Below, piece after piece: positions 1 to 64,000 of a stretch of DNA of 64,000 nucleotides. The position numbers were made by a program, and so were the translations under genes. The notes under the pieces were generated by a model, which saw only the letters and a program-made list of their open reading frames with translations, ran no database searches and had not been told where the DNA came from. Source of the DNA: Candidatus Micrarchaeia archaeon (GTDB taxonomy: Archaea > Micrarchaeota > Micrarchaeia > Burarchaeales > JACRGF01); contig JAWCPB010000002.1 of the NCBI GenBank assembly GCA_038870455.1, positions 2,247 to 66,246 of the forward strand, given 5' to 3'. Positions within the stretch are counted from its first letter, which is position 1; each line of letters begins with the position of its first letter.

Positions 1-618
1 GCCATCGCGGCAGGCATTCCCGCCCCGCGCGCCTATGTCATGGACGAGGATGCCCCGAATGCATTCGCCGCGGGCAGGGACCCGCAGCACGCCGTCGTGT
101 GCGTGACCACCGGCCTGCTCAAGAGGATGAACCGCCTCGAGCTCGAGGGCGTCCTCGCGCACGAGATCAGCCACATCCGCAATTACGACATCCGCTTCGC
201 CACGCTCGCGGTCGTGCTCGTTGGCGTTGTCTCCATGCTCAGCGACGTCTTCCTGCGGAGCGTTTTCAGGGGGGGCCTCGGCCGGGACAGGAAGGGCGGC
301 GGGGGGTTCGTCATCCTCCTCGTGCTCGCCGTCTTGTTCGCCGTTCTCTCGCCCTTCTTCGCCCAGCTCCTGCGCTTGGCGCTCTCTCGCCAGAGGGAGT
401 ACCTCGCCGATGCCAGCGGCGCGCAGCTCACGCGCTATCCCGAGGGGCTGGCGAGCGCGCTCGAGAAGATAGCCAAGGAGGGGAAGCGCGTTGAGGCCGC
501 AACCAATGCCACCGCACCGCTCTACATCTCCAACCCTCTCCAGGGAGGTTTTCTGGCAAGCCTTTTCTCCACACACCCGCCGATTGAGGAGAGGGTGAGG
601 CGCCTGAGGATGATGTAG
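1..618 (+). CDS. htpX: HtpX-like M48 zinc metalloprotease, C-terminal part (5' end lies outside the window)
   Basis: Frame 1 is open from base 1. Translation AIAAGIPAPRAYVMDEDAPNAFAAGRDPQHAVV..LAHEISHI carries the HExxH zinc motif (HEISH) and the conserved HtpX NAFA-G segment. TAG stop at 616-618. Confidence 0.8.
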   Translation, partial: AIAAGIPAPRAYVMDEDAPNAFAAGRDPQHAVVCVTTGLLKRMNRLELEGVLAHEISHIRNYDIRFATLAVVLVGVVSMLSDVFLRSVFRGGLGRDRKGGGGFVILLVLAVLFAVLSPFFAQLLRLALSRQREYLADASGAQLTRYPEGLASALEKIAKEGKRVEAATNATAPLYISNPLQGGFLASLFSTHPPIEERVRRLRMM

Positions 619-1179
619 CTACTTGTGGACCACCTTCAACAGGTCCGCTTTCGTGACGATGCCGATTACCTTCTCTTTCTTCACGATGAGCACAGCCGGA
701 GCATGGCGCAGCAGGGCGGACAGCACGGGCAGGGGCGTGGCCTCATCGACTCTCGGGGGCGGGTCGGCCATGACGTCGCCCACGCGCGACTTCGAGAGCA
801 GAGTCAGGTCGGCTCCCTCGCCCACCCTCTCGGTTATGACCGCCTCGCTGATCATCCCCACCACATTGTCTCCTTCGAGAACCGGCAGCTGGGAGATGTT
901 CAGCCTCTTCATCGTCCTCACCGCGTCGGCCACGCGGTCGCCCCTGCTCACCCCAACGACCTTGCCAGTCATGATGTCCTTGGCCAGCAGGGACTCCCTC
1001 TCCTCCATCCTCTCGAGCGCCTCGAAAATCTCCTTGGCCTTGCCGTACGATGGATCAACCTTCCCCGCCTCGATCTTTGCGATGAGGGACTGCGACACGT
1101 CGGCGAGCCTGGCGAGCTCGGTCTGCTTGAGCCCCAGCCTGACCCTCCAGCGCTTTATCTCTGCGAGCTCCGGGAGCAT
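619..1179 (-). CDS. HTH (XRE-type) plus tandem CBS-domain transcriptional regulator
   Basis: 186 aa. N-terminal helix-turn-helix (LKQTELARLADVSQSLIAKIEAG) is followed by two CBS-like repeats (DIMTGKVVGV..., VGDVMADPPP...VIGIVTKADLL). Divergent from the sulfur cluster across an AT-rich promoter island. Confidence 0.75.
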   Translation of the reverse strand: MLPELAEIKRWRVRLGLKQTELARLADVSQSLIAKIEAGKVDPSYGKAKEIFEALERMEERESLLAKDIMTGKVVGVSRGDRVADAVRTMKRLNISQLPVLEGDNVVGMISEAVITERVGEGADLTLLSKSRVGDVMADPPPRVDEATPLPVLSALLRHAPAVLIVKKEKVIGIVTKADLLKVVHK

Positions 1180-1213
1180 GACGGGATTTCTCCGGCAACC
1201 TTTTTCTCATTTC

Positions 1214-1260
1214 GGAATATTCCTTTTTGAATAATTTTTATATAAAATTATTTAAATTAG
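1214..1260. promoter_or_regulatory. Divergent promoter island: palindromic GGAATATTCC box (1214-1223) plus two TATA-like boxes (tttttatataaaa 1235-1247; ttatttaaatt 1249-1258)
   Basis: AT-rich island in about 65% GC DNA between a minus-strand regulator (start 1179) and the plus-strand TauE gene (GTG 1279). tttatttaaa-like elements recur about 25-40 bp upstream of many starts in this window. Confidence 0.5.
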
Positions 1261-1278
1261 AATATACGAAACTCGTGC

Positions 1279-2058
1279 GTGGTTGCGGACATCGCGCTTG
1301 TGCTGACCGGCCTCCTGGTCGGCTTCCTTGTGGGCCTGACGAGCATAGGCACGGGCCTCGTGGGCACACCCACCCTCATCCTGCTTGGCGTGCCGCCGGC
1401 CGCGGCCGTCTCGGCCGAAATCATCCAGGGGACCGTGATGAAGGCGGTTGCCGTGATAAAGCATTGGCGCAGGGGGCGCGTTTTTCATTCCCTCGCGCTC
1501 AAGATGGTCGCGCTCGGCATTCCGGGCGCTGCCGCAGGCTCTTGGCTCTCCTCGCGGCTTGACGCCGCTGCCCTGTCGCAGGCGGTCGCGCTCATTCTCA
1601 TCGGCGTGTCGCTTCTCGTTGTTCTTGAGGCGTGGGCGAGCCGCAGGCAGGGCCCCTGCCGTGAGACCTTCCGCCCTCTCCTGAAAAACCGCGCTCTCAA
1701 CGATGCGCTCCTAGTCCTGCTGGGTGGCTGCGTGGGCTTTCTCTCGGGCCTCACGAGCATCGGCTCGGGCACCTTCATCGTCCTCCTCTTCCTGCTCTTC
1801 CTCCGCATCCCCACAGGCTGCTCTGTCGGCACCGCGACTTCGGCCGGCCTCCTCATCCTTTCAGCCGCCGCACTGTCGCATGCCTCGCTTGGTTCTGTTG
1901 ACCTTTCGCTCACCGCAAAGCTTCTCGCCGGCTCGCTTCCGGGCGTGTGGCTGGGCACCCATCTGCTGTCAAGAGCCCCGGCCCACCACATCCGCATAGC
2001 GATTGCCGCGCTCACGCTCGCGGGCGGGCTGAGGATTTTGACGGGTGTGCACCTTTAA
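1279..2058 (+). CDS. TauE/SafE (DUF81) family sulfite/sulfonate exporter-type membrane protein
   Basis: 259 aa with a GTG start. Two halves of multi-TM repeats carry the family-typical GFLVGLTSIGTG and GFLSGLTSIGSG glycine motifs. Confidence 0.7.
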   Translation: MVADIALVLTGLLVGFLVGLTSIGTGLVGTPTLILLGVPPAAAVSAEIIQGTVMKAVAVIKHWRRGRVFHSLALKMVALGIPGAAAGSWLSSRLDAAALSQAVALILIGVSLLVVLEAWASRRQGPCRETFRPLLKNRALNDALLVLLGGCVGFLSGLTSIGSGTFIVLLFLLFLRIPTGCSVGTATSAGLLILSAAALSHASLGSVDLSLTAKLLAGSLPGVWLGTHLLSRAPAHHIRIAIAALTLAGGLRILTGVHL

Positions 2059-2092
2059 ATACCCGTGAGGGCATAACATTCCACTTATTCTG

Positions 2093-2962
2093 GTGGGAGC
2101 TTTGAAGCCCTACTATCTGGCAAAACCCCCGGAGACCCCCCTCGCCCAGAGGCGCGCGCGAATGCTCTCGAGGGAGGAAGGCGAGCGGATTCTGGCGATG
2201 TCCCCGCGGGCCATCTCCGAGCTCTTGCGCAAGCCCGCTCCAGAGTACATTGATGCGGCCGTGCTCAAGCCATCGCGCAAGGGAGTTCGGCTGCTCGGCG
2301 AGATGGCGAGAAGCGAGGCGGAGGCCAGAGAGTTCCTCACCGCGCTCAGGGACATCGCGCTCACGAGCGAGGAGTTCGACGGAGTGGCCAGAAAGGAGCT
2401 CGCCAAAACCGCAGTCTCGCAAAACGCTGACCCGGAAGCCGCCAAGGCGGCCTTCATCCTCGCCGAGAGGGCCGGCCTTGCGATCGGCGAGCGCATCCGG
2501 CGAATTATCGTCGGCAGGCTCATCCTCACAGCCCCCACCACCATTCTCTCCGCAGCGCTTTCTGTCTTGGCTTTCGGCACAGCAGCGCTCGCTCTCGTGT
2601 TTGGGCGCATTTCAGACCTCATCGTCGCTCCGATTGCTGGCTTTTCAGGCTGGATCGCTCTCAAAGCCGCGCGCGCGGCCGGAAGCCGCTTTGCCGACAG
2701 CATCCGTATGGCATTAACTTTGGGAAAAAGGCTCGCCGGCTATGCTGCGGAGCTCAGAGATGCCGAGATCGCCGAGGTGCTGGAAAGCTCGGCTTGGGAG
2801 CGAGCCTTGCGCGAGGGCGTTCCGGCTACCCCCGCAGAGCTCAAAAAAGTGCTAGGGGACACCGAGCCCAAGACAGGAACGAATGCGCCGGACGCGGCCA
2901 GCGCGTTGGAGCTCACCGAGGAGGACATCGGCCGAGTCCTTAACAGAAAAAAGCGCGACTGA
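2093..2962 (+). CDS. Hypothetical protein with central hydrophobic segments
   Basis: 289-aa ORF with cluster-like codon usage and no recognisable motif. TM-like stretch [28 protein letters not shown]. Confidence 0.4.
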   Translation: MGALKPYYLAKPPETPLAQRRARMLSREEGERILAMSPRAISELLRKPAPEYIDAAVLKPSRKGVRLLGEMARSEAEAREFLTALRDIALTSEEFDGVARKELAKTAVSQNADPEAAKAAFILAERAGLAIGERIRRIIVGRLILTAPTTILSAALSVLAFGTAALALVFGRISDLIVAPIAGFSGWIALKAARAAGSRFADSIRMALTLGKRLAGYAAELRDAEIAEVLESSAWERALREGVPATPAELKKVLGDTEPKTGTNAPDAASALELTEEDIGRVLNRKKRD

Positions 2963-2982
2963 AATCACCAATTATTCTTAGC

Positions 2983-3011
2983 GGAATAAATTATTCAACA
3001 ATTTATTTAAA
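2983..3011 (+). promoter_or_regulatory. GGAATA box (2983-2988) plus TATA-like tttatttaaa (3002-3011) upstream of the ThrC-like gene
   Basis: Same motif arrangement as at 1214, 6822 and 9488, about 35 bp upstream of the start at 3045. Confidence 0.45.
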
Positions 3012-3044
3012 CTCCGCCCGCCTAAAGCCTTCTCTCCTTCCGAG

Positions 3045-4301
3045 GTGTTTCTCATAGCCCGCTATAACCTCAAGTGCAGGGAGTGCGGAAAGGGGTATCC
3101 CGCGGCCGAGCGGACGGTTTGCGATGACTGCTTTGGCCCTGTCAAGGTGAATTTCGAGCTGGCCGAGGTGGGCAGGACCTTCACAAAGGAGAACATCGCC
3201 CGCCGCCCGCTCTCACTGTGGCGCTACTTCGAGCTGCTTCCTGTCGATGACAGGAGCCGCATCGTTGACCTTGGCGCTGGCTACACGCCGCTCATCCACG
3301 CGAAGAAGTTAGGGGATAAGCTTGGCCTCAGGAAGCTCTACATCAAGAACGACTCGGTGAACCCGACCTTTTCCTTCAAGGACAGGCCCGTGACGGTCGG
3401 CATCACCAAGGCCATTGAGTTCGGCAAGAAGGTCATCTCATGCGCCTCAACGGGAAACCTGGCGGCCGCCAGCGCGGCCCACGCCGCAAAAGCAGGCCTG
3501 CCGTGTTTTGTGTTCATCCCCGCCGACATCGAGCTCAACAAAATAGCCCAGATTTTCGCCTACGGCGCGCGCGTCATTGCAGTCAACGGCATCTACGATG
3601 TGGCGAACCGCCTCTCCAATGAGGCGGCTGACCGCTTCGGCTGGGCCGTGCTGAACGTGAACATCCGGCCTTATTACGCGGAGGGCGAGAAGACCATCGC
3701 GTTCGAAACGTGCGAGCAGCTGGGCTGGGAGCTGCCTGACGCAGTGGTAATCCCCATCGGCAGCGGCGGCCTGCTCTGCGAGGTGGAGAAGGCCTTCAGG
3801 GAGCTGCGGGAGCTGCGCCTTGTGGCGGACAAACCAGTTCGCTTCTACGGCGCGCAGGGCGAGGGCGCCGACGCAGTCATTCGGGCGGTCAAGAAGGGCG
3901 GGCCGGTCGTTCCCATCAAGAACCCCAGGACAATCGCAAAGAGCATAATGTTCGGCGCGCCCGGCGACGGCGAGCACGCGCTACGCATCATCAGGGAGAC
4001 GCGGGGAGGGGGCGAGAACCCGGATGACAAGGAGATTCTTGAGGGCATTCGCCTGCTCGCCCAGACCGAGGGCATTCTCACCGAGCCAGCGGGCGGCACA
4101 ACCATCGGCGCGCTGAAGAGGCTGGCCGAGGGAGGCGCGTTTGATGCGGGCGATGTCGTGGTCGCGTTCATCACGGGCAACGGCCTCAAGACGCAGGAGG
4201 CGATTCCGAAAGGAAAGGCATACAGGATCGAGCCGAGGATAGAAGAGGTCGAGAGGATACTGAGAAGGCTTGGGAGGGAGAGCCATGGCAAAGGGGATTA
4301 G
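3045..4301 (+). CDS. Threonine-synthase-like fold-type II PLP enzyme with N-terminal Cys4 zinc ribbon
   Basis: 418 aa. N-terminal CRECG...CDDCFG zinc ribbon. NPTFSFKDRPV PLP-lysine motif typical of ThrC. GSGG and GNL segments of the ThrC/CysK fold. Its 3' end overlaps the MoaD-like gene by 32 nt. Confidence 0.85.
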   Translation: MFLIARYNLKCRECGKGYPAAERTVCDDCFGPVKVNFELAEVGRTFTKENIARRPLSLWRYFELLPVDDRSRIVDLGAGYTPLIHAKKLGDKLGLRKLYIKNDSVNPTFSFKDRPVTVGITKAIEFGKKVISCASTGNLAAASAAHAAKAGLPCFVFIPADIELNKIAQIFAYGARVIAVNGIYDVANRLSNEAADRFGWAVLNVNIRPYYAEGEKTIAFETCEQLGWELPDAVVIPIGSGGLLCEVEKAFRELRELRLVADKPVRFYGAQGEGADAVIRAVKKGGPVVPIKNPRTIAKSIMFGAPGDGEHALRIIRETRGGGENPDDKEILEGIRLLAQTEGILTEPAGGTTIGALKRLAEGGAFDAGDVVVAFITGNGLKTQEAIPKGKAYRIEPRIEEVERILRRLGRESHGKGD

Positions 4302-4569
4302 GGTGAGATTCTCCAGCGCGCTCAAGCCGCAGACGGGCGAGGCCGAGACAACCCTGCCCAAGGCCGGCAGTGTCGGGGAGGTTCTCGCCCTGCTTGTCAA
4401 GAAGTACGGCGAGGGCTTCCAGAAGCGCGTTTTCGACGAAAGCGGGAGCGTGCGCAGGTTCATCAACATCTATGTCAACGGCGAAGACATCCGCTTCAAG
4501 AATGGTCTGGCCAGCAGGCTCAAGGCTGGCGACGAGGTGCTCATTCTCCCCGCAGTGAGCGGCGGGTGA
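4270..4569 (+). CDS. MoaD/ThiS-like ubiquitin-fold sulfur-carrier protein number 1 (C-terminal GG)
   Basis: 99 aa (about 94 from the second Met). Ends ...VLILPAVSGG followed by stop. The beta-grasp pattern (IRVRF..., FINIYVNGEDIRF) resembles MoaD/SAMP. Confidence 0.8.
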   Translation: MGGRAMAKGIRVRFSSALKPQTGEAETTLPKAGSVGEVLALLVKKYGEGFQKRVFDESGSVRRFINIYVNGEDIRFKNGLASRLKAGDEVLILPAVSGG

Positions 4570-4573
4570 GGTA

Positions 4574-5323
4574 TTGGAGCTAAGCGATTACGACCTCAAG
4601 AGGTACGACCGGCAGATGCGCATTCACGGCTGGGGTGAGGAGGGGCAGAAGAGAATAAAGGCCGCAAAGGTGGGCGTCATTGGCACGGGGGGGCTTGGCT
4701 CCCCCCTCACAACCTACCTCGCGGTGGCGGGCGTGGGCAAAATAATCGCGGCCGACCGCGATGTGGTTGAGCTGTCGAACCTGAACAGGCAGATACTACA
4801 CTGGGACAAGGACATCGGCAGGAAAAAGGCAGAGAGCGCTGCCGAAAAGCTCAAGCAGGTCAATCCCTCCATTGAGGTGGTCGTCGTCGGCGAGGATGTG
4901 ACCGCGGAGAACATCGATAGGATATTTGAGGGCGTCGATGTCGTTGTTGACGGGCTGGACAATTACCCAAGCCGTTTCGTGCTCAACGAGTTCGCCGTGC
5001 GCAAGCGCATTCCGTTCGTTCACGGCAGCGTGTGGGGCATGGAGGGACGCGTGACAACCGTGATCCCAGGCAAGTCGCCTTGCCTGCGGTGCATCGTGCC
5101 CGAGGCCCCGCCGCGCGAGGTTTTTCCAGTGCTCGGCACAATTCCGGCTCTCGTGGCTACCATTCAGGCTACAGAGGTGCTCAAGTGCATAACGAAAGTT
5201 GGCCTGCTACTGACGGGCAGGCTGCTCGTCTACAATGGCGAGCACATGACTTTCGACGAGATTCCCCTCGAGAGGGACCCGGATTGTCCGGTGTGCTCGG
5301 CCCTCTGGACGAGCGAGGGCTGA
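4574..5323 (+). CDS. E1-like ThiF/MoeB/HesA family adenylyltransferase number 1
   Basis: 249 aa. YDRQMRIHGWGEEGQKRIKAAKVGVIGTGGLGS nucleotide-binding start. CLRC...CPVC zinc motif. No rhodanese domain. TGA stop at 5321-5323 lies in the same frame as the downstream CysK. Confidence 0.85.
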   Translation: MELSDYDLKRYDRQMRIHGWGEEGQKRIKAAKVGVIGTGGLGSPLTTYLAVAGVGKIIAADRDVVELSNLNRQILHWDKDIGRKKAESAAEKLKQVNPSIEVVVVGEDVTAENIDRIFEGVDVVVDGLDNYPSRFVLNEFAVRKRIPFVHGSVWGMEGRVTTVIPGKSPCLRCIVPEAPPREVFPVLGTIPALVATIQATEVLKCITKVGLLLTGRLLVYNGEHMTFDEIPLERDPDCPVCSALWTSEG

Positions 5324-6262
5324 GGTGGTTCCACGGCAAGATACGAGAGCGTCCTTGAGGCGATTGGCGGCACGCCGCTCATTCGCCTCAACAGGATAAC
5401 CAAGGGCCTGAAGCCTGTCATCTATGGCAAGCTCGAAGCCCGTAATCCAGCCTACTCAGTCAAGGACCGCATCGCGCTCGCCATGATCGAGGCAGCCGAG
5501 AGGCAGGGCGTGCTCAAACGCGGCTCAATCATCGTTGAGCCCACGAGTGGCAACACGGGCATCGGCCTCGCCATGGTGTGCGCGGTCAAGGGCTATCGCC
5601 TAAAGCTCACCATGCCCGAGAGCATGAGCCTGGAAAGGCGTGCCCTGTTGCGCGCTTTCGGCGCCGAGCTCATCCTCACCCCTGCCAGCGAAGGCATGCG
5701 CGGCGCTGTGGCGGCTGCAGAGGAGCTTGCCAGACAAGACAGGCACGTGTTCATCCCGCAGCAGTTCAAGAACAAGGCCAACGTGGAGATCCACAGGAAG
5801 ACAACCGCAGAAGAGATATGGCGGGATACAGAAGGGAAAATCACTCACTTTGTGGCCGGCGTGGGCACGGGCGGCACCATCACCGGGGTCGGGCAGGTGC
5901 TGAAGAAACGAAAGCCTTCAGTGAAAATCTATGCTGTCGAGCCTGCAGCTTCGCCCGTGCTGTCAGGCGGCAAGCCGGGTCCTCATAAGATTCAGGGCAT
6001 CGGCGCCGGCTTTGTGCCGGACATTCTCGACAGGAGCATCACCGACAGGATCATCCAGGTCTCGAACGAGGACGCGTTCGCCACAGCAAGGAGGCTCATC
6101 AGGGAAGAGGGCCTCCTTGTAGGAATCTCGGCTGGCGCGAACACCTGGGCAGCCCTCCAGGCCGCGGTGGAGGCGGACAAGGGCGACGTTATCGTCGTAG
6201 TGCTGCCCGATACGGGCGAGAGGTATATAAGCACAGACCTCTTTGCCGAATACAGGGAATGA
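5324..6262 (+). CDS. cysK: Cysteine synthase (O-acetylserine sulfhydrylase, CysK type) number 1; start unresolved
   Basis: Near-colinear with E. coli CysK from [19 protein letters not shown] through [11 protein letters not shown] (PLP lysine), [10 protein letters not shown] and [10 protein letters not shown]. The first in-frame ATG (5483) would delete the catalytic lysine. No ATG/GTG/TTG lies between the upstream in-frame TGA (5321) and the conserved N-terminus. Confidence 0.8.
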
Positions 6263-6263
6263 C

Positions 6264-6809
6264 ATGGCGTTGGATTTCCTGAAAACGCTTCTCGAGGACT
6301 TCACCACCCCATTCAAGAGAGACCCAGCAGCCACCAATATCCTAGAAGTGGTTTTCCTCTACCCCGGCGTGCATGCGATCCTGCTCCACCGCATCGCCCA
6401 CAGGCTGTGGCTATGGCGCATACCATTCATCCCGCGCGCGCTCAGCCACCTCAACCGGTTTCTCACAGGCATCGAGATTCACCCCGGCGCGACCATAGGC
6501 AGGCGTTTTTTTATTGACCACGGTGCGGGCGTGGTCATAGGCGAGACGGCCGAAATAGGCGACGACTGCACCCTTTATCAGGGTGTGACGCTCGGCGGCA
6601 CGGGCCTGCAGAGGGGCAAGCGCCATCCAACAGTCGAAAAGGAGTGTGTCATAGGCGCCGGCGCCATTCTGCTGGGGCCCATCCGCATAGGTCATCACAG
6701 TCGCATTGGCGCGGGCAGCGTGGTCAACAAGTCCTTCCCGCCCTATTCAACAGTCGTTGGTGTGCCGGGACGTGCGGTGACCAAGAGCACCTTCATCTAC
6801 CAGATATAG
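6264..6809 (+). CDS. cysE: Serine O-acetyltransferase (short form)
   Basis: Left-handed beta-helix hexapeptide repeats ([41 protein letters not shown]...RHP) like CysE. ATG at 6264 sits 1 nt after the cysK stop. An alternative ATG lies at 6243. Confidence 0.8.
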
Positions 6810-6821
6810 CCAATTCTGATT

Positions 6822-6854
6822 GGAATAGTTTAGTCAAAAATTTATTTAAATAAG
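6822..6854 (+). promoter_or_regulatory. GGAATAG box (6822-6828) plus TATA-like tttatttaaataag (6841-6854) upstream of the ATP-grasp gene
   Basis: AT-rich island in the 64-bp cysE/ATP-grasp gap. A CCAAT..ATTGG inverted repeat lies immediately upstream. Confidence 0.45.
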
Positions 6855-6873
6855 AATACAAGAAATACTGGGC

Positions 6874-8097
6874 ATGGCTGTTGGCATACTCCACGCGCAG
6901 GGACTCCTTGAGTTTGATGATCCCGCAAACGTCATATCCGGCCGAGCCGACAGGTCCGGAGTAATCCTCGCGGGGTTGGAGGCCAAACTGCGTGCTAAAG
7001 GTGTGGAAGTTATCCGCATTTCCAGTGAGAGCCTGAAAGGCGAATTCACCTCACCCCCGAACCTCTCCGTGCTCTACGTATTCCCGCTGTGCGCCAAGTA
7101 TTTTGAAGACCTGCCCAAAAAAGTTCGGACGAAGCTTGAGGAATGGGATGAGCGGGGCCTGCTCTTCAACCCGCTCGGAGCGCTTATCGCCCAAACAGAC
7201 AAGCGCGCCACGACCGAGGCATTCAAAAAGCACGGGGTTGCCATTCCGGAGACGCTCATCTCGTCAAACAGCAACGAGCTGGCTGCGTTCGTGAAAAATC
7301 ACCGCGTAGCAATCCTCAAGCCCACACACGGTGCTGGCGGCGGCAACATCCTCTTCCTGGTCTGGAAGGACGGGACGGTGTACGCCCGCGTGCCGCAGGA
7401 TGGCCGCATCGTCGAGCTGCCGTGTGAGTTCAAGCACTACACCACTCGCCATTCAAGACTTTACTCCGCGCACACCCACGATGGGCGTGTGCACATCCAT
7501 GGCGAGGTTGTTGTGCAGGAGGTCATCCAGCCGGAAGGGCGCTGGAACGAGAGCGTGCTCAAGGTGTATGTCGTGGATGGCAGGGCCGCTTTCGGGGTGG
7601 AACTCACGCGCAGCGCGAGCACCCCGGAAGAATCCATAATCACGTATGCGAACGCGGAACACAGGCTGGTGGATGTCAAATCGATCCCAAAAGAGGCCGT
7701 GGAGCTGGCCGTCAAGGCCGCCGCTGCGCTGGGCCTGCGCGCCTGCCTCGTTGATCTGATTAAAAAGAATGGGGGCTGGGTGGCGCTCGAGACCAACGGA
7801 GACAACATCTACACCATCCACGATAGGGGGTACCGTTTTGCGCAGGGTTTCAAACCAGAGTTTGATTTTGATGAGCATCTGGCCTCTGCGTTGGCCGCCC
7901 GCGACACTCTTTCGGACCGCAAGCGCGCTCCGGACAACCGCAGGGACAAGCACGTCTGCGCTCCTCTTCCCGTCAGCCCGGATCCGTTCGCGCGCGCCAA
8001 GGGCGTGACCCTCCCGCGCCCAGGCCAGGCAGGAGAGGGCCGGCAGCCTCTCTCGCTCGCCCAGGCTGGAAAGCCTAATAAAATCACGGTGAAATAA
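6874..8097 (+). CDS. ATP-grasp family ligase (RimK/GshB-like fold) with low-complexity C-terminal tail
   Basis: 407 aa. VAILKPTHGAGGGNILFLV glycine-rich ATP-binding loop. Overall N-domain, central-domain and C-domain layout of ATP-grasp enzymes. Pro/Arg-rich tail of about 80 aa. Confidence 0.6.
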   Translation: MAVGILHAQGLLEFDDPANVISGRADRSGVILAGLEAKLRAKGVEVIRISSESLKGEFTSPPNLSVLYVFPLCAKYFEDLPKKVRTKLEEWDERGLLFNPLGALIAQTDKRATTEAFKKHGVAIPETLISSNSNELAAFVKNHRVAILKPTHGAGGGNILFLVWKDGTVYARVPQDGRIVELPCEFKHYTTRHSRLYSAHTHDGRVHIHGEVVVQEVIQPEGRWNESVLKVYVVDGRAAFGVELTRSASTPEESIITYANAEHRLVDVKSIPKEAVELAVKAAAALGLRACLVDLIKKNGGWVALETNGDNIYTIHDRGYRFAQGFKPEFDFDEHLASALAARDTLSDRKRAPDNRRDKHVCAPLPVSPDPFARAKGVTLPRPGQAGEGRQPLSLAQAGKPNKITVK

Positions 8098-8105
8098 GCG
8101 GTTGT

Positions 8106-9011
8106 ATGGCAGGAAAAAAAAGGCCGGGAATCCTCTCCGCGATTGGAAACACGCCGCTGGTTGAGCTCGTCAAACTCAATCCCTCGCGCCCGCGCGTGCG
8201 CATCCTCCTCAAGCTCGAGGGCCACAACCCCACGGGAAGCCTCAAGGATCGCATAGCCCTCTACATGATTGAGAAGGCGGAGGAAAGGGGCGAGCTGACA
8301 AAGGGGAAAACTGTTCTAGAGGCCACGAGTGGCAACACGGGCATCGGCCTCGCCATGGTGTGCGCCGCCAAGGGCTATCCCTTCGTGGCGTGCATGAGCG
8401 AGAGGGAGAGCGCGGAGAGGAGGAAGATAATGAAGGCTTTCGGCGCAGAGATCATCCTCACGCCCGCAGAGCAGGGAACAGACGGAGCGATAAGGAGGGC
8501 GGACGAGCTGGCCGCCGCCCACCCGGAAAAATACTTCGTGCCGCGCCAGCACAGCAATCCGGACAACGCGCTCGCGCACTATGAGACGACGGGCCCAGAA
8601 ATCTGGGCACAGGCGAAGGGGGATGTCGATGTCTTCATCGCGGGCATCGGCACAACGGGCACGCTCATGGGTGTCGGCAGGTTCCTCAAGGAAAAGAACC
8701 CGCACGTGAAAGTCATCGGCGTGGAGCCGGCAGAGAAGCACAGGCTGTACGGCCTGCGCAACCTCACCGCCGCCATGGTGCCGCCCATCTTCAACCCCTC
8801 CCTGCTTGATGACAAGGTGCGCGTGGCCGATGAGCACGCCTACAGACTGACGAGAGAGCTCGCGCGCGCCGAAGGCGTATTCGCCGGAATCAGCACGGGC
8901 GCGGTCGTGTGGGCCGCCCTGGAGGCCGCGAAGTCGCTCGGCAGGGGCACGATAGTCGCGCTCTCGCCCGACAGGGGCGACAAGTACCTGAGCATCCCGG
9001 ATTTATTCTGA
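8106..9011 (+). CDS. cysK: Cysteine synthase (CysK/CysM type) number 2
   Basis: 301 aa. IGNTPLVEL...NPTGSLKDRIA (PLP lysine), [20 protein letters not shown]. Own ATG 8 nt after the ATP-grasp stop. Confidence 0.85.
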   Translation: MAGKKRPGILSAIGNTPLVELVKLNPSRPRVRILLKLEGHNPTGSLKDRIALYMIEKAEERGELTKGKTVLEATSGNTGIGLAMVCAAKGYPFVACMSERESAERRKIMKAFGAEIILTPAEQGTDGAIRRADELAAAHPEKYFVPRQHSNPDNALAHYETTGPEIWAQAKGDVDVFIAGIGTTGTLMGVGRFLKEKNPHVKVIGVEPAEKHRLYGLRNLTAAMVPPIFNPSLLDDKVRVADEHAYRLTRELARAEGVFAGISTGAVVWAALEAAKSLGRGTIVALSPDRGDKYLSIPDLF

Positions 9012-9039
9012 AACTATTCTTTTTTGAAATCCCTCTCGG

Positions 9040-9477
9040 GTGATGGCATTCGGCGCACGAAACAATCTTGTTGGGCCTGTGGGCGGAGCATTCTACGGGC
9101 CTGGAGGGAATCCGCACTGCCGCCCGCGCAACTGGTTTGGACTGGGCGACGGAGCCAAGCGCAGGCTTTCCAGCTGCGTGGGGCGCGTTGGAGAAAACGG
9201 CTTCTGTCTGAGGGCTACTGAGGTGTTTCGCGATGCCGCATTATCCGAGAGGGAGGAGATTTTGCACGGCGCGCTCGAGGCGCTCAGGAGGGAAAAGGAG
9301 GAAAACGGGCGTGTTCCCAGGGAGCTCTTGAAAAAAATCGTCAGGCTCATCGAAATAGACGCCTGGGCCGCGCGCCGCGTGCTGCAGGACTTCATCGGCG
9401 CGCTGAGGGCCGAGCGCAGCGAGGCCCTACCGCTCTTTGTCAAGCTCAAGGACTACTCAAACGCGAAGGCAACGTGA
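9040..9477 (+). CDS. Hypothetical protein (C-terminal half helical); start uncertain
   Basis: 145-aa ORF in the operon gap between cysK number 2 and MoaD number 2. No motif recognised. No JAMM signature. Confidence 0.3.
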   Translation: MMAFGARNNLVGPVGGAFYGPGGNPHCRPRNWFGLGDGAKRRLSSCVGRVGENGFCLRATEVFRDAALSEREEILHGALEALRREKEENGRVPRELLKKIVRLIEIDAWAARRVLQDFIGALRAERSEALPLFVKLKDYSNAKAT

Positions 9478-9487
9478 TATTCTTTTC

Positions 9488-9517
9488 GGAATAAAACTTA
9501 TAGGAAATTATTTATAT
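9488..9517 (+). promoter_or_regulatory. GGAATA box (9488-9493, in tttcggaataaaa) plus TATA-like attatttatat (9507-9517) upstream of MoaD number 2
   Basis: Same tttcggaata sequence as at 1211-1219. Lies in the AT-rich island 9478-9520. Confidence 0.45.
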
Positions 9518-9549
9518 GCGCACGACGGAATATCCTCGGGTGGTTTCCT

Positions 9550-9825
9550 TTGGTGAAGATAAGGTTCTCTTCAGCGATCGCCGCTGCGGTGAGGGGCGAG
9601 GCGGAGGCCACGCTGGACTTCGAGGGGGACGTCGCGGCGCTGCTCGCGCTTCTCTCCCAGAAGTACGGCGAGGGCTTTCAGAAGCGCATTCTCTCGGGCG
9701 GAAGGATAAACGGCTTCGTCAGCGTGTATCTCAACGGCGAGGACATCCGCTTTCTCAAGGACGTTCAGACCCGGGTGCGGAACGGCGACACGATATACAT
9801 CACTCCGGCCGTGTCGGGGGGCTGA
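9550..9825 (+). CDS. MoaD/ThiS-like sulfur-carrier protein number 2 (C-terminal GG)
   Basis: 91 aa with a TTG/GTG start. Ends ...IYITPAVSGG plus TGA. Paralogous to carrier number 1 (shared YGEGFQKR, NGEDIRF). Confidence 0.8.
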   Translation: MVKIRFSSAIAAAVRGEAEATLDFEGDVAALLALLSQKYGEGFQKRILSGGRINGFVSVYLNGEDIRFLKDVQTRVRNGDTIYITPAVSGG

Positions 9826-9830
9826 GCCCC

Positions 9831-10625
9831 GTGCCGCTGAGCCTGACCGAGCTCAAGCGCTACTCGCGCCAGCTCATCCTGCCGAACTTCGGCGCGAGAG
9901 AGCAGCGGAGGCTGAAGAACGCGAGGGTGGTCGTCACGGGAGCCGGCGGCATCGGCTGTCCCGTGCTGCTCAACCTCGCCGCCAGCGGCGTGGGAAGCAT
10001 AACAATCATAGACAGCGACAGCATTGACCTCACGAACTTGAACAGGCAGTTCCTCTTCACGCCAGCGGATGTGGGAAGGCCAAAGGCGGTGGTGGCCGCA
10101 GAGCGCATCCGCGCGTTCAATCCGGACATCGAGGTCAGGCCCGTTGTGAAGGTCATCGACTACTCCAACGCGTTCGACCTCCTCAAGGGCTTTGACGCAA
10201 TCATCGACGGCACGGACAACTTCGCCGCGCGCTATGCGATAAACGACGCCGCCGTGCTCAACAGGACCCCGCTGTTTCACGCCGCCGTTCTGCAGTACGA
10301 GGGACGCGTCTTCACCGTCATTCCCGGAAAGAGCGCCTGCCTGCGCTGCGCCTTCCCGGTCATCCCGCCAAAGGGAAGCATCCCCACCTGCAGGGAGGCG
10401 GGAGTTCTCGGAAGCGTCATAAGCGTGCTGGCAGGCATCCAGGCCACTGAGGCGATCAAGCACCTGGCCGGCCAGGGCGCGCGCCTGACCGACAGGATGC
10501 TGGTTTTCGACGGCAGGACCATGTCTTTCGACGAATTCCGCTTCAGGAGGAGGAGGGAGTGCAGCGCGTGCGGCCAAAAGGGCTTCACTTCCTCGCCGGT
10601 GTATCAAGAGGTTTGTGACATATGA
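9831..10625 (+). CDS. E1-like ThiF/MoeB adenylyltransferase number 2
   Basis: GTG at 9831, 5 nt after the MoaD number 2 stop. LKRYSRQLIL...ARVVVTGAGGIGC. CLRC...CSAC zinc motif. The ORF-track 5' extension (9516) is probably spurious. Confidence 0.8.
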   Translation: MPLSLTELKRYSRQLILPNFGAREQRRLKNARVVVTGAGGIGCPVLLNLAASGVGSITIIDSDSIDLTNLNRQFLFTPADVGRPKAVVAAERIRAFNPDIEVRPVVKVIDYSNAFDLLKGFDAIIDGTDNFAARYAINDAAVLNRTPLFHAAVLQYEGRVFTVIPGKSACLRCAFPVIPPKGSIPTCREAGVLGSVISVLAGIQATEAIKHLAGQGARLTDRMLVFDGRTMSFDEFRFRRRRECSACGQKGFTSSPVYQEVCDI

Positions 10626-10861
10626 AACAGATCCACGAGCTTGACCTGAGGGGCGAGAGGTGCCCTGACACCTTCACCTACACGAAGATTCGGGCGGAGG
10701 AGCTGCGGGAAGAGGGCAGGGCCGGCGACATCCTCAAGGTGATTGTCGACAACGAGCTCAGCGCCAGGGACGTTCCGGCGAGCATGCAGCTCGAGGGGCA
10801 CAGGGTGATAGAGGTCAGGAAGGCGAACGGGCTGTGGGAGCTTTTTTTCGAGATTAAATAG
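10622..10861 (+). CDS. TusA-like sulfurtransferase (CPxx motif)
   Basis: 79 aa. LDLRGERCPDTFTYTKIRAEEL matches the TusA/SirA LDxxGxxCP...K pattern. ATGA overlap with the E1 number 2 stop. Confidence 0.65.
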   Translation: MKQIHELDLRGERCPDTFTYTKIRAEELREEGRAGDILKVIVDNELSARDVPASMQLEGHRVIEVRKANGLWELFFEIK

Positions 10862-11911
10862 GTGGTTGAAATCAGGGAATGGGATGATGCTCTTGGCCTG
10901 ACCCCGCGGCTTGACTGCGGCCTGTGCGGGCTGGACTGCGGCGCGCTGGCCCGCAGGGCGCTCGCAGGAGCGAGCGAGTTCTCGGAGTGCATTCCCGCCA
11001 GGCAGAGCCCGCAGGCCGCGCCCGCGTTCGCAGAGCTGAGGCGAAAGCACTCGCCCTCGCGCCTGCCGGAGCCGAGGAAGGACGTGCTTGTCGTGCGCCC
11101 ATGCATCGATGTCGCGAACAGGGTGAGCGGCGAGGCGAACATCCGCCACTGGTCGCCATCCCCCTACCCGCCCTTTGACTCGGTGTATCTGGAGCATGCG
11201 TTGCGCACCAGCGGAGCCTTTGGCAACGTCAAGTACTCGCCCTCGCTTGGCATCGCAAACCTTCTGCTCAGCGAAGGGAGAGGAGTTGTCTTCTCCCGCT
11301 CCGGAAAAGCCATCGCGCGCGCCGCTTTCGACCTCAATGACTTGGAGAAAACATTCTCACTCGTTTCCCTGGTCTCCTGGCCCGCCGCGGTCTGCGGCGA
11401 ATGCGGTTCTCTCGCAATCGACTGCGCCATAGGCGCGTGCAACGCCTGCGGCGCCTGCCACGCCTCGCGCGTTCCCCCCTCCACAAACCTGCAGTCATCT
11501 GTACCGAGCCGCCGCGCCACCCCAGCCGTTTCCCTCCTCTCGCCCGCGGCGAATCACGCGATTGAAGGGATCGGAGCAGAGCCTGCACTCGAGAGTGCCG
11601 AGAAAAGAGCGTTCGCGCTGCTGCTCGAGGGCGATGCCGGCGCGCTGTTCCTCCTTGGGCTCGCCAAGCAGCTTCGCTTTCTCGCAGACGGGCTGGCCAG
11701 GGCAGGAGGGGGCCGGCAGCTGAAGAAAATCGCCAGGGAGGCCTGGGAGGCTCTCGAGACGGGGGATAAGAAAAAGGCGGAGCACGCTGCCGGAGATGCC
11801 GCGCGGGCTTTAGCCGAGCTCAAGCGCGGCTTTTCAGAAGGCGGGCAGGTTTGGGCCGCCAAGGCCGCAGGGGCATCGCTTAAAATAGCACGCGCTGCAA
11901 CAAAGCTCTGA
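10862..11911 (+). CDS. Cys-rich protein with two putative Fe-S-cluster (PF04060-like) domains
   Basis: 349 aa with a GTG start directly after the TusA stop. LDCGLCGLDCGALARRALAG and CGECGSLAIDCAIGACNACGAC resemble the CxxCGxxxCxxxA Fe-S domain of corrinoid/Fe-S proteins. The rest is uncharacterised. Confidence 0.5.
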   Translation: MVEIREWDDALGLTPRLDCGLCGLDCGALARRALAGASEFSECIPARQSPQAAPAFAELRRKHSPSRLPEPRKDVLVVRPCIDVANRVSGEANIRHWSPSPYPPFDSVYLEHALRTSGAFGNVKYSPSLGIANLLLSEGRGVVFSRSGKAIARAAFDLNDLEKTFSLVSLVSWPAAVCGECGSLAIDCAIGACNACGACHASRVPPSTNLQSSVPSRRATPAVSLLSPAANHAIEGIGAEPALESAEKRAFALLLEGDAGALFLLGLAKQLRFLADGLARAGGGRQLKKIAREAWEALETGDKKKAEHAAGDAARALAELKRGFSEGGQVWAAKAAGASLKIARAATKL

Positions 11912-11920
11912 GGTGCGCGA

Positions 11921-13396
11921 ATGGCGCTGCGCGTGCACAACACCCTATCCAAGAGGCTCGAGGAATTTGTTCCGGGCGAGCCGGGCTTGGTGCGCATGTA
12001 CGTGTGCGGCCTGACCCCATACGACAGATTCCACCTCGGCCACGCGCGTACTTACGTTGCCTTTGACATCATAAGGCGGTACCTCGAGTTCGTCGGCTAT
12101 CGCGTGCTGCACGTTCAAAACATCACTGACGTGGATGACAAGATACTCAACCGTGCAAGGGAGCGCAGCGAGGAGCCTCTGGCGATGGCGGAGCACTTCA
12201 GCAAGCTCGCCATGCAGGAGTCCGACCTCCTCGGCATACGGAGGGCGCACCACTATCCCAAGGTCAGCGAGCACATTCCAGAAATAATCTCCCTCGTCGA
12301 ACGCATTGCCAGCAAGGGCTTTGCCTACGAGACAGAGGACGGCGTGTATTTCGACGTCGAAAAATTCCCTGGCTATGGCAAGCTCAGCGGGCAAAAGCTT
12401 GATGAGATAAAAGCTGGCGCGCGCATCGCCGTGGATGAGAGGAAGAGGCACCCGGCTGACTTCGCGCTTTGGAAGAAGTGGAAGCCCGGCGAGGCGCTCG
12501 CCTGGGACTCGCCCTGGGGGCGGGGCAGGCCGGGCTGGCACATCGAATGCTCCGCCATGAGCGCGAAGTACCTCGGCCAGTCGTTCGACATCCACGGCGG
12601 GGGCAGCGACCTCATCTTTCCCCATCACGAGAACGAAATCGCCCAGAGCGAGGCGGCGAGCGGAAAACAGTTTGCGCGCTACTGGCTTCACACAGGCTGG
12701 CTGACCGTGAAGAAGCAGAAGATGGCAAAGTCGCTCAAGAACTTCATCACGGTGGAGGGGGCGCTGGCCAAGTGGGAGCCCGAGGTGCTGCGGCTGTTTT
12801 TCGCCTCCACACACTACCGCTCCCCGCTCGACTTCAACGAGGGCTCGCTTGAGGCCGCGCGCGCGGGCTTGGCCACGCTGCGCAGCGCGCTGTACAACGC
12901 CGCAGAGGCAAGGCCCTCGAGGGGCCGCCCGGCAAAGTGGCTCGAGGAGGCTGTTGCCAAGCACAGGGAGGCCTTTCTGGCGGCCATGGACAACGACTTC
13001 GACACCAGCACCGCGCTCGCCCACCTGTTCGAGATCGCCAAGCACATAAACACGTACATCAACGAGGGGAAAATCGACAGCCACGTGCTCGAGCACGCGG
13101 TCGCCGAGTACAAGAGCCTCGCGGGCATACTCGGCCTGCTCGAGAGCCTTCCCAGGAAAATAGCGAGTGAAGAGGATACCGCCCGGCTCAGGGTGCTTGC
13201 GGCCTCGCTGGGCGTGGACAGTGAAAAAGCAGAGCGCCTCGGCTTCACCGAGCTCATGTCGCTCGTGATCGCCGAGAGGGAGAAGGCGAGGAAGGCAAAG
13301 GACTTCGCGAGGGGCGACGAGATCAGAAAGGCGCTGCGCGGCCTCGGCATAGCCATCGAGGACACTCCAAGGGGAACGGTCTGGCGGTTTGCATGA
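11921..13396 (+). CDS. cysS: Cysteinyl-tRNA synthetase
   Basis: 491 aa. HLGHARTY (HIGH), KMAKSLKN (KMSKS), class I fold and C-terminal anticodon-binding helices. Confidence 0.9.
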   Translation: MALRVHNTLSKRLEEFVPGEPGLVRMYVCGLTPYDRFHLGHARTYVAFDIIRRYLEFVGYRVLHVQNITDVDDKILNRARERSEEPLAMAEHFSKLAMQESDLLGIRRAHHYPKVSEHIPEIISLVERIASKGFAYETEDGVYFDVEKFPGYGKLSGQKLDEIKAGARIAVDERKRHPADFALWKKWKPGEALAWDSPWGRGRPGWHIECSAMSAKYLGQSFDIHGGGSDLIFPHHENEIAQSEAASGKQFARYWLHTGWLTVKKQKMAKSLKNFITVEGALAKWEPEVLRLFFASTHYRSPLDFNEGSLEAARAGLATLRSALYNAAEARPSRGRPAKWLEEAVAKHREAFLAAMDNDFDTSTALAHLFEIAKHINTYINEGKIDSHVLEHAVAEYKSLAGILGLLESLPRKIASEEDTARLRVLAASLGVDSEKAERLGFTELMSLVIAEREKARKAKDFARGDEIRKALRGLGIAIEDTPRGTVWRFA

Positions 13397-14418
13397 CTGC
13401 GCGTGAGAAGGAAAAGGAGGCTCTCTACTGGCGCGTGCTCAAGGGCGACGCGCTGCAGTGCACGCTGTGCCCTCACTGGTGCACAATTCTCGAGGGAAGA
13501 AGGGGAAGGTGCAGGGTCAGGGAGAACAGGCGCGGCAGGCTCTACTCGCTGGTCTACGGCAAGCCGTCGGCGATTCAGATAGACCCCATTGAGAAAAAAC
13601 CGAACTTTCACTTCCTGCCCGGCTCGCTGTCGTATTCCATTGGCACGGTGGGCTGCAACCTGAGGTGCGCCTTCTGCCAGAACTGGCAGCTTTCGCAGGC
13701 GAGCCCCGGCGACCTGCCGCATTATGATCTCCCACCACAGGCGGTTGTTGACGAGGCGCTGCGGTACGGCTGCGCCTCGATCGCCTATACCTACAACGAC
13801 CCAGTGGTGTTCATCGAATACGTCATGGACACGGCCAGGCTCGCCCGTCCGCGAGGGCTGCGGAGCGTTTTCGTCACGGCTGGCTTCATCAACCCGCAGC
13901 CGCTCGACGAACTGTGCGGGCTCATCGACAGCGCGCATGTCGATCTCAAGGGATTCAGCGAGCAGTTTTACAGGGAAGTGAGCGGTGCCCGCCTCGCCCC
14001 AGTGCTTGCCACGCTGAAGACGCTCAAGAAAAGGGGCATCTGGTTCGAGGTCATTCACCTCACCGTGCCGGGCCTCTCGGACGACCCTGATGAGATTCGC
14101 ATGATGTGCGAGTGGATGCGGGAGAACATCGGCACAGAAGTCCCGCTTCACTTCACCCAGTTCCACCCGGAGTACAAGATGCTGACCACGCCCGTCACCC
14201 CAGTCGCATCGCTCGAGCGCGCTCACGCCATCGCGAAAGACGTGGGCCTAGAGTATGTCTATGTCGGCAACGTTCCCGGCCACCCTCTCGAGAACACCTA
14301 CTGCCCGAAATGCAACAACCTCCTCATCGAGAGGTGGGGGTTCGAAATACTAAAGAATCTAATACCGGAAGGTATGTGTCCTTACTGCGGCAAAAAACTT
14401 GCTGGAGTATGGCGATAG
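13393..14418 (+). CDS. Radical SAM enzyme, AmmeMemoRadiSam-system type (PFL-activase-like)
   Basis: 341 aa. CNLRCAFCQN (CxxxCxxC). The LQCTLCPHWCTI N-terminal Cys cluster is typical of this family. 4-nt overlap with cysS. Confidence 0.75.
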   Translation: MTAREKEKEALYWRVLKGDALQCTLCPHWCTILEGRRGRCRVRENRRGRLYSLVYGKPSAIQIDPIEKKPNFHFLPGSLSYSIGTVGCNLRCAFCQNWQLSQASPGDLPHYDLPPQAVVDEALRYGCASIAYTYNDPVVFIEYVMDTARLARPRGLRSVFVTAGFINPQPLDELCGLIDSAHVDLKGFSEQFYREVSGARLAPVLATLKTLKKRGIWFEVIHLTVPGLSDDPDEIRMMCEWMRENIGTEVPLHFTQFHPEYKMLTTPVTPVASLERAHAIAKDVGLEYVYVGNVPGHPLENTYCPKCNNLLIERWGFEILKNLIPEGMCPYCGKKLAGVWR

Positions 14419-14537
14419 GCCAGGGTGGCAGAGCGGCTATGCAGCCGGCTGCAGACAACCTTTTGCCGGCGGTCCGGCAAAAGCGTTGACGGAAAAGCAG
14501 TCACCGGCGCAGGGGAGTTCAACTCTCCCCCCTGGCT
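14419..14537 (+). tRNA. tRNA-Cys (anticodon GCA) containing a 48-nt intron (14455-14502) at canonical position 37/38
   Basis: Perfect 7-bp acceptor stem (GCCAGGG / CCCTGGC). T-arm GGGAG-TTCAACT-CTCCC. D-arm GCA/AGCGGCT/TGC. Anticodon stem GCCGG/CCGGC once 14455-14502 is removed, giving loop CUGCAGA (GCA at 14451-14453). Discriminator U73, the tRNA-Cys identity element. The intron forms a BHB-like motif (bulges AG|A and UC|A flanking a CTGC/GCAG helix) plus a 10-bp internal hairpin. The gene starts 1 nt after the radical-SAM stop. Confidence 0.8.
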
Positions 14538-14646
14538 TTTAACTTCGCCAGAGAACGGAGCAGCGCGTGCAGCCTTGCTGAAGAGCGCGCCCTCAGCTTG
14601 AGCGGGCGGCGCATGGAAAAGAACAGGCGCGGCGCGCAGCCCCCTG

Positions 14647-14913
14647 TCAGGCCCATATCACCCTCCCGTAGTAGTTGGCTTCGGCTCTTGTCTTGTAGCA
14701 GACAAAGCACACGGCATAACCGTTCTCGTACATCATCTCGGCATAGCTCGTCTCGAGCCCGCACACCATGCAGCGGTCGCGCGGGATCTCCCAGCGTGGG
14801 TTTGGCGTGGAGGACAGCCTCTTTTCGGCAGGTGCCGTTTCCCTAGGCTCTTCCTCCGCAAGGAGGTTTTTGAGTGCCTGGATGAGGCCCGCGACAGAGA
14901 CCATGCTCCACAC
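14647..14913 (-). CDS. Small zinc-ribbon protein (CxxC...CxxC)
   Basis: 88 aa. RCMVCG...CFVCYKT four-Cys arrangement. Lies between the tRNA and the Lrp gene. Confidence 0.35.
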   Translation of the reverse strand: MWSMVSVAGLIQALKNLLAEEEPRETAPAEKRLSSTPNPRWEIPRDRCMVCGLETSYAEMMYENGYAVCFVCYKTRAEANYYGRVIWA

Positions 14914-15009
14914 CGCGCTGGCCTGGGCCTGCTTTTTATTTAAAAGTTTTCAAGAAAAATTTTGAAAAAAAGAAAAAATTGATAAACCCGACGCAACAAT
15001 TACAAAAAC

Positions 15010-15996
15010 ATGCCCGGCTCTCAGATGAAGCTCGATGCGCTCGACCGCCGCATTCTTTTCGAGCTCGACGGAAATTCCCGGATGCCGCTGACGCGCATGG
15101 CGAGGAGGCTGAAGACCTCCCCGCAGCTGGTCGCCTACAGAATCCGCTCGCTCGAGAAGAGAGGCGTCATAAAGGGCTACACCGCGCTCATCGACTACAA
15201 GAGCGCGGGTTACACCTTCTACACAGCCTACTACGCCCTGAAGAACATTTCCCCGCGTGTTGTGGCCAAATTCTGCAGGTTTCTGCTCGCCGAGCCCAAA
15301 GTGTGCATCCTCCTCGAATGCGAGGGGCGGTGGGATGTCATGGTTGGAATACTCGCCCGCGACCCCGTTGAGTTCTACAACATCCTGCTCGGCATCAGAA
15401 ACCGCTTCGGCGGCTACATCCTGGAGAGAACCATCGTGACGCACATCGGCGCGCGGCACTGCAGGAGGAAATACCTGTTGAGCAAGGAGTTCTCTGAGGG
15501 AGAGTTTGCCCACATCACGGGAGGAAAGCTTTCGCGCACCAGGCTTGTCAGCGGGGACGAGGAACTCCTGCGCGTGCTCACAAACAATGTCAGGGCCAGC
15601 GTGCTAGAGCTGGCTTCGGCGACAGGCGAGAGCCCTTATGCCGTGAGGAGGAGGCTCAAGCGCCTTGTCAGCGATAGGATTATACTGCGCACGGGTTTTC
15701 TGCCAGACCACGCGCGCTACGGCTATGCCTACAAGCGCGTACTGCTGTCGCTCCACCACACCACAGCCGGAAAGTTCGAGCTGCTGAAGAGCTTTTTCGT
15801 CCAGCATCCGAACGTGAAGAGGGTAACGAGCGCTTTCGGCAGGTACGACCTGATAGTCGATGGAGAGTTCGAGCACGAGAGGGAGTTCAGGGCTTTCATC
15901 ACCGAGCTGAGAACGAGGTTCGGCGGTGTGATTGCTCACTATGACACGCTCGAGGTGCTGAAAGTCCACCGGTTCCGCTTCTTCCCGTGCGCCTAG
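15010..15996 (+). CDS. Lrp/AsnC-family transcriptional regulator with two tandem HTH plus RAM (AsnC-type) modules
   Basis: 328 aa. LDALDRRILFELDGNSRMPLTRMARRLKTSPQLVAYRIRSLEKRGVIKGYTALID, then a second module LRVLTNNVRASVLELASATGESPYAVRRRLKRLVSDRIIL...YKRVLLSL. AT-rich promoter island at 14930-15005. Confidence 0.7.
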   Translation: MPGSQMKLDALDRRILFELDGNSRMPLTRMARRLKTSPQLVAYRIRSLEKRGVIKGYTALIDYKSAGYTFYTAYYALKNISPRVVAKFCRFLLAEPKVCILLECEGRWDVMVGILARDPVEFYNILLGIRNRFGGYILERTIVTHIGARHCRRKYLLSKEFSEGEFAHITGGKLSRTRLVSGDEELLRVLTNNVRASVLELASATGESPYAVRRRLKRLVSDRIILRTGFLPDHARYGYAYKRVLLSLHHTTAGKFELLKSFFVQHPNVKRVTSAFGRYDLIVDGEFEHEREFRAFITELRTRFGGVIAHYDTLEVLKVHRFRFFPCA

Positions 15997-15999
15997 CCC

Positions 16000-16209
16000 C
16001 TATTTTCGCTTGCCCGCCCTGCCCGCCTTGGCCTGCTGGTGGAGGGTGTAAAAAGCTGCCCCGATTGCCAGCCATATCACGGCCAGGTCGAGCCCTTTGA
16101 AGGTGTAGGGCGCATTGAGGCTGAACAGCCCGCTCAGCGCGATGACAACGCTGAGCGCCATGAAGCCCACGCGGAGCCACCACAGGTATTTCTCGGCCAT
16201 GCCCGGCAT
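16000..16209 (-). CDS. Small two-TM membrane protein (hypothetical)
   Basis: 69 aa with two hydrophobic helices and a basic C-terminus. Confidence 0.3.
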   Translation of the reverse strand: MPGMAEKYLWWLRVGFMALSVVIALSGLFSLNAPYTFKGLDLAVIWLAIGAAFYTLHQQAKAGRAGKRK

Positions 16210-16272
16210 TGGAGCGCTGTAAATTTAAACCTTACGCAAAGGGCTTTTAATCTCGGGCCGCGAAATAACGCC

Positions 16273-17265
16273 ATGGTTCTCCTGTCCATCGTGTTGGGCG
16301 TGCTCGCGCTCTACCTCATACTCAAGGGCTCGGAGTGGGTCACGGACTCCAGCGTGCACGTCGCCCAGAGGCTCAGCACCACAAACGTCGCGGTCGGCCT
16401 CATCCTCGTGGCGGCGCTGCTGTCGCTGCCCGAGCTCGTCGTCGCGCTGTCGAGCGTGGCCAAGGGGCACACCGACATGGGCATTGGCGTCACGCTCGGC
16501 TCGGTCATCGTAAACATCGGCCTCATCGTAGGAATAAGCGCGCTCATCAGGCCGCTGCGCGTATCGCGCGTCATGATCACGCGCGACGCGGTGTTCATGG
16601 TCGTCATCACCATCGTGGTCGCGGCCATCGCGCTCGAGGACCTCGAGCTCACGCGCGTTGACGGCTTCGTCCTCCTCCTGCTCTTCATCCCGTACTTCGT
16701 GAATGTGTACGAGCAGGAGCGCGTGCTCACCGCCAAGCAGAGGGTGGTCGAGACGCATAAGATAGTCAAGAGCCTGCATCTGTTCGGAAAGATGGGCTTC
16801 GGCAAGCTGGTCGTGCACGACGGCCTCAAGGTCTTCCTCGCTGGCGTGGCGCTGCTGCTGGTCGGGGCGGAGTTCTTCACCCAGTCCATGGTCGGCCTAG
16901 CGGGCTTCTTCAGGCTCTCCGATTTCGTGGTCGGCATCACGCTCGGCGCGCTCGGCCCGAGCCTGCCGAGCCTCGCGAGCGCCATTCAGGCTGAAAAGCG
17001 GGGTTACGAGGAGCTGGCCGTGAGCGAGACGATAGGAAGCAACATCTTCACCCTGCTCATCACGCTCGGGGCGATCGCGCTCGTCACCCCCCAGTCCATC
17101 AACTTCGTCACGGCGGTGGTCACCACGCCGGCCATTCTCCTGCTCAGCTTTCTGCTTCTCTTCTTCATGATAAGGGGCAGGATAGGCAGGCGCGCCGGCG
17201 CGGTGCTGCTGATGATATACCTCGCCGCCACCCTGCTGCAGCTCGTCGTGCCGAACCTCTTCTGA
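16273..17265 (+). CDS. Na+/Ca2+ exchanger (CaCA family, YrbG-like) membrane protein
   Basis: About 330 aa from the internal ATG. Two alpha-repeat regions (GLILVAALLSLPELVVALSS and GITLGALGPSLPSLASAIQA...GSNIFTLL) typical of cation/Ca2+ exchangers. The ORF-track start 16039 is probably too far upstream. Confidence 0.7.
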   Translation: MVLLSIVLGVLALYLILKGSEWVTDSSVHVAQRLSTTNVAVGLILVAALLSLPELVVALSSVAKGHTDMGIGVTLGSVIVNIGLIVGISALIRPLRVSRVMITRDAVFMVVITIVVAAIALEDLELTRVDGFVLLLLFIPYFVNVYEQERVLTAKQRVVETHKIVKSLHLFGKMGFGKLVVHDGLKVFLAGVALLLVGAEFFTQSMVGLAGFFRLSDFVVGITLGALGPSLPSLASAIQAEKRGYEELAVSETIGSNIFTLLITLGAIALVTPQSINFVTAVVTTPAILLLSFLLLFFMIRGRIGRRAGAVLLMIYLAATLLQLVVPNLF

Positions 17266-17274
17266 GGTGCTGCC

Positions 17275-17895
17275 ATGCAGAAAGTCGTCGCGCTTCTCTC
17301 GGGCGGCATCGACTCGCCTGTCGCGGCCTGGCTGGCCGCGCGCGCCGGCCTCGAGCCCGTGCTCGTGCATTTTGACAACAGGCCCTTTTCCTCGGGCGAC
17401 AGCCTAGTGTGCGTGCTCAAGGTCGCCGCCAGGCTGCGGGAAAAGCTCGGAAAACTTGAGGGCTATCTCATCCCGCACGGCGGCGATGTCGCCGCCTTCC
17501 TGCGCGCCTGCTCTCCACACAACACGTGCATCCACAGCAGGCGGCATATGCATCGCGTGGCGGCCCTGCTCGCCGCCAGGCTCGGCGCGTCCGCGCTCGT
17601 GGCCGGCGACTTCATCGCCTCGAAGGCCTCCCAGACTCCGCAGAACCTCGCCGTGCTCGACAGCGCCTCGTCCCTGCCTGTTCTCAGGCCGCTTGCCGGG
17701 CTCGGCAAGGAGGAGATAGAGCGCATGGCCAGGCTGCTGGGGACGTTTGAGCTCGCCTCGCTTCACCCGACCTGCACCGCAACGCCCGAAAAGCCAAGCA
17801 CAGGAGCGCGGCTGGAGGAGGTTCTTGCGGACGAGGCGAAGCTTGACGTTGGAAAAATGGCAGCGCGCTCTCTCGCGGCCGCGACGCCGTTGTGA
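17275..17895 (+). CDS. ThiI-like PP-loop ATP pyrophosphatase domain protein (no THUMP or rhodanese domain)
   Basis: 206 aa. VVALLSGGIDSPVAAWL (SGGxDS PP-loop). RPLAGLGKEEI resembles the ThiI RPLIGMDKxEI segment. Confidence 0.6.
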   Translation: MQKVVALLSGGIDSPVAAWLAARAGLEPVLVHFDNRPFSSGDSLVCVLKVAARLREKLGKLEGYLIPHGGDVAAFLRACSPHNTCIHSRRHMHRVAALLAARLGASALVAGDFIASKASQTPQNLAVLDSASSLPVLRPLAGLGKEEIERMARLLGTFELASLHPTCTATPEKPSTGARLEEVLADEAKLDVGKMAARSLAAATPL

Positions 17896-18173
17896 TGTCC
17901 ATGGAGCTTTTTGTACTCAAGCCGTGCAGGACAGGGCGGGACTACGAGCTGCACCCGAGGAAGAAGATGGAGGTGGACCTGAAGGGCGCGGCGGCCCTCC
18001 TCTCGCGCGCTGGTTTTGAAGTCGAGCTCGCCACGCCCCTCGTGCTTTTCCTCAGGCTCGGCGTGGTGGGGCTCGCCCTGTACAAGAGCGGGCGCGTTCT
18101 CGTCAGGGGGGCTGGCAGCGAACAGGCGGCCGGCGAAATAGGCAGGAGGCTGTACTCCTCGCTCGCGGGCTAG
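17892..18173 (+). CDS. Hypothetical small protein
   Basis: 93 aa. ATGA overlap with the ThiI-like gene. No motif recognised. Confidence 0.3.
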   Translation: MMSMELFVLKPCRTGRDYELHPRKKMEVDLKGAAALLSRAGFEVELATPLVLFLRLGVVGLALYKSGRVLVRGAGSEQAAGEIGRRLYSSLAG

Positions 18174-18853
18174 GCTAGCGGGAAGGGCGCGCTCACCAGC
18201 TCTGTCCGCAGCCCACGCGCGTTCATCTCTAGGAGAATCCTCTTTTCGGCATCCACCCAGACCTCGGCTTCCTGGACCGAGGCGTTTGCCGCTGCGGGGC
18301 TGGACGAGACGAGGATGTGAAAAGCCCTCCTGCCCTTTCTGTCAGCAACTTCTGAAACGGCATACGTCACCACCCGCTCCTCGGCCAGGCCAAGGCCCGC
18401 GATCTCGTTGCGCACTCTCACCCTCCAGCTCCAGTTGGGCGCGAGCGCGAGCATCCACTCCTCGAAGAAACCTCCTGAAAGGTTTCCCCACAGCAGCGAG
18501 CCGTTCGCCGCGAGGCAGCCCTCCCCGTCCGCCGGGGTCGTCTTGACCACGAGGCAGTTTTCAAACGCGCTCTCCACGCTGAACTCCGCGAGCGCGCTCT
18601 CCCGGCCAAACGAGAAATTATAGGCGAACCTCTCGCCCGGCGAGAGGTTGAGTGCAGCGTTCGGCCGCAGCGGCTCTGTGCTCACGCTCGTCCTGACCTC
18701 CCTGCCGGCGGGCCACAGCACGAAGGCTATCATGGCTAGCAGGATGAGCAGGATTAGCGCGAGAAAGAGCTTGGCGTAGTCCCACGGAGTTTCGAGGGAG
18801 AGGAAGGACTGCGCGCGCCGCTCTGCAGCCTTTTCCTTTCTTCTCCCCTTCAT
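18170..18853 (-). CDS. Membrane-anchored hypothetical protein (N-terminal TM, extracytoplasmic domain with N-glycosylation-type sequons)
   Basis: 227 aa. LFLALILLILLAMIAFVLW TM helix followed by a domain with NLS/NFS/NGS/NWS sequons. Confidence 0.45.
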   Translation of the reverse strand: MKGRRKEKAAERRAQSFLSLETPWDYAKLFLALILLILLAMIAFVLWPAGREVRTSVSTEPLRPNAALNLSPGERFAYNFSFGRESALAEFSVESAFENCLVVKTTPADGEGCLAANGSLLWGNLSGGFFEEWMLALAPNWSWRVRVRNEIAGLGLAEERVVTYAVSEVADRKGRRAFHILVSSSPAAANASVQEAEVWVDAEKRILLEMNARGLRTELVSAPFPLA

Positions 18854-20352
18854 CCTCTTCCTCTCCTCATCCTCTGCAGCAGCGCGAGGAGCCTCGCAAG
18901 CTCAGCTCTGCTTGTTTTTCCTTTTTTCCTGGCGGAAAGTGCGCGAATGATTCTGCCCGCTTCAGAAAGCAGCTCTCTCTTCGCATCCTCTTCCCTTCTT
19001 TTGGTTTGAACGCTTTTTTTGACGTCAATCTTTTTTTCTTCAACCGCGCGCTCTACCAGCGCGTGCCGTGGGGTCTGTGCTTCGGTTGTTGCCACTGGCC
19101 GGCCGCTGTCTGCAGGATTTTGTGCGATCTCCTCCGCGGCTTCCAACAGGCCTGTCTCAAAAGCACAGGTGGTCGCGTTTTGCTTTGCTGCCACATTCGT
19201 TTTCGCCTGCGGCAAGGCTGCCGCAGCGCGCGTTTTTTCTGCGGGAGCCAAATGGCGCGCATCCAGCTCGGCGTGCCCGGCCATGTTTGCGAGCATCGCG
19301 CTTGTTTCAACGCTCCTTTCGCTCGAGCGGGCGTGCGTCAGAGCATAGCGCGCGTTTGCCGCGCGTTCGGCCACGCTCGCGCGCTCGCTTGTTTCAACGC
19401 GGTTTTTTTTGTCCGAGCGAATGTGCGTTTGGGCGTTCGAACAGCGCGCCTCTTCCGCGCGTCCGGCCTGGCGGTTTTCCCGGCTCACGGCGACGACCTC
19501 TTCTCTCAGCGGCTGAACGTCCGCGAAAAGCGCGCGGGCGTTTTCGCCTGCTCGCGCCGTTCCCGTGCCATCCCCAAGCGCGCTTTCGGCAAACGCTGGC
19601 TCTCTGGTCGTGCGCTCCTTCTCAGCGAGCTCGTCAGATGCTTCCCTTCGCGCGCTCGAAGTGTCCGCTTCTGCCGCAGCATTTTCCTGCGCGAGGCCAA
19701 CATTCGCCGCCCGTGAGTCGCTGTTGCCAAACAGCAGGCCCCGCGCGTCTTCAATTCTTTTCACGGCGTTCGCTCGCGCCCTCTCCATCACCAGGCGGAT
19801 GCCTCTGCTCGCGTCGATTTCGACAAGGCGCTGCGTCACTGTGGGATGCGCGAGCATCCTGGCGAGCGCATTCGCCTGCGCGGCCCGCAGCTCTTCAGTG
19901 AACGCCTTGAGCTTGCACGTCCACACCTCTCCCTCAAAGTAGGACTGCGATTTGGGGCAGGCGAGCGTGATGTCGGCGCTGACGCCTTCATCGAATTTCA
20001 GCAGTAGCTCGACGGGTTTGCCTATGCGAATTTTTCCAAGGCCCGGGAACACCGCTCCGGCGGGCGTGTCGATGTATGGAAGGCCAAACGAGCCGTTGTC
20101 GCCGCGTATGTAGCCCTGCCATCCAGCCGCCTCCCGCTCGCGCACCCCATCGACGGCCTCAATCCACTCGCCGAGCGCGTTTTTACGGATTTCGAGGCGG
20201 TGCCCCAGCTCGCGCCTGAGCGCGTCGAGAACAGTCTCGCCTCTGAATGCTTTGAGGAAAAACTCGCTCCTGCCTCCTCCGCTGTCGAGCGTGAGCTTTA
20301 TGCGCACGCTTTCCCGCCGGCCGGCGTTCGCCCGAGCCACTCCCCTAAGCAT
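18850..20352 (-). CDS. Hypothetical protein with about 165-aa N-terminal domain and long Ala/Arg/Glu-rich low-complexity region
   Basis: 500 aa. 4-nt overlap with the downstream membrane protein. The middle 250 aa are highly biased (A, R, E, S). Confidence 0.4.
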   Translation of the reverse strand: MLRGVARANAGRRESVRIKLTLDSGGGRSEFFLKAFRGETVLDALRRELGHRLEIRKNALGEWIEAVDGVREREAAGWQGYIRGDNGSFGLPYIDTPAGAVFPGLGKIRIGKPVELLLKFDEGVSADITLACPKSQSYFEGEVWTCKLKAFTEELRAAQANALARMLAHPTVTQRLVEIDASRGIRLVMERARANAVKRIEDARGLLFGNSDSRAANVGLAQENAAAEADTSSARREASDELAEKERTTREPAFAESALGDGTGTARAGENARALFADVQPLREEVVAVSRENRQAGRAEEARCSNAQTHIRSDKKNRVETSERASVAERAANARYALTHARSSERSVETSAMLANMAGHAELDARHLAPAEKTRAAAALPQAKTNVAAKQNATTCAFETGLLEAAEEIAQNPADSGRPVATTEAQTPRHALVERAVEEKKIDVKKSVQTKRREEDAKRELLSEAGRIIRALSARKKGKTSRAELARLLALLQRMRRGRG

Positions 20353-20399
20353 TTTTTTCCTCCCACAAAAGCCAAACGAGTTTTTATGAATGGATTTAA

Positions 20400-20927
20400 A
20401 TGCCTTTGTTCCATCATATCACCATGTTCGCCAGAAAAAACGTTTTCGGTTTTGACTTCACAAGGAAAAACATTCTCGCGCTGCTGTTCCTTGCCGTGCT
20501 GCCGAACCTGTTCGGCTGGCTCGTGCTGCCCAGCACGCCGTGGGGGGGAAAGTTCCACGTCTTCCAGATAACGATTTTCCTTGCCGCCGCGCTGTTCGGC
20601 TGGTTCGGCGGGGCCGCCGCTGGAGTTTTCGGGGCCGTGGGCACAGCGCTCGCGCTCAACAACCCCTGGATTCTGGCCGGCAACGCAATCCTCGGCGGCG
20701 TGACGGGCTTCCTGCACACGCGCAGGAGCATGCGTCTCCTGTACGCGGTGCTCATCGCGTACGCCGTCCAGCTGCCGTGGCTTTACTGGAGCGACGTATA
20801 TCTCGCGCGCATGCCCGTTCCTGTCGTGCAGTCGATAGTCGTCGCGCTTTTCGTCAGCAACCTCGTCATGGCGCTTGCCGCAGAGGCCATTCTCCCTCTG
20901 ATAAGGCGCGGCCTCCACTTTCAGTGA
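20400..20927 (+). CDS. Polytopic membrane protein, ECF-transporter S-component/BioY-like (tentative)
   Basis: 175 aa with five or six TM helices and Gly-rich helices (AAALFGWFGGAAAGVFGAVGTALAL). Confidence 0.35.
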   Translation: MPLFHHITMFARKNVFGFDFTRKNILALLFLAVLPNLFGWLVLPSTPWGGKFHVFQITIFLAAALFGWFGGAAAGVFGAVGTALALNNPWILAGNAILGGVTGFLHTRRSMRLLYAVLIAYAVQLPWLYWSDVYLARMPVPVVQSIVVALFVSNLVMALAAEAILPLIRRGLHFQ

Positions 20928-20931
20928 GCTC

Positions 20932-21339
20932 ATGAGCACTCCCTCGCTAATTGTAAAAAGGGACGGCAGAATCATTCACCGCTCTCATGCAAGGGGGCTG
21001 AGGCCGCTCGCCCTGCTTTTCTTCAACGGACGAGACATCCTCGAGGGCGCGGACGTTTTCGACAAGGTCGTGGGGGAAGCGGCCGCCAGGCTTTTCGTGC
21101 TCGCCCGGGCCAGAAGTGTCGAGGCCGGCGTGGCGAGCGAGCCCGCGCTGGAGCGCCTCGCCAGGGCAGGGGTAAGGGCAAGCGCGCACAGGGTTGTCGA
21201 AGCGATTCTCCGCGCCGACGGGCGGGGTCGGTGCTCCATGGAAATTTTGAGCGGCGAGCATCCGGGCGATGACGAATTTGTTGCCGCGCTGTCAAAAATT
21301 TTTGCGGGTGAGGGACACGGAGTTCGAGCGCGCGCCTGA
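20932..21339 (+). CDS. Hypothetical protein (possibly DUF1893/TM1506-like)
   Basis: 135-aa ORF directly after the membrane protein. Assignment by weak recollection only. Confidence 0.3.
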   Translation: MSTPSLIVKRDGRIIHRSHARGLRPLALLFFNGRDILEGADVFDKVVGEAAARLFVLARARSVEAGVASEPALERLARAGVRASAHRVVEAILRADGRGRCSMEILSGEHPGDDEFVAALSKIFAGEGHGVRARA

Positions 21340-21721
21340 CGTGCAGGCCATCCTCGAGAGGCTGCTGCGCGGCCTCGAGCTGCCGCACATCAACGCATAC
21401 AGGCTGCTGTGCATGCGCTCAAGGGGCTCGCGGGCCGGCGCGCTCGCGCGCATCTGGTCGCTTCCCCAAGTCTGGCAGAAGGCGCTCGACATCAGGGCGT
21501 ATTACGTCATCGAGGTGCTGGCCGAGAGGTTCGACGCGCTGAGCCAAGAGGAGAAGGAGAAGGTGCTCATTCACGAGCTGCTGCACATTCCCAAGAGCTT
21601 CAGCGGCGCGCTGCTTCCCCACAGCTGCAGGTGGGCCAGGATTGACGACAGGAGGGTGAATGCGCTGTGGAGGCGGTACAGGGAGAACTCGGCGCAGTCG
21701 ATTGCGGAGCTGAGGGAGTGA
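21269..21721 (+). CDS. Predicted metal-dependent hydrolase with HExxH motif (SprT/DUF45-like); start uncertain
   Basis: VLIHELLHIP zinc-binding motif near the C-terminus. The 5' end overlaps the previous ORF, so the true start is probably downstream. Confidence 0.4.
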   Translation: MTNLLPRCQKFLRVRDTEFERAPDVQAILERLLRGLELPHINAYRLLCMRSRGSRAGALARIWSLPQVWQKALDIRAYYVIEVLAERFDALSQEEKEKVLIHELLHIPKSFSGALLPHSCRWARIDDRRVNALWRRYRENSAQSIAELRE

Positions 21722-21832
21722 GCGCGATGCATGAAGCGTGGGCTGTCAGTGACGGGGGCGGGCGGCCGTGCGCGGCTGTTTGTGTGAGCGCGGTGGCAGA
21801 GCGCGCGCCGGCTGGCGTGCGGTGATAGTTTC

Positions 21833-22384
21833 ATGGAAATAGAGTTGAGGAAAGCCGCTTATCTTCTCGCCCCGCGCATTGTCGCGCTCGTCACCACGCT
21901 GAGCGCGGACGGAAAGCCCAACGCGGCGCCGTATTCCTTCGTGGGCCCTATCAGCTTCACCCCACCGCTCGCCTATTTCGCTGCCGCGCCCGACAGGGTT
22001 TCGCTCGCGAACGCGCGCGCGACAGGAGAGTTCATCCTCAACCTGGTGGGCGAGGATTTCGGCCAGCAGGCGGTTTTCTGCGAGGAAAAGCTTGCGGACA
22101 GGAGCAGCCGTGTTGAGAAAAATAACCTCCATTGGGCCGCTGCAAAAGTCGTCCGCGTGCCGCGCATTGCCGAGGCGAAAACATTTCTCGAGTGCGCTGT
22201 GCACCGGATTATCGAAATTCCAGAGTCAGACCATGTGCTGGTTGTCGGCAAAGTCCTGCACGCGGAGTGCGCGCTGGCGAAAAACGGGAGGGCGGACCAC
22301 GATGCGCTGCGCTACCTCATGCATGTCGGGGGCAACGAGTTCAGGTCTGTCGGGAAAGGGCTCGTGCTGGAGAGGAGGAAGTAG
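21833..22384 (+). CDS. Flavin reductase-like FMN-binding split-barrel protein
   Basis: 183 aa. LAPRIVALVTTLSADGKPNAAPYSF...GDHVLVVGKV pattern of the NADH:FMN oxidoreductase (RutF/HpaC-like) family. Confidence 0.7.
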   Translation: MEIELRKAAYLLAPRIVALVTTLSADGKPNAAPYSFVGPISFTPPLAYFAAAPDRVSLANARATGEFILNLVGEDFGQQAVFCEEKLADRSSRVEKNNLHWAAAKVVRVPRIAEAKTFLECAVHRIIEIPESDHVLVVGKVLHAECALAKNGRADHDALRYLMHVGGNEFRSVGKGLVLERRK

Positions 22385-23092
22385 CTACTTGAAACCCTCA
22401 TAAACGTGTTCCTTCGGGTAGATGGCTATGCCCTCTTTAGTAAACCTCATGGGAATGAGACGCGGCTCGAAGTCGGTTCCGCGCAGCTTTGCCACCTCGA
22501 GCGCGCGCACGCGCGCATCGCCTTTCCTGATCGCGTACAGGTAGATGAGGCCGTCAGCGACAGTCTCTATGCCGAAGCGCGGCTTGGGCATGCCCTGGGG
22601 CGTGGTGGCGCACTCGCTGGTGAGCAGTACGGTGCAGCCCCATTTCCTGAGCTTGGCCAGCAGCCTCGTGACCTCCTGCCGCCTCTTGAAAGCGGTTTCG
22701 TACAGCAGGGCGAAGGATGTTATGCTGTCTATGACAACGCGCCGTATTCCAAGCTCGTCGATGACGTCGTGCACGATGACCTCCTGGGCCATGAAGTGGT
22801 CTATCTCCTGCGGGGGGTACTCGAGGAAAGCGATTTTCTTCTCCTTTTCAAGCTTCTCGAAGTCAAAGCCGAATCCCCTCATGTTCTCGTAGAACAGGCT
22901 CTTGGGCTCCTCGAACGAGATGTACATCCCGGGGTCGCCGTAGCTCCTCGCCCCGGCGTGCAGGAACTGGGCTGCGAAAGTGCTCTTTCCGCTCCCCGAG
23001 TCTCCGCTGACCATGACGATGGACTTTTCCCTGAAGCCTCCCTGGATGAGGTCGTCGAGCCCAACGATTCCGCTGCGCACTCTCTCTGCCAA
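22385..23092 (-). CDS. KaiC/RecA-superfamily ATPase (single KaiC-like domain)
   Basis: GIVGLDDLIQGGFREKSIVMVSGDSGSGKSTFAAQFL Walker A in the KaiC/Rad55 context. Probable TTG start at 23092, 8 nt downstream of the fn3-protein stop. The longer ORF-track N-extension would overlap the upstream gene. Confidence 0.7.
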   Translation of the reverse strand: MAERVRSGIVGLDDLIQGGFREKSIVMVSGDSGSGKSTFAAQFLHAGARSYGDPGMYISFEEPKSLFYENMRGFGFDFEKLEKEKKIAFLEYPPQEIDHFMAQEVIVHDVIDELGIRRVVIDSITSFALLYETAFKRRQEVTRLLAKLRKWGCTVLLTSECATTPQGMPKPRFGIETVADGLIYLYAIRKGDARVRALEVAKLRGTDFEPRLIPMRFTKEGIAIYPKEHVYEGFK

Positions 23093-23100
23093 GCGAACAC

Positions 23101-24963
23101 CTAAGCATATTGCAGGGCATTGAATGAAATGGCTTTCGCCTCGCCCGCGTTTCCCGCCCCGTCCCTGCAGACAATCCTGATGGAGTGCGGCCCGACCGCA
23201 ACATTCAGCGTGGCGTTGCTCGCGCTTCCGCTCACCACTTCCCCGATGTAGTGCGCCCGGCCGTCCAGCTCGTACTGGCACCACAGCGTCCTGCTGAGCG
23301 CGTCGCTCGCTGAGAAGGCCAGCGGCACGCCCCCGAAGTAACTCGCGCCGGCCACCGGTGAGTAGGCGACCACGCTCGGTGCGTCGGCATCGCTCGTCGC
23401 CTCGGCAGCGTTTCCCTCCAGCCCGAGGCTCCCGGCCCTGTCAAGCGCATAAACCCTGTAGCTGTACCTCTCCCCGTTCACAGCGCTCTCGTCCGAGAAG
23501 GCGGTCGTGTTGGCAAAGCCGATTCTCTCGTAGCTGTAGAATGGCATTCTCGCCCTGTAAATTTCGTAGCCAGCCACGCCGCTTCCCATGCCGTCGATGG
23601 GCCCGTCGCGCACGCTGCTCCACGAGAGCCTGATGCTGCCGCCCGGCGCGGCGCTCGCAATCAAGTCCTGCACCGGCGAAGGCCGCACGGTGTCCACGTA
23701 GATGGCGTCGCTGCCTGCCGGGCTGCTTCCGTAAGCGTTCCTGCACTCTGCGAAGACGGTTTTGAATCCGTCGCCTCCTGTCAGCTGCCAGACCCTGATT
23801 GGAACAAAAGGCTCCCACGCCGCTTCCGCCTTCGGCTCCCCTTCGTTCCACACCCTGCACTCGGACGCCCCGGCCGCCCTGACGTAGACCGCAACAACAG
23901 AGGTGTTCGCATAGGGCGCGCCGTTGTTTATGATTATCTCTGGCTTGAGCGGAGGCCCGTACCTCGCCGCGGGCGCCGTGGCGTTGAAGCGCACAACCGC
24001 CCTGCCCGCCCAGCCGGCCTCGTCCTGGCATTCGACGACATAGACGTGCTCGCCGTAGCCGGCCCTCACCTCGTGCTGTGTGGCCGCCCCTCTTTCAACC
24101 CGCCCGCTCCAGCCCACCTCGCCGTCCACCGTCGCGTTGCACCACAGCGCGGCGGACACGGCATCGTCAGCGGAGAACGAGGCGTTGAAAACAGCCGGAA
24201 AGGCTTCGCCCGCAACCGGCGAGATGATCGCCACAGAAGGCGCGTTCTCGTCGAGAATTATGCTCGCTGAAGCGGGCGCCGCCTCGTTGCCCGCCTCGTC
24301 CACGCACTGGAAGAATATCCTCTTCACCCCGTCCCCGGGAGCGAGCTCGAACTCCCTCGAGCCCGCGTACGGCTCGAAGGGCCCCCACACCCCGTTCTGG
24401 GAAAGCCTGCAGGCCGCCGCGCCGCTCGCGTACAGCGAAAGAGTGACTTTTTTGGAGCGCGCGTACGGCTCCCCGCCGTTTATGCTGACCTCGAGCGCTT
24501 CGGGCGGCGTGTAATCGGCCAGGATGCTGGCGTTCGCGCTTGCCGCGCTCTGCCTTCCGAGCGCGTCGAGCGCGAAAACTGCGTAATAGTGCAGCGCGCC
24601 CTCGGCCGTGCTGGCGTCCCTGAACCACGTCTGGTTGGCAGGCACGACGGCAACCCTCGCCCCGAGCTCGCCCACCGCGAGAGAACGATACACGGCATAT
24701 CCGGCGGCGCTTTTCGACGGGCTCCAGGCGACGAGAATGCTCTTGTTATCCGCCCTCGCGACCGCGCCGGTCGGAGGCTCCGGCGCGCGCGCCTCTTCAA
24801 TGCGGGGCTTGAGCAGGAGGGCGCCCAGCGCGGCAATGGCGACTACTGCGAGCGCGAGCGCAAGCCACGGAAAAACCTTTTCTCTCCTCCTGAAAGCTCG
24901 CGTCCTCCTCGCCCTGCGCGCCTTGTGTACGGCCCTAGCTCTCGCCGCTCGTCTGTGAGCCAA
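23101..24963 (-). CDS. Secreted/membrane-anchored surface protein with fibronectin type III-like repeats and many N-glycosylation sequons
   Basis: 620 aa. Arg-rich N-terminus followed by a signal-anchor (LALALAVVAIAALGALLL). Repeated beta-rich modules (AGYAVYRS..., YEIYRAR...YSYRVYALD fn3-like). Numerous NxS/T sequons. Confidence 0.6.
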   Translation of the reverse strand: MAHRRAARARAVHKARRARRTRAFRRREKVFPWLALALAVVAIAALGALLLKPRIEEARAPEPPTGAVARADNKSILVAWSPSKSAAGYAVYRSLAVGELGARVAVVPANQTWFRDASTAEGALHYYAVFALDALGRQSAASANASILADYTPPEALEVSINGGEPYARSKKVTLSLYASGAAACRLSQNGVWGPFEPYAGSREFELAPGDGVKRIFFQCVDEAGNEAAPASASIILDENAPSVAIISPVAGEAFPAVFNASFSADDAVSAALWCNATVDGEVGWSGRVERGAATQHEVRAGYGEHVYVVECQDEAGWAGRAVVRFNATAPAARYGPPLKPEIIINNGAPYANTSVVAVYVRAAGASECRVWNEGEPKAEAAWEPFVPIRVWQLTGGDGFKTVFAECRNAYGSSPAGSDAIYVDTVRPSPVQDLIASAAPGGSIRLSWSSVRDGPIDGMGSGVAGYEIYRARMPFYSYERIGFANTTAFSDESAVNGERYSYRVYALDRAGSLGLEGNAAEATSDADAPSVVAYSPVAGASYFGGVPLAFSASDALSRTLWCQYELDGRAHYIGEVVSGSASNATLNVAVGPHSIRIVCRDGAGNAGEAKAISFNALQYA

Positions 24964-25039
24964 AGAAATCGCCTTAATCTCTTTGCCAAGCTTAAAATAT
25001 GTTTTGCGCCATATCTAACTGCTTTTCGAAGGTGAGCCT

Positions 25040-27559
25040 TTGGCAGGCGTTGGCATTGAACTCAAGGTCGTCGAGGCGCTCCCGAACGATGTGGGGAGGG
25101 GGCTCGTGCGCATTGACAGCAGGGCGAGGAAGGAAATCGGCGCCACGACGGGCGACATAGTCGAGCTCAAGGGCAAGAGAAACACGGCGGCGGTGGTGTG
25201 GCAGGCGCATCCTCAGGACGAGGGGCTTAACATCATTCGCATGGACGGCTACCTGAGGCAGAACGCCGGCGTGGCCATAGGCGACAAGATTTTCGTGAGG
25301 AAGGCTGAGCTCAAGGAGGCCAAGAAGGTCATCCTGGCGCCCTCCCAGCCCATGAAGTACTCGCCGGGCTTCGACCAGTTCGTGAAGAAGAGGCTCATAG
25401 GGCGGGCGCTGACGAGGGGTGACACGATTTTTGTAGGGGTTTTCGGGACATCGTTCCCGCTCACCGCTGTCGTTGTGCAGCCCCAGGGCATCGTCATCGT
25501 CAACGAGGGCACGGACATCGTGCTCAAGACCGAGCCCATGAAGGAGGGCGGCCGCATTCCCAGCATTTCTTACGAGGACATAGGAGGGCTCAAGGAAGAG
25601 ATTCAGAAGATTCGCGAGATGGTGGAGCTTCCCATGCGTCATCCCGAGCTTTTCGAGCGGCTCGGCATCGAGGCGCCCAAGGGCGTGCTGATATACGGGC
25701 CTCCGGGCACGGGCAAGACGCTGCTCGCCAAAGCGGTCGCTTCAGAGAGCGAGGCCAACTTCATCTCCATCGGCGGGCCGGAGCTCGTGTCGAAGTTCGT
25801 GGGCGAGAGCGAGGAGAGGCTGCGCGCGCTGTTCAAGGAGGCTGAGGAGAACGCCCCCACCATCATCTTCATGGACGAGATCGACGCCATCGCGCCCAAG
25901 AGGGAGGAGGTCACGGGCGAGGTCGAGCGGCGTATGGTGAGCCAGCTGCTCTCGCTCATGGATGGTTTGAAAAGCCGCGGGCAAGTGATCGTCATCGGCG
26001 CCACCAACCGCCCCAACGCCATAGACCCTGCCCTGCGCAGGCCCGGGCGATTCGACCGCGAGATCGAAATCGGCGTGCCTGACCGCAATGCGCGCAAGGA
26101 AATACTGCAGATTCACACGCGCAACATGCCGTTGTACATAAACGACAAGCGCATCGTGCTCGAGAGCACGAAGATTGACGAGCGCAAGAAGGAGCGCCTG
26201 CGCGGGCTGTTCGAGGCCATCCCGGACAGCCTTGTCGACCTCCCAGACCTCAAGGAGCTCATCGAGAAGCACGAGGTTTCTGAGGCTCCCCTGAAGGCCA
26301 AGCTTCTCGAGCTCGTGGGCAGGGCGAAGAGCGACAGCGACATAGAGAAGGCTCTGTACGACATTCTTGGAGAGGGCGAGGGGAAGAAGCTGAGGCAGCT
26401 GCTGAGCGATGTGCTCGAGGCGCGGTACGATGCAGGCGTGGAGAAGGCGCTGCGCGAGGTGCTCAGCGAGGACGAGTACAAGAAGGTCAAGGACGAGCTG
26501 CTCGACCGTTTCATGGACGAGTTCGCTGCCGCCACACACGGCTACACCGGTGCCGACATCTCCTCGCTGTGCAAGGAGGCCGCCATGAAGGCACTGCGGC
26601 GCGTGCTGCCAAAGATCGACCTTGAGCAGGAGTTCGTTCCACCTAAGGTGCTCGAGGAGCTTAAGGTGACGCGCACGGATTTCACCAACGCCATGCGCGA
26701 GGTGCATCCAAGCGCGCTGCGCGAGGTTTTTGCCGAGGTCCCGAACGTCAGGTGGGTCGATGTGGGTGGGCTCGAGGAGGTCAAGAGGGAGCTGCGCGAG
26801 GCCGTCGAGCTTCCCATTCGCCACCCGGAGATCTTCTCGCGCATGGGCATCAGGCCGGTCAAGGGCATCCTCATGGTCGGCCTGCCGGGCACGGGCAAGA
26901 CGCTGCTCGCCAAAGCGGTCGCTACAGAGAGCGAGGCGAACTTCATCTCGGTCAAGGGGCCCGAATTTCTGTCTAAATGGGTGGGGGAATCGGAAAAGGC
27001 GGTGCGCGAGTTCTTCCGCAAGGCCAGGATGGCCGCGCCCTGCATCCTGTTCATCGACGAGATCGATGCCATCGCGGCCTACAGGGGAGCCGAGGAGGCC
27101 AGCTCGAGGGTCGGCGAGCGCATCGTCAACACGCTGCTCACCGAGATGGACGGCGTGCAGAACATCAAGAACGTCGTGGTGCTGGCGGCAACGAACCGCC
27201 CCGACATTCTCGACCCGGCGCTGCTGAGGGCCGGCCGCTTCGACAAGATCATCGAGATTCCGGCTCCGGACGAGCGCACGCGCCTCGAGATTTTCAAAGT
27301 TCACACGCGCAACATGCCGCTCGGCAAGGATGTCGATCTCAAGGAGCTGGCCAAGAAGACAAACGGCCTGACCGGCGCCGACATAGAGGGGATTTGCCGC
27401 GAGGCGGGCATGAACGCCATTCGCGAGAACATCGCCGCCACGGCGGTCGCGATGCGGCACTTCGAGGCCGCGCTCGCTTCCCTGCGGCCAACCGTCACCA
27501 AGGAGCATCTCGAGAGGATGCAGCGCTTCAAGGCCGGCGTTGAAAGCATGTACAGATGA
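25040..27559 (+). CDS. cdc48: CDC48/VCP-like AAA+ ATPase (two AAA domains) carrying an approximately 140-aa insertion in D1
   Basis: 839 aa. N-domain, then D1 ([27 protein letters not shown]) and D2 ([27 protein letters not shown]). Between IHTRNMPL and [21 protein letters not shown] there is a Lys/Glu-rich block (26125-26535) absent from canonical VAT/p97. Confidence 0.9.
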
Positions 27560-27965
27560 TGCGATGCTCGCGCGCCTCGGCATTTTTCTCAAGGCGTTGC
27601 TGCTCACCGTAGCGTTCGCGCTGCTCGCGTATGCGCTCATTCCCGGCGCGTCGCTCGACACCCTGCTGAAGCTTCTCGCGGCCGCGCTCGGCGCCTCGCT
27701 GCTTGCGCCCCTGCTCTATCCTCACGTGAGGGGGGTGAGGAAAGGCGATGCCGTGCTGGTTTTCGCGGAGGGCGAGAGCATCCCTTTCGTGGGCTTCACC
27801 GTCAGGAACGGCGTGGCGCTCGAGGCCGGTCGGGCGGGCAGCACGATCAAAGTGGGTTTTCCTGACGGTACAGAGATGGCGTGCGAGATAGTCGGCTATC
27901 CTGGCGTCTTCACGCCGGCCAGGGCGCGGGTGGCACAGAAGCCCTTTGAGATAAAGGTGGTGTAG
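27540..27965 (+). CDS. Small membrane protein, tentatively NfeD-like (N-terminal TM helices plus C-terminal beta-rich domain)
   Basis: 141 aa. Two hydrophobic helices, then [39 protein letters not shown]. Overlaps the cdc48 end by 20 nt. Confidence 0.3.
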
Positions 27966-27966
27966 C

Positions 27967-28614
27967 TTGCCCTTTGACTTTGAGGAGCTCCAACACATCG
28001 CGGTTTCTGTCGTTGCAATTTCCGCTGCCATCGCGATGGTTCAGGTCGGCCTACGAGGTTTTCTTTCCCTCTCTGTTGGTGAATCCATCTTTCTCTTCAC
28101 AATAATTTTCTTCACCACGGGGATAGGCTTTATCCTTCATGAGCTGGCCCACAAGTTCGCAGCCCAGCGGTTTGGCATTTACGCGGCCTACCGCGCCTGG
28201 CCGGCGGGCCTGCTGCTCATGCTGCTCTTTCCACTGCTGGGCCTTCGCTTTGTCTTCGCCGCGCCCGGCGCTACGTACATCTTCGCCTACCGCCTTTCGA
28301 GGAGGCAGAATGGCCTCGTCTCTCTCGCCGGCCCGCTGACCAACGCGCTGCTCGCGGCGGCTTTCTTCGTAGCCGCCTTCCTATACTTCGGCCTCGGGCT
28401 GCCAAACATCCTGCTCGTCCGCCTTCCCGCCCCGCTGGGCGCCTTTTCAGCCGTGGAGTTCTTCCTCACAGGCGCCGCCATCAACATGTGGCTGGGATTT
28501 TTCAACCTCCTCCCAATCTATCCTCTCGATGGCAGCAAGGTGCTGGCCTGGAACTGGATGGTTTGGGCGGCGCTGACCGGCACGCTTGGAGTTTTTCTAT
28601 TCTTCTTGTTCTGA
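27967..28614 (+). CDS. Site-2 protease family (peptidase M50) intramembrane metalloprotease
   Basis: 215 aa. HELAHKF (HExxH in a TM helix) and NLLPIYPLDGSKV (LDG motif). Confidence 0.8.
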   Translation: MPFDFEELQHIAVSVVAISAAIAMVQVGLRGFLSLSVGESIFLFTIIFFTTGIGFILHELAHKFAAQRFGIYAAYRAWPAGLLLMLLFPLLGLRFVFAAPGATYIFAYRLSRRQNGLVSLAGPLTNALLAAAFFVAAFLYFGLGLPNILLVRLPAPLGAFSAVEFFLTGAAINMWLGFFNLLPIYPLDGSKVLAWNWMVWAALTGTLGVFLFFLF

Positions 28615-28658
28615 CAGACCAGTTAGTTTTTTAAACTCCGGCAGGATAATCCCTGCGC

Positions 28659-28901
28659 GTGGGGGGCATGAGGGGACAGGTCTCGGCAGAGCTCATCATC
28701 GTCATCGCGGCGCTTCTCGCGGTCGCGATAATCCTTGTCGTGCAGCTTCAGAAGACGGCGCAGGAGGGAAGCCGGGCGGTGGGCAACCGCACCGCCCAGG
28801 TCATCGGACAGATCTGCGAGCTGGCGAGCTGTGAAAGCGATGCCGACTGTCCCTCCACCATGCGGTGCAATCCCGCCACAAAATGCTGTGAGACGCCGTG
28901 A
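28659..28901 (+). CDS. Class III signal peptide (archaeal type IV pilin-like) protein with Cys-rich C-terminus
   Basis: 80 aa. MRGQVSAELIIVIAALLAVAIILVV fits the prepilin-peptidase site (RGQ followed by a hydrophobic helix). C-terminus CELASCESDADCPSTMRCNPATKCCETP carries seven Cys. TATA-like ttttttaaact at 28631. Confidence 0.65.
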   Translation: MGGMRGQVSAELIIVIAALLAVAIILVVQLQKTAQEGSRAVGNRTAQVIGQICELASCESDADCPSTMRCNPATKCCETP

Positions 28902-28905
28902 TTGC

Positions 28906-29292
28906 TTGCGCGCGCAGGCGAGCCTCGAGTTCCTTTTTCTTCTCGCTGCCTTCCTTTCCTTTCTCGCGCTTCTTCTTCCGGCAATAAACGATTTTCAAAA
29001 GGCTGCGAGCGCCCGGCTTGATGCCGAGCTGGCCTTCCTCGCGGCCGGCGACGTCGCGAGCGCGGCGAGCGAGGTGTGTCAGGCAGGCGGGGGAAGTGCG
29101 CGGGAGGTTGAAGTGAAGCTGGGGCGTGAGGCGGAAATATACGGGGATAAAGAGTTTGTTGTTGTAAAGCTTCGGTCAAACAGTTCGTTCTCGCGCGCGG
29201 GCTGCGGTGTGGATGGCTCTGTTTCTGTCAATGGCACCGCGCGCCTGAAAGTCAGGAACGAGGGCGGGATAGCCAAGCTAGGCAATGCCTAG
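28906..29292 (+). CDS. Class III signal peptide (pilin-like) protein number 2
   Basis: Probable TTG start. LRAQASLEFLFLLAAFLSFLALLLPA fits the (K/R)(G/A)Q(A/S) plus hydrophobic class III signal. The long ORF-track 5' extension (28735) is unlikely. Confidence 0.5.
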   Translation: MRAQASLEFLFLLAAFLSFLALLLPAINDFQKAASARLDAELAFLAAGDVASAASEVCQAGGGSAREVEVKLGREAEIYGDKEFVVVKLRSNSSFSRAGCGVDGSVSVNGTARLKVRNEGGIAKLGNA

Positions 29293-29820
29293 CGCCGCCC
29301 CGACTTCCCTGGCGTTGAACGGTGGGGCGTTGATGATGGCCGACACGCCAGGCTGGATGACGAACGACACCGCCAGCAGCACGCCCGCGGTGAGGATGGC
29401 GACGGCCACGTTCCTTCTCTTCAGCTCTCTCACCTCGTCCATGTCGGCGGTTAGCGTGTCAAGCACCTTGAGCGCGAGGAAGAGCGAGGTGAGCGCCACG
29501 AGAAGGCTCCACACCAGTTTTACGAGCGCGAGTACAACCAGCAGGAGGATGAGGGGAGCGCTCAGCCCAGCCTTGAGCTGCGCCTCGAAGTCCATGAACC
29601 CTGTCTGGATGATGCCCGCCAGCGCGATGATGATGGCGGCGACAACGATCGCCACAGCGGCGTTTCCCTTCCTCAGCTCCTCCAGCTCATCGATTTCGGG
29701 CGTGAGGCGGTCGAACAGCTTAATGCCCAGGTAGATGGCCGAGGTGGCGTACACGAGGCCGAAGAAAAGCTCGAGCGCGCCCGCGGCGATCGCGGCGAGC
29801 ATCCCGACAGTCGAGGGCAT
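29278..29820 (-). CDS. DUF350-type membrane protein (two repeats)
   Basis: Internal ATG at 29820 gives about 180 aa. Two repeats each with TM helices flanking an acidic motif (DELEELRKGNAAVAIVVAA and DEVRELKRRNVAVAILTAG). Confidence 0.55.
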   Translation of the reverse strand: MPSTVGMLAAIAAGALELFFGLVYATSAIYLGIKLFDRLTPEIDELEELRKGNAAVAIVVAAIIIALAGIIQTGFMDFEAQLKAGLSAPLILLLVVLALVKLVWSLLVALTSLFLALKVLDTLTADMDEVRELKRRNVAVAILTAGVLLAVSFVIQPGVSAIINAPPFNAREVGAALGIA

Positions 29821-29870
29821 GCCAACACATGCACGTTGTGTTTTAAAAACGTTCAGCCCAAGTTTCACGC

Positions 29871-31049
29871 ATGCTTCAGATGGGTGTGGTGGGCGCGCCC
29901 AACAAGGGCAAGAGCACTTTCTTCGCAGCGGCGACGCTTGTCGATGTGCCGATCGCGGACTATCCATTCACCACGATAGAGGCGAACAGGGGTGTTACTT
30001 TCGTCAGGGCCGAATGCCCTCACAAGGCGCTGGGGCTGGCGGGCTGCAATGCAAGAAACAGCAGGTGCGTTGATGGCGTGCGCCTCATCCCCACCACGCT
30101 CATAGACGTTGCCGGCCTCGTGCCGGGCGCGCACCTCGGCCGGGGCATGGGCAACGCCTTTCTCAGCGACGTCGGCAAGGCGAATGCGCTCATCCAGGTT
30201 GTCGATGCCAGCGGCAGGACAGACCTGGAGGGGCGGCCGTGCGAGCGATGCGACCCCGGCGAGGAGGTGCGCATGCTCGAGGGCGAGGTGGCAGCCTGGA
30301 TTGCGAGCATTCTCAGGCGCGCCTGGCCGAAGATACGCGGGAAGGGGGCGGCCGAGCTTGAGGGAACGCTCAGCGGGCTGGGGATCGCGCGCAGCGACAT
30401 AGAGAAGGCGGCAGAGGCGTGCCACCTCTCCGTCATGGGCATCAACTGGAGCGAGGCCGACATTCTCGCCTTTGCGGCCGCGCTCAGGCAGGCCAGCAAG
30501 CCGGTCATCATAGCGGCAAACAAGATTGACCTCGATGGCGCCGCCGACAACCTGGCCGGGCTCCGCCGCGCCTTTCCCGATAAGAAAATCTTTCCCTGCT
30601 TCGCCGAGGGCGAGCTCGCCCTGCGCAGGGCCGCAGAAAAGGGGCTCGTCAAGTACGTTCCGGGAGACCCGGACTTTCGCATCACAGGAAGCGCGAGCGA
30701 GAGGCAGGTCGCCGCGCTCGAGAGCATCAGGTCCGTCATGAGGCGGCACGGCGGCACTGGCGTGCAGCCGCTCATCAACGAGGCCGCCTTCTCGCTCCTC
30801 AACCTCATCGTAGTCTATCCTGTCGAGGACGAGCACAAGCTTGCCGACCACTTCGGCAGCATCCTGCCCGACGCCCTGCTGCTGCCACGGGGCTCGACAG
30901 TGCTCGATCTCGCTGGCAAAATACACTCCGACCTCGCCGCTCACTTCATTCATGCGATTGACTGCAGGACACAGATGCGCGTGGGCAGGGAGCACGTGCT
31001 GCGCGATGGCGACGTTATAAAAATAGTCTCAGGCAAAGCCTCAAAATAG
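29871..31049 (+). CDS. Obg-like GTPase of the DRG/YchF type with C-terminal TGS domain
   Basis: 392 aa. GVVGAPNKGKST (G1), YPFTT (G2), DVAGLV (G3), ANKID (G4). C-terminal REHVLRDGDVIKIV TGS-like segment. Confidence 0.75.
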   Translation: MLQMGVVGAPNKGKSTFFAAATLVDVPIADYPFTTIEANRGVTFVRAECPHKALGLAGCNARNSRCVDGVRLIPTTLIDVAGLVPGAHLGRGMGNAFLSDVGKANALIQVVDASGRTDLEGRPCERCDPGEEVRMLEGEVAAWIASILRRAWPKIRGKGAAELEGTLSGLGIARSDIEKAAEACHLSVMGINWSEADILAFAAALRQASKPVIIAANKIDLDGAADNLAGLRRAFPDKKIFPCFAEGELALRRAAEKGLVKYVPGDPDFRITGSASERQVAALESIRSVMRRHGGTGVQPLINEAAFSLLNLIVVYPVEDEHKLADHFGSILPDALLLPRGSTVLDLAGKIHSDLAAHFIHAIDCRTQMRVGREHVLRDGDVIKIVSGKASK

Positions 31050-31082
31050 CTTTTTAAACTCTATACCCGAATAAGGCTGGGG

Positions 31083-31436
31083 GTGGTGTTGATGGCTGTA
31101 AGGAAAGCAGCGAGACCAGCTAAGCCGGTCAAGCCCGAGGTCGATGTCAGGACGATGAGTTTCGTGGCGTACATACTCGGCTGGCTGACAGGGCTTATCG
31201 TGTTCCTCATCGCCAAAGACAATGAGGAGCTGAAGTTCCACGGCATGCAGAGCATCCTGCTCAACGTCGCAACCATCGTGGTGGGCATGGTGCTTTCGAT
31301 CGTGTTGATCGGAATACTCGTGTTCCCGCTTGGATGGCTGTACGGCATTTACATCGGCTACAAGGCCTACCAGGGAGAGAGGGTGCTCGTGCCGGTGCTT
31401 GGAGAGTACGCGGAAAAGTTTGCGAAAGGGGGTTAG
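31083..31436 (+). CDS. DUF4870-type small membrane protein
   Basis: 117 aa. VAYILGWLTGLIVFLIAKDNEELKFHGMQSILLNV matches the DUF4870 pattern. Confidence 0.5.
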   Translation: MVLMAVRKAARPAKPVKPEVDVRTMSFVAYILGWLTGLIVFLIAKDNEELKFHGMQSILLNVATIVVGMVLSIVLIGILVFPLGWLYGIYIGYKAYQGERVLVPVLGEYAEKFAKGG

Positions 31437-32218
31437 GCCCCCTTCAGTTTTCTGACGAGCGCGGAGACCTCCCTCAGCCATTTTTTTTCAGTTCTCTCCG
31501 CGAGCGCGAGCTGGATGAAGGCGCTTCCAACGACAGCGCCGTCCGCACCGGCTTTCCTCAGCGCTTCGATGTGCTGTCGCCGGCTTATGCCGAAGCCCAC
31601 GCACAGGGGAACGCTCGGCGCGGCGGCCTTGGCGCGCTCGACGGCTTCCACGGTGATGCGCTTCAGGCTGCTCCTGGCTCCCGTCACGCCATAGTGCGCC
31701 ATGAGGTACAGGAAGCCGGTCGTGTGCCCGGCAATTTCCTTAATCCTCTCGCTGGGCGTGTTGGGCGCGATGATGAAACACGTCTTCACCCCTTTTTTTG
31801 CGCACGCGCGCTCTAAAGGCCCGCTCTCGTCTATGGGCAGGTCTGCGACCAACAGCGCCTCAGCGCCCGTCTCACTGGCTTTTGCCGCGAACTCCTCGAG
31901 CCCCATCTTGTAAATCAGGTTGTAGTATGTGAGCACTAAGCTCGGCGCCTTAATCCGCATTTCCTTCATCGCCCGCAGGCAGGCTCCAGGATTCGCTCCT
32001 TTGGACAACGCGGCCTGCCCGGCGGCTTGAATGGTGGGCCCGTCGGCGATTGGGTCTGTGAAGGGAATGCCGAACTCGATGATGTCCGCGCCCGCTCTCT
32101 CGAGCGCGGCGATGGCTCTCTTGCTGGCAGGCATGGATGGAAATCCGACCGGCCAGTACGCCACGAGCGCGATGTCGCCCTTCGCCCTTGCTCTCGCGAA
32201 CGCCTCTTCCAGGCTCAT
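31433..32218 (-). CDS. trpA: Tryptophan synthase alpha subunit
   Basis: [28 protein letters not shown]...[21 protein letters not shown]...CVGFGIS. ATG at 32218 overlaps the trpB stop (ATGA). Confidence 0.85.
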
Positions 32219-33408
32219 CGCCTCACCAGTCTCTGCATGGCTATGCCCATGTCCTTGTCCCCCCGTCCGCTCAGGCACACGGCAACGATGCCGTCCCTGG
32301 GCATGCCGCGCGCGATGCGGACAGCGTGGGCGAGCGCGTGCGCGCTCTCAAGCGCCGGGATGATGCCCTCCGTTTCTGAGAGCAGGGCGAACGCGGCAAG
32401 CGCCTGCTTGTCAGTGACCGCCACATAGCTCGCCCTGCGGCTTTCGCGGAGCAGGGCGTGCTCGGGCCCCACGCCAGGATAATCCAGTCCCGCGCTGACG
32501 CTGTGCGTGTCGAGAATAAGCCCCCACTTGTCCTGCAGCACGTAGCTGAGCGCGCCGTGCAGCACTCCCTCGCGCCCTGCGCACAGGCTCGCGGCGTGCC
32601 GGCCGCTCGCCAGCCCCTCGCCACCCGCCTCCACGCCGTGCAGCGCCACGCTGCCGTCTTCGATGAATGGATGAAAGAATCCAGCGGCGTTGCTGCCTCC
32701 TCCCACGCACGCCACGAGCGCGTCAGGCAGCCTTCCCTCCGCCTCGAGAATCTGCTCGCGCGCCTCCCTGCCTATGACGCTCTGGAAGTCCCGCACGATT
32801 CTCGGATAAGGATGCGGCCCCACCACCGAGCCGAGCAGGTAGTGCGTGTTGCCGATGTTTGTTATCCAGTCCCTGATGGCCTCGTTTATGGCATCCTTGA
32901 GCGTGCGTGCCCCGCTGCCAACGGGCCTCACGGTGGCTCCGAGCAGCTTCATCCTGAACACGTTCAGCTCCTGCCTCTTGACATCCACCTCGCCCATGTA
33001 AACGACGCACCGCAGGCCCAGCATGGCGGCCGCCGCGGCGGTGGCCACGCCATGCTGTCCGGCGCCCGTCTCGGCTATGACGCGCTGCTTGCCCATGTAC
33101 TTGGCCAGCAGCGCCTGGCCTATGCAGTTGTTGGCTTTGTGCGCGCCCAGATGGCACAGGTCCTCCCTCTTCAAGTAGATGCGCGCCCCGCCGACCTTTT
33201 TGGTGAGGTTGGCGGCGTAATAGAGGGGCGTGGGCCTGCCCACCCACTCCCTGAGCGCTGCCTTGAGCGTCCTCTGCTGCGTTTCATCGCGCATGAACTT
33301 TGCATACGCTGTCTCAAGCTCCCTGAGCGCTGGAATGAGCACTTCCGGAACGAATTTTCCTCCGTATTTGCCAAATCTTCCCCTGTCGTCAGGCCAGTCG
33401 TACGCCAT
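32215..33408 (-). CDS. trpB: Tryptophan synthase beta subunit
   Basis: [13 protein letters not shown]..., HLGAHKANN (PLP lysine), GSGSNAAG-like loops. ATG at 33408. The ORF-track N-extension is unlikely. Confidence 0.9.
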
Positions 33409-33413
33409 CCAAA

Positions 33414-33707
33414 TCACAGCCGATACACTTGAACGTGCGGCACTCCTTGAATCAGCACAACATCGCTTTTTTTCGCGAGCCCGCTTTCTATAACGAGCGC
33501 GACCGACTTTTTCCCAACTGCATTCACGCTCGATGCCCTGCCGAGCTCTGCGCGCGCGGCCTTCTCCTCCCCTCTCTTCCCGTAGAAGCCCGCGAACTTC
33601 TTGAGGTCGAGCACCCTCCCCCCTTCCCTGAAAACCATTCCAACAACCTCGTCGTCGCACAGCGCGAGGATGCGCGCTCCTCCCTTTGAATGAACGCGGA
33701 AGAGCAT
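33414..33707 (-). CDS. DUF424-family archaeal small protein
   Basis: 97 aa. [25 protein letters not shown]...[15 protein letters not shown] is typical of DUF424. Confidence 0.55.
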
Positions 33708-33731
33708 GGGAGGAATTGGCTGGGAGGATGT

Positions 33732-35300
33732 TTAAGCTTTTCGCGCCGGCGCGGTCGCGGCCCTGGCATCTGTGCTCAGGGCGAACACGGCCGCGCTCGA
33801 GAAGAGCCAGCCGTACCAGAAAAGCCAGAACCCACCTATCAGGTCAAGCCTGATGAACGAGATGGCCGCGAATAGCAGCAGCACGCCGGACAGCGCGCTC
33901 TCCCACTTTGTCTTCGCCACCGCGTCCGCCCAGCTCATGCTGTGCGCCGCCTGCCTCGTCATGACGAACCGCGTGGGCAGGCCGAGCAGCGCGACCGCGA
34001 TGGCCCTCGCCCTCGTCAGCGCCACTGCGAAGTTTATGAACATCACCATGAGCCCGAGGCGGTAGCTTCCGAAGTAGAGCTTGGCGCCAGCGACCACCAT
34101 GGCTATGATGGCCACCATGTAGGTGAGCGCGATGAAGTGCGCGAACTCAGGGATGAGCGCGAAGGAAAAGAATATCGTCGTGCTGAGGTTGAGCACCACG
34201 AAGGCGAGCGTCAGCAGCGCGTAGAATATGAAGAGGTAGGAGAGGTAGGCGAAGGAAAAGACCTGCGAGGCGTAGTGCAGCTGCTTGGCCAGCGGAATGC
34301 GTGCGATGTTTTTGAGGTAAGTCCATACCAGCCAGGTGTTGCCTATCGTGTACCTCCACTGCTGCGCCAGGAAGGTGGCGAAGCTCTCGATGGGCTCGCC
34401 GAGCGCGTACGCGCGCGGGTTGAATGCCCCTCCCATGCCCCGCAGGTCGGCCAGGAAGGAGAAGGCCGTGTCCTCAGTTGGCGAGGCCGGGAACCCGCCT
34501 ATCTTCTCCACCGCGCTCTTCCTTATGACGCCCGCGCTTCCGCAGAACATCCCGCTGCGATCGGCGCCCCTCACGGGCTGGACGAAATTATAGAAAAAGC
34601 TGTAGTAGGCGTTCACCGTGTTGGCAAACAGCGAGCCCGGCGCGTACTCCTTCCTCGTCTGCACGCTGGCGAGAGACGGGTCTGCCAGCAGGAAGCCGAT
34701 GTTCTCCTTGAGGAAGGCCGGGTTGACCAGCACGTCATCAGCATCGAAAAGCGCGATGAACTCTTCCTTTATGCTCGGAAGGAGTTTGTTGAGCGCGTAG
34801 CTCTTGAGCTTCACGGGATTGTGGATGAATGCATAGCGGATGCCGTGCCTGCGGCAGAAGCCCGCCAGCGCCGTGTCCGGCCTGTCCGAGTTGTCTATGA
34901 CATAATACGCAAGTTTTTCCCTCGGCCAATCCACCGCGAGCAGCGAGCGCAGCGTCTTCTCAACAGTTTCTAACTTCTCGTTTCTCGCCGGAACGACGAC
35001 CGCCACGCGCGGCAGCGAGCGAACGGGCGGGATTCTGACGCGCGCGGCCGAAAAAGAGGCGAGGTAATAATAGCAGCCGGCTATGTTGAACAGCGCATTG
35101 ACGGCAAGCAGCAGCACAAACACGCCGCCGAGCACCTTCTCGGCAGGCGAGCCCAGCACGAACAGCACGAGGTAGCACCCATAGCCCACCCCAACTAGTG
35201 AGATGGCCGTTATCAGGGAAGTGAGTGCATACCTTTTCCAAGCCGGGGTCTCCATGCCGGTTTTTTGGCAGGCTAATTTTATAAAGAGCCCCCTCAGCAC
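33732..35300 (-). CDS. Membrane-bound family-2 glycosyltransferase (cellulose-synthase-like/processive GT2)
   Basis: 522 aa. [31 protein letters not shown] and FDADD GT-A motifs, flanked by multiple TM helices. Confidence 0.75.
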
Positions 35301-35304
35301 ACCA

Positions 35305-36078
35305 TTACCTTAGCCCGGCCGCCCATCGCAGCGCGCAGGCCAGAAGCCCCGCATACTCCTTCACGCCCGTGAACAGCGAGGAGGTTTTGCTCGCACTCTT
35401 CGGCTCAATGGCGTAACTCACGCTGACCGGCGTGCTCTCAACGCGCAGCCCGCTCTCGAGGGCGTTGAACAGCATGCCCAGATCGGCATCAAAGCCGTCC
35501 TCCTCGAACCTCACCCTGTTTTTTCTGAGCGCGCGAAACCCGCACAGCGGGTCCCTGACGTGCGGCGCCCGCAACCCAACGATTGCGCGGATGAGCGCGT
35601 TGGCGAGCCTCCTGTGGAGCGGCAGCGCCGCCCTTCTGGCGAACCTGTCCCCGACCACAAGGTCAGCGCCATTCAGTTTCTGCAGCAGGGCCGGTATCTC
35701 GTAGGGAGAATGCTGGTTGTCGCCGTCCATGAGCACTATTTTCTCGGTGGGCGCGGTGCGCAGGCCGCTCCTCACCGCGGCTCCTTTTCCGAGGTTCCTC
35801 CAGTGCCTGACCACCCTGAAGCCAAATCGCTTTCCAATTTTTGCCGTCCTGTCGGTCGAGCCGTCGTCCACTATGATGACGTTCCGCGTCACCTTCCTCA
35901 GCCTCTCCAGGAGAAGCGGGAGGTTGGCGCTCTCGTTGTAGGCCGGAATGACCACGGTGTAATCGAAGGGGTCGCTCCTGTCCTCATTCGCCCTCTCCCT
36001 GTGCAGCTCGCTGGGCGGCGCGACAACCACTCTCTCAAGCAGCTCGCCGACAACAGCGCGGGCCCTTTTCCTCCTCAT
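35305..36078 (-). CDS. Family-2 glycosyltransferase, dolichyl-phosphate sugar synthase (Dpm1-like)
   Basis: 257 aa. YTVVIPAYNESANL...VIIVDDGSTDRTAKI...MDGDNQH. Confidence 0.8.
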   Translation of the reverse strand: MRRKRARAVVGELLERVVVAPPSELHRERANEDRSDPFDYTVVIPAYNESANLPLLLERLRKVTRNVIIVDDGSTDRTAKIGKRFGFRVVRHWRNLGKGAAVRSGLRTAPTEKIVLMDGDNQHSPYEIPALLQKLNGADLVVGDRFARRAALPLHRRLANALIRAIVGLRAPHVRDPLCGFRALRKNRVRFEEDGFDADLGMLFNALESGLRVESTPVSVSYAIEPKSASKTSSLFTGVKEYAGLLACALRWAAGLR

Positions 36079-38253
36079 TCACTCACTTCGAAATGCATGC
36101 ATGAATCCATTGTCGTAAATCCTGTCGAGGCCTGGAAGGTCCCTGCTCTCGTGCAGGTCGTCGAGCACGAGCAGGGTGATGTTGTATGCCGCCAGGGGGC
36201 TTATATTCTTTTGCTCGTAGTAATCGGTGGCGGCCCGCCACTTCGCGTAGTCAGCCCACTCGACGTACAGGTCCGCCAGCACAGGCCTCTTGCCGTGGTA
36301 CGCCGCGAGGTGGCCGAAATAAGGATTGATGGCAACACGCTCATTGCCTGTCGTGTATCGCGCGATGTATCTCATGGGCTGGAGGCAGTAATCATTGGCC
36401 TGTCCCCACGTGCACCACCACTTTGTTCCTGAGCTGATGAGCGGCGTGGTGAGGTAGTTCGCGGCGACTATGGCGAGCACGAGCGCGAGCAGGCCGGGCG
36501 TCATGATTCTGCGCAGGATGAGGGGCACGCCCGTGGCGATTGCGAAAGCAAACAGCAGGTTCGCCCTGAACGAGATGAACGCGTTCGCGTAGAAGAAGAG
36601 GAGTATGGCGAGCGCGGGAAGAAAAACACCCCTCCACAACCCGTAAAGCGCCGCGATGAGCGCGAGCACGAGCACGAACTGGAAGTCGAACTGCAGGCCC
36701 TCGAGCCCGAAGGAAAGCAGATAGCCCCACCGCTGGGGGACGATCTCGCTCGGCAGCCCGTTCGCCAGAAAAATGGAGAGCAGGAACGGCGTTGACAGCA
36801 GGGCGGCTACTGCGAGCACAACCGCGCTCCTCCTCGCCCACTTCCAGTCGAACCGGTATTCCCTGCTCATGAAAGAAAAGAACGGAAACAGCACGAGCGA
36901 GGTCGGATGCGCGATGAGGGACAGCGCGAGCGCGCCAGCCGACAGCGCCGCGTTGCGCTCAAGCAGGAAAACGGCGATGTTGAGGAAACCGTAGGCGTAC
37001 AGGTGGAGGGTGATGCCTGTCGCGGTGTAGAGCGTCGCCCACTCCGAGAGGAACAGCGCGCTCGCGAGAATCCGCTCGTGCATCCTCCACCTTTCGAACA
37101 CCGCGTACAGCGTGAGGGCGAAAAAAGCGGCGACCAGGAGATTGAGCGGCAGCTGGATGTCCGCGATGTCGTGCGCGCCGGAGAGCCTCGCGGCTTGGGC
37201 GGCGAACTCCATGAAACCCGGCGGGTAGGTGAAGGGCCTTCCCAGGTAGCTGAGCTCGTCGAAGTAGTCCGTCGTGCCGCGCTGCAGCGCGGCCTGCGCC
37301 TGCCTGTAATAATAGGAGCCCCACACGTCCTCTTTCCCTACGAGCGCGGTGAGGATGGCGACATAGAGCGCGAACGCGGCGGCGAAGACAAACGCCTGCT
37401 TCAACAGGCTCGCCTGCCCGCCCGCGCCCGTTTTTGTTCCCCTCCTCCACTCCCATGCCACGACCGAAAGCGCGGCGCCCGCAGCCACCCACCCGAGCCC
37501 CCACCATGCGAGGCGGAAGTGTAGCGTCAGCACGGCCGCAAGGAAAATAAAGAACGCGAACGCTTTTTCAACCGGCTCCCGCCTGCTCACGAAAAGGAAA
37601 GCGAATGCCAGCGCTAAAACTGCAAGAAGCGCATAATCGTATTCTCCCGGCACAGTCACGGCAGCGCGCAGCACTTCCCTCTGCAGCAGTTCGACCCTCA
37701 CCTCCCTTCTTCCGGCCGCAACAGGATACACCCTCTCCTTCAAGGCAAAGCTTCCGTTGAGCCTGACGAGCGGCGTCGCAATCTCCCTGTCATCAACAAA
37801 AATCCGCGCGCGCTTCCACCCGTTCGTCCTACCCTCTCCGCTCACCTCAATGAAAATCGTCCCGTTCGCGGCGTACGCGTGCACTTCCCTCACGCTCACC
37901 CACTCGCCCGGCTCCCCCTCCGCCACGGCATAGTCAAAGCGCAGGAGGAGGCTTCCGCACTCCACCTCAACTCTCCCGCCGCATTCCTCATAGGAAACGT
38001 TGTTCTCCCCCTGCCTCAGCACCGCTTCCCTGCCGCACACCGAGCACTCCATGGGCCTTGATGCATACACCGTGAAGTTTCCGCCGCTCACCGCTTCTTT
38101 TCTCTCCAGCAGGAATATCTCCGGAGGGGGCTCGATTCCTGTGGCGAGGTTGAAGTAGATGGAGTGCATTTTCGTGAAGTGATAGGCCGCGAACGCCGCA
38201 AAGGACAGGAAGAGGATCGCCGCCAGGGCGAGAGCCTCGCGCTCTCTTTTCAT
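36079..38253 (-). CDS. Large polytopic membrane protein, putative GT-C-type glycosyltransferase (tentative)
   Basis: 724 aa. N-terminal TM, an approximately 200-aa extracytoplasmic domain, about 13 TM helices and a C-terminal soluble domain. Co-directional and contiguous with the two GT2 genes. No AglB WWDYG motif was seen. Confidence 0.35.
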   Translation of the reverse strand: MKREREALALAAILFLSFAAFAAYHFTKMHSIYFNLATGIEPPPEIFLLERKEAVSGGNFTVYASRPMECSVCGREAVLRQGENNVSYEECGGRVEVECGSLLLRFDYAVAEGEPGEWVSVREVHAYAANGTIFIEVSGEGRTNGWKRARIFVDDREIATPLVRLNGSFALKERVYPVAAGRREVRVELLQREVLRAAVTVPGEYDYALLAVLALAFAFLFVSRREPVEKAFAFFIFLAAVLTLHFRLAWWGLGWVAAGAALSVVAWEWRRGTKTGAGGQASLLKQAFVFAAAFALYVAILTALVGKEDVWGSYYYRQAQAALQRGTTDYFDELSYLGRPFTYPPGFMEFAAQAARLSGAHDIADIQLPLNLLVAAFFALTLYAVFERWRMHERILASALFLSEWATLYTATGITLHLYAYGFLNIAVFLLERNAALSAGALALSLIAHPTSLVLFPFFSFMSREYRFDWKWARRSAVVLAVAALLSTPFLLSIFLANGLPSEIVPQRWGYLLSFGLEGLQFDFQFVLVLALIAALYGLWRGVFLPALAILLFFYANAFISFRANLLFAFAIATGVPLILRRIMTPGLLALVLAIVAANYLTTPLISSGTKWWCTWGQANDYCLQPMRYIARYTTGNERVAINPYFGHLAAYHGKRPVLADLYVEWADYAKWRAATDYYEQKNISPLAAYNITLLVLDDLHESRDLPGLDRIYDNGFMHAFRSE

Positions 38254-39452
38254 GCCTTCTCCTCGCTCATGAACTCCCTCAGCAGGCTCGTGGCGTAGCA
38301 GCCGGCCGGGAGGGAAAAGCGGAACTCCACCATTCCCTTTCCTTCCTCGGCCGCAAACCCAGTGTAGGGCGCGAGAACCACCCTGCGCGCTCCTCGGCTG
38401 CTTGCCTCAGGCAGGGAGCGGATGCGGAAGTCGGCCGCGCCCACCCCCTCTTGCTCGAGAATGCTTTTCTCCCTTTCATTTGGCTTGGTGTCAAAGCCTA
38501 TCACCTTGCCCACGATGAACTTCCCCCTTGCGGATTTTTTTTCAATCTCCGGAAAGCCCATGCTCCCTTCCCCGCAAAAATATTCGCCTCCTTCCCTCCT
38601 CACCTCGCCCTCGCTTATTCTCTGGCTCAGCGCGAGGTTGAACAGCCAGGCCTGGTATGCGTGCACGAACATGAGCAGGAGCCCGCGGGGAAGCGCGCGC
38701 AGCGCGCCGGCCCAGTCCCTTGGGTTGGAGGCAAGCCTGTGCAGGAGGGCGCGCTCGTACTTGAGGTGGCGGGGAAAATAGGAGAGAGCGCGCGCGAAGT
38801 CATTCTCTGCTGAAAGCGTTTTCCTCGCTTCCCTCGCGGCCGCGTCCTCCTCCTCCCCCTGGAAGCACAGGTAGTTGAGCACAGCAGCGCGCAGATTCCC
38901 CTTCACGAGCTCCCTGCCGACCAGGTGCGTGTTGCCCCTGAGCGCGCCGAACCTCTGGGCGCCGAAATAGTTTGGGAACAGCCCGCCGAGCTCGTCGTCT
39001 ATCGCGCGGGTTTTTTCCAACGCGTTTTTCCCGGTTCCCCTTACGACGATGCGAAAGCGGTTTCCCAGCAGCTCGCCCACGCCCACTTTCTCCCCCTTCC
39101 ACGCCCCGAGTATGTCGATGTCCTTGAGCCGCATCCCAACCAGTTTTTCTGGCTCGACGCCCCACACGCTGCACAGCTGCGTGCTCACGGCCACCCTGTC
39201 CTTCGTGCCCGCGCACGAGAAGCGCCGTCTTCCCACACCAAGCCTCCTCGCCATCTCAGCCAGCGCCTGTTCGGTGTTCCAGTTTCTTTTCTGCAGCACG
39301 AAGCGCGTGAATTCCCCGGAGCCGTTTTTTTTCACGCGCTTTCCCTCTTCCAGCACCTTCCCTTCTCGCGTTATCTCCTCCACGACAAAGTCTTCCGGCG
39401 CTTCCTTAATCCTTCCCCCGATTCCAGGGGTTCTTGAGCGGAATGCCCACAC
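38250..39452 (-). CDS. truD: tRNA pseudouridine synthase D (TruD/Pus7 family)
   Basis: 400 aa. PEDFVVEE signature and FSCAGTKDRVAVSTQ (catalytic Asp in GTKD). Confidence 0.8.
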   Translation of the reverse strand: MWAFRSRTPGIGGRIKEAPEDFVVEEITREGKVLEEGKRVKKNGSGEFTRFVLQKRNWNTEQALAEMARRLGVGRRRFSCAGTKDRVAVSTQLCSVWGVEPEKLVGMRLKDIDILGAWKGEKVGVGELLGNRFRIVVRGTGKNALEKTRAIDDELGGLFPNYFGAQRFGALRGNTHLVGRELVKGNLRAAVLNYLCFQGEEEDAAAREARKTLSAENDFARALSYFPRHLKYERALLHRLASNPRDWAGALRALPRGLLLMFVHAYQAWLFNLALSQRISEGEVRREGGEYFCGEGSMGFPEIEKKSARGKFIVGKVIGFDTKPNEREKSILEQEGVGAADFRIRSLPEASSRGARRVVLAPYTGFAAEEGKGMVEFRFSLPAGCYATSLLREFMSEEKA

Positions 39453-39514
39453 GCGCTTCTTTTCTCGCGGGAGTATGAAAAAGCTTTTTATATCCCTCGC
39501 TGCAAGCGCTATGC

Positions 39515-40078
39515 GTGTGGGGGGTTACGCGCGAGCTGCTGGCGGAGAACAAGCTTTTCTTCCTGCGCCTCGTGCTTTCTGTCACTCTCTGTACGGGCGG
39601 CGTGCTCGTGCTCATAGCCTCGTGGTACGCCTCCTCTCAGATAGCCAACGCCTATCCCACCGAGCCCATCTCAGCCCTGCCCATTCCGCAGCTTGTCTAT
39701 AACGCCGCGCTGCCCGCCGGCTCCGGCCTCGGCCTCTTCCTGCTCGGGCTCATAGCCCGCTTCGCCACGAGGGGCTCCCTGCCATGGCTGGTCATGGCCG
39801 CCCTCGTGTGGGCTCTCAGCGGATACAACCTGTACTCCATCGGACTCTACCGCCCGCAGGCTCCCTTCAGCGAGTACCTCTCCCAGACCGTCACCTTCCT
39901 CCTGCTCGGCCTCGTGCTCTTCGGCGTGGCGGTGCTCGTGTCGTGGCACGGTGAGGTCGTCGCCCTCGTGGCCCGCCACCGTGCGAGGGAGAAGGAGGCT
40001 CCGCGCAGGAAGGAGGAGAAGCCGAAAGCCTCCGAACGCACGCCCGCGCACGCGCGTTCAGAAGAGGAAAACGAGTAA
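39515..40078 (+). CDS. Hypothetical membrane protein with basic/acidic C-terminal tail
   Basis: 187 aa with four predicted TM helices. Confidence 0.4.
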   Translation: MWGVTRELLAENKLFFLRLVLSVTLCTGGVLVLIASWYASSQIANAYPTEPISALPIPQLVYNAALPAGSGLGLFLLGLIARFATRGSLPWLVMAALVWALSGYNLYSIGLYRPQAPFSEYLSQTVTFLLLGLVLFGVAVLVSWHGEVVALVARHRAREKEAPRRKEEKPKASERTPAHARSEEENE

Positions 40079-40105
40079 ATAACTTGTTCTGCAGAACCAC
40101 TCCTC

Positions 40106-42142
40106 ATGGCCGTCCTGGTCATAACCGAAAAGCCGCGCGTGGCAGAGCGCATGGCGAGCGCGCTCGCCCAAGGCCCCATCCAGAGGAAGAGCCTTGGCGG
40201 GCTTTCCTACTACGTCTGCCGGAGGGGAGGGCAGGAGATCGTCATCGCCCCTGCGGTGGGCCACGTCTATGCGCTGAGGCAGGTCGCGAAGGGCAGCGGC
40301 TACCCCGTGTTCGACATAGAGTGGGCGCCCGCCTTTGAGGTGGAGAAGAAGGCCGCCTACACGAAAAGATACATCGCCCTGCTCTCCTCGCTCGCCAAGA
40401 AGGCAGACTCCTTTGTCGTGGCGTGCGATTATGACATAGAAGGCTCGCTCATCGGCTTTAACGTGCTGCGCTTCGCCTGCGGCACCCAGCAGGGAAGCCG
40501 CATGAAGTTCAGCGCGCTGACTCCCGATGACCTGGTGGCCGCTTGGGAGGGGCGCGGGCCGCTCGACTACCAGAACGCGTGGGCGGGCGAGGCGCGCCAC
40601 ATTCTCGACTGGCTTTGGGGAATCAACCTGTCGCGCGCGCTCATGCACGCCATGAGGAGCGCCGGCGTCTTCAAAGTGCTCAGCATCGGCCGCGTCCAGG
40701 GACCGGCGCTCGCCATCCTCGCAGCGCGCGAGAGGGAGATCGCAGCTTTCAAGCCCACTCCCTATTGGGAGGTGAGCGCGGTCATCAAGGACGTGCGCTT
40801 CCTGCACGAGCGAGGCCGTTTTATGAGTCTCGAGGAGGCCGAGGGCGCGCTTGAGAGAAGCGACCGCAGCGGGGCGATCACCTCAATCTCGAAAAAAGAG
40901 TTTTCCGTTCCGCCCGAGCCGCCGTTCGACCTCACTTCCCTGCAGCTCGCCGCCTATTCCGCATTCGGCTTCGCGCCCGCCCAGACGCTCGAGCTCGCCC
41001 AGTCGCTTTACGAGGCCTCGCTCATCTCCTACCCGCGCACGTCCTCGCAGAAGCTTCCGCCGAAGCTCAACCTCCAAAAAATAATGGGGGAGCTTGCCAA
41101 ACAACCGGCCTACTCCCGGCTCGCGGCCTCCCTCATTCAACAAAAGCGCTTCGTCCCGAGGGAGGGAAAGAAGAGCGACCCGGCTCACCCGGCAATCTAT
41201 CCCACCGGGCTGGCTCCGGGAAAGCTCGCCGAGCGCGAGGCCAGGCTGTACGACCTCATAGTCAAGCGTTTTCTCGCGTGCTTCGCAGAGCCTGCGGTGC
41301 GCGAGAGCCAGAGGATAACCGCGAGGCTGGGAAGCGAGTGCTTCAACGCGGCCGGCACGCGGACTGTTCAAGAGGGCTGGCTTGCGTTCTACGCGCCTTA
41401 CGCGAAGCTGGAGGAAGCTTCCTTGCCCGAGTTCAAGGAAGGCGAGGCCGTGCAGGCAGAGGGCGTTTCCCTTCAGGAGAAGGCCACGCAGCCGCCCAGG
41501 CGTTTCACTCCCGCGAGCATCATCGAGGTGCTCGAGAGGAGGAACCTGGGCACCAAGGCGACGCGCGCGGGCATCATCGAGACGCTGTACGCGCGTGGCT
41601 ACACTGAGGAAAAGAACATCCGCGTCACTCCGTTCGGCCTCGCCGTGGCGGACGCGCTTGCCAAGAACTGCCCGGAGATTCTCGACGAGAAGCTCACGCG
41701 CGGGCTCGAGGAGAAGATGAGCGCCATTCAGGAGGGGAAGGCGAGCGGGGAGGAGGTGATCGCCGAAGGCAAGTCGCTCCTGCGGCACATTCTCGTCGAG
41801 TTCAAGGCGCGTGAGGCCGACATCGGCAGGGAGCTCTTCGCCGCGCTCAAGCAGACCGAGGAGCAGCAGAGCCTGCTCGGTCCTTGCCTGGCGTGCAGGG
41901 CCGGCAGCCTGCGCGTGCTGCGCTCGCGGGCTGGAAAAATGTTCGTGGGCTGCTCGCGCTATCCCGCCTGCAGGAACGCTTATCCGCTTCCCCAGGGCGC
42001 GCGCATCAAGCCCCTCGGCAGGGCGTGCGAGCACTGCGGCACGCCGCTGATAAGGGTTTTCAGAAAGGGAAGGCGGCCTTTCGAGATGTGCCTCCTCCCG
42101 ACTTGCGAGAGCAAGCAGGGCTGGGGGAAGAAAAGCGAGTGA
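40106..42142 (+). CDS. DNA topoisomerase IA with C-terminal zinc ribbons
   Basis: 678 aa. TOPRIM (VLVITEKP...CDYDIEGSL). Topo IA core with ISYPRTSS-like catalytic-Tyr region. C-terminal CLACRAGSL...CSRYPACRN and CEHCGTPL...CLLPTC zinc ribbons. Confidence 0.85.
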   Translation: MAVLVITEKPRVAERMASALAQGPIQRKSLGGLSYYVCRRGGQEIVIAPAVGHVYALRQVAKGSGYPVFDIEWAPAFEVEKKAAYTKRYIALLSSLAKKADSFVVACDYDIEGSLIGFNVLRFACGTQQGSRMKFSALTPDDLVAAWEGRGPLDYQNAWAGEARHILDWLWGINLSRALMHAMRSAGVFKVLSIGRVQGPALAILAAREREIAAFKPTPYWEVSAVIKDVRFLHERGRFMSLEEAEGALERSDRSGAITSISKKEFSVPPEPPFDLTSLQLAAYSAFGFAPAQTLELAQSLYEASLISYPRTSSQKLPPKLNLQKIMGELAKQPAYSRLAASLIQQKRFVPREGKKSDPAHPAIYPTGLAPGKLAEREARLYDLIVKRFLACFAEPAVRESQRITARLGSECFNAAGTRTVQEGWLAFYAPYAKLEEASLPEFKEGEAVQAEGVSLQEKATQPPRRFTPASIIEVLERRNLGTKATRAGIIETLYARGYTEEKNIRVTPFGLAVADALAKNCPEILDEKLTRGLEEKMSAIQEGKASGEEVIAEGKSLLRHILVEFKAREADIGRELFAALKQTEEQQSLLGPCLACRAGSLRVLRSRAGKMFVGCSRYPACRNAYPLPQGARIKPLGRACEHCGTPLIRVFRKGRRPFEMCLLPTCESKQGWGKKSE

Positions 42143-42168
42143 ATGGGATGGTGTACAAGCGCATCAGA

Positions 42169-43401
42169 AGTTTTTTCCTCAGCGGCTTCTTTGTCGCTAA
42201 CGCCATCGCCCTGACCGGCACGGCCGCGTTCATGTTCCTCTCCTACCTCTATCACTTCGCTATGGTGAGGCTGCTCGAGCCGGCGACTTACGGCGAGCTC
42301 AGCGTGCTCGTGGGCGTCATATCCATTCTCCTCATGCCCGCCCAGACCATTCAGACGGTCTTCGCGCGCGAGGTGGCAAAGCTGGACGCCCAGAGGAGGT
42401 TCGCTGAAGGCTTTGCCGTGGCGCGCGCGCACATGCGTGATGTTTTTGTGTGGGGCGCCGCTGCCGCGCTCGCCGGCATCATCCTTTTGGAGCTCGCCAA
42501 GCCTTTTTTCGCGAGCGGCTTCGTTTTTTTCCTTCAGCTCATCCTGCTATTCGTTCCCGTGTGGTACGCGCTGTACGTGGCGCGAGGCTTTCTGCAGGGA
42601 AAGGAGTGGGTGCTGGCCGTCTCGTCGGTCCTGGTAGCCGAGCCCTTCCTCAAGGTGCTGCTTGCCGTCGTGTTCGTGTGGCTCGGCTGGGGGCTGTTGG
42701 GCGCGCTCGTGCCCATCGAGCTCGCGGCGCTCATCCTGCTGCTTCCGCTCGCCTGGTACTTTCTCGCCAGCCATCCGCGCGCCAAGCCCGTTCCCATCCG
42801 CTTCGGGCCTTCCTTCAAGCCCGTGCTCGCCACGAACGTCCTGCTCATGAGCCTGCTCTACCTCGACCTCTTCGCGGTCGCCTTTTTCAGGGGAAGCGCC
42901 GATGCCGGCTACTATAACGTGGCCGGCATCACCTCGCGCATCCTCTATTTCGTGGCCGGCGGCCTTCTTCTCGTATTCCTGCCCAAGTCCAGCAAGCTCG
43001 GCCTTGGCCAGGCCCGCGAGCTCGGCTGGCTCCTGCTCAAGACGCTGGCCTTCCTCGTCCCGGCCTTTCTCGTGTTCATTCTCTTCCCGCAGGAGTTCAT
43101 TTTCCTCTTTTACACCCCCAAGTACCACCCCGCCGTGCTTCCGTTCGTCATTCTGTCGGTGGGCCTCTTCCTTTTCTCCTCTTTCTATCTCGTGCTCAAC
43201 CTCCTGTGGAGCCAGCACAGGGAACGCTTCGCTCTTCTCCTGAGCGCCGCCGCCCTGCTCATCGACGCGCTGCTCCTCGGCCTGCTCGTTCCCCCGCTCG
43301 GCATGGCCGGCGCAGCCCTCTCGACAACCATAGCCAGCGCCCTGCTCTTCGTTTCCGGCGCGCTGTATCTCGCCGGCCACCTCAGGCAAGGAAAAAACTA
43401 A
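42169..43401 (+). CDS. MOP-superfamily flippase (Wzx/RfbX-like polysaccharide biosynthesis protein)
   Basis: About 410 aa from the internal ATG. 12 or more TM helices and a YYNVAGITSRILYF-like motif. The ORF-track start 41884 overlaps the topoisomerase. Confidence 0.6.
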   Translation, partial: SFFLSGFFVANAIALTGTAAFMFLSYLYHFAMVRLLEPATYGELSVLVGVISILLMPAQTIQTVFAREVAKLDAQRRFAEGFAVARAHMRDVFVWGAAAALAGIILLELAKPFFASGFVFFLQLILLFVPVWYALYVARGFLQGKEWVLAVSSVLVAEPFLKVLLAVVFVWLGWGLLGALVPIELAALILLLPLAWYFLASHPRAKPVPIRFGPSFKPVLATNVLLMSLLYLDLFAVAFFRGSADAGYYNVAGITSRILYFVAGGLLLVFLPKSSKLGLGQARELGWLLLKTLAFLVPAFLVFILFPQEFIFLFYTPKYHPAVLPFVILSVGLFLFSSFYLVLNLLWSQHRERFALLLSAAALLIDALLLGLLVPPLGMAGAALSTTIASALLFVSGALYLAGHLRQGKN

Positions 43402-43426
43402 TTAATCCCCCGCCCGATACTCACGC

Positions 43427-44278
43427 ATGGCAGAGCTCTTCCTCGCCTTTTCGAACGCGAAGGACCTGCTCCCTCGCGCGAAGTCCATAGACTTCAAGCT
43501 CTTCCCGGACGGCGAGAGTTACGTGCGCATTCCGGTAAAGGTTTCTGGGAGGGATGTTCTTCTTGCAGAACGCTGCTGGCCCGAGCAGGACGCCGCCCTC
43601 ATCCGCCTTCTCCTCGCCCTTTCGCAGCTCAAGGCGATGGGCGCGCGCCGCATCCGCTGCCTCGTTCCCTATCTTCCTTACGCCAGACAGGACAAGCGTT
43701 TTCTCGAAGGAGAGGCGCTGAGCGCGCAGACGATCTGCAGGCTCCTCAGGCTCGCCGGCTGCAGCGAGCTCGTCACGTTCGACTGCCACTTCCTGAAAAA
43801 AGAGGGGACGTTCGCCTTTGCGGGCCTGCGCATCCGAAACATCTCGCTCGCCAAGCCCCTGCTCGCCCTTTTGAGGAGGAAGGCGGGCAGGCCGGTTGTC
43901 ATCTCGCCTGACGTGGGCGCGTCCTACATGGTCGAGGAGGAAAAAGAAAAGAGCGTGATGGAAAAAGTTAGAGGGGGCTACACGAAAGGGAGGCTGGCCT
44001 ACAGGCGGATCGCGCGCATGGAGGCAAAGTCTGATGTGCGCGGGCGCGACGTCATCCTCATCGACGACATGGTAAGCACGGGCAGCACGATGGTCAAGGC
44101 CGTGCGGGCGCTCAGGAAAGCCGGCGCCGGGCGCGTGCTCTGCGCAGCCTCGCACGGGCTGTTTTTGGGCGGCTCGCTGCGCAGGCTGCGCGCGGCGGGC
44201 GCGGCCGAGGTTGTCGTCAGCGACAGCATCCCGGGCCCTGCGGCGCGGCTGCGCCTGCGGGAGGTGTGGTCTCCATGA
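43427..44278 (+). CDS. prs: Ribose-phosphate pyrophosphokinase
   Basis: 283 aa. KLFPDGESYVRI..., VPYLPYARQDKR, VILIDDMVSTGSTM PRPP-binding loop. Confidence 0.85.
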   Translation: MAELFLAFSNAKDLLPRAKSIDFKLFPDGESYVRIPVKVSGRDVLLAERCWPEQDAALIRLLLALSQLKAMGARRIRCLVPYLPYARQDKRFLEGEALSAQTICRLLRLAGCSELVTFDCHFLKKEGTFAFAGLRIRNISLAKPLLALLRRKAGRPVVISPDVGASYMVEEEKEKSVMEKVRGGYTKGRLAYRRIARMEAKSDVRGRDVILIDDMVSTGSTMVKAVRALRKAGAGRVLCAASHGLFLGGSLRRLRAAGAAEVVVSDSIPGPAARLRLREVWSP

Positions 44279-44856
44279 CAATACATGCCAAGGTAGATGG
44301 GCTCATCCAGAAGATTTCAGAGAAATGCAGGAGGATCAGCGCGGAGAGCATGGAGGAGTTCGTCGCGGCGGTCGTCGGCGCGAAACGCGTTTTCGTCATG
44401 GGCATGGGCAGGAGCGGGCTCGTGGCGCGTGCTTTCGCCATGCGCCTCATGCACCTGCGCCTCACCGTCTTCGTGGTTGGCGAGACGACCACGCCCGCAA
44501 TTGGAAAAGGCGACCTGCTGGTCGTTGTCAGTGGCTCGGGCAGCACCAGCAGCGTGGTGGCGATAGCGAAGAAGGCCAGGGAGCTTGGGGCGCGTATCGC
44601 CTCCCTAACCTCCTACCCGGATTCTGCGGTGGGCAGGCTGAGCGATGTCATTGTGAAGATAGAGGGCAGGCTTCCCGAAAAACGGCACGACTATCCCTCG
44701 CGCCAGCTTGCGGGCGAGCACGAGCCGCTCACTCCCATGGGCACGCTGTTCGAGCTGGCGGCAATGGTTTTCCTGGACACCGTCGTAGAGGAGCTCATGC
44801 TCAGGCTGGGAAGAAGCGAGGAGGAAATGAGGCGGACGCACACCCAGCTCGAGTGA
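44266..44856 (+). CDS. SIS-domain protein, probable 6-phospho-3-hexuloisomerase
   Basis: 196 aa. RVFVMGMGRSGLVARAFAMRLMHL...LLVVVSGSGSTSS SIS motifs. Size and layout match PHI. Confidence 0.55.
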   Translation: MVSMTIHAKVDGLIQKISEKCRRISAESMEEFVAAVVGAKRVFVMGMGRSGLVARAFAMRLMHLRLTVFVVGETTTPAIGKGDLLVVVSGSGSTSSVVAIAKKARELGARIASLTSYPDSAVGRLSDVIVKIEGRLPEKRHDYPSRQLAGEHEPLTPMGTLFELAAMVFLDTVVEELMLRLGRSEEEMRRTHTQLE

Positions 44857-44859
44857 AAG

Positions 44860-45423
44860 GTGCTTCTCTTGCTCGAGCAGTTTGCGGTTGTTTTCCTCAC
44901 GGTCGCTCTCGCGGAGTTCGGGGACAAGACGCAGCTCGCCGCGCTCGCGCTCGCGGCAAAATACAGGAAGCCCCTTCAAATCGCAGCGGGCTCCGCGCTC
45001 GCTTTTCTTGCCGCAACCGCGCTCGCCGTCGCGATAGGCGGGAGCTGGGGCGCCAACCTGCCAGCGCACATCATCAAAAGCGTTTCGGGCCTCGCGTTCA
45101 TCGCCTTCGGCGTTCATTCCCTGCTGAGCAGGGAGAGGGAGGAGAGGGCAAGCGTTCATGCGGGCGGGAGCGCTTTCCTCGCCTCGCTCTTCCTGATCTT
45201 CACCATGGAGATCGGCGACAAGACGAACATCGCCAACATTTTCTTCGCCTCGCTCTACAATCCCATCGTTGTTCTCGCTGCTGCGCTCACCGCGGAAGTC
45301 TTCCTCACGCTGCTCGCCGTCTTCCTCGCTCACGCTCTCTCCAAGAAAATCAGCCGCGAAAAGACGCGCGTCGCATCCGCGCTTCTCTTCATTCTCATCG
45401 GAGCCGCCGTGCTTATCTTCTAG
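44860..45423 (+). CDS. UPF0016/GDT1-family cation (Ca2+/Mn2+) transporter
   Basis: 187 aa. Two E-x-G-D-K-T motifs (LAEFGDKTQLA, MEIGDKTNIA) at the start of each three-TM repeat. Confidence 0.75.
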   Translation: MLLLLEQFAVVFLTVALAEFGDKTQLAALALAAKYRKPLQIAAGSALAFLAATALAVAIGGSWGANLPAHIIKSVSGLAFIAFGVHSLLSREREERASVHAGGSAFLASLFLIFTMEIGDKTNIANIFFASLYNPIVVLAAALTAEVFLTLLAVFLAHALSKKISREKTRVASALLFILIGAAVLIF

Positions 45424-45442
45424 CCGAACTCGCTGCGCGCGC

Positions 45443-47065
45443 TCAGCCTTTCGCTTTTTTCATCGCTTCCTTCAAAAACGCGACGAACAGCGGCGCGGGC
45501 CTCTCGAGCCTGCTCTTGAACTCGGGGTGCGCCTGCGTGGCGACCCCCCACCCGCTCGGCCATTCAACGAGCTCGACTATGTCCGACTTGCCCTCGTGCG
45601 TTCCGCTCACCACGAGCCCGCTCTCCTCCAGCACCCTGACGTAGGCGGGGTTCACCTCGTAGCGATGGCGGTGCCTTTCGGTTATGAGTTCCTTGCCGTA
45701 TGCCGCGAACGCCCTCGTCCCCCTCTTGAGCCTGCACGGATAGCTGCCGAGGCGCATGGTCGCGCCCTTCTCCGTGATCCGCCTCTGCTCGGGCAGGAGA
45801 TCGATGACTGGATGCTTCGTGCTGGCATCGAACTCGGTCGAGTTCGCGCCCCGCAGGCCGGCCACGTTCCTCGCCCACTCGACCACGGCGAGCTGGAGCC
45901 CCAGGCACAGGCCGAGGAAGGGAAGCCCCTTTTCCCTGGCATAGCGGATGCACTCGATTTTCCCCTCAACGCCCCTCTCGCCGAACCCCCCCGGGACGAT
46001 AATCCCGTGCGCGTCGTCAAGCGCGTTCAGCCCAATCTTCTTTTCCTCAATGTCCGTGGTCTCCACCCACTTAATCCTCACTCCGCAGTCGAGGTGCGCG
46101 CCCGCATGCACGAGCGCTTCCTTGACGCTCACGTACGCGTCGCGCAGCGCGGTGTATTTCCCCGTGAGCGCGACGGTCACGCTCGCCTTCGGCCTGCTTA
46201 TCCTCTCGGTGAGAGCGCTCCATGCCTTGAGGTCGCTTTCCTTCAGCTTGAGCCCGAGCCTGTCCGCGATGAGCTTCGACACGCCCTGCTTTTCGAACAG
46301 CAGCGGCACCTCATAGACCCCCTCCACATCCGCGTCGTCTATGATCGCCTCGGGCGGCACCCCGCAGAAGAGGGATAATTTTTTCCTCGACTCCGCCGTG
46401 AGTGGCTGCACTTCCCTGCAGATTATCATCTGCGGGATGATCCCCATGCTGGCCAGCAGCTTGTTGGCGTGCTGCGTTGGCTTTGTCTTCTGCTCACCGA
46501 GCGCCTCTATGGTCGGGACGTAGGTGAGCTGGACGAACAGCACCTCCTCCTCGCCCGCGAGCTGCCTCATCGCCTCCAGGAAATAGCCGTTCTCGAGGTC
46601 GCCGACCGTGCCCCCCACCTCGACGAGCACCACGTCAGCGTCGAAAGCGTCGCCGACGTCCCTCACCCACTTTTTAATCTCGTTGGTGAGGTGTGGCACG
46701 AACTGCACGTCGTACCCGAGGTAGCCGCCTCTCCGCTCCTTCTCGATCACCAGCTTGAATATCTTTCCTCCCGTGAGGTTGTTGCTGTTGTTCAGGTCGA
46801 TGTTGAGGAACCTCTCGTAAGTCCCCAGGTCCATGTCGCACTCCGTGCCGTCATCGAGCACGAACACCTCGCCGTGCCTGTACGGGTTCATCGTGCCGCA
46901 ATCCACGTTCAGGTAGCCGTCGAACTTGACGGGCGCGACCCTGAGGCCCTTGCTCTGGAGGATGCGCCCGATGGAGGAGGTGACGATGCCTTTGCCGAGC
47001 CCGCTGAGCAGCGAGCCCACGACAACAATGTACTTGCGCTTTTTCGACCCCCCATCGGTCTGCAT
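45443..47065 (-). CDS. pyrG: CTP synthase
   Basis: 540 aa. YIVVVGSLLSGLGKGI N-terminal synthetase motif. C-terminal glutaminase domain GLCLGLQ...HPEF. Confidence 0.95.
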   Translation of the reverse strand: MQTDGGSKKRKYIVVVGSLLSGLGKGIVTSSIGRILQSKGLRVAPVKFDGYLNVDCGTMNPYRHGEVFVLDDGTECDMDLGTYERFLNIDLNNSNNLTGGKIFKLVIEKERRGGYLGYDVQFVPHLTNEIKKWVRDVGDAFDADVVLVEVGGTVGDLENGYFLEAMRQLAGEEEVLFVQLTYVPTIEALGEQKTKPTQHANKLLASMGIIPQMIICREVQPLTAESRKKLSLFCGVPPEAIIDDADVEGVYEVPLLFEKQGVSKLIADRLGLKLKESDLKAWSALTERISRPKASVTVALTGKYTALRDAYVSVKEALVHAGAHLDCGVRIKWVETTDIEEKKIGLNALDDAHGIIVPGGFGERGVEGKIECIRYAREKGLPFLGLCLGLQLAVVEWARNVAGLRGANSTEFDASTKHPVIDLLPEQRRITEKGATMRLGSYPCRLKRGTRAFAAYGKELITERHRHRYEVNPAYVRVLEESGLVVSGTHEGKSDIVELVEWPSGWGVATQAHPEFKSRLERPAPLFVAFLKEAMKKAKG

Positions 47066-47119
47066 AGGGGTTTTTATTACAAAGTCCTTAATAAGCTTGT
47101 TCGTTCACGTCGTGGTGCG

Positions 47120-47833
47120 ATGGCCGAGGTCTGTCTCTTCGTGTGCCAGAAGAAGAAAAATCCCGCGCTCAGGCTCAAGAAGTTTCCGTTCATCAAGCTC
47201 AGCCGCTCGACGCTCGTCTTCCCGGCGGAGGCGAGGAGCGAGCTCGCCGCGCTCTCCTCGCAGGGCTCCTGGGTGCTCGAGGGGAGCTTTCCGGACGAGA
47301 AGCTGGAGGAGGCGAACGCGCGGTGGCTGGCCGAGAAGTGCATCACCCTCGAGCTCGAGGGCGAGAGGTTCGTCTCCCCGCTGCTTAAGGAGCTCGCCAC
47401 GCTCGAGGCCTGGCGCGCGCACGGTGTTGCCGAGGGCGAGGAGCGCGAGTACGCGGCCCGCAGAGCCGGTTTCCTCAGCGAGTGGTCTTCCCTCTCAAAG
47501 AGGCTTTTTTCAACAAAATCAGTCGAGCAGCTCTCCTCTCGTGTGAGCTCACTGGCCGAGTTCAGGCCCTCGCCCTCTCCTTTCGCCGGAAAGCGCGACA
47601 ACCTCACCCACACGATCAGCGAGAGGTTCGAGCGCTTTCGCGAGGAGGCGCTCGCCCTCCTGCGCAGGCCACGCGAGCTGGCTGAAGTCGCTTCGCTGGC
47701 GGGGATGAGCAAGAGCAGCGTCAGGCGGTGGCTCAAGCGCATGGAGAGGGCGGGCCTCATCGCGCGGACGAGGAGGCGCCACGGCGTCGGCCGCCCGCGC
47801 GACGTCTATTACCGCTCGATGCACATTGTTTAA
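47120..47833 (+). CDS. Hypothetical protein with C-terminal winged-HTH (putative transcriptional regulator)
   Basis: About 237 aa from the internal ATG. C-terminal LAEVASLAGMSKSSVRRWLKRMERAGLIARTRR. The upstream part of the ORF-track entry 46469.. is antisense to pyrG and is rejected. Confidence 0.4.
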   Translation: MAEVCLFVCQKKKNPALRLKKFPFIKLSRSTLVFPAEARSELAALSSQGSWVLEGSFPDEKLEEANARWLAEKCITLELEGERFVSPLLKELATLEAWRAHGVAEGEEREYAARRAGFLSEWSSLSKRLFSTKSVEQLSSRVSSLAEFRPSPSPFAGKRDNLTHTISERFERFREEALALLRRPRELAEVASLAGMSKSSVRRWLKRMERAGLIARTRRRHGVGRPRDVYYRSMHIV

Positions 47834-47859
47834 AAATCATTGGCCACTAATCTGCTTCG

Positions 47860-48060
47860 ATGGGCGAGACCACCAAAATGCTCGTGAACGCCGCACGCGT
47901 GCTCGTCGCGATAGGCGCGGGCATCCTGCTGGCCTGGTCGTGGCAGGAGTACCGCCCCATGGACAGGGAGAACTGGGGCATGCTCTTTGTGGTCTGGCTC
48001 GTGGCAACCATCGTGGTCTATCTGCTTCTGCACAAGCTGGCGAAAACCGGCCCTGACTAG
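47860..48060 (+). CDS. Small two-TM membrane protein
   Basis: 66 aa with two hydrophobic helices. Confidence 0.3.
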   Translation: MGETTKMLVNAARVLVAIGAGILLAWSWQEYRPMDRENWGMLFVVWLVATIVVYLLLHKLAKTGPD

Positions 48061-48584
48061 ACCTCCTCGCATTCGGCGAGCCAGCCCAGCGCCTTCGCCC
48101 TCATCGCCGCATTCACTTCAACGAGCACCACGCCCTCGTTGGGCTGGCCGTAAATCACAATGGTCTCATCGGGCGCGCGCGCGAGCGCGACGAGCGCGGC
48201 CAAGTCCTCCTCCCCCTTCACGAAAATATTCCCCCTCCTATCTTTGAGCGCGGAAAGCAGCGCCCTCTCCATCTCCCCGCTTATCGTGCCCGCCTCGTTC
48301 CTCACCCGCTTTGCCTTCCTCACGTGCCTCTCGATTTCCCCCCTCACCTCCTCGCTGACCGGCACGCGCAGGTTCTTGTAGTCGTAGACAAAAACGTCAG
48401 GCCGCAGGCCGTTCTTGAACAGCATGTAGCCCACGGTGTCCCCAACGGCGACAACCAGTTTGGGCTTTCTCGCCCTGAGCCTCTCCAGTGCTGCCCTTTC
48501 TGTCAGCAGCTCGCCCACTGGTTTGTGCAGCAGCTCCCTAAGGCTCTCGGGAAGCTTCTTTGCCTTCACGCGTGCCTTTCTCAA
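48057..48584 (-). CDS. DUF359 (COG1909) family protein, candidate archaeal GTP-dependent dephospho-CoA kinase
   Basis: 175 aa. LVVAVGDTVGYML...VFVYDYKNLR resembles the DUF359 core. Function inferred from the family only. Confidence 0.45.
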   Translation of the reverse strand: MRKARVKAKKLPESLRELLHKPVGELLTERAALERLRARKPKLVVAVGDTVGYMLFKNGLRPDVFVYDYKNLRVPVSEEVRGEIERHVRKAKRVRNEAGTISGEMERALLSALKDRRGNIFVKGEEDLAALVALARAPDETIVIYGQPNEGVVLVEVNAAMRAKALGWLAECEEV

Positions 48585-48605
48585 CCCGATTAAATAGCTT
48601 TTGTC

Positions 48606-50117
48606 TTACAGGAAATCGGAGAGCTTTGCCTGTCCCCTCTTCACCGGCCTTGCTTCCCTCGCCGCGCCCGCCTGCAGCCTCCTCATTATTCTCCTCATTT
48701 TTCTTTCCTTGCTTCGCGCGCTCCACCAGAACGCCTCGTCCCTCGTCCCCTTGGTCAGCAGCACGATCACCTCGCCCGCCTTCGCCCTGCCGGCTCTTCC
48801 CCTCCTCTGAATGCTTCTTATCTCGCTGGGGATGGGTTCGTAGAACACGACCGCATCGACGCTCGGGATGTCCAGCCCCTCCTCTCCGATCGAGCTCGCC
48901 ACCAGCACACTGTGCTCGCCCGCCCTGAACCGCTCGATGGTTTCCCGCTGCTCTTTTTCGCCGACCCCCTCGCGCTTTCCCACAAAAGGCGCGGCATTCA
49001 CCCCAACCCCGCGCAGTTCCTCGACTATCCTCTTCACCTGGTCTCTGTACTGCGTGAACACGATGAGCGTCTTTCCCTGCCCGGCCCTGTCTGCAACAAT
49101 TTCCTTGAGCCTGGCCATCTTCGGGTGCTCGCCGAGCTCTCCGGCCCTCTCGACCGCCCTCCTCACCCTGGCGTCGGCGAGCAGCCTGGCCACGGCCTTG
49201 CTCTTGCTCTCCCGCTCGGCCATTTTCCTGAAGAATTCCTTGAACGCGAAAGGGCTCTGCGTCTCGAGCAGCTCGAGCGCGAGCACGAGGTTGAACAGCA
49301 TCGCCACCGCAGACAGCGCCTGGAACCTCCGCCCGCTGTCGTCCTTAAGTATTTTTTCCCGCAGCTCGAGCAGCTCTTTTTTCGAAGGGCATTTTTTCCT
49401 CGCGTGCCAGTAGCCGAGCCTCTTGAGCTTGGCCACGCCTTCAGCGACAACCCCCTCGAGATCCTCCCTCGCGGCCTCGAACGCTTTGGGCAGCTCCACC
49501 TCGACCACGCTCACCTCAAGCGGCTTCACGTAAGGCGCGACATCAGCGTCCGCCTCCGTTCTTATTTCAAAGTGCTCCGCCCCGAGCGCGGCCGCCACCT
49601 CCCTTATCTTCTCCTCCCGTCCGCCTGGCGATGCCGTGAGCCCGAGCGCGCGCACTCCCGCTCTCCTGCACTCCTGGGCCAGCGTGGTGTATGCATAGTC
49701 GCCCACCGTCCTGTGCGCCTCATCAAACACCACGATGGCAAAATCCTCCACCCTCATCCTGCCCGCCCGTAGGTCGTTGTGGGCCGTCTGCGGAGTCGCG
49801 GCGATGACCCTCCCGCTCTCCCAGCTTCTCTTCTCAGCCCCTTTTTCCCCAGTCAGCAGCACAACCTCGTCCTGCCCGAGCGTGGTCAGCTCCAGCATTG
49901 TCCTCGCATGCTGCTCGGCCAGCGGCCGCGTGGGCGCAAGGATGAGCGCCCGCCCTCTCTCCCCCAAAACCTTTTCCATAACCAGAATGGCTATCAGCGT
50001 CTTTCCCAATCCGGTGGGCAGCACGACGAGCGAGCTTCCCCTCTCAGCCACTTTTCCCGCAATCGCCCGCTGGTACTCCCTGGGCTCGATTTTGTCTCTT
50101 CTCAAGAGCCACGCCAC
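48606..50117 (-). CDS. Superfamily-2 helicase of the Hef/FANCM/RIG-I-like type (helicase core only, basic C-terminal tail)
   Basis: 503 aa. [11 protein letters not shown]...VLPTGLGKT (motif I), DEAH, SAT-like and HRxGRxxR motifs. Confidence 0.75.
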
Positions 50118-50223
50118 GCTCTTCTTTTCCCTTCCTCCCCTATTTATTCCCAGCCCCTCGGGTGCAGCAAGCTATTTAAATGTGCGGAACCCAAGGAGAG
50201 AACCTTTTTCGTGGGTGGTGTGT

Positions 50224-50421
50224 ATGCCTGAACTCCCCTTAGCTCCCGTAGAACGCCTGATCAGGAAGGCCGGCGCCGACAGGGTTTCCGAGGATGCCGC
50301 GGCCGCACTCGCCAGCATTCTCGAGGACTATGCCGCGGTCATCAGCGCGCGCGCCGTAAAGCTCTGCAAGCACGCAGGCCGCAAGACAGTCACGGCGGAC
50401 GACATCAAGCTCGCCAAGTGA
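50224..50421 (+). CDS. Archaeal histone (histone-fold, HMf family)
   Basis: 65 aa. [69 protein letters not shown]-like ctatttaaatg at 50172-50182. Confidence 0.85.
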
Positions 50422-50422
50422 G

Positions 50423-51808
50423 TCAAAAGAAAAGGTCCCTCTCGCCCGCCTCAATGCGCTTGAGCCTTTTCAAAAACTCTTCCCGCTTCGTCTCTTCCAC
50501 CTCTGAGGTCATCCTCCTGATGAGTTCCTCGCCCTCTTCCTTCAGCTCTGGCGTGGCGTAGTCCATCAGGAATTCTTTGAAAGTCAGCAGCGCGTTGGGC
50601 GTGCACAGCCTGTTTATCTGGCCTGTCTTGGCGAGTTTCATGAAAGCCTGTCCTGTTCTCTTGCTCCTGTAGCACGCCGTGCAGAAGGAGGGCAGAAAGC
50701 CCTTGGCGCACACATCGGCCAGCACCTCGTGCAGGCTGCGGTGGTCGCTCAATGCAAACTGCTCGCCCACCATGCTCTTCTTACTGTAGCCGCCTGGCGA
50801 TGTCCTCGAGCCGGCGCTCGCCTGGCTTATGCCAATCGCAAAAGCCTTCTCCCTGACCTCAGGCCTCTCTCTCGTGGAGATGATCATGCCGGTGTAGGGC
50901 ACGGCGATGCGGTACACAGCGATGATCTTCAGGAAATCTCTGTCGCTCACCGGAAAAGGCGGTTCGAAAGAGATTCCTGCGGCCGGCCTTATCCTCGGCA
51001 CGCTTATGGTGTGCGGCCCCACACCGTACTTCTCATCCATCCACTGCGCGTGCGCGATGAGCGCGAGCACATCAAACTTGTAGTCGTACAGCCCGAGCAG
51101 CACGCCCACACCATAGTCGTCTATGCCGGCCTCGAACGCCCTGCAGTGTGCGGTGAGCTGCCTCTCATAGTCCCTCTTCAATCCCTTGTGCACTCTCTCA
51201 TAAGTCGGCCGGTGGTATGTCTCCTGAAAGAGCTGGTATGTGCCAATGCCGGCCGCCTTCAGCTTTCTGTAATTCTCTGTTGTCGTGGCCGCGATGTTCA
51301 CGTTCACCCTGCGTATCTCCCCCTTCCTTTCCTTCGTTGCATAAACCGTTCGAATCGCATCCACGATGTAGTCGATAGGTGCTTTCTCGGCGTCCTCGCC
51401 AGACTCGAGCAGGAGCCTTTTGTGCCCCATGCGGATGAGCGCGCGCGTTTCCTCGGCGATTTCCTCTAGCGACAGCCGCTTTCTCTCAATGCTGGTGTTC
51501 AACGCGCTGAATCCGCAGTACGCGCACGCGTTCTTGCAGTAGTTGCTGAGATAGAGCGGAGCAAACCACACCAGCCTGTTGCCATAAATCCCGCGCTTTA
51601 TTTTTGAGGACAACGCGAACATCTTGGCAAGCCCGGCCTCGCTCTCTACATTGAGCAGCCTGGCCACCTCATACAGCTCCAGGCCATTTTTCTCAGCCCC
51701 TTTTGCCAGTATTTCCTGCAGCTCGCGCTCGCTGGGCTCGCCCGCAGCCTCCTCCAGTATTCCGGTTATTCTCTGCTCGCTCACAGCCTCAAACAAATTC
51801 ATGGCCAT
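50423..51808 (-). CDS. Radical SAM enzyme of the HydG/ThiH type (CX3CX2C plus C-terminal CX2CX22C)
   Basis: About 460 aa from MAMNLFEAV (ATG at 51808). CKNACAYCG radical-SAM motif. C-terminal FCTACYRSKRTGQAFMKLAKTGQINRLC matches the CX2CX22C auxiliary-cluster motif of HydG. Confidence 0.7.
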   Translation of the reverse strand: MAMNLFEAVSEQRITGILEEAAGEPSERELQEILAKGAEKNGLELYEVARLLNVESEAGLAKMFALSSKIKRGIYGNRLVWFAPLYLSNYCKNACAYCGFSALNTSIERKRLSLEEIAEETRALIRMGHKRLLLESGEDAEKAPIDYIVDAIRTVYATKERKGEIRRVNVNIAATTTENYRKLKAAGIGTYQLFQETYHRPTYERVHKGLKRDYERQLTAHCRAFEAGIDDYGVGVLLGLYDYKFDVLALIAHAQWMDEKYGVGPHTISVPRIRPAAGISFEPPFPVSDRDFLKIIAVYRIAVPYTGMIISTRERPEVREKAFAIGISQASAGSRTSPGGYSKKSMVGEQFALSDHRSLHEVLADVCAKGFLPSFCTACYRSKRTGQAFMKLAKTGQINRLCTPNALLTFKEFLMDYATPELKEEGEELIRRMTSEVEETKREEFLKRLKRIEAGERDLFF

Positions 51809-52866
51809 CACGCGCACACTGGCGCGGCGAACTTCGGCATCAGGTCTTTGGCGTATCCCCGGCACACCCTGCGCCCGATCCGCTCAACAAAAGCGAGCGC
51901 CTCGCCCGTCAACCTTTCGATATCTTCCTGCGCCCCAAACCTGTTGGGGTAAATCGCGTAGTCCGCGCTGTATTCCCTCGGGGTTATGTTTATCATCAGA
52001 GAGTTCGCCCCAGCGAACAGCGCCTTTCTCCTCGCGCCCGCATCCAGCGTCTCGAACGCGGTGGTCACGGGAATCCTCACCCTCTTGTAGAGCAGCCTTG
52101 CCACGGCAATCGTCCTCAGTGCCAGCCCAACATCCCCGCCCCGCTCGCCGGCCAGCGGGGTTGGCGGCGATGGCACGAAAGGCCCCACGCTCACCATGTT
52201 TGCCCCGAATTCGCCGAGCGCCAGCACATCGCGCGCCAGCCCGCCAATGCTCTGGCCGGGCAGCCCGATCATGAATCCCGTCGCAATCAGGTAGCGCAGT
52301 CGCCTCATGAACTTCAGATGCTCAATCCTCCTATCAAAGCTCGTTCCCGGCCTCATCTTTTCGAAAAGCGCGCGCGCCGTTGTCTCGAACCTGTACAGCA
52401 CGCCGGCAGCGCCCGCCCGCTTGAGCTCGGCGTACTCGCTCTCGCTCCTGTCCCCGATGCTGTAGAAAAGGATGACGTTGCAGCGTTTTTTTATCCCATG
52501 CGCGATGTCGCACAGCGTGCCGATGTCATAGCTCGGGTCCTCGCCCGACTGCAGCACGACCATCTTGTACCCGAGTTCCTTGACGGCCCAAACGACGTGC
52601 TCAATGATGTCCTCGGCTTTCATGCGATACCTTCTCACGCGCGACTCCCTCCTTATGCCGCAGTAGAGGCAGTTGTTCCTGCACCAGTTGCTGAACTCGA
52701 GCACTCCATGCACGCACGTGGCCTTACCGACGAACTTTTCTCTCGCCGCGTCAGCGCGCGCGAACAGCTCGCCAGCCTCGCGCTCGTCGGCAGCGAGCAG
52801 CCTTGCCACAGCCTCCGGGCTCCGTTCCCCGCGCTCGAGCGACTCGAGGGCTTCGAGAAAACGCAT
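51808..52866 (-). CDS. Radical SAM enzyme of the HydE/BioB/PylB type
   Basis: 352 aa. CRNNCLYCG. TIM-barrel radical-SAM core with GxIxGxxE-like motifs. Stop overlaps the downstream HydG-like start by 1 nt. Confidence 0.7.
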   Translation of the reverse strand: MRFLEALESLERGERSPEAVARLLAADEREAGELFARADAAREKFVGKATCVHGVLEFSNWCRNNCLYCGIRRESRVRRYRMKAEDIIEHVVWAVKELGYKMVVLQSGEDPSYDIGTLCDIAHGIKKRCNVILFYSIGDRSESEYAELKRAGAAGVLYRFETTARALFEKMRPGTSFDRRIEHLKFMRRLRYLIATGFMIGLPGQSIGGLARDVLALGEFGANMVSVGPFVPSPPTPLAGERGGDVGLALRTIAVARLLYKRVRIPVTTAFETLDAGARRKALFAGANSLMINITPREYSADYAIYPNRFGAQEDIERLTGEALAFVERIGRRVCRGYAKDLMPKFAAPVCA

Positions 52867-53432
52867 GCAGCTACAATGGCACAGCGCCTATAAAACTCTT
52901 TCTCGCCCAGTTCATTTTTGCCGGCTTTTCTCCAGCAGAATCCGAAACGATTTCCATGCCTTTGCGTGCGGGCAGGAGAACAGCACGACCTCATCCTCGC
53001 GCTCGACCCGCATCAGCCTTTTCACCGCATTCACCTCCTTTTCGGAAAACCCGTAGCGGGGCGCGTTTTTGAGAAGCATGAAGCTCGTCATCCCGGTTTT
53101 TTCGCGCACGACTTCCAGCAACGCCTTCCAAGATTCTTCGTCCAACCTTCTGGCTCCCGCAAGCACCCAGCGTAAGCCACCCATTATTGCCCTTGATGAT
53201 TCTGCACCTTGTTCCGTTGAACTCGAGCTTTTCGAGCCCGCGCACCGTAACCCCGCGCACGAGCGAACACGTTTTGTACGCCGCCGGCCTGCTTCTCCTC
53301 TCGTGCTCCCTCATGAACGTCCTTTGCTGCTCGAGCCACCGTTCCCCCACCGCGCGGGCGTCCACGCAGTGTTTTGGTCTCAGCCAAAGCGTTTTCACAA
53401 TCGTTTTTTGTCCCCGTTTATTAAATCATGCC

Positions 53433-54053
53433 TTACTCGGCGTTCTTCACCACAAACCAGATGCGCTGGAGCACGGTGATGCACGCCAGCAGCGATGCGG
53501 CAGCCAACGCATACGTGAGATAGATCGGCTGCACGAACCATGCAGCCATTCCAGCAAAAACCAGAATCAGCCTCTCGGGCCTCTCGAGCACGCCACCCAT
53601 CCTCCCCAGCTTTTTCTCATCCGTGACCGCCCTTCGGTGGTGCGCGTAAGCCCGCACATAGCTCGTCATGGCAGTTCCAGCAAAAAGGAGGATGGCAATC
53701 CATGCATGCGCCGGCAGCATCCAATCGGCCACGAGGTTGGAGAACATCAATCCAAAAAGCAAGAGGGCCTCAACCACCCTGTCCATGAGCCCATCCAGAA
53801 ATGCGCCCAGCCTTGTGACCGCACCGCTCATGCGCGCCACCCCGCCGTCAATCGCATCGATGACTGCAGAAAGAGCAAACAGCACGATGCCTGCGGCCAG
53901 CTGGCCATAGACCAGCGCAATAAAGCCCGCCAGCGCAGGCACCACACTCAGCAGCGTCCACTGGTTTGGCGTGAGCGGCCAGCCCGCAAAGAATATGCCC
54001 AGCCTGTTTGAAATGCGTTCAACGAAGTCAGGCAGTTCTGTTTTCACACCCAC
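53433..54053 (-). CDS. CDP-alcohol phosphatidyltransferase (archaetidylinositol-phosphate synthase-like)
   Basis: 206 aa. DAIDGGVARMSGAVTRLGAFLDGLMDRV matches DGx2ARx8Gx3Dx3D. Adjacent to the IPS gene. Confidence 0.75.
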   Translation of the reverse strand: MGVKTELPDFVERISNRLGIFFAGWPLTPNQWTLLSVVPALAGFIALVYGQLAAGIVLFALSAVIDAIDGGVARMSGAVTRLGAFLDGLMDRVVEALLLFGLMFSNLVADWMLPAHAWIAILLFAGTAMTSYVRAYAHHRRAVTDEKKLGRMGGVLERPERLILVFAGMAAWFVQPIYLTYALAAASLLACITVLQRIWFVVKNAE

Positions 54054-54062
54054 ACAATCGCC

Positions 54063-55157
54063 TCATCGCTCGCGCAGGCCGGCGATGAACTCCTCAAGCC
54101 TCTCCCTCGCCTCTGTGTCAGTGAATTGCTGCGGGGGATGTTTCATGAAGTAAGAAGAGGCCGAAATGAGAGCGCCGCCTATTCCCCTCTCAAGCGCCAG
54201 CTTTGCGCACCTTATCGCATCAACAACGATTCCCGCGCTGTTCGGCGAATCCTCCACGTCGAGCCTGCACTCGAGGCTGATGGGCACGTCTCCAAACTTT
54301 CTTCCCTCAATGCGAATAAAAGCCAATTTCTTGTCCTTGAGCCAAGGCACGTAATCGCTGGGGCCGATGTGAATGTCCTCGGAGTCAAGAGGCACTGGAA
54401 ACTGGCTCTGCACCGCGCTTGTCTTGCTTATCTTCTTGCTCTTCAGCCTCTGCCTCTCTAGCATGTTGAGGAAGTCGGTGTTGCCCCCCACATTCAGCTG
54501 GTAGGTGCGTTCAACTTTCACGCCCCTCTCAAGGAAGAGGCGAGCGAGCGTGCGATGCAGGATTGTCGCACCCACCTGGCTCTTAATGTCGTCGCCAACA
54601 ACCGGCAGCCCTTTTTCCTCAAACCTCTTCGCCCACGCCTCATCGCTTGCTATAAACACGGGCATGCAGTTGATGAACGCGCACCCTGCATCCAGTGCGG
54701 CCCGCGCATAGTACCGCACGGCCTCCTCACTGCCCACAGGCAGGTAATTGATGAGCATGTCGGCTTCAGCCTCGCGCAGCGCCTCGGCCACATCAACGGG
54801 CTTCTGGGCCGGGTCGACCAAGAAGCTGCCTCTCGTTGTTTCCGCAACGCCATCCAGCACGGGCCCCTTCTGCACAATCACGCCAGTCTTTGGGATGTTT
54901 TTGCAGAAGATCTGCGTGCAGTTCGGGGGAGAAAAAATCGCCTCACTCACGTCCCTGCCGACCTTCCGCTTGTCCACATCGAAAGCCGCCACAACCCGTA
55001 TGTCGCCTATGCGGTACCCCCCGAGCACATTGTGCATGAGGCCCGGCACGCTCTCGTCGTTGCTGCTCACGTGCCTGTAATAGGTCAGCCCCTGCACGAG
55101 CGAGCTCGCGCAGTTCCCCAGACCCGCAATGGCTATCCTGATATTCCTCCTTGTCAT
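54063..55157 (-). CDS. myo-Inositol-1-phosphate synthase (archaeal type)
   Basis: 364 aa. [21 protein letters not shown]-binding start. Conserved NGSPQNTFVPG-like core region. Confidence 0.8.
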
Positions 55158-55208
55158 ATTTAATCCCTGTTAAACATTATTTAATAAGAATTAAATAAAA
55201 AGCTTTGC

Positions 55209-55520
55209 ATGGCAGACAAAACGCTCCCTGAGAAAAGGCTGGCGCGCGCCCTGACCACGGAGAACCTTTGGCTTTACGTGCTCTCCCTCCTGCGAAGGCG
55301 GGAGAGGTACGCCTATACCCTGAGGGACGACATCGAAAGCGAGTTCGGCTGGAAGCCGGGCCTCATTCTGAGCTATGTTGTTCTCTACAAGCTGCAGGCA
55401 GAGGGGCTCATCGCGGGCAGGCAGAGGGGCAGGAGGAAGTATTACATGATTACGGAAAAGGGACGGGCTGCACTCTCGCGCGCAAAGCGCGCGCTCTCAT
55501 CACTTTCAAAAGGCTTATAA
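55209..55520 (+). CDS. PadR-family transcriptional regulator
   Basis: 103 aa. LYVLSLLRRRERYAYTLRDDI...ILSYVVLYKLQAEGLIAG winged-helix pattern. AT-rich promoter island at 55150-55205. Confidence 0.7.
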   Translation: MADKTLPEKRLARALTTENLWLYVLSLLRRRERYAYTLRDDIESEFGWKPGLILSYVVLYKLQAEGLIAGRQRGRRKYYMITEKGRAALSRAKRALSSLSKGL

Positions 55521-55542
55521 TTCATTCCGCCGAAAGCGCTTC

Positions 55543-56037
55543 ATGAAGGCGCAGGCGGCCATGGAGTACCTCATGTCCTATGGCTGGGCCATCGTCATCA
55601 TTGTCGTCGCGCTGGCCGTGCTCGTCTATCTCGGCGTTTTCAGCGCGGGCGGAAAGACGCCCGACATCTGCTCTTTTCCGCCGGGCATTCAGTGCAGGAG
55701 CTTCAGGCTCGAGGTGGATGGTTCGCTCAACACAACAATCTACAATGGCCTCAGCGACAAAATCATCGTCACGGGCGTGGCCTGCACGGCCGAGCAGCCC
55801 ACCGCCCAGGGCGAGCCACCGGTCTGGGAGAGCACCAATGCGAGCATCGATGCCGGCTACGCCGGCCCTGTGAATTTCGCTGCCTGCAGACTCGGCGACG
55901 GCACGACAGCGACAGGCAAGCTGGGCGATACCTATAGAGGGCGGCTTTACATCCGCTACCATCTCCAAAGCGAGGGAAGCGCCTCCCCCCGGGTGATTAG
56001 GGGCGACATCAGCGCGGGCATGCAGCCGGCGACCTAG
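55543..56037 (+). CDS. Class III signal peptide (archaeal type IV pilin/archaellin-like) protein
   Basis: 164 aa. MKAQAAMEYLMSYGWAIVIIVVALAVLVYLGVF fits the KAQAAxEYL plus hydrophobic N-terminus of archaeal pilins. Confidence 0.7.
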   Translation: MKAQAAMEYLMSYGWAIVIIVVALAVLVYLGVFSAGGKTPDICSFPPGIQCRSFRLEVDGSLNTTIYNGLSDKIIVTGVACTAEQPTAQGEPPVWESTNASIDAGYAGPVNFAACRLGDGTTATGKLGDTYRGRLYIRYHLQSEGSASPRVIRGDISAGMQPAT

Positions 56038-56630
56038 CCTCTGGTGCGCGTCAGGCATCCTCTCGCTATCTCCTCATACTTGCTCTTGGGAGCCACGCGC
56101 GCGATGGTTGCGGCCGCCTCTTCAAGAAACCGCTTGAGGAAAGCATCCTTCTCAGCGTCCATGCCGATTTTTGTGGCGGCGATGACGCACTCGAGCGCGA
56201 GCGCGGGCGCGCGCGAGAGCAGGGTGGGCTTGCCAACGCCATCCACAACGTCTGCCGTTATCGTTCCCCGTCCGCTGCCGTCCTCCTTGAACGCGAGCAC
56301 CTTGCACTGCCAGTAGGATGGCGCGCAGGAGAGCGCGGGCGCGTCGATGTCTGTCTTGCGGAATCGCTCTTTCCCGGCCTTGTCCGTGTCGAAAATGTGC
56401 GTATAGAATTCCTCAACGTCTTCGACAAAATTCAGCACGAAACATCTTCTTGCTTGAATGTTGGCGTAGGTCTGCGTCTCCCTGTAGGGGCGCACGACTA
56501 TCGTCTTCAAGTCGCTCGAGTGAAAGCCCATGGGCGCGGCGTTCGCCAGCCCTTCTGGCGAGTAGGTGCTCACAATTCCCTCATAAATCCAGTCCCTTTC
56601 CATGCCGGCTTGCTTGAGGTCAACCCTCAT
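56034..56630 (-). CDS. DUF447-family protein (split-barrel-like, uncharacterised)
   Basis: 198 aa. Assignment by family recollection. First gene of a minus-strand block continuing into pterin genes. Confidence 0.4.
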   Translation of the reverse strand: MRVDLKQAGMERDWIYEGIVSTYSPEGLANAAPMGFHSSDLKTIVVRPYRETQTYANIQARRCFVLNFVEDVEEFYTHIFDTDKAGKERFRKTDIDAPALSCAPSYWQCKVLAFKEDGSGRGTITADVVDGVGKPTLLSRAPALALECVIAATKIGMDAEKDAFLKRFLEEAAATIARVAPKSKYEEIARGCLTRTRG

Positions 56631-57955
56631 CCACTCTTCCTCACGAACTTCACTGCCTCACGCATTTTTCTCCTCGCCTCTTCCGCTGCCCGCAGCACGC
56701 GCGCCTCCATCGCGCTCTTCTCCCCCGGCTCTTCTTCTCCAGCCAATTTTTTAATTTTCGTATAGGCGCTTTCGCGGAACCTCGGCAGAAGAGGAACCGC
56801 GCGCCCGTCAAGCAGGAGCCGGCATTCTTTTCCCGCCGCTTTTCCAACAACAGCCGCCTTCACCCCGGCCCGCTTGAGCCTTTCGAGCGCAAGCTCCGGC
56901 TTTCGCGTAAATGCAAGAAGCGAGTCCAGCGACACACCAAGGTAATCAATGCCCTGTTCCTCCAAAAGGGCGAGCACCCGCGCGTTCACCATTTCCCTCA
57001 CCTGCTTCTCTTCCAACATAAGCCCCACGCCGCTCGCCCTGCACACCTCAGCCGCATCGCCCCTCAGCCCCCCGTTCGTCACATCGAGCATGGCGTGAAT
57101 GCCGGGACAGCCGGCGAGCGCTCTGCAGGCCCTGATGAAGTTGATGTTGAGCGTCTTGGCGACAACATCGTGGTGCCCCGAGAAAATCGCCGCCGTGCAC
57201 ACCGTGCCGCCACCCGCGCCCTCCGTCATCACAATGGCATCGCCGGGCTTCACGTTTGCTCTCGCAAACAGGTTTCTGCCCGCCACCCCAACCGCCCCCA
57301 CGCACGACACCATCCTGTCTCCTATGACCATGTCGCCGCCAACGCGGAGCGTGCTGCCCGCAACGAGCGGCACGCCCGTCAGCTCGCTCACCGTCCCGAT
57401 GCCTGCTGAAAAATCGAACAGCTTGCCGACATCGCCGTCATCGGCCAGATGCAGGTCTGTGAAGAGCGCGACCGGCCTTGCCCCCTTCACGAGCACATCG
57501 CGCAGGGCGGCCCTCGTGACGTGAAAGCCTGCCAGAAAGGGCCATTCGCTGAGGCGCGAGTGCGTTCCATCCACCGACACGACAATCGTGTTGCGGCCGG
57601 CCTTCACCGCTCCCGCGTCATCCAGCGCGCCCGGTCCGAGCGCCGTTTTTCCGCTGGCGAATCCAGCGAGCAGCCTGTGCACGAAAAAATCGCCCGTTCC
57701 CCTGCTGCCCACGCCCATCGCGCCCATGCTGACTCCGCTCCTCGGGCAGGAGAGCAGGCGTGCGAGCCAGGAGCTGCGCGGTTTTTTGTTCGACAGCACC
57801 ACTTCGTCAAACACGGCCGCCGCAATGGCACTCGCCCGCGCGCGGTCGATGCCCTTTATCGCTGCGATGAGCCTGGCCATGCCGGCCTCCGCCTTCGCCC
57901 TCTCCTCCCCTTTCGCGAGGGCCCTTCTCGCAAAACCCTCAAGATCCACGCACAC
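56627..57955 (-). CDS. AIR-synthase-related (PurM-like superfamily) protein with N-terminal extension
   Basis: 442 aa. PurM N-domain signature (DDAGAV...IVVSVDGTH) and C-domain. No HypE PRIC terminus. Confidence 0.6.
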   Translation of the reverse strand: MCVDLEGFARRALAKGEERAKAEAGMARLIAAIKGIDRARASAIAAAVFDEVVLSNKKPRSSWLARLLSCPRSGVSMGAMGVGSRGTGDFFVHRLLAGFASGKTALGPGALDDAGAVKAGRNTIVVSVDGTHSRLSEWPFLAGFHVTRAALRDVLVKGARPVALFTDLHLADDGDVGKLFDFSAGIGTVSELTGVPLVAGSTLRVGGDMVIGDRMVSCVGAVGVAGRNLFARANVKPGDAIVMTEGAGGGTVCTAAIFSGHHDVVAKTLNINFIRACRALAGCPGIHAMLDVTNGGLRGDAAEVCRASGVGLMLEEKQVREMVNARVLALLEEQGIDYLGVSLDSLLAFTRKPELALERLKRAGVKAAVVGKAAGKECRLLLDGRAVPLLPRFRESAYTKIKKLAGEEEPGEKSAMEARVLRAAEEARRKMREAVKFVRKSG

Positions 57956-58610
57956 ACCTCACAAAACCCTTCCACCCGCGCCGCGTTGCCAGATTGAATA
58001 CATCAGCCCTCTCCCTTCTCAGCAGGCCGATGAGCCTCCTCGCCACGCCGTGCTTTGTGCCCCTGAAGTCAATCCCGACAAAACCGATGGGGCTCGCGCC
58101 AAAAGCCCGTGCCAGGAAGACGCACCTGTCCCCGTCAGTGAATCCACCAAAGTTGTACACGCGCCCTTTTGGTTCCACCTGCGTTGTGCCGATGAGCTTG
58201 CACCCTCGCAATAACCGCAGCGCCCCACTCAGTTTGCCGATGTTGTCACCGTGTGCGTGAATCACTATAACAGCGCCTCTCTCGCCCGCCTCCCTTATTG
58301 CCTCCATCCTTCCGTCCAAGTCCGTGCATACAACATCTGGAACAATGCCATTTTCCAGCAGCGTTTGGGTCGCGCCGTCCGCGGCAATCACCACGCAGGG
58401 ATGGACGAGCATTATGCTGTTTCTCATTCCGCGCGCGTTCCCAAAAACGATTGCCGGCTTGCCTTGAAGGAACAGCAACAACTCCTTCCCACCTCTCACC
58501 ATCTTTGTAAGCGCATCGCGCGCCCTCTCATCCCTATCGAAATTCAGGCGAAGGGGAGCGAGCTGCCTCTTTATCCTCTCATATTCCTTCATCCATGCAC
58601 CGAGCTCCAT
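57939..58610 (-). CDS. mptE: 6-Hydroxymethyl-7,8-dihydropterin pyrophosphokinase, archaeal type (DUF115)
   Basis: AIVFGNARGMRNSI...VVCTDLDG...IVIHAHGDN is typical of DUF115/MptE. ATG (MELGAW) at 58610. The longer ORF-track start would overlap the upstream gene by 116 nt. Confidence 0.65.
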   Translation of the reverse strand: MELGAWMKEYERIKRQLAPLRLNFDRDERARDALTKMVRGGKELLLFLQGKPAIVFGNARGMRNSIMLVHPCVVIAADGATQTLLENGIVPDVVCTDLDGRMEAIREAGERGAVIVIHAHGDNIGKLSGALRLLRGCKLIGTTQVEPKGRVYNFGGFTDGDRCVFLARAFGASPIGFVGIDFRGTKHGVARRLIGLLRRERADVFNLATRRGWKGFVRCVRGS

Positions 58611-60087
58611 AGATTCCCCACTCCATCGGCTCGTCCTGCACATAGCTCTTGCGCAGCAGGAGACACAGCTCCGCCTTCGCCAGCTCCCTGCCAAGATAAA
58701 CCGCGTGTTCTTTGGAGATTTTCACCCTCCCGTCCCTAGCGATTGCGATTCCAACCTCCCTCGCGTTTTTCCCAGTAAAGAGAATCCTCCGCCCGCCTTC
58801 TTCCCACACCGCGTTTATTCTGTCCGAGAGGAATATTCTGAAGCTTCCTCTGTCGTACTTCGGCCTGGCCTCCTCCGCCTCGACAACTTCGTCGGCGGAA
58901 ATCGCCACGCTCGGCAGCTCTCTCTTTTCCTTGAGCGCCAGCACGCTGAACCCCAAGTCTTTCGGAACCGCTCTTCTCTCCCTCGCCACGCACAGCAGCC
59001 TCGCCGCAGCAGCCAGCTCCCTCACACTCCCTCTTGCCTTTGGGCTTTTCTCAGGCGCAAACAGAAACTCAACGCCAATCTCGCTGGCAAAGCCCGCAAG
59101 CAGCGCGTTCATCCCCACGCTGTCCGCATCGAATAGTTCAACGACATTTCCAACGCCCATCATGAGCGGCACGCCCGGATTCCTCTGTCTGAAATGATGA
59201 TAGGCGAGCAGCGAGTCGGCAAAGCCCGCGCCCACGGGCTCGAGAATGGAGTCGGCGATGAACTTCTCGAAACCCATCTTCTTCAGCTTCTGCCCGGCCT
59301 CCTCAAGCCACTCCACTTTTTCCCAAATTCCTTTCGCAATCCTCCCGCCTTTTCCCGGAATCACCACGCACGGGATGCCGAGCGAGGGCGCGAGCTCTAT
59401 GCTGTCGAGCGTGAGGCTGAGGAGAAGGTCCGCCCCCGCATCCGCCGCAGCCGCAAGCTCCTTCTCGTGCATCGAATCCACGCTCACCGGAAGCCCGCTT
59501 TTCCCAGCCGCTTTCACCAGCCTTTCAATCTCCCCGGAATTATCCTCGTTGGCAACCATCCCGATGTCTATCACGCTCGCGCCCTCCCGTTTGAAGTACT
59601 CGGCCCGCGCGGCCACCTCCTCATCGCTCATTCTCGGGGCGTCGACGATCTCGCCGATCACGCGCATTGTTCCTCCAATCCGCAGCCTGCCCCACACATT
59701 CCCTTTTCTCTCGGCCTCTGCGACAACCCGCGCGGCTTCCTCGGCCATCTCCCTTGCGTGCAGCTTCTCTGCCGGAACATCTTTGGACAGCGCGAGCCCT
59801 CTCGCAATCACCCACGGCAGGTCGCCGATGTGTGTGGGACCACGGAAGCATGGAATTCCCACGCGCCTCTCAAGCTCGCGCACATCAAAATTCACTCCGC
59901 CCGGCAGAATCACGCGCTCGTAGTTACTCAAATCAATCAGTCTGAGCTGTTCCTCAACGAGCGCCAGCGGAAGCAGCGCCGCCACTCCCCACTCGCACAC
60001 AAGGTAATCAACGCCCGGAACGGGCCTGGCCGCGCGCGCGGCGTCCCTGGCGGTCACGGCGAGCGTCCTTCCCATGCCCCCCCACAA
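58579..60087 (-). CDS. Dihydropteroate-synthase-like pterin-binding protein (H4MPT-pathway type) with N-terminal extra domain
   Basis: 502 aa. Pterin-binding TIM-barrel segment RIGGTMRVIGEIVDAP...GASVIDIG. Confidence 0.6.
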   Translation of the reverse strand: MWGGMGRTLAVTARDAARAARPVPGVDYLVCEWGVAALLPLALVEEQLRLIDLSNYERVILPGGVNFDVRELERRVGIPCFRGPTHIGDLPWVIARGLALSKDVPAEKLHAREMAEEAARVVAEAERKGNVWGRLRIGGTMRVIGEIVDAPRMSDEEVAARAEYFKREGASVIDIGMVANEDNSGEIERLVKAAGKSGLPVSVDSMHEKELAAAADAGADLLLSLTLDSIELAPSLGIPCVVIPGKGGRIAKGIWEKVEWLEEAGQKLKKMGFEKFIADSILEPVGAGFADSLLAYHHFRQRNPGVPLMMGVGNVVELFDADSVGMNALLAGFASEIGVEFLFAPEKSPKARGSVRELAAAARLLCVARERRAVPKDLGFSVLALKEKRELPSVAISADEVVEAEEARPKYDRGSFRIFLSDRINAVWEEGGRRILFTGKNAREVGIAIARDGRVKISKEHAVYLGRELAKAELCLLLRKSYVQDEPMEWGIYGARCMDEGI

Positions 60088-60098
60088 ACTCTTTATTC

Positions 60099-61046
60099 GT
60101 GCTTTATTCTATTAATCTTGTGGGAGTGGTTGTCAGGACCGGCAGCAGGCTGCACTTCGGCTTGTTTGACCTGAACGGCGAGCGCGGGCGCTGCGACGGC
60201 GGCGCGGGCGTTTATCTGGAGAAGCCTGGGGTGGAGGTTGAGGCCGAGGAAAGCAAGCGCACCGAAGTCATTGCGGAGGAAAGGGTTGCAGAGATACTCG
60301 CGGCCGCACGCGCATTTGCCCCTCACCGCATCATCGTCCGCCGCTCCATTCCTCCTCACGTCGGCCTCGGCTCAACCACTCAGCTCCTGCTCGCTGTGGC
60401 AAAAGCCTGCGCGCCACACAGGCGCGCGCCAGAGCTTGCGCGAGTGGTCGGCAGGGGGGGCACGAGCGGCATCGGCACATGGGGCTTTGCCAAAGGAGGC
60501 CTCATTTTCGATGCCGGCCATGCCTTTCCAAGTGAAAAAAAGTCGTTTCTACCCTCGGCCGCCTCGCGCGCCCCTCCTCCCCCCCTGCTGGCGCGCATTC
60601 CCCTTCCCCGAAACTGGCTTTTTGTATGCAGCGTTCCTTCACCAAAACGCATTCACGGGAAGCTGGAGAAAAAAATTTTCGCGCGCTACTGCCCGATTCC
60701 AAGCAGGGAGGTTGAGCGCGCTTTTGCAGCCGCTTTTTCCCAAATTGCTCCAGGCGCGCTCGAGCGAGACATCAGTTTGTTCGGCGAAGGCATCGTCGCG
60801 CTTCAATCCATCGGCTTCAAGAAAATAGAGTGGAGGTTTCAAGAGAAAGCAACACGCGAAGCTTTTACCTTGCTGCAGAAAGAATGCGCGGGCGCAGGCC
60901 TCTCCTCCTTCGGCCCCCTCGTTTTCGGCGTGACCGACTCGGCGAAGCAGGCCAGAGGGCTTGCTTCTTTCCTGCCAAACGCCTTCGTCTCGAGGGTGAG
61001 GAACAAGGGCGCATCCATCGCACACTTCAGCAGCTCTCCTGCTTAA
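60099..61046 (+). CDS. mptG: beta-Ribofuranosylaminobenzene 5'-phosphate synthase (GHMP-kinase fold)
   Basis: 315 aa. RTGSRLHFGLFDLNGERGRCDGGAGV..., PPHVGLGSTTQ, VGRGGTSGIGTWGF, FGKREVDIF-like and YCPIP segments match archaeal beta-RFAP synthase. Confidence 0.8.
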   Translation: MLYSINLVGVVVRTGSRLHFGLFDLNGERGRCDGGAGVYLEKPGVEVEAEESKRTEVIAEERVAEILAAARAFAPHRIIVRRSIPPHVGLGSTTQLLLAVAKACAPHRRAPELARVVGRGGTSGIGTWGFAKGGLIFDAGHAFPSEKKSFLPSAASRAPPPPLLARIPLPRNWLFVCSVPSPKRIHGKLEKKIFARYCPIPSREVERAFAAAFSQIAPGALERDISLFGEGIVALQSIGFKKIEWRFQEKATREAFTLLQKECAGAGLSSFGPLVFGVTDSAKQARGLASFLPNAFVSRVRNKGASIAHFSSSPA

Positions 61047-61477
61047 GCCAACCCGCTCTCTGCGAGAAGGCGCTCGATGCGCTCGGCCAGCGCGCGCAGT
61101 GCCTTCGCCTTCGGTTCCAGCCCAATCCTCTCCACCGCACCCTGCGCCTCGATGGAGCCGAGCGCTGTGCGCGCATCGTAATACAGCGCGCGCATCAGCT
61201 CGTATGCTTTCTCGCCAACCTCATCCTCCCTGCCGAGAAATTGCGAGGCTTCGTCTGCAACCCTCTCCATGAGCGCCGCATCCTCCTTGTAATCAACTTT
61301 GGCGAGTGCGTCGAGAATGTGGAAAGGGGAGCGGGACAGCCCCTGGAGGAGAGCCTCCACAGAGCTTTTGTGCGCGCTCTTGGCCACCTGCAGGCCGAGG
61401 ACGGTTTTGCCTCTCTCCAGTATGCTGGGAAATTCTGCCGGCCGTCCGCCCCCCAGCCTCTGCACACCTTTCTTCAT
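61043..61477 (-). CDS. Hypothetical helical protein
   Basis: 144-aa ORF between mptG and the ASKHA-like gene. Confidence 0.35.
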   Translation of the reverse strand: MKKGVQRLGGGRPAEFPSILERGKTVLGLQVAKSAHKSSVEALLQGLSRSPFHILDALAKVDYKEDAALMERVADEASQFLGREDEVGEKAYELMRALYYDARTALGSIEAQGAVERIGLEPKAKALRALAERIERLLAESGLA

Positions 61478-61480
61478 CTT

Positions 61481-62452
61481 TCACACCACAAAATCAAGTA
61501 TGCTGCCGCTCGCGCCATCAATCTCCATGCAATCAAATAATGGATGGAATTCCCCACCGGCGATGCCGTCCGCCAGCATGGCCGCACCGATCGCCGCAGG
61601 CTTTCTTCCATGCCAATAACCTTGGAGGTCGAAGAAGGAAAAGCCTGCCCCAAGCACCTCGAGCTTCTCCTTTGCTTTGCCCGCGAGCGCGCCTGAGAGA
61701 ACGACTTCCTTTGCATCGAGGGCAACGCGCAATCTCGCAAGGTCCTTGAGCACCCCCTCCCAGTAGGCCCTCTCTGCATCGCGGCAGGCTCGCCTCGCAT
61801 CAATCACGCCGCCGGAGAAAACAAATCGTTTGCCCGCCATCCGCCCGCCAGCCATTTTCCCAACCAGCTCCGAATCAACCGCGCCCCTCGCTCGCCAGCC
61901 CATGCTCGCGCAACTTCCTCCAACCCCGTCGATTATCCTGCCTTCCTCCACCGTAAGAAACGCGTTGAAAAAGCTCCCGAGCTCGGCGAAAAGGAAAGTC
62001 GTCTCGTCGAATCTGATGCTTTTTTTGCGGGCAAGGGTAGCGATCGCACAAGCGCACGCCGCCACCTTGTCCGGCGTCCCCAAGTCGAGCTTGTTTATTT
62101 TCCTCCAATCGGGCACTGTGGGGAGATGCTTGGCCCCCGGCAGCACGTATGCATTGATCCCTCTCTGCTTCAGCTCGCGCAACAGCGCGGTGAGCCCGAG
62201 AATGCTCTCGCGCTCTCTCTTGAAGGCGAGGAGGCGAAAGTCGCGGGCGGTGAGCTTGCTCACATGGGTGAGGGGAAGCCCATAACCGGAAGGGGCAGCA
62301 ACGACATCAGCAGCGGCAACGAGGTCAGCGATTCGTCGTGTTCTCCTCTTTGCCTCGGCGCTCCCCATCTCCCTATAGGCAGATAGTTTGCCATCTGTGA
62401 GGAAAGCAATCGACCACCGCGAGCTTCCGGCATCAATGCCTGCCGACAACAC
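61481..62452 (-). CDS. ASKHA (actin-like ATPase) superfamily protein, DUF1464-like
   Basis: 323 aa. N-terminal GIDAGSS phosphate-1 motif and later Gly-rich segments (GGVIDA) typical of sugar-kinase/Hsp70/actin fold ATPases. Confidence 0.5.
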   Translation of the reverse strand: MLSAGIDAGSSRWSIAFLTDGKLSAYREMGSAEAKRRTRRIADLVAAADVVAAPSGYGLPLTHVSKLTARDFRLLAFKRERESILGLTALLRELKQRGINAYVLPGAKHLPTVPDWRKINKLDLGTPDKVAACACAIATLARKKSIRFDETTFLFAELGSFFNAFLTVEEGRIIDGVGGSCASMGWRARGAVDSELVGKMAGGRMAGKRFVFSGGVIDARRACRDAERAYWEGVLKDLARLRVALDAKEVVLSGALAGKAKEKLEVLGAGFSFFDLQGYWHGRKPAAIGAAMLADGIAGGEFHPLFDCMEIDGASGSILDFVV

Positions 62453-62486
62453 GGTTTAAGTAATTGCGCTCCCGATTTAAATACCT

Positions 62487-63434
62487 GTGAGAGACACAGA
62501 GTCCATGCAGGCGTTGCCCGATATTCACGCTTGGCCCCCTGCCTTCAGGGTGCCGCTCACGCGCGCCGGCGTGACGGGCATAAAGAAGGCGCTCGTGCAG
62601 GAGAACGAGGAAGGGAAAAAAACAGTTCTGTACGCCAGCATCGACGCTTTTGTCGACGTGGTGGGCGGGCAGAGGGGCGCGCACTTCAGCCGGCACAACG
62701 AGGTCATCAACGAGTGCGTCGAGCGCGCAGCTTCGGAGAATGTCGCCGATGTTGAGACGCTGTGCTCCGAGATATCAAAGAGGCTGTTGGAGAGGAACGA
62801 GCACGCCACGCGCGCCGAAGTGCGCCTGGCCGCCGACCTCATCCTGCCGAGGCAGGCGCCGGCCAGCGGCTCACCCGTCCAGGAGAACTACCGCATTCTC
62901 GCGAAAGCCGTTTCGTGGGCGGAGGACGGGGCAGTCAGGACGAGGAAATCAATCGGCATAGAAGCCACCGGCATGACCGTGTGCCCGTGCGGCCTCGAGC
63001 TGGCCAGAGAGCACGCGCGCGGCAAGCTCCTCAAGGAGGGTTTTGATGAGAAACAAGCGGAGCTGGCGCTCGCGTCCATCCCGCTCGCGAGCCACAACCA
63101 GAGGTGCAGGGCGACGCTCATCGTTGAGACGGGCGAGGGCGAGCGCGTTGATGCCCAAGACCTCGTGGAAATCGCCGAGGCCAGCATGTCTTCGCCCGCG
63201 TTCGACGTGCTCAAGAGGGAGGACGAGCTCAAGGTCATAGTCGAGGCGCACGCCAGGCCTGCCTTTGTTGAAGATGTTGTTCGCAACATGCTCAGCGGCC
63301 TGCTCGCGGCCTATCCGAACCTGGCGCCTGACGCGCTGGTCACAGCCCGGTGCGAGAGCGCCGAGAGCATTCACGCGCACAACGCGTTTGCAGAAAAAAT
63401 CGTTTCGCTCGGAGAGCTGAGGGAAGGGACGTGA
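62487..63434 (+). CDS. mptA: GTP cyclohydrolase MptA/FolE2 (type IB-like, archaeal)
   Basis: 315 aa. GMTVCPCGLELA metal-binding motif and HNQRCRATL segment typical of the MptA/FolE2 family. Confidence 0.75.
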   Translation: MRDTESMQALPDIHAWPPAFRVPLTRAGVTGIKKALVQENEEGKKTVLYASIDAFVDVVGGQRGAHFSRHNEVINECVERAASENVADVETLCSEISKRLLERNEHATRAEVRLAADLILPRQAPASGSPVQENYRILAKAVSWAEDGAVRTRKSIGIEATGMTVCPCGLELAREHARGKLLKEGFDEKQAELALASIPLASHNQRCRATLIVETGEGERVDAQDLVEIAEASMSSPAFDVLKREDELKVIVEAHARPAFVEDVVRNMLSGLLAAYPNLAPDALVTARCESAESIHAHNAFAEKIVSLGELREGT

Positions 63435-63868
63435 GGGTTGTCGTCTCAGGCGTTTATTTCAGCGCGGCGCACTTCGTGATGACGGCCGGCGAGCGCGAGG
63501 CCATCCACGGGCACAACTATGAAATAGAGGCGGAAGTCGAGGGGAAAATGGGCAGAGAGGGTTACGTCGTTGACTTCCGCGAGCTCAGGCGCCTGCTGCG
63601 CGAGGCCGCAGCGCCGCTCGACCACAAGTTCCTGCTGCCGGAGAAAAGCAGGAGCGTAAAGGCGAGGAGGAAAAGCGGCGAGGTTGAGGTGGCCGCGTGC
63701 GGAAAAAGATTCGTTTTCCCAGAGGGTGACGTGGCCTTCCTGCCGCTCAGCGCGATCACTGCCGAGCAGCTCGCGAGGTTTTTTTACGGGAGAATAAAGG
63801 GGAAGGTGGGCGGGGCGCTCTCAATCCGCGTCTTCGAAAGCCCTCACGCGAGCGCAGTCTATCCATAG
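63431..63868 (+). CDS. 6-Pyruvoyl-tetrahydropterin synthase family protein (QueD/PTPS-III-like, Glu-containing active-site variant)
   Basis: GTG start overlapping the mptA stop (GTGA). SGVYFSAAHF...EREAIHGHNYEIE HGH zinc motif without the upstream Cys. Confidence 0.7.
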   Translation: MRVVVSGVYFSAAHFVMTAGEREAIHGHNYEIEAEVEGKMGREGYVVDFRELRRLLREAAAPLDHKFLLPEKSRSVKARRKSGEVEVAACGKRFVFPEGDVAFLPLSAITAEQLARFFYGRIKGKVGGALSIRVFESPHASAVYP

Positions 63869-63952
63869 CCTTAAATACCGCCTTTGCCAAAAGAACACTA
63901 TGGTGCTCTCTTGCTGCAATCCGGTATTAAAAAAGAGAAGTTCCGCGCGCTG

Positions 63953-63976
63953 TGCGTGAGGTTGGGCCTCACGCAC
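63953..63976. terminator. Perfect 10-bp inverted repeat GTGCGTGAGG-ttgg-CCTCACGCAC (possible transcript-end hairpin)
   Basis: Read directly. Lies in the 3' intergenic tail after the PTPS-like gene. Confidence 0.25.
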
Positions 63977-64000
63977 ACCCGCCACAAGGAAACGTCTCTG

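Follow-up and report, generated by a model that had tools for sequence, protein, structure and literature searches.

A conserved 14-bp dyad as the predicted operator of an XRE-CBS regulator of methionine and SAM genes in archaea

In E. coli, MetJ uses SAM as its co-repressor and exerts feedback on methionine and SAM genes and on its own gene, binding cooperatively to repeated sites, the tandem met-boxes, that overlap core promoters. As far as we are aware, MetJ is restricted to the gamma-proteobacteria and SAM riboswitches are bacterial, and essentially nothing is known to us of how archaea regulate methionine and SAM. We know of few archaeal transcription factors with a defined operator, ligand, and regulon, and of almost none with a regulon that crosses phyla. 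Other described proteins share features with the locus considered here. Phage 434 repressor and Cro bind 14-bp operators in which the outer 4-bp half-sites are conserved while the 6 bp between them vary, with a bias to A/T; Bacillus subtilis CcpN, composed of an HTH and two CBS domains, represses gluconeogenic genes and senses adenosyl nucleotides; and methanogen NrpR controls a nitrogen-assimilation regulon through the operator GGAA-N6-TTCC and senses 2-oxoglutarate. The searchable literature, which is thin on subscription journals, contained no description of an archaeal HTH/XRE-CBS regulator, or of an archaeal methionine/SAM regulator, like the one proposed below.

The window analysed is a 64-kb stretch of DNA from a Micrarchaeon, in which the initial annotation had placed GGAATA boxes at four promoters of a sulfur gene cluster. 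The boxes are indeed present on the plus strand at 1214, 2983, 6822, and 9488, but the hexamer, which occurs 25 times in the window against 9.3 expected (both strands), is only the right half of the conserved unit, a 14-bp palindrome, ATTC-N6-GAAT (TATTC-N6-GAATA in its extended form). Exactly four copies of this dyad exist in the 64 kb (1219-1232, 2974-2987, 6813-6826, and 9479-9492), all at cluster promoters, where 0.59 would be expected per shuffle of the whole window. Within its AT-rich islands (26 islands, 1192 nt in total) only 0.031 dyads are expected, and four were reached in none of 20,000 shuffles; the other 22 islands contain no dyad, in agreement with the claim that the motif is missing from the remaining promoter islands. 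The features of the locus are as follows.

619-1179, minus strand: regulator gene, 186 aa, XRE-type HTH plus CBS pair (Pfam)
1205-1218: decayed 14-mer TCTCATTTCGGAAT, ending 25 nt before the regulator ATG (from the sequence and alignment with the L124, L125, and L127 operators)
1219-1232: predicted operator O1 of the TauE promoter, ATTCCTTTTTGAAT, abutting the decayed 14-mer, with GGAATATTCC at the junction
1248-1256, plus strand: TATA box TTATTTAAA of the TauE gene
1250-1263: pseudo-operator O2 ATTTAAATTAGAAT, one mismatch, overlapping the TATA box and starting 31 bp after O1
1279-2058, plus strand: target gene, TauE/SafE-family membrane protein (Pfam PF01925)
2974-2987: predicted operator O1 of the ThrC-like operon, ATTCTTAGCGGAAT, with the conserved CA at 2996-2997; orthologous sites at L001 9038 and L003 8269
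3003-3011, plus strand: TATA box TTATTTAAA of the operon at 3045-6809
3045-6809, plus strand: target operon of five genes led by the ThrC-like gene (Pfam, NCBIfam)
3045-4301, plus strand: ThrC-like PLP enzyme (MetM-like)
4285-4569 and 4574-5323, plus strand: ThiS-like and ThiF-like genes of the same operon
5333-6262 and 6243-6809, plus strand: CysK and hexapeptide acyltransferase (CysE-like) of the same operon
6813-6826: predicted operator O1 of the ATP-grasp operon, ATTCTGATTGGAAT, with the conserved CA at 6835-6836; orthologous sites at L001 5211 and L003 6965
6842-6858, plus strand: TATA box TTATTTAAA (6842-6850) inside pseudo-operator O2 ATTTAAATAAGAAT (6844-6857)
6874-9477, plus strand: target operon of an ATP-grasp ligase (6874-8097), a CysK/CysM-type PLP enzyme (8106-9011), and an unknown 145-aa protein (9040-9477) (Pfam, NCBIfam)
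9016-9029: decayed operator ATTCTTTTTTGAAA, lacking a TATA box, before the 145-aa ORF
9479-9492: predicted operator O1 of the second ThiS/ThiF operon, ATTCTTTTCGGAAT; orthologous sites at L001 2529 and L003 4202
9508-9532, plus strand: TATA box TTATTTATA (9508-9516) and, further downstream, GGAATA (9527-9532) as a displaced half-site
9550-10625, plus strand: start of the target operon, ThiS/MoaD(SAMP)-like (9550-9825) and ThiF/MoeB-like (9840-10625) (NCBIfam)

Defining the element as a dyad changes the reading of site 1: here it is GAATA at 1229-1233, not GGAATA at 1214-1219, that keeps the conserved distance to the TATA box, so that the register first assigned to this site was wrong. The "perfect palindrome" GGAATATTCC described there marks the junction of two abutting 14-mers, one decayed (1205-1218) and one intact (1219-1232). 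The decayed 14-mer occupies the position typical of an autoregulatory operator in this family (the 25-29 nt spacing class), yet it has degenerated in the window. The longer consensus TYCGGAATA does not hold either: among 75 related sites, GAAT is preceded by G in 39 and by A in 32, while the half-sites are invariant and the central N6 is variable and T/A-biased.

Five related Micrarchaeota loci retain the dyad at their orthologous promoters. In the two closest (L001 and L003, whose regulators are 81% and 80% identical to that of the window), ATTC/GAATA and the spacing are kept while N6 and the flanks vary, the counterpart of the decayed operator at 9016-9029 is intact and followed by a TATA box (L001, 3029; L003, 4718), and GGAAT or GGAAA stands at the offset of the displaced half-site at 9527-9532. 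Synteny with these two loci and precomputed Pfam assignments extend the second ThiS/ThiF operon to TusA, a 349-aa unknown protein, and CysRS. In the other three (L124, L125, and L127; regulators 56-61% identical), the dyad is found at Hexapep and PLP-enzyme targets and also 27-28 nt before the regulator ATG. No dyad is present in the region upstream of the L001 regulator itself, and the intact operators of the window and L003 stop 39 nt, rather than 27 nt, short of the regulator ATG; autoregulation is therefore not universal.

The proposed link to the divergent HTH-CBS regulator gained strong comparative support from 75 metagenomic homologues, 44-56% identical. Of these 75 regulator genes, 67 have an exact dyad in the 90 nt upstream, and in 58 of the 75 it ends 25-29 nt before the start. 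Dyad density is 11.75 per kb upstream of the homologues but 0.021 per kb in the remainder of these loci, a 565-fold enrichment, and in 49 of the 67 upstream regions at least 7 of the 8 nt counted from inside the right half-site are A or T. The divergent neighbour makes homocysteine or SAM in 56 of 64 loci, with HcyBio in 30, archaeal AdoMet synthase in 13, MetK in 9, and MetY-like enzymes in 4 (Pfam).

For a search that did not start from the protein, the 16-base pattern TATTC-N6-GAATA-N15-TATTTA was unusable as a generic genome-wide scan, as it matched viral contigs at least 120 times, and a 20-base three-part pattern was adopted instead. This pattern found 80 stretches in 185,579 species genomes, 76 of them labelled archaeal and spread over about a dozen lineages, and two in all viral contigs; since it presets most positions, independent evidence in this set comes from the unconstrained columns only. 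The genes downstream include 19 encoding HcyBio and others encoding MetY-like and ThrC-like enzymes, MetRS, MetK, and SAM hydroxide adenosyltransferase (SAM_HAT). The "sulfur-status regulon" first suggested for the window is, given its targets across archaea, better named for methionine/SAM biosynthesis. A tblastn search of the window with HcyBio, AdoMet synthase, MetK, MetY-like, MetX-like, MetRS, and SAM_HAT representatives returned no matches. The cysteine and thiocarboxylate sulfur-carrier genes found here are a Micrarchaeota-specific extension of the methionine/SAM regulon. A MetM/MetO/MoeZ thiocarboxylate pathway has been described (bioRxiv 10.1101/2024.10.14.618325).

The regulator begins with an HTH_3 (XRE) domain (PF01381, E = 1.4e-11, residues 8-56) and ends in a tandem CBS (Bateman) module (PF00571 twice, E = 7e-18; both Pfam), and its AlphaFold2 model (pLDDT 89.7) comprises an HTH of three short helices (residues 7-37), a long helix (45-62), and the CBS pair. 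The best Foldseek matches are CBS pairs (probability 1.0), generic ones that bind AMP, ADP, or ATP; sequence and fold searches of the PDB, together with NCBIfam, returned these generic pairs and no solved or curated HTH+CBS relative, and the annotation of homologues goes no further than "CBS domain-containing protein". A second homology search for a cultured host, with a Methanocellales regulator as query, returned MAGs only. A set of 24 diverse homologues shows no change in the recognition helix, GVSQSLIAK-E, and helix and operator half-sites are both invariant across the sampled family. MJ0100, from the main target enzyme family, has a CBS pair that is reported to bind SAM and MTA (PMC4045070, PMC13381585). 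A specific relationship between the CBS pair of the regulator and the SAM-binding pair of HcyBio was considered and rejected (E = 0.10).

Taken together, these data make it probable that the adjacent XRE-HTH + CBS factor uses the dyad as its operator and controls a methionine/SAM regulon across archaea, an assignment of protein to site based on co-localisation and conservation. The content of the regulon is compatible with SAM or another adenosyl ligand, and we lean slightly towards the CBS pair sensing SAM or a related adenosyl metabolite. A dimer of the regulator would recognise the 14-bp dyad, and the predicted regulon of this Micrarchaeon would comprise TauE, the MetM/MetO-like thiocarboxylate homocysteine operon with CysK and CysE, the ATP-grasp/CysM operon, and the second ThiS/ThiF operon. 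At its own gene, the operator would typically end 25-29 nt before the ATG and run into an A/T-rich, TATA-like stretch, so that the regulator, once bound, would be expected to silence the promoter of its own gene.

At all four window sites GAATA is followed, after exactly 14 nt, by a TTATTTAWA TATA box; the general layout of targets is GAATA, 14-15 nt containing a near-invariant CA that is probably the BRE, and the TATA box. The CA lies at +22/+23, target promoters carry an A-rich, BRE-like CAAnAAA, and the layout puts the centre of O1 near -53. Counted from the first T of the TATA box, the GTG start of TauE at 1279 comes 31 nt later, which suggests a leaderless mRNA for this gene, and the ATP-grasp ATG at 6874 comes 32 nt later. 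Because the dyad lies upstream of the TATA box, the element is not transcribed, and an Rfam search of positions 1-12000 at the gathering score returned no SAM riboswitch or other cis-regulatory RNA. A sigma-70 promoter and terminator scan was uninformative, the host being archaeal.

Many targets also contain a weaker operator copy, O2 (TATTTA-N5-GAATA), whose left half is the TATA box and which lies 31 bp (three helical turns) downstream of O1. A one-mismatch scan of the window located two such pseudo-operators, which begin exactly 31 nt after O1 at 1250 and 6844 and provide third half-sites, GAATA, at 1260-1264 and 6854-6858, respectively; the layout at site 1 recurs in related loci and at pattern-selected sites. 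This arrangement suggests a model in which the SAM-liganded regulator binds O1, cooperatively occupies O2 over the TATA box, and thereby represses intrinsically strong target promoters when SAM is plentiful. We give this model an even chance of being correct; it is weakened by the patchiness of the third half-site, which is present in 35 of 64 protein-selected promoters, missing at the usual offset in the other 29, and missing there at window sites 2 and 4.

The same gaps favour activation instead, as does the distance from O1 to BRE/TATA, which is rigid in essentially all targets whether or not they have the downstream half-site. The ligand-free dimer at O1 could recruit TBP or TFB to the target while repressing its own promoter, with SAM releasing it, and the divergent layout with a shared operator permits such a combination of autorepression and target activation; archaeal LysM and Ptr2, and LysR-type regulators at divergent promoters, follow activator logic of this kind. 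Strong core elements, however, are typical of promoters controlled by repression, and activator-dependent archaeal promoters usually have weak cores. The target TATA boxes are near-consensus (TTATTTAAA) and accompanied by the BRE-like tract, and in many targets they sit in a recognisable second operator with 31-bp phasing, so that activation, although a serious alternative, appears to us the less probable mode.

It is improbable that a different, unlinked factor binds the dyad and that the XRE-CBS gene is simply a frequent member of the regulon. A full-length regulator lies in the same 8 kb for only 13 of the 80 pattern-selected sites, so that most of them are not adjacent to it, but the dyad holds a fixed position before 67 of 75 regulator genes from very divergent lineages, even at loci without a divergent target gene upstream (L124); furthermore, a 14-bp 4-N6-4 dyad is the site expected of a dimeric XRE HTH, and the invariant recognition helix matches the invariant half-sites. 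A reading without any dedicated regulator, in which the sites are a generic core-promoter or UP-like element of AT-rich archaeal promoters or arose by duplication of a single cluster promoter, would explain the very similar TATA boxes at the four sites and the CA and A-rich tract, which are probably ordinary BRE features, but is highly improbable and already contradicted by the dyad-free islands, by the persistence of only half-sites and spacing between species, and by the association of the dyad with Met/SAM genes and one regulator family across phyla.

Assignment of the dyad to the XRE-CBS protein pairs one protein family with one 14-bp site, a concrete and testable proposition. The strict promoter geometry can be used now to annotate Met/SAM regulons of uncultured archaea, including unknown small DPANN proteins, and offers a way into the study of how a bound regulator interacts with TBP and TFB; for synthetic biology in archaea, the regulator is also a candidate switch responsive to SAM. 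In the broadest form of our proposal, which we consider as likely to fail as to hold, an ancient XRE-HTH + CBS factor would be the archaeal master regulator of methionine and SAM, a counterpart of MetJ and SAM riboswitches that senses SAM through its CBS pair and acts by cooperative binding to sites bracketing BRE/TATA. Its operator, and a nearly constant promoter layout in which operator and BRE-like CA precede a TATA box lying inside a second operator three helical turns on, would then be conserved from DPANN to Bathyarchaeia, Methanocellales, Methanosarcinales, and Thaumarchaeota.

The resemblances to described systems are partial. The regulator shares its HTH family (PF01381) and the 4-N6-4 operator geometry with phage 434 repressor and Cro, and the window dyad shows the same 14-bp two-fold symmetry, 4-bp outer half-sites, and variable central 6 bp, but the phage half-site is ACAA rather than ATTC and the phage proteins have neither a CBS sensor nor a metabolic regulon. 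CcpN likewise fuses an N-terminal HTH to a CBS pair, and repression at promoter-overlapping sites is what we propose here; it is, however, a bacterial protein with a carbon-metabolism regulon and another operator, and the likeness is one of shared domain types. NrpR also uses an archaeal N6 palindrome of GAA/TTC-type half-sites near biosynthetic core promoters, but belongs to another protein family and its half-sites are reversed (GGAA...TTCC versus ATTC...GAAT); the sole GGAA..TTCC found here is GGAATATTCC at 1214-1223, with a 2-bp spacer. HhpR of Pyrococcus yayanosii is a further archaeal CBS-based transcription regulator, a pressure-responsive activator with four CBS domains that is reported to lack an HTH domain (PMC11705074) and has an unrelated regulon. 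Bacterial SAM riboswitches, SahR, and MetR (PMC4239095) are functional analogues, with SAM, SAH, or homocysteine as the signal by which methionine/SAM genes are controlled, but the riboswitches are RNA, SahR and MetR belong to unrelated factor families, and the window element is DNA upstream of TATA. MetJ (reviewed in PMC1282579, PMC4239095) offers the parallel of feedback on methionine/SAM genes and on its own gene through repeated, promoter-overlapping sites, as proposed for the XRE-CBS regulator. MetJ, however, is a ribbon-helix-helix protein that reads 8-bp met-boxes, whereas the window regulator, in which Pfam finds HTH_3 and CBS only, would achieve a similar outcome with an XRE HTH, a CBS pair, and a 14-bp dyad at promoters served by archaeal TBP and TFB.

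The window has a G+C content of 61.6% with short AT-rich promoter islands, and the GGAATA box that the initial annotation had placed at four positions was found at all four. Lining the islands up by their TATA boxes revealed a repeating unit larger than GGAATA: a motif scan located the 14-bp dyad ATTC-N6-GAAT at all four promoters, each with a TTATTTAWA TATA box starting exactly 14 nt after GAATA. The 64 kb contains no further exact copy, and whole-window shuffling predicts 0.59 in total; under a null built from the 26 AT-rich islands alone (1192 nt), 0.031 copies were expected, and at least four occurred in 0 of 20,000 shuffles. The "perfect palindrome" annotated at the first site, GGAATATTCC, is present as a sequence but had been read in the wrong register, being the junction of a decayed 14-mer with the intact operator; the half-site at the conserved TATA distance is GAATA at 1229-1233. 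A scan allowing one mismatch added three further informative sites in the window.

Operators, promoters and genes in the window (strand where assigned)
619-1179, minus strand: regulator, 186 aa, XRE-type HTH (HTH_3) plus CBS pair (domain search)
1205-1218: decayed 14-mer TCTCATTTCGGAAT, abutting the intact operator at 1219-1232
1219-1232: exact operator; TATA box starts at 1248
1250-1263: one-mismatch site ATTTAAATTAGAAT, overlapping the TATA box, starting exactly 31 nt after the perfect operator starts
1279-2058: TauE/SafE permease, operator-bearing promoter
2052-2064: TATA-like CCTTTAAATACCC, promoter of the 289-aa gene, without operator
2974-2987: exact operator; TATA box starts at 3003
3045-6809: operon of ThrC-like PLP enzyme, ThiS, ThiF, CysK and CysE-like protein, operator-bearing promoter
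6813-6826: exact operator; TATA box starts at 6842
6844-6857: one-mismatch site ATTTAAATAAGAAT, overlapping the TATA box, at the same 31-nt distance
6874-9477: operon of ATP-grasp, CysM-type and unknown 145-aa protein, operator-bearing promoter
9016-9029: third site of the one-mismatch scan, a decayed operator ATTCTTTTTTGAAA before the 145-aa gene (9040-9477), TATA box lost
9479-9492: exact operator; TATA box starts at 9508
from 9550: second ThiS/ThiF operon, operator-bearing promoter

The ThrC-like/ThiS/ThiF trio matches the MetM/MetO/MoeZ thiocarboxylate pathway for homocysteine, described recently (bioRxiv 10.1101/2024.10.14.618325). Synteny predicts that the second ThiS/ThiF operon also includes, further downstream, genes for TusA, an unknown protein and CysRS. 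No ATG, GTG or TTG start is present for CysK (to 6262), whose reading frame continues straight from the ThiF TGA (5321-5323); its start region reads ATG CCG AGA TAC in the syntenic locus L001 versus ACG GCA AGA TAC (ACG at 5333), with GAGGTGG before it, in the window, where the ACG may serve as the start codon, reflect a sequencing error or mark a start that has been inactivated. The island at 55134-55221 carries GGAATA on the minus strand (55142-55147) and TTATTTAATAAGAAT, resembling the TATA-plus-half-site layout, and was left out of the site count because it does not contain ATTC-N6-GAAT.

In the syntenic Micrarchaeota loci L001 and L003 (81% and 80% regulator identity to the window), orthologous promoters keep the dyad and its spacing while the N6 and flanks differ. 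In both, the 145-aa gene is preceded by a perfect operator (3029-3042 in L001, 4718-4731 in L003) with its TATA box and third half-site (the downstream GAATA); in the window the gene is probably expressed by read-through from the CysM-type gene before it. The 289-aa protein (2093-2962), which has no match in Pfam or NCBIfam, is also kept beside the regulator in both loci, and in L001 it is the divergent neighbor of the regulator because TauE is absent there. More distant loci (L124, L125 and L127; regulators 56-61% identical) carry the dyad before Hexapep (CysE-like), ThrC-like and CysK-like genes and again 27-28 nt before the ATG of the regulator itself. Autoregulation seems weakened in the clade of the window, L001 and L003, since the end of the intact operator is 39 nt from the regulator ATG in both the window and L003, the 14-mer found in the window at the position typical of the family has degenerated, and no dyad was found upstream of the L001 regulator. 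Several Micrarchaeota loci (window 1180-1204, L001, L003 and L125) keep AAAAAGGTTG (AAAAAGTTTG in L003) 16-18 nt before the regulator ATG; it may act as a weak TATA/BRE or as an element in the leader of that gene.

The structure of the regulator was modeled with a pLDDT of 89.7, and its recognition helix, GVSQSLIAK-E, is invariant among 24 diverse homologs. PDB sequence and fold searches returned generic CBS pairs and no HTH+CBS structure, and no NCBIfam model matches the protein. Its nearest named relatives are Candidatus Micrarchaeia; all homologs retrieved come from MAGs or metagenomes, and public databases label them only "CBS domain-containing protein" or "predicted transcriptional regulator."

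We collected 80 further homologs (44-56% identical) from metagenomes by protein similarity alone and examined the 75 with at least 90 nt of upstream sequence. Sixty-seven have an exact ATTC-N6-GAAT within those 90 nt, and in 58 of the 67 the dyad ends 25-29 nt before the start codon; its density is 11.75 per kb in the 90-nt windows versus 0.021 per kb in the other 530 kb of the same loci. Of the 67, 49 have A/T at seven or more of the 8 nt running from inside the right half-site (for example GAATATAAA and GAATTTAAA), which is where a leaderless gene would be expected to have its TATA box. The far side of the operator mirrors the layout at target genes, indicating that the operator is shared with the divergently transcribed gene. 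That gene is of methionine/SAM type in 56 of 64 loci (representatives verified by Pfam): HcyBio (PF01837, mostly with a CBS pair) in 30, archaeal AdoMet synthase (PF01941) in 13, MetK in 9 and a Cys/Met-metabolism PLP enzyme in 4. Genes found beside operators or regulators in single lineages (L204, L228/L272, L210) encode a KaiC-like ATPase, a putative cyclase (PF04199) and a possible class I aminoacyl-tRNA synthetase fragment, and their regulon membership is uncertain.

A 20-base three-part pattern, ATTC-N6-GAATA-N15-TATTTA-N5-GAATA, matched 80 stretches in a 185,579-species genome collection but only 2 across all IMG/VR viral contigs. Archaea make up a small part of the species collection, and 76 of the 80 stretches are labeled archaeal (Bathyarchaeota, Methanocellales, Methanosarcinales, Nano-, Woese- and Pacearchaeota, Micrarchaeota, Altiarchaeota, Iainarchaeum, Thaumarchaeota and others). 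One of the four with bacterial labels, L147 (DATLAV010000092.1, Patescibacteria), is probably an archaeal contig that was binned wrongly: its HcyBio gene has an operator, TATA box and leader closely like those of Bathyarchaeota contigs L158, L270 and L289. Downstream ORFs include 19 HcyBio as well as MetY-like, alpha/beta-hydrolase (MetX-like in appearance), ThrC-like, MetRS, MetK, SAM hydroxide adenosyltransferase and ThiS-like proteins, and a full-length regulator gene accompanies the pattern in 13 of the 80 stretches. In 29 of the 67 ORFs called, the distance from the first T of the TATA box to the start codon is 29-35 nt, a spacing suggestive of leaderless mRNAs. The same layout precedes Pfam-less small proteins (one family of ~162 aa, others of ~110 and ~200 aa) in Woesearchaeota and Nanoarchaeota (L138, L153, L156, L187 and L203, also L137/L139 and L154/L189); these are candidate regulon members in DPANN lineages, which often lack methionine synthesis.

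Among 75 unique pattern-selected sites, columns that the pattern leaves free are also conserved, counted from the operator start: T at -1 (61/75), T at +7 (64/75), and CA at +22/+23 (C in 72/75, A in 71/75). In a protein-selected set of 64 promoters, unbiased except for the dyad, CA is present in 55. This dinucleotide, 7 nt upstream of the TATA box and kept more strongly than the box itself, may be a BRE contacted by TFB or an extra regulator contact; it occurs at 2996-2997 and 6835-6836 and is absent from window sites 1 and 4.

The half-sites are invariant within a 14-bp dyad, the TATA spacing is rigid, and the element is tightly tied to one HTH family and to methionine/SAM genes. The 4-N6-4 arrangement is the geometry of 434-type operators, and we infer that the dyad is bound by an XRE-HTH dimer. 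At its own promoter, where the site merges into a TATA-like stretch, binding should repress the regulator. At targets, the upstream operator (O1), centered at about -53, lies too far upstream to occlude TBP. Many target TATA boxes are embedded in a weaker second copy (O2) three helical turns downstream, and a ligand-bound oligomer on O1 and O2 could repress cooperatively. A serious alternative is activation, in which an apo-dimer at -53 recruits TBP or TFB; consistent with it, the third half-site is missing at its usual offset in ~45% of promoters, window sites 2 and 4 among them (a third GAAT stands at +40 to +42 in 35 of the 64 protein-selected promoters). We favor cooperative repression through O1 and O2 because the core promoter elements are near consensus. 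The most likely signal is SAM, since SAM is the end product of the regulon and binding of SAM and MTA has been reported for CBS pairs, that of the main target enzyme family among them (PMC4045070, PMC13381585). Sequence comparison gave no specific similarity between the CBS pairs of the regulator and of HcyBio. The dyad is not an RNA element: its location is upstream of the TATA box, and an Rfam scan of window positions 1-12000 gave no match.

Neither the factor, nor its site, nor its regulon was found described in full-text literature, a search whose coverage leaves out most subscription journals. The system belongs with ligand-sensing HTH regulators acting on dyad operators, and its phylogenetic breadth and fixed promoter geometry set it apart as notable. 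Its likeness to MetJ with SAM and to bacterial SAM riboswitches is functional, and that to XRE/434 operators and to the HTH+CBS repressor CcpN is architectural; the NrpR operator is only superficially similar, as its half-sites point the opposite way.

Follow-up and report, generated by a model that had tools for sequence, protein, structure and literature searches.

Gene content and organization of the island

Sixteen co-directional protein genes and an intron-containing tRNA-Cys gene occupy positions 1279-14538 (+) of the window, the whole 64-kb stretch of DNA that we analyzed from a Candidatus Micrarchaeia (DPANN) archaeon. The original prediction had described seventeen tightly packed same-strand genes here, and all of them are present on the plus strand as 16 protein genes plus the tRNA; profile-HMM annotation of the ORFs confirmed every family assignment. 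Inside units, neighboring genes are separated by gaps of 0-12 nt or overlap by 4-17 nt. The prediction had also treated the region as a single super-cluster with three promoter islands, but four promoters are present, plus a vestigial one, and the region is not one operon but a regulon island of four transcription units, each with its own promoter. All genes described in this section lie on the plus strand.

The first unit contains a TauE/SafE (TSUP) sulfur-anion permease (1279-2058; PF01925, 148 bits) and a 289-aa protein with hydrophobic segments (2093-2962) that matched no Pfam or NCBIfam model and is 84% identical to its counterpart in relative L001. The permease is missing from L001 and L002; in L088 its place is taken by a gene whose 5' end is nearly identical and for which no family is on record.

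The second unit opens with a ThrC-family PLP enzyme (3045-4301; PALP 241 bits, TIGR00260 286 bits) that carries an N-terminal CxxC..CxxC zinc ribbon. The next gene, moaD1 (4285-4569; PF02597, 55 bits), overlaps it by 17 nt and encodes a beta-grasp sulfur carrier ending in SGG; it is followed by E1-1 (4574-5323; ThiF 253 bits), a 249-aa ThiF/MoeB adenylyltransferase that lacks a rhodanese domain and from which a 6-aa deletion has removed the crossover-loop Cys. The unit is completed by CysK, an O-acetylserine sulfhydrylase A (5333-6262; TIGR01139, 457 bits), and the serine O-acetyltransferase CysE (6264-6809; TIGR01172, 234 bits; C-terminus ...YQI). The cysK gene has no ATG, GTG or TTG start, and comparison of the junction with L001 and L002 placed an ACG at 5333 where these relatives have ATG. 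A fusion of E1-1 to CysK by TGA readthrough was rejected, since half of the stop codons (30/60) are TGA, more than any other, and since relatives have a stop (doubled in L001 and L002) and then ATG at this junction.

The third unit is made up of a lineage-restricted ATP-grasp ligase (6874-8097), a CysM-type cysteine synthase (8106-9011) and a 145-aa protein of unknown function (9040-9477) whose own promoter has been deleted in this genome. The cysteine synthase had been called a second CysK, an assignment that we revise to CysM-type from the loop alignment and the TIGR01136 (cysKM) score of 377 bits against a cut-off of 344. Its substrate loop, GLRN, aligns without gaps to the GIRRW of E. coli CysM and is seven residues shorter than in CysK-type enzymes; the Arg of the short CysM loop is functionally important.

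The fourth unit encodes MoaD2 (9550-9825; PF02597, 39 bits), a second beta-grasp carrier ending in SGG and about 50% identical to MoaD1, and E1-2 (9831-10625; ThiF 280 bits), a 264-aa ThiF/MoeB adenylyltransferase without a rhodanese domain that retains its loop Cys (PTCREAG). These are followed by a TusA/SirA sulfurtransferase (10622-10861; PF01206, 57 bits), a 349-aa Fe-S protein (10862-11911), cysteinyl-tRNA synthetase (CysRS; 11921-13396; TIGR00435, 519 bits) and an AmmeMemoRadiSam-type radical-SAM enzyme (13393-14418; TIGR04337, 393 bits) that overlaps cysS by 4 nt. The last gene, tRNA-Cys(GCA) at 14419-14537 (14418-14538 in the ARAGORN output), is interrupted at position 37/38 by a 48-nt intron (14455-14502). 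It was missed by default ARAGORN and by Rfam at gathering thresholds, appearing only when introns were enabled in ARAGORN.

The ATP-grasp ligase and the Fe-S protein are rare, uncharacterized proteins. The former has only weak matches of RimK/GshB type, being distantly RimK/MptN/GshB-like, and a sequence search against solved structures returned marginal matches to GshB and LysX. The Fe-S protein scores 19.3 bits against PF04060, for which the cut-off is 23, and its homologues pass; it belongs to a rare archaeal family that combines the N-terminal PF04060 cluster with a second Cys-rich motif and a helical tail, and the same kind of sequence search found no match for it among solved structures. 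AlphaFold models based on alignments of just two sequences each were of insufficient quality for fold searches (pLDDT 47 for the Fe-S protein and 37 for the ATP-grasp ligase). Further along, positions 17275-17895 hold a ThiI PP-loop gene, which is followed by a 93-aa ORF. A "KSG..V.GA" domain common to the Fe-S protein, this ORF and the tail of a thaumarchaeal E1 was rejected with a profile score of 6 bits, and a 179-aa ORF after TusA in L004 proved unrelated to the Fe-S protein.

A shared operator and a candidate regulator

The palindrome TATTC-N6-GAATA precedes each of the four units, and exactly 15 nt always separate it from the TATTTA-type TATA box downstream. At promoter 1 (1218-1264, +) the palindrome TATTCCTTTTTGAATA occupies 1218-1233, with the TATA box at approximately 1245-1257 and an additional near-site at 1249-1264. 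The corresponding elements are TATTCTTAGCGGAATA and a TATA box at 3000-3012 for promoter 2 (2973-3012, +), AATTCTGATTGGAATA with its TATA box at 6839-6851 and an additional near-site at 6843-6858 for promoter 3 (6812-6858, +), and TATTCTTTTCGGAATA with a TATA box at 9505-9517 for promoter 4 (9478-9517, +). Exact matches to the operator number four in the 64 kb, compared with 0.59 expected, and six matches are found with one mismatch allowed, compared with 0.35 expected; in both cases all lie at island promoters and none elsewhere. The control set of unrelated loci yielded 22 matches per 967 kb.

The operator and TATA arrangement recurs in relatives whose ThrC-like enzymes are 56-91% identical to that of the island. 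Relatives L004 and L005 have the operator additionally upstream of a sulfite reductase and between Sat and AprBA, and a thaumarchaeote has it upstream of ThrC-ThiS-ThiF. Outside Micrarchaeia it is scarce, being found at 3 of 75 metagenomic loci and absent in Hecatella, which rules it out as a general mark of archaeal ThrC-MoaD loci.

Since one operator stands before all four units, a single transcription factor probably controls them all. We infer that the best candidate is a protein with Pfam HTH_3 and paired CBS domains encoded divergently from the island at 619-1179 (-). A divergent HTH-CBS neighbor is also found in L001, L002, L003, L088 and the Hecatella locus L006. The ligand of this candidate is possibly SAM or another adenosyl compound. 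An Rfam scan matched no family in the window; the conserved operator and the divergent HTH-CBS gene stand where actinobacteria have a SAM riboswitch.

Conservation in relatives

Synteny across the island is kept in L001, L002, L008 and L088. The proposal that its modules were duplicated and fused into one locus applies to a narrow Micrarchaeia clade only: L088 has a single carrier/E1 pair, which adjoins both PLP enzymes, and other relatives have the ThrC module alone. As L088 manages with one carrier/E1 pair, the duplication is not essential. In L004 and L005, ThrC-MoaD-E1-TusA is linked to Sat, AprAB, sulfite reductase and siroheme genes.

A MoaD-like gene lies directly downstream of ThrC-like homologues at 66 of 76 metagenomic loci (87%), and an E1 gene follows at 30 of 60; Hecatella and a thaumarchaeote show the same tendency in the order of ThrC-like, MoaD and E1 genes. 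The coupling of ThrC to MoaD is thus family-wide, but linkage of CysM to a carrier is not: outside the lineage, 2 of 79 loci with the closest CysM relatives have a carrier or E1 nearby, one of them a Chloroflexi locus with a full set and the other with an E1 only.

Relationship to known sulfur-carrier systems

The analogy originally drawn to the protein-thiocarboxylate route of CysO/CysM/MoeZ was right in kind, but missed both a match to MetM/MetO and an operon theme recognized in 2006. Judged by sequence, module 1 (ThrC-like enzyme, MoaD1 and E1-1) is an archaeal counterpart of the thiocarboxylate route to homocysteine outlined for MetM and MetO of Streptomyces albulus (Hasebe et al. 2024, Appl Environ Microbiol 90:e01247-24). 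As in that route, a ThrC-family PLP enzyme is directly followed by a small GG-ended carrier of MoaD/ThiS fold, with an E1 serving it. In the actinobacterium Nonomuraea, a SAM riboswitch is followed by a ThrC-like gene and then by a GG-ended MoaD-like gene, and this homologue shares the N-terminal zinc ribbon of the island enzyme. With this riboswitch-linked protein standing in for S. albulus MetM, the island enzyme is 46% identical (324 bits), compared with 191-235 bits against solved threonine synthases, and MoaD1 shares 39% identity with the MetO-like protein of Nonomuraea. The island differs from MetM/MetO in its archaeal (DPANN) host, in dedicated E1s that lack a rhodanese domain (and, in E1-1, the loop Cys), in a carrier that needs no C-terminal trimming, in having no Mec/JAMM gene in the window, and in a palindromic operator and candidate HTH-CBS regulator that replace the riboswitch.

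Burns and colleagues reportedly described, in 2005, a CysM/CysO/MoeZ/Mec+ route to cysteine in Mycobacterium tuberculosis. The island resembles it in having a CysM-type sulfhydrylase, a GG-ended carrier and an E1 at one locus, beside the free-sulfide route of CysK and CysE. Unlike that system, the E1 has no rhodanese domain (the island E1s score 217 and 246 on the MoeZ model, with a cut-off of 647) and is followed instead by TusA and the Fe-S protein; the carrier is not immediately beside cysM, an ORF and a promoter standing between them; translation of cysM is coupled to that of the ATP-grasp gene; and the whole is merged with cysS and tRNA-Cys. Module 2 (CysM, MoaD2, E1-2 and TusA) resembles CysM/CysO, but the linkage of its carrier and E1 to cysM is lineage-specific.

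The pairing of a rhodanese-less E1 with SirA/TusA in sulfur-assimilation operons, with TusA substituting for rhodanese, was described in 2006 (Iyer, Burroughs and Aravind; PMC1779556). Table 1 of that work lists ThiS/MoaD, rhodanese-less E1, SirA(TusA) and JAB operons, including HcyS/HcyF/HcyD/MetY of Wolinella (row 4e), and neighborhoods that match the CysM/CysO type (rows 4c-4d). The island shares the pairing and its position beside sulfur-assimilation enzymes, to which L004 and L005 add Sat, AprAB and sulfite reductase. It departs from the 2006 operons in lacking JAB and in having two carrier/E1 pairs, and from the Wolinella operon in having a ThrC-family enzyme in place of the O-acetylhomoserine sulfhydrylase MetY, which is of fold-type I; no Cys_Met_Meta_PP-family gene occurs in the island, the PLP enzymes present being of fold-type II (PALP).

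In CysO and HcyS systems a JAMM/Mec-type hydrolase frees the amino acid from the carrier. The predicted absence of a JAMM protease, a cysteine desulfurase and a sulfite/APS reductase from the window was borne out: a JAMM signature occurs in none of its ORFs of at least 70 aa throughout the 64 kb, and tblastn found no match in the window for SufS/NifS, sulfite reductase, ATP sulfurylase or AprAB. Outside the island, Pfam scanning of the window had partial coverage, and a Mec/JAMM hydrolase and a MoeZ-type E1 could be encoded elsewhere in the genome.

Proposed function and alternatives

We interpret the island as a sulfur amino-acid regulon, in which four units under one operator would make homocysteine and cysteine by way of carrier thiocarboxylates, and assign this reading a probability of roughly 0.6. 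By analogy with characterized family members, each E1 would adenylate the C-terminal Gly-Gly of its own carrier, and sulfur supplied either by sulfide or by a persulfide on TusA would convert the adenylate to carrier-COSH, with the Fe-S protein possibly acting as reductant or relay in sulfur loading. The ThrC-like protein is predicted to be a MetM-like homocysteine synthase that takes the carrier thiocarboxylate and combines it with O-phosphohomoserine. The CysM-type enzyme may form cysteine, in the manner of CysM/CysO, from O-phosphoserine or O-acetylserine and MoaD2-COSH, sulfide or thiosulfate, while CysK and CysE would provide the ordinary free-sulfide route, and CysRS and tRNA-Cys would consume the product. 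This proposed chemistry is of a known kind, and the arrangement, with its common control site, is new and lineage-specific. Weighing against the reading are the lack of a JAMM/Mec-type hydrolase in the window, the scarcity of carriers and E1s near cysM outside the lineage and the separation of MoaD2 from cysM, the threonine synthase name that the NCBI equivalog model would give the ThrC-like protein, the rarity of the operator beyond Micrarchaeia, and the noncanonical start of cysK. DPANN archaea are usually taken to rely on a host for their amino acids, and a self-contained, co-regulated cysteine and homocysteine island would mean that some Micrarchaeia keep amino-acid autonomy.

A different division of labor, which we regard as unlikely, would make module 1 alone a carrier-dependent amino-acid synthase, leave MoaD2, E1-2, TusA and the Fe-S protein as a co-regulated general sulfur relay (serving, for instance, cofactors or the thiolation of tRNA) or as a supplier of the ThrC-like enzyme, and have CysM use free sulfide or thiosulfate as its bacterial relatives do. 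The closest relatives of CysM mostly have no carriers nearby and often precede cysS, directly so at about 16 of 80 loci, DPANN genomes included, which suggests that cysM and cysS were paired ancestrally and that a carrier cassette was later inserted between them. The single pair of L088, which is of MoaD2 type, must there serve the ThrC-like enzyme; homologues of the Fe-S protein adjoin SufS, ThiI and CysRS/tRNA-Cys, and the ThiI gene in the window would also fit a general relay. Against it, the MoaD2 operon has the same operator as the sulfur-assimilation genes, no thiolation enzyme of NcsA/MnmA type is found in the island, a Chloroflexi locus has the order MoaD-E1-TusA-MoaD-CysM, and operons of cysteine synthase, carrier and E1 are already a known theme (PMC1779556).

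The regulon reading can also be extended to a JAMM-independent dual-carrier thiocarboxylate system, in which TusA and the Fe-S family would load rhodanese-less E1-carrier adenylates, the lineage-specific RimK-like ATP-grasp enzyme, coupled to CysM, would carry out a new cysteine-handling step, and one SAM-sensing HTH-CBS switch would act through an operator common to Micrarchaeia and some Thaumarchaeota, giving autonomous synthesis of cysteine and methionine. As a whole, this extension is quite unlikely.

The ThrC-like protein could instead be a true threonine synthase, or yield something else (for instance cysteine from O-phosphoserine, or cysteate), in which case the MoaD gene beside it would have nothing to do with homocysteine. 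Its 286 bits on the TIGR00260 thrC equivalog exceed the cut-off of 167, and the NCBI model would name it threonine synthase; a cyanobacterial homologue showed threonine-related activities (PMC12172450), and cysteate synthase, to which the match here is weak, likewise belongs among the ThrC homologues. We nevertheless consider this very unlikely, given the sulfur carrier directly downstream at 87% of homologous loci, the actinobacterial homologue behind a SAM riboswitch, the far higher score to that homologue than to solved threonine synthases, and the frequent misannotation of MetM as threonine synthase (GapMind 2026). The data indicate that the ThrC-like and MoaD (+E1) module, published for Streptomyces in 2024, is widespread in archaea; its genes are labelled "threonine synthase" there, and reconstructions for Thaumarchaeota, Bathyarchaeia and others may therefore mis-score threonine and methionine synthesis.

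It is extremely unlikely that both MoaD/E1 pairs are SAMP/UbaA-type modifiers (sampylation) or parts of molybdopterin synthase, apart from amino-acid synthesis: the pairs do recall the GG-ended beta-grasp proteins SAMP1-3 and the rhodanese-less E1 UbaA of Haloferax, MoaD1 passes moaD_arch and is borderline on the NCBIfam SAMP1 model (60.1 against a cut-off of 60; MoaD2, 40.5), and UbaA is the second-best NCBIfam match of both E1s after MoeB PRK08762, but the E1s score 243 and 250 on UbaA, far under the cut-off of 450, E1-1 lacks the catalytic loop Cys on which thioester formation depends, neither MoaE nor JAMM was seen in the window, and both the metabolic gene context and the common operator speak for sulfur assimilation.

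Among the components of archaeal sulfur trafficking, the family of the Fe-S protein and the ATP-grasp enzyme are concrete unknowns, and the conserved operator, together with its candidate regulator, offers a directly testable archaeal sulfur/methionine regulon.

Organization of the island

On the plus strand between 1279 and 14538, 16 protein genes and one tRNA gene lie in one direction with the close spacing originally predicted, and every family named there was recovered with Pfam and NCBIfam. These searches assign TauE/SafE, CysK, CysE, TusA and CysRS; a PLP enzyme of the ThrC family with a CxxC..CxxC ribbon at its N-terminus; two beta-grasp proteins (PF02597), both ending in SGG; a radical-SAM enzyme of the AmmeMemoRadiSam type; an ATP-grasp protein with weak likeness to RimK/GshB; and a 349-aa protein whose PF04060 Fe-S motif falls below threshold. 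The two ThiF/MoeB-type E1 enzymes (249 and 264 aa) indeed have no rhodanese domain. Where two CysK enzymes had been proposed, the first is CysK and the second is a cysteine synthase of the CysM type: its alignment with the E. coli CysM loop GIRRW is gap-free, with GLRN at that position, and it does not have the 7 extra residues typical of CysK-type enzymes. The C-terminal residue of CysE is Ile, which is consistent with formation of a CysK-CysE complex.

These genes do not form a single operon. The locus is a regulon island in which an operator and a TATA box precede each of four units. The palindrome ATTC-N6-GAAT has four copies in 64 kb, compared to an expectation of 0.59 (0 of 100 shuffles). 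The four precede tauE, thrC-like, the ATP-grasp gene and moaD2, and in each case a TATTTA-type TATA box follows exactly 15 nt downstream. When one mismatch is allowed, the longer form TATTC-N6-GAATA has six matches (0.35 expected), all within the same four promoters. The two additional copies, at 1249-1264 and 6843-6858, are made of the TATA box and a downstream GAATA; they overlap the TATA box, and their distance to the distal copy is exactly 31 bp in both promoters. This arrangement points to a pair of cooperating binding sites, of which one covers the TATA box.

The layout of operator and TATA box is kept in relatives whose ThrC-like proteins are 56-91% identical to that of the window. In three of these relatives (loci L001, L002 and L088) a fifth copy precedes a 145-aa ORF found in the window at 9040..9477. 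A comparison of window positions 9003-9040 with L001 10211-10270 and L088 8102-8170 revealed that the window promoter of this ORF was removed by a deletion of ~45 bp, leaving a half-remnant with one mismatch (ATTCTTTTTTGAAA). In another relative, L003, the operator is within the intergenic region between the HTH-CBS and thrC-like genes; in L004 and L005 it is found ahead of thrC-like, ahead of sulfite reductase and inside the Sat-AprBA intergenic region; and in a thaumarchaeote (L007) it precedes a ThrC-ThiS-ThiF operon. The operator is not a general feature of such loci: it was found in 3 of 75 metagenomic ThrC-like loci and was not present in the Hecatella locus, and its background rate was 22 matches per 967 kb of unrelated loci.

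The obvious candidate for the operator-binding factor is the HTH_3 and CBS protein encoded divergently on the minus strand (619-1179), whose gene also accompanies thrC-like in L001-L003, L088 and Hecatella. Some CBS pairs bind SAM and MTA, reportedly that of MJ0100 among them (Lucas et al. 2010).

A putative homocysteine synthase module

In Thaumarchaeota, Bathyarchaeia, Hadarchaeota and other groups, proteins homologous to the ThrC-like one (3045..4301; about 50% identity) carry the annotation "threonine synthase". Eighty metagenomic loci were taken; a MoaD-like gene lies directly 3' of the ThrC-like gene in 66 of the 76 that had enough downstream sequence, and an E1 gene is downstream in 30 of 60. 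The order ThrC-like, MoaD-like, E1 also appears in Hecatella and a thaumarchaeote. A threonine synthase has no known use for a sulfur carrier, and the window protein scores only 191-235 bits against solved threonine synthases. In Nonomuraea gerenzanensis a SAM riboswitch (RF00162, 68.7 bits) is followed by a ThrC-like gene, encoding the same Zn ribbon (46% identity to the window protein, 324 bits), and then by a gene for a 91-aa MoaD-like protein that ends in AVAGG and is 39% identical to MoaD1. This locus is an independent tie of the ThrC-like family to methionine. As described in papers that cite the Streptomyces albulus work, MetM and MetO convert O-phosphohomoserine and MetO-thiocarboxylate to homocysteine, and MetM is frequently misannotated as threonine synthase. 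Because the gene arrangement in Nonomuraea and the window matches the route as those papers describe it, module 1 (the ThrC-like enzyme, MoaD1 and E1-1) is read as a putative archaeal homocysteine synthase of the MetM/MetO type with its own E1.

A 6-aa deletion in E1-1 takes out the crossover-loop cysteine, which is retained in E1-2 and in the E1 enzymes of L004, L007 and L088; with this residue lost, E1-1 is predicted to be capable only of adenylating its carrier. L003 carries, 3' of its E1 gene, a second, degenerate MoaD-like copy (12290-12628; 49% identity to MoaD1) whose C-terminus extends beyond the Gly-Gly position, and the E1 of the L007 operon (7514-8629) has a C-terminal extension of ~110 aa in which visual inspection showed no rhodanese similarity.

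Module 2 and the duplication of carrier and E1

Module 2 (the CysM-type enzyme, MoaD2, E1-2, TusA and the Fe-S protein) resembles the CysM/CysO theme. It also pairs a rhodanese-less E1 with TusA, as observed in 2006 for sulfur-assimilation operons, where such E1s were always accompanied by SirA/TusA (PMC1779556). The carrier-linked reading is less well supported for this module than for module 1. The closest CysM relatives beyond the Micrarchaeia clade are bacterial (55-61% identity), and outside the clade a carrier or E1 near cysM was found at only one Chloroflexi locus, with the order MoaD-E1-TusA-MoaD-CysM, and at one further locus with an E1. In about 16 of 80 loci cysM is directly followed by cysS (L019, L021, L023, L024, L026, L027, L030, L031, L035, L039, L041, L047, L051, L057, L063 and L078); these loci belong to Syntrophales, Thermodesulfobacteriota and other DPANN archaea, Nanoarchaeota and Aenigmatarchaeota included. 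What looks like a conserved gene pair raises the possibility that the window holds an old cysM-cysS pair into which a carrier cassette was inserted.

L088, a more distant relative, carries genes for the ThrC-like enzyme, the ATP-grasp protein, CysM, a 147-aa ORF, a single carrier of the MoaD2 type and a single E1 of the E1-2 type, together with TusA, the Fe-S protein, CysRS and the radical-SAM enzyme; MoaD1, E1-1, CysK and CysE are missing from this locus. A single carrier/E1 pair can thus sit beside both PLP enzymes, and its doubling in the window is accessory. The simplest form, ThrC-MoaD-E1-TusA, is found in L004 and L005, adjoining Sat, AprAB, sulfite reductase and siroheme genes.

The cysK start and tRNA-Cys

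No ATG, GTG or TTG precedes the PLP-lysine codon of the first CysK. Three relatives have an ATG start (MPRYDN...) where the window has ACG (5333-5335), a Shine-Dalgarno-like GAGGTG lies a few bases 5' of it (window 5321-5340), and the next in-frame ATG, at 5483, is past the PLP-lysine. The ACG may serve as a non-canonical start, may have arisen by a recent inactivating mutation, or may reflect an error in the assembly. Readthrough from E1-1 into cysK is unlikely, since TGA is the stop codon used most often in the window.

The tRNA-Cys predicted in the cluster is real: intron-aware ARAGORN detected tRNA-Cys(GCA) at 14419-14537, with a 48-nt intron at the canonical position 37/38. Because of the intron, the default tRNA tool and Rfam miss the gene; they also miss its counterpart in the relative L008. 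Together with the TATA-type promoters and the best protein matches, the intron assigns the window to a Candidatus Micrarchaeia (DPANN) genome. The L008 gene (about 14339-14426), whose flanking genes are ~90% identical to those of the window, has an intron of only 17 nt and is miscalled by ARAGORN as tRNA-Arg(GCG).

Rare accessory proteins

Among 5.8 billion proteins, the Fe-S protein and the ATP-grasp protein each match just two clusters, the window sequence and its L088 orthologue. The Fe-S protein is identical to the NCBI MAG protein QXH27_00580. Searching 1.84 billion representatives with a profile yielded 76 distant relatives of the Fe-S protein, and those with a name are archaeal hypothetical proteins. 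The N-terminal 200 residues are common to all ten relatives scanned, nine of which have PF04060 above threshold. Four independent gene contexts were recovered: ThiI, SufS, Fe-S protein; SufS, Fe-S protein, ParB/Srx-like protein; CBS protein, Fe-S protein; and Fe-S protein, unknown ORF, tRNA-Cys, CysRS, near a ThiI PP-loop gene. Loci L090 4843-7221, L173 565-3736 and L091 6001-9494 show relatives of the Fe-S protein directly 3' of SufS-type cysteine desulfurases, in one lineage a relative 5' of tRNA-Cys and CysRS, and in Bathyarchaeota a ParB/sulfiredoxin-like protein of 148 aa, with the motif DGHHR, 3' of the relative. These contexts repeatedly connect the family to sulfur mobilisation and to cysteine; that the Fe-S protein acts as a reductant or relay for TusA/E1 is our guess. 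The ATP-grasp gene lies 8 nt 5' of cysM in the window, and in L088 the two share 4 nt; the nearest named relatives of the ATP-grasp protein, with weak scores throughout, are RimK/MptN-type alpha-L-glutamate ligases and GshB.

A few kb 3' of the island, a gene for a 206-aa protein with only the ThiI PP-loop shares 4 nt with a 93-aa ORF for which no family match was found (17275-18173). A ThiI PP-loop gene is likewise near the Fe-S homologue in L091.

Absent functions and novelty

No JAMM motif occurs in any window ORF of at least 70 aa, and tblastn searches of the window with SufS/NifS, sulfite reductase, ATP sulfurylase and AprAB gave no match. Pfam scans over part of the remaining window ORFs likewise found nothing of these kinds. 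Both carriers already end in Gly-Gly and therefore need no maturation. The CysO and HcyS systems require a hydrolase to free the amino acid from the carrier, and the gene for a releasing hydrolase may lie elsewhere in the genome.

The predicted chemistry is familiar in kind, that of protein-thiocarboxylate routes to cysteine or homocysteine (CysO/CysM, HcyS/MetY and MetO/MetM types), and the solution of E1 plus TusA is also already known. The novelty is in the lineage-specific composite: above all the common palindromic operator with its candidate HTH-CBS regulator, and also the doubled carrier/E1 pair with one copy Cys-less, the absence of JAMM within 64 kb, the two rare accessory proteins, the physical merger with cysS and tRNA-Cys, and the DPANN host. 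Cysteine synthesis has already been reported for some Micrarchaeota (PMC8561730).

Elsewhere in the window, two adjacent radical-SAM genes on the minus strand (50423-52866), one of which encodes a BATS domain, are close to AIR-synthase-like, DUF447, pterin-binding, GTP-cyclohydrolase-like and PTPS-like genes; this region may be a cofactor biosynthesis cluster of the pterin or deazaflavin type.

Follow-up and report, generated by a model that had tools for sequence, protein, structure and literature searches.

The window, by which we mean the whole 64-kb stretch of DNA that was analysed, contains three consecutive genes that encode a PLP enzyme with the fold of threonine synthase (ThrC), a small sulfur carrier of the ThiS/MoaD type and an E1 adenylyltransferase, followed further downstream by a second module with a carrier and an E1 of its own (Table 1). 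The host is most likely an archaeon of the Micrarchaeia (DPANN).

Table 1. Features of the two carrier modules and their surroundings, with positions in the window
Feature	Position	Strand	Evidence and remarks
HTH_3 + CBS-pair transcription regulator	619..1179	-	Pfam CBS 7.1e-18, HTH_3 1.4e-11
TauE/SafE exporter	1279-2058		Pfam 3.4e-43
TATA-like box TTTATTTAAA	3002..3011	+	about 35-40 nt 5' of the GTG start; read from the sequence
MetM-like homocysteine synthase candidate, ThrC-fold PLP enzyme	3045..4301	+	GTG start, 418 aa; Pfam, NCBIfam, clade
MetO/CysO-like sulfur carrier, 94 aa	4285..4569	+	Pfam ThiS 1.2e-14; NCBIfam SAMP1, moaD_arch
E1 adenylyltransferase, ThiF/MoeB/UbaA family, 249 aa	4574..5323	+	Pfam ThiF 2e-75
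CysM/CysK-family PLP enzyme	8106..9011	+	NCBIfam cysKM 376.6 bits
Second GG-terminated ThiS/MoaD-like carrier, 91 aa	9550..9825	+	Pfam ThiS 1.3e-9
Second E1 adenylyltransferase, 264 aa	9831..10625	+	Pfam ThiF 3.2e-83
TusA-family sulfurtransferase	10622..10861	+	Pfam TusA 1.3e-15

The product of the first gene of the trio (hereafter the enzyme) matches Pfam PALP at 2.5e-71. At the level of NCBIfam it passes TIGR00260 (thrC; 285.8 bits, cutoff 167.1), a generic model whose score does not separate ThrC from MetM (the homocysteine synthase discussed below), and it stays just below the cutoff of the 'threonine synthase' model PRK08197 (292.9 bits, cutoff 303). The AF2 model of the enzyme (pLDDT 90.5) has ThrC structures as its best PDB matches in Foldseek, with 2zsj at the top (38% identity). 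In general, the enzyme is 34-41% identical to the solved ThrCs and 49-58% identical to the members of the carrier-linked clade described below. The fold is shared with class I ThrC (1UIM of T. thermophilus, 2ZSJ of A. aeolicus, 6CGQ of B. subtilis and 2D1F of M. tuberculosis), as is the SFKDR motif, in which the lysine that forms the Schiff base with PLP is found (K112, nt 3378-3380); O-phosphohomoserine is presumably the common substrate. The solved class I ThrCs, unlike the enzyme, have no N-terminal Cys4 ribbon of 55 residues, and their alignments begin at query residues 54-60. The cysteines of this CxxC...CxxC ribbon (C11/C14/C26/C29; residues 11-29, nt 3075-3131) are invariant in an alignment of 40 sequences and present in 118 of the 121 clade members. 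Nevertheless, the ribbon is no specific mark of enzymes linked to a carrier, because haloarchaeal ThrC-like proteins have a related ribbon without any nearby carrier and the Microcystis members of the clade have lost the ribbon cysteines but kept the carrier; the proposal that the ribbon serves to recruit the carrier is thus not supported as a specific role.

The carrier ends in ...PAVSGG, with the stop codon directly after the two glycines, so that Mec-type trimming is unnecessary, and its best PDB sequence match, i.e. its closest solved relative, is CysO of M. tuberculosis (3dwg_C, 5.5e-16). A preliminary description of the DNA had recognized a ThrC-like PLP enzyme with N-terminal Cys4 motif next to a GG-ending carrier, and both identifications are borne out by the Pfam/NCBIfam matches, the invariant cysteines and the carrier terminus. 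The gene overlap of 32 nt that it gave is real as an overlap but not in its length, since 32 nt assumes a start at TTG 4270; counted from ATG 4285 the overlap is 17 nt (4285-4301). The start of the carrier is most likely this ATG and less likely the TTG, judging from the sequence context: a GGAGG lies 7 nt 5' of the ATG, the carrier of the close syntenic relatives (L001/L002) begins at an ATG (MARAKGIRVRF) whose equivalent in the window is ATG 4285 (MAKGIRVRF), and both this codon and the Shine-Dalgarno sequence are kept in these relatives. More distant relatives have the two genes 1-33 nt or more apart; the adjacency of enzyme and carrier is conserved, the overlap is not.

The GAGGTG start context of the enzyme gene is kept in L001/L002 as well, and so is the core TATTTAAAC of the TATA-like box, which on its sequence is the probable archaeal promoter of the operon. 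A candidate for the associated regulator is the HTH-CBS protein, whose gene is divergently oriented in the window and in relatives directly precedes either a gene of 284 aa or the enzyme gene itself; the same HTH_3 plus CBS architecture is encoded 5' of the enzyme gene in L001/L002, in Hecatella (L007) and in Gugararchaeum (L094). An Rfam scan of the 64-kb window was negative for riboswitches and for every other RNA family, and therefore the SAM-riboswitch control of the actinomycete type (see below) is not used here.

In the E1 of the trio the Pfam/NCBIfam profiles reveal no rhodanese domain, the MoeB and UbaA models all score below their cutoffs and the MoeZ model (cutoff 647) gives 216.9 bits. 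A deletion of six residues, which in the E1 alignment occurs only in the window and in L001/L002, removes the crossover-loop cysteine. A Pfam scan found no JAB/JAMM (Mec-type) hydrolase among the about 70 ORFs of the window; one ORF of 145 aa (9040-9477) was considered for this role and rejected, having neither a Pfam match nor an HxH motif. A JAMM hydrolase could also be encoded elsewhere than in the window.

The downstream module is built in a similar way. The PDB matches of its PLP enzyme include CysM of M. tuberculosis (248.9 bits) and do not discriminate between CysM and CysK, and we consider the protein a candidate carrier-dependent cysteine synthase. Its carrier is 51% identical (BLASTP) to that of the trio and its E1 44% identical to the upstream one, with the crossover-loop cysteine kept. 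The TusA protein may act as persulfide donor to the carrier-adenylates; in other loci (L003/L004 and L010) a TusA gene is also found 3' of the enzyme-carrier-E1 trio. Profile scans of the 64-kb window found no other, canonical ThrC, no homoserine kinase and no methionine synthase.

A scan of GTDB species genomes left 80 loci (47-56% identity), of which 77 were testable for linkage. The carrier is encoded directly 3' of the enzyme in 73 of the 77, namely as a free GG-ending ORF (60 loci), as an in-frame fusion with E1 (11 loci) or with a short tail after the GG (2 loci), and the carrier-linked loci are spread over archaea, cyanobacteria, Chloroflexota, Nitrospirota and actinomycetes. The same gene arrangement was also encountered in four metagenome contexts. 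A neighbor-joining tree (distances calculated with numpy, bootstrap out of 100) places the window enzyme in a monophyletic carrier-linked clade (100/100), apart from the canonical ThrCs (96/100); a tight grouping with carrier-less, ribbon-bearing bona fide threonine synthases, the outcome against which the preliminary description had been set, was not found, and the canonical class I ThrC of locus L093 has no carrier neighbour.

The clade is marked by L139, N204, N206, R208 and Y211 (all 121 members) and by S240 (120 of 121). In terms of motifs, its members have [FYL], STGNL, NxNxRPYY and xSGxL where the solved ThrCs have G, STGNT, N-SVNPxR and GNAGN, so that T88, S155, R160 and N188 of ThrC (T. 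thermophilus numbering) are replaced in the window enzyme and throughout the clade by L139, N206, Y211 and S240, the N206 replacement involving an insertion of one residue. We take these four ThrC residues to be those of the phosphate site, which hold the phosphate that directs the addition of water.

Two bacterial members of the clade connect it, respectively, to methionine metabolism and to the characterised MetM. The member from Nonomuraea (46% identity) has the Cys4 ribbon, is followed by a GG-ending carrier of 91 aa and stands under the control of a SAM riboswitch located 5' of it (RF00162, 68.7 bits), while a separate canonical ThrC (65% identity with that of M. tuberculosis) is encoded on the same chromosome. 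A search of a plasmid collection for a Streptomyces MetM yielded this Nonomuraea record and no other. The other is the Microcystis locus (L050): the Microcystis homologue is 51.6% identical to MetM of Streptomyces albulus and has a metO-like neighbour (PMC12172450). Clade and active-site signature are common to the window enzyme, the SAM-riboswitch actinomycete pair and the cyanobacterial MetM homologue, and the link to the characterised S. albulus MetM is an indirect one via these intermediates.

We estimate the probability at roughly 0.75 that the three genes (3045-5323) constitute an archaeal homocysteine route of the MetM/MetO type, which would use O-phosphohomoserine and a carrier thiocarboxylate; substrate, product, sulfur source and release step are assigned by analogy with the published S. 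albulus work and with the chemistry of CysM/CysO. The E1 would adenylate the 94-aa carrier at its C-terminal Gly-Gly and a sulfur donor, possibly free sulfide or a TusA-type persulfide, would convert the acyl-adenylate into the thiocarboxylate. The enzyme would bind O-phospho-L-homoserine, and the elimination of phosphate would leave a PLP-bound vinylglycine-type intermediate, to which the carrier thiocarboxylate would be added at C-gamma, in place of the water that ThrC adds at C-beta; homocysteine would arise either in this step or once released from the carrier. The earlier proposal of a ThrC-fold enzyme fed by a carrier thiocarboxylate, for which homocysteine had been named first as the product, is in this sense supported by the clade, the actinomycete pair and the Microcystis homologue. 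What counts against the MetM/MetO-type route is the score above cutoff with the generic thrC model, the threonine synthase and deaminase activities of the Microcystis clade member in vitro (PMC12172450), the E1 without rhodanese domain and loop cysteine and, should a release step be needed, the absence of a JAMM/Mec hydrolase from the window.

The system of S. albulus (Hasebe et al. 2024, Appl Environ Microbiol 90:e01247-24), as it is described in PMC12172450 and bioRxiv 10.1101/2024.10.14.618325, likewise pairs a PLP enzyme homologous to ThrC with a GG carrier of the ThiS/MoaD type encoded 3' of it; the carrier is activated there by an E1 of the MoeZ type, which combines an adenylyltransferase with a rhodanese sulfurtransferase. 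The window differs from what these sources describe in its archaeal host (probably Micrarchaeia), in the carrier that ends exactly at GG, in a dedicated, operon-encoded E1 that, unlike MoeZ, has no rhodanese domain and has lost the crossover-loop cysteine, in the divergent HTH-CBS regulator instead of a SAM riboswitch, in the 17-nt gene overlap and in the absence of a Mec/JAMM hydrolase near the genes. The novelty that the preliminary description implied does not hold, as a pathway of this type has been known since its description in 2024, and nothing is conceptually new here. With the CysM/CysO/Mec+/MoeZ system of M. tuberculosis the window shares the principle of a carrier thiocarboxylate as nucleophile, a fold-type II PLP enzyme and an O-phospho amino acid. 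However, the window enzyme belongs to the ThrC branch instead of the CysM/CysK branch and would carry out a gamma- instead of a beta-replacement, and a separate CysM-like module lies downstream in the same window. A protein thiocarboxylate is reportedly also the sulfur donor for homocysteine in the HcyS/HcyF/HcyD/MetY system of Wolinella succinogenes, which is said to use the fold-type I enzyme MetY with O-acetylhomoserine and a carrier that requires proteolytic processing.

It seems unlikely to us that the enzyme instead functions as a threonine synthase, or as ThrC and threonine deaminase at once, with the carrier and the E1 serving tRNA thiolation, molybdopterin synthesis or SAMPylation. 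The scores with TIGR00260 (above cutoff) and PRK08197 (just under), the solved ThrCs as the closest fold and the lack of another thrC in the window agree with such a role, but unrelated functions of the carrier hardly explain its adjacency in 73 of 77 genomes from several phyla, the residues that presumably hold the phosphate are substituted clade-wide, and the actinomycete member is found beside a canonical ThrC and under a SAM riboswitch, not under threonine control. The Microcystis clade member does convert O-phosphohomoserine to threonine in vitro and has threonine deaminase activity in addition, yet the cyanobacteria also keep a second, canonical thrC (PMC12172450).

A carrier-dependent synthase with another substrate or product, for instance one that makes cysteine from O-phosphoserine on a ThrC scaffold in the manner of CysM/CysO, appears quite improbable: the CysM-family enzyme 4 kb downstream, which has a carrier, an E1 and a TusA to itself, would make a cysteine role of the enzyme redundant, and the clade has links to MetM and to regulation by SAM/methionine, all of which has to be set against the fact that CysO is the closest match of the carrier, that cysteine genes are abundant in the cluster (cysK, cysE, cysM-like and cysS) and that sequence does not reveal substrate specificity. 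The suggestion that the enzyme is a cysteate synthase, or otherwise uses sulfite, and is tied to the TauE/SafE exporter was rejected and can be regarded as effectively refuted. Cysteate synthase is indeed a ThrC homologue, and its model TIGR03844 also aligns from the N-terminal region of the query, but its score is 59 bits (cutoff 324.9) and its alignment is limited to residues 7-241. The TauE gene is located about 1 kb upstream, not immediately upstream as had been described: a conserved, unrelated ORF of 289 aa (2093-2962; 83% identity in relatives) intervenes, and TauE was found neither in the otherwise syntenic L001/L002 nor in any of the 93 loci (92 with a ThrC-like gene).

Going one step beyond the MetM/MetO-type route, one could tentatively, and with considerable doubt, view the whole region as a stripped-down, self-contained micrarchaeial island for sulfur amino acids, in which two paralogous carrier/E1 pairs feed a MetM-like (homocysteine) and a CysM-like (cysteine) enzyme. 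If so, the MetM-side E1 without rhodanese domain and loop cysteine, together with the absence of a JAMM hydrolase, would imply direct loading of the carrier-adenylate by sulfide or TusA and a hydrolase-free release of the product. The island would then vary the mechanism of the known thiocarboxylate pathways, within a DPANN lineage for which the usual assumption is that amino acids come from a host, and the conserved Cys4 ribbon might be a docking or sulfur-handling element.

The MetM/MetO-type route by itself suggests that a DPANN archaeon is able to make its own sulfur amino acids. At a more general level, the recognition of MetM-type enzymes fills a gap in homocysteine synthesis across numerous archaea (Nitrososphaerota, Bathyarchaeia, Hadesarchaea, Micrarchaeia) as well as bacteria, and it removes a false second "thrC" from annotations and thereby alters metabolic reconstructions. 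The Cys4 ribbon, STGNL, NxNxRPYY and SG provide a simple discriminator between MetM-like proteins and ThrC. According to the GapMind 2026 preprint, MetM is a homocysteine synthase that depends on the MetO thiocarboxylate and frequently bears the wrong annotation of threonine synthase. The generic family model assigns the label "threonine synthase" to the clade, and so does every named database match within it.

On the forward strand, between 1.2 and 13.4 kb of the window, lies a run of sulfur-related genes, and we put the chance at about three in four that the genes at 3045-5323 form an archaeal member of the MetM/MetO homocysteine synthase system published in 2024, albeit with lineage-specific twists. 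The remainder of the window has archaeal content (e.g. Cdc48, TruD and an MptA-type GTP cyclohydrolase), and the closest homologs of the ThrC-like enzyme (89% and 56% identical) carry the label Candidatus Micrarchaeia. A TATA-like sequence, TTTATTTAAA, whose core is kept in relatives, is located some 35-40 nt 5' of the enzyme's start codon.

Genes of the sulfur-related run, in window coordinates
Feature	Position	Strand	Remark
TauE (TauE/SafE)	1279-2058	+	
289-aa protein	2093-2962	+	no family match
ThrC-like PLP enzyme	3045-4301	+	GTG start
ThiS/MoaD-like carrier	4285-4569	+	C-terminus SGG
E1 adenylyltransferase (E1a)	4574-5323	+	
cysK	~5333-6262	+	
cysE	6243-6809	+	
ATP-grasp protein	6874-8097	+	
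CysM/K-family enzyme	8106-9011	+	
145-aa protein	9040-9477	+	no assigned family
Second GG carrier	9550-9825	+	
Second E1	9831-10625	+	
TusA	10622-10861	+	
349-aa cysteine-rich protein	10862-11911	+	
cysS	11921-13396	+	

The preliminary description had noted a ThrC-like PLP enzyme with a Cys4 ribbon beside a GG-ended carrier; motif, fold and carrier gene all bear this out, and the observation is a correct and careful one of an already published system. The ribbon reads CxxC...CxxC (C11/C14/C26/C29) and the PLP motif SFKDR, with lysine K112. The confident AF2 model (pLDDT 90.5) places beta strands at residues 7-11 and 32-37, as would fit a zinc ribbon ahead of the ThrC fold; the solved structures that it matches best are ThrCs (34-38% identity). 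Solved ThrCs align to the query from residues 54-60 onward and therefore lack the ribbon. The proposed phylogenetic comparison with bona fide threonine synthases places the query apart from them: in a neighbor-joining tree of the catalytic core it falls in a carrier-linked clade (bootstrap 100/100), separate from the canonical ThrCs (96/100). In a 130-sequence alignment, the carrier-linked proteins have a common and invariant active-site signature: F, Y or L at query position 109, where canonical ThrC has Gly; L at 139 (STGNL) versus T88 (STGNT); NxNxRPYY at 204-211 versus N154-S155...R160; and S at 240 versus N188 (T. thermophilus numbering). We take T88, S155, R160 and N188 to be the holders of the substrate/product phosphate in the T. 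thermophilus enzyme, in which the retained phosphate reportedly directs the addition of water to C-beta.

The Cys4 ribbon is a feature of the clade and is not tied to the carrier. Its cysteines are invariant across 40 aligned homologs and found in 118 of 121 clade members, at least one being missing in three cyanobacterial members (Microcystis novacekii L050, L074 and L040); haloarchaeal megaplasmid "thrC" genes, on the other hand, encode a CCCH-type ribbon and a third active-site pattern, with no carrier nearby. The idea that the ribbon recruits the carrier thus finds exceptions in both directions. The three cyanobacterial proteins retain the downstream carrier and the signature; at the aligned ribbon positions they show SGCT and SSCC in place of CCCC or, in L040, --CC, which may point to a miscalled N-terminus. 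The haloarchaeal genes (L090, Natrinema; L091, Haloterrigena; L092, Haloarcula) are annotated 'thrC', encode ~419 aa with an N-terminal CxxC...CPxH, carry STGNA, NAAINPFQ and GDGCT, unlike both ThrC and the MetM-like clade, and neighbor amidohydrolase, D-aminoacylase and LLM oxidoreductase genes.

ATG 4285 is the most likely start of the carrier: it matches the MARAKGIRVRF start in the close syntenic contigs L001 and L002, and a GGAGG lies 7 nt ahead of it. The carrier and enzyme genes thus share 17 nt and not, as originally described, 32. Linkage was scanned in one genome per GTDB species, yielding 80 loci at 47-56% identity (Nitrososphaerota, Bathyarchaeia, Hadesarchaea, Methanosarcinales, many cyanobacteria, Chloroflexota, Nitrospirota and Planctomycetota). 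A free carrier ORF with a GG end lies just downstream in 60, carrier and E1 form a single in-frame fusion in 11 (one from Hadesarchaea, the others from Nitrososphaerota and chiefly Nitrosopumilaceae) and a GG carrier has a short tail in 2; with 3 loci ended by a contig edge and 4 of the 80 in which no carrier was found downstream, this amounts to 73 of 77 testable loci. The arrangement also occurs in metagenome contexts (Micrarchaeia, Nitrososphaerota, Hecatella, Gugararchaeum). The fused gene (L010, L026, L053, L055-L057, L060-L062, L065, L070, L076, L081, L087; junction ...PAVAGG-SELS...E1) lies directly 3' of the MetM-like gene, a position that suggests a role in methionine biosynthesis; a published fusion screen filed the Thaumarchaeota MoaD-MoeB fusion under molybdopterin synthesis (PMC11237513).

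MetM of Streptomyces albulus is a ThrC homolog, often misannotated as threonine synthase, that forms homocysteine from O-phosphohomoserine and MetO thiocarboxylate (bioRxiv 10.1101/2024.10.14.618325), and its gene is preceded by a SAM riboswitch (PMC12172450). On the Nonomuraea gerenzanensis chromosome (filed among plasmid records) a clade member with a Cys4 ribbon and 46% identity is directly preceded by a SAM riboswitch (RF00162, 68.7 bits) and followed by a 91-aa GG carrier; the same chromosome encodes a separate canonical ThrC, which shares 65% identity with its M. tuberculosis counterpart and only 34% with the clade member. A Microcystis protein with a metO-like neighbor is 51.6% identical to MetM (PMC12172450), and the Microcystis locus L050 falls inside the carrier-linked clade. 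Another Micrarchaeia contig (L003 2176-5833, L004 1-3454) carries a MetM-like/carrier/E1/TusA operon facing away from genes for ATP sulfurylase, ferredoxin and an APS-reductase-like FAD protein, which links it to sulfate assimilation. A cysH-thrC fusion in three Thermoplasmata assemblies (PMC11237513) likewise hints at a role in sulfur assimilation for some archaeal 'thrC' genes.

Our analysis covers the parts list, fold, clade membership, linkage and signature; the chemistry is borrowed from MetM/MetO and CysM/CysO. By that analogy, the E1 would adenylate the terminal glycine of the carrier, sulfide or a TusA persulfide would turn the adenylate into a thiocarboxylate, and the enzyme would eliminate phosphate from O-phosphohomoserine and add the thiocarboxylate at C-gamma, giving homocysteine.

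There is a small chance that the query is a true or bifunctional ThrC, as it passes a generic thrC model and the Microcystis homolog makes threonine in vitro; cyanobacteria, for their part, retain a second, canonical thrC (PMC12172450). Within the 64-kb window, hom, thrB, metE/H and a second thrC were not found. A cysteine-forming role is unlikely because a separate CysM-like module sits downstream. Cysteate synthesis from sulfite, an option raised by the preliminary description, was rejected: the protein scores 59 bits against TIGR03844 (cutoff 324.9) and TauE is not conserved. Nor is TauE immediately upstream, as had been stated, since a conserved 289-aa gene intervenes. TauE was seen neither at this position in the syntenic contigs L001/L002 (81-95% identical) nor in any of 93 loci (92 with a ThrC-like gene), and its absence from L001/L002 implies that it was gained or lost recently and has no relation to the conserved operon.

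Returning to the MetM-like operon, E1a has no rhodanese domain, and a 6-residue deletion (window ~5099-5135, residues ~176-187; L001 5801-, L002 5556-) removes the crossover-loop cysteine (PTCxEAGV) that the other 20 aligned E1s keep, the second E1 of the window among them; among the aligned E1s the deletion is confined to this Micrarchaeial lineage. A Pfam scan of the window ORFs gave no JAMM/Mec hydrolase. The second thiocarboxylate-type module (8106-11911, from the CysM/K-family enzyme to the cysteine-rich protein, then cysS) resembles the CysM/CysO logic of M. tuberculosis; its carrier and E1 are 51% and 44% identical to the first carrier and E1a, and the 349-aa protein has a weak Fe-S match. 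Bathyarchaeum (L011) and Nitrospiraceae (L085) likewise have CysM-like genes close to their MetM-like gene.

The cysK frame extends 5' of its first canonical start (ATG 5483) and there (5324-5483) encodes the PLP-lysine motif SVKDR, with no ATG, GTG or TTG between the E1a stop and 5483; codon 5333-5335 is ACG (TARYESV...) versus ATG in L001/L002 (MPRYDNV...), which may reflect a sequencing error, initiation at a non-canonical codon, or a start codon lost by mutation (a pseudogene). The ATP-grasp gene between cysE and the cysM-like gene, with weak glutathione-synthetase/RimK-like matches, is conserved in L001/L002. Upstream of the MetM-like operon a divergent gene encodes an HTH_3 plus CBS-pair regulator in the window (619-1179, -), close relatives (L001 2692-3252, -), Ca. 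Hecatella (L007 5342-5914, -) and Ca. Gugararchaeum (L094 9120-9701, -); none of the other loci showed such a gene. In Gugararchaeum it adjoins an AdoMet decarboxylase gene, and the regulator might sense SAM, as a protein counterpart of the riboswitch seen in the actinomycete.

Follow-up and report, generated by a model that had tools for sequence, protein, structure and literature searches.

Within the window (the whole 64-kb stretch of DNA that was analyzed), an operon that runs from about 1279 to 13396 on the plus strand contains a gene for an E1-like adenylyltransferase and, directly behind it, the cysteine synthase gene cysK1. The operon genes were identified by Pfam and NCBIfam (Table 1), and their order is conserved gene for gene in a contig of a Micrarchaeia MAG (L002, JAWAFC010000013). 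The operon holds two genes for ThiS/SAMP-like carriers, each with an E1 gene behind it, genes for two CysK/M enzymes, and a gene for a 349-aa protein without a family match. As a whole, the operon suggests a cysteine or thiol metabolism that is tied to protein thiocarboxylate. By its sequence the host appears to be a Micrarchaeota-like (DPANN) archaeon, and since DPANN lineages are usually described as biosynthetically poor, a thiocarboxylate-linked operon is unexpected here. In Mycobacterium tuberculosis, CysO, MoeZ and CysM constitute a protein-thiocarboxylate pathway of cysteine biosynthesis. The archaeal operon resembles this system in that genes for a ThiS-like carrier, an E1 adenylyltransferase and a CysK/M-type sulfhydrylase lie side by side. 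It differs in that the sulfhydrylase is CysK-type and accompanied by CysE, that E1 and CysK are unfused, and that thiocarboxylate use is putative. No JAMM protease was seen adjoining the CysK-type enzyme.

Table 1. Features of the operon and of the E1-cysK1 junction, with the corresponding junctions of orthologous loci
Feature	Position	Strand	Basis or sequence
TauE-like exporter		+	
Hypothetical gene		+	
ThrC-like PLP enzyme	3045..4301	+	
ThiS/SAMP1-like carrier	to 4569	+	
E1-like adenylyltransferase (ThiF/MoeB/UbaA-like), TTG start, TGA stop 5321-5323	4574..5323	+	Pfam ThiF 2e-75
Shine-Dalgarno-like GAGGTGG overlapping the E1 stop	5322..5328	+	direct reading
ACG at the orthologous cysK1 start-codon position	5333..5335	+	DNA alignments, ORF length
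cysK1 CDS (cysteine synthase A), read from ACG: 309 codons + TGA 6260-6262	5333..6262	+	TIGR01139, Pfam PALP 6e-78
Predicted stable RNA hairpin in cysK1 codons 7-22	5351..5397	+	predicted fold of 58-nt stretch 5345-5402
PLP-binding lysine codon AAG (K44 of SVKDR)	5462..5464	+	direct reading
First canonical in-frame ATG (internal Met51, not start)	5483..5485	+	orthologues hold the same internal Met (AMIEAAE)
cysE (serine O-acetyltransferase), ATG 1 nt past the cysK1 stop (TGAcATG)	6264..6809	+	TIGR01172, 234 bits, cut-off 211
ATP-grasp		+	
CysK/M	8106..9011	+	
Hypothetical gene		+	
Second ThiS	to 9825	+	
Second E1, GTG start	9831..10625	+	
TusA		+	
Hypothetical gene		+	
CysS		+	
Junction, window			GGC TGA GGTGgttcc ACG GCA AGA TAC
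Junction, L002			GAG TGA tagc ATG CCG AGA TAC
Junction, L004			GGA TGA a ATG GCG AGA TAC
Junction, L003			GAGGTGgtttta GTG GCC AGA TAT
Junction, L005			TGA gttt TTG GCG AGA TAC

The E1 protein matches the MoeB/UbaA-like models of NCBIfam below their equivalog cut-offs, and is 90% identical to its L002 orthologue, with the same end point past the CPVC motif. CysK1 scores 457 bits against the TIGR01139 cysK model (cut-off 351) and is a cysteine synthase A by score, lysine and full length. Among the best 120 matches, its closest homologues are from a 'Candidatus Micrarchaeia archaeon' MAG (90% identity) and from Candidatus Gugararchaeum (71%). The cysK-cysE pair is kept in the orthologous loci L001/L002, L003, L004 and L095. 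CysK1 resembles the cysteine synthase A members of such pairs in its PLP lysine, TSGNTG and GTGGT motifs, 309-aa length and adjoining cysE, whereas its start position reads ACG instead of ATG, GTG or TTG. All 309 codons are free of internal stops and frameshifts, and the catalytic motifs are retained. The comparison of cysK1 with L002 gave a dN of 0.065 and a dS of 0.78 (dN/dS 0.083), and the dN/dS values of its neighbours are 0.076 (E1), 0.10 (CysE) and 0.070 (second E1). These rates indicate purifying selection on cysK1 during practically the whole of its divergence from L002, so the ACG would be either recent or tolerated.

Several other ORFs in the window deserve mention. A 369-aa 'ThiS-ThiF fusion' ORF (9516-10625, plus strand) is a listing artefact, as the second ThiS gene (9550/9553-9825, with a GG-TGA end) lies in another frame; the second E1 gene starts at GTG 9831, as it does in L002. 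A 145-aa hypothetical ORF (9040-9477, plus strand) is conserved in L002 and, unlike its neighbours, shows a dN/dS of 0.71 at a low dS (0.14); this could reflect a non-coding or regulatory region or a different constraint. Finally, a PALP-family enzyme is encoded elsewhere, at 32215-33843 on the minus strand (542-codon ORF, domain at residues 203-525), which brings the window to at least four PLP beta-family enzymes.

The E1-cysK1 junction and the start position

The junction reads AGC GAG GGC TGA GGT GGT TCC ACG GCA AGA TAC GAG AGC GTC CTT GAG GCG ATT GGC on the plus strand. A preliminary description of this DNA had reported that the E1 ORF, from TTG 4574 to its TGA, and the CysK frame share one phase, and the translation of the junction agrees with this. 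It was also right that cysK1 lacks a canonical start codon, as no ATG, GTG or TTG follows the TGA in this frame until ATG 5483, that a start at 5483 would cost the PLP lysine, which is encoded upstream of it, and that a GTG (5325-5327) is present in another frame. The conserved CysK N-terminus had been placed five codons after the TGA; in fact, the Y of YESVLE is the seventh codon (G G S T A R Y).

Two ORFs are expected to be in phase by chance in one case out of three, and a run of 53 codons without a start codon is not rare taken alone. Among the high-GC3 ORFs of at least 150 codons in the window, cysK1 is the only one with coding-like GC3 (0.72) in its start-free leader and the only one with a conserved domain that starts before the first canonical start codon. 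Thus, it is homology, and not the phase or the start-free stretch alone, that makes the case of cysK1 special. The other candidates with a Pfam match have a canonical start well ahead of their domain, and no second non-canonical start was found; the 64-kb window shows no sign of a generally relaxed start-codon choice in this genome.

Alignment of the orthologous loci places the ACG at 5333-5335 in a column that is occupied by ATG in L001/L002 and L004, GTG in L003 and TTG in L005. The four closest CysK orthologues (75-90% identity) have N-termini of the form M/V/L-[A/P]-R-Y with the start codons ATG, ATG, GTG and TTG, the N-terminus of the TTG-start orthologue being LARYGSVLETIGCTPL. The three closest orthologues (P0001-P0003) are 309 aa long, and the reading from ACG to the stop at 6260-6262 also gives 309 codons. 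In a degenerate metagenome scan, ATG was found directly before RY in eight of nine more distant CysK genes with the [R/S]-Y motif, while the ninth (L094) has no canonical start directly before RY. ACG occupies the start position in none of the four close orthologues and none of the nine more distant genes; because the relatives lack it there, the comparison gives no support to the idea that ACG would have been kept by selection. This codon is one transition away from ATG.

A search with the junction pattern, with N at the variable base, found no match in the genome or metagenome contig collections, and exact-protein look-ups with the 259-aa truncated CysK, CysK2 and CysS returned no match, so that no second assembly of this genome was found for comparison. 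Among the matches listed, the CysK loci of genome contigs are distant bacterial and archaeal ones (~55-68% identity), and their junctions are uninformative.

We consider a start site at 5333, with neither a fusion nor a frameshift, highly probable. The gene itself is very probably a normal cysteine synthase A gene that is translated separately from E1, with a start codon, 5333-5335, that reads ACG. The anomaly is a one-base change of the start codon, and it is by chance that the length of the spacer puts cysK1 in phase with E1.

The preliminary description had considered an E1-CysK fusion, which could arise by read-through of the TGA, selenocysteine insertion or TGA reassignment. The two ORFs are indeed in phase, and only three codons separate the TGA from the start position, but such a fusion is extremely improbable given the orthologous loci. 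In L002, the spacer is 4 nt, cysK is in a different frame, and an in-frame TAG comes directly after the E1 TGA; in L004, a 1-nt spacer leaves E1 and cysK in different frames. L003 and the Gugararchaeum locus L095 carry cysK-cysE without an upstream E1. A fused 562-aa query retrieved only proteins of 309-347 aa among its best 120 hits, with coverage of at most 56% and no two-domain homologue. Moreover, TGA is the commonest stop in the window (32 of 74 high-GC3 long ORFs), and in both ThiS-like genes it directly follows the codons of the C-terminal GG. The diglycine of ThiS-like carriers must be a free C-terminus, and TGA is therefore a true stop here. For SECIS and tRNA-Sec, Rfam (gathering threshold) gave no match and ARAGORN no tRNA within the 64-kb window, in agreement with the earlier remark that no SECIS-like structure was obvious. 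With out-of-frame orthologous junctions, no fused homologue and a TGA that is a true stop, the proposal of a fusion by read-through or recoding does not hold.

It is very improbable that a one-base indel, either an error or a programmed frameshift, joins GTG 5325 to the CysK frame, or that translation initiates at the in-frame ATT 5363. The GTG does exist, and translation table 11 admits ATT as a rare start in bacteria. However, cysK1 aligns with its orthologues without gaps from the start codon on, over exactly 309 codons, the GTG falls inside the SD-like GAGGTGG, and a slippery heptamer of the X XXY YYZ type is absent from 5325-5345. The sequencing or assembly frameshift that had been suggested near 5325-5350 can thus be dismissed, as there is no indel relative to the orthologues and its GTG belongs to the SD. 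The in-frame ATT that had been named as a rare start also exists, but at 5363-5365 and not at 5360. Its use would drop 10 residues found in all relatives, its sole SD-like motif, GAGG, is just 2 nt upstream, and the codon is paired in the 5' arm of the -28.8 kcal/mol stem described below. A rare start was therefore the right category, whereas ATT as the specific candidate fails against the orthologues, and the ACG at 5333-5335 had been overlooked.

Shine-Dalgarno context and a predicted hairpin

The GAGGTGG motif that overlaps the E1 stop is located about 4-5 nt upstream of the ACG (5 nt from the GGTG core), and the ACG is 9 nt past the stop. The site thus has SD complementarity at the 4-9 nt expected of an SD-led coupled start, beside an upstream stop, but not the canonical codon. 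The TGAGGTG string occurs 22 times in the window. At three real junctions on the plus strand (5321, 11909 and 17263), its TGA is the stop of an ORF of 200 codons or more, and in all three a long ORF follows after N5: from ATG 11921 (cysS, 491 codons), from ATG 17275 (206 codons) and, at cysK1, from ACG (309 codons). A fourth TGAGGTG at an ORF end, 40885 on the minus strand, belongs to an ORF that looks like a shadow of a plus-strand gene. By itself, GAGGTG says little about where genes start (78 occurrences, mostly in-frame Glu-Val codons), and only the stop-overlapping TGAGGTG-N5 form is informative.

The L003 cysK gene is preceded by GAGGTGGTTTTA-GTG. An archaeal SD of the GGAGGUGAU type has been documented (PMC6237735), and GAGGTGG matches that type. 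The SD before cysK1 is stronger than the one in L002 and is not decayed. A stem was predicted at 5296-5324 on the plus strand, in which CUCGGCCCUC pairs with GAGGGCUGAG, and it spans the E1 stop and the first SD bases. This predicted stem would help to couple cysK1 to the translation of E1, and L002 shows no obvious equivalent. Termination-reinitiation coupling, variably aided by SD, was demonstrated in the archaeon Haloferax (Huber et al. 2019, PMC6728339). The cysK1 junction is similar to SD-assisted coupling of this kind (PMC6728339) in that the upstream stop overlaps a strong SD with the restart codon 9 nt downstream, and in that TGAGGTG-N5-ATG occurs twice more in the window; it is different in that the restart codon is non-canonical and the coupling is putative.

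Downstream of the ACG, a stable RNA hairpin is predicted (-28.8 kcal/mol, z = -4.7, none of 200 shuffles as stable). Equally stable folds are found in 0.9% of all 58-nt windows and in 0.17% of the GC-matched ones. Counted from the A of ACG, pairing starts at +19, which leaves 15 nt between the codon and the stem; a small subunit with its centre on the ACG would end just short of the stem. The corresponding stretch of the four orthologues, all with canonical starts, has predicted energies of -10.5 to -14.9 kcal/mol (z from -0.75 to +0.98), and L003 encodes an identical peptide over the hairpin region, yet without a stable fold. No covariation was found for the hairpin, with 68.4% of cells paired versus 67.7% in shuffles. 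As a post hoc prediction from a single sequence, the hairpin is a lead that can be tested, but no evidence of a function. The background scan found another unusually stable 58-nt fold at 4363-4420 on the plus strand (-33.6 kcal/mol), inside the first ThiS-like gene.

To our knowledge, nothing comparable to structure-assisted non-AUG initiation has been shown in archaea. Eukaryotic hairpins located 14 nt, or about +20 to +26, downstream promote non-AUG starts including ACG (PMC11165317). The cysK1 start is reminiscent of this START or Kozak-type hairpin initiation (PMC11165317) in that ACG is one base from AUG and the stem at +19 is within the reported range. The data of that study (PMC11165317) concern scanning eukaryotic 43S complexes, whereas the archaeal hairpin occurs in one sequence, lacks covariation and is absent from the orthologues. 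It is quite improbable that the ACG is real and works as a start in this particular way, with the SD holding the small subunit from behind, the hairpin at +19 blocking it ahead and the P site thereby fixed on the ACG, where the initiator tRNA could then start.

What the ACG codon may mean

If the base is real, ribosomes that end E1 translation at the UGA, or an SD-held 30S subunit, would initiate at the near-cognate ACG, and the initiator Met-tRNA on this codon would yield the full-length 309-aa CysK1. Initiation at ACG is probably far less efficient than at AUG, a deficit for which the strong SD and the tight coupling with the end of E1 translation might make up in part, perhaps together with the hairpin past the leading edge of the ribosome. 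In E. coli, ACG initiates with an N-terminal Met at roughly 0.1-1% of the AUG level (bioRxiv 10.1101/063800), and reviews give only AUG, GUG and UUG as archaeal start codons (PMC7531240). Since ACG is outside the recognised prokaryotic start codons, expression from it could be negligible. Given that the base is real, we put the chance that ACG drives useful expression at about even.

The change could also be an artefact of the assembly. In this case 5333-5335 would truly or mostly read ATG, and the C at 5334 would come from a wrong base call or from a minor population allele that became fixed in the MAG consensus. The source looks like an uncultivated Micrarchaeota-like MAG, all four close relatives have a canonical start at this codon, the window is free of other odd starts, and a single T-to-C change would explain everything. 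On the other hand, substitution errors are rare in an assembled consensus and the locus is otherwise undamaged, with no indels and the low dN/dS given above, so that we hold an artefact to be possible but somewhat unlikely. We consider it unlikely that the mutation is real and has turned cysK1 into a very recent start-loss pseudogene, with the paralogue at 8106-9011 carrying cysteine synthesis. This second CysK/M-type enzyme is encoded 1.8 kb downstream in the same operon, and the loss of CysK1 could therefore be tolerable; the E. coli level of ACG initiation, no more than about 1% of AUG (bioRxiv 10.1101/063800), also fits with silencing. However, the 309 codons are intact, all catalytic motifs are there, and dN/dS is low, so any inactivation would be very recent, and the SD, stronger than that of L002, shows no decay. 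Neither a broken frame nor relaxed selection, by which a pseudogene is recognised, was found; the start codon alone is affected.

The main value of these results is corrective: the locus involves neither a frameshift nor recoding, and E1 is not fused to the sulfhydrylase. Automatic gene prediction would shorten cysK1 to 259 aa, without the catalytic lysine, and the annotation should run from 5333. If the hairpin-assisted mechanism were true, archaea would have their own version of the structure-assisted non-AUG initiation of eukaryotes, and the amount of CysK1 would be set at a low and constant proportion of E1 translation. Should the C at 5334 be genuine and CysK1 indeed be produced, the gene would be a natural example of archaeal initiation at ACG, a codon that is not part of the start set accepted for prokaryotes.
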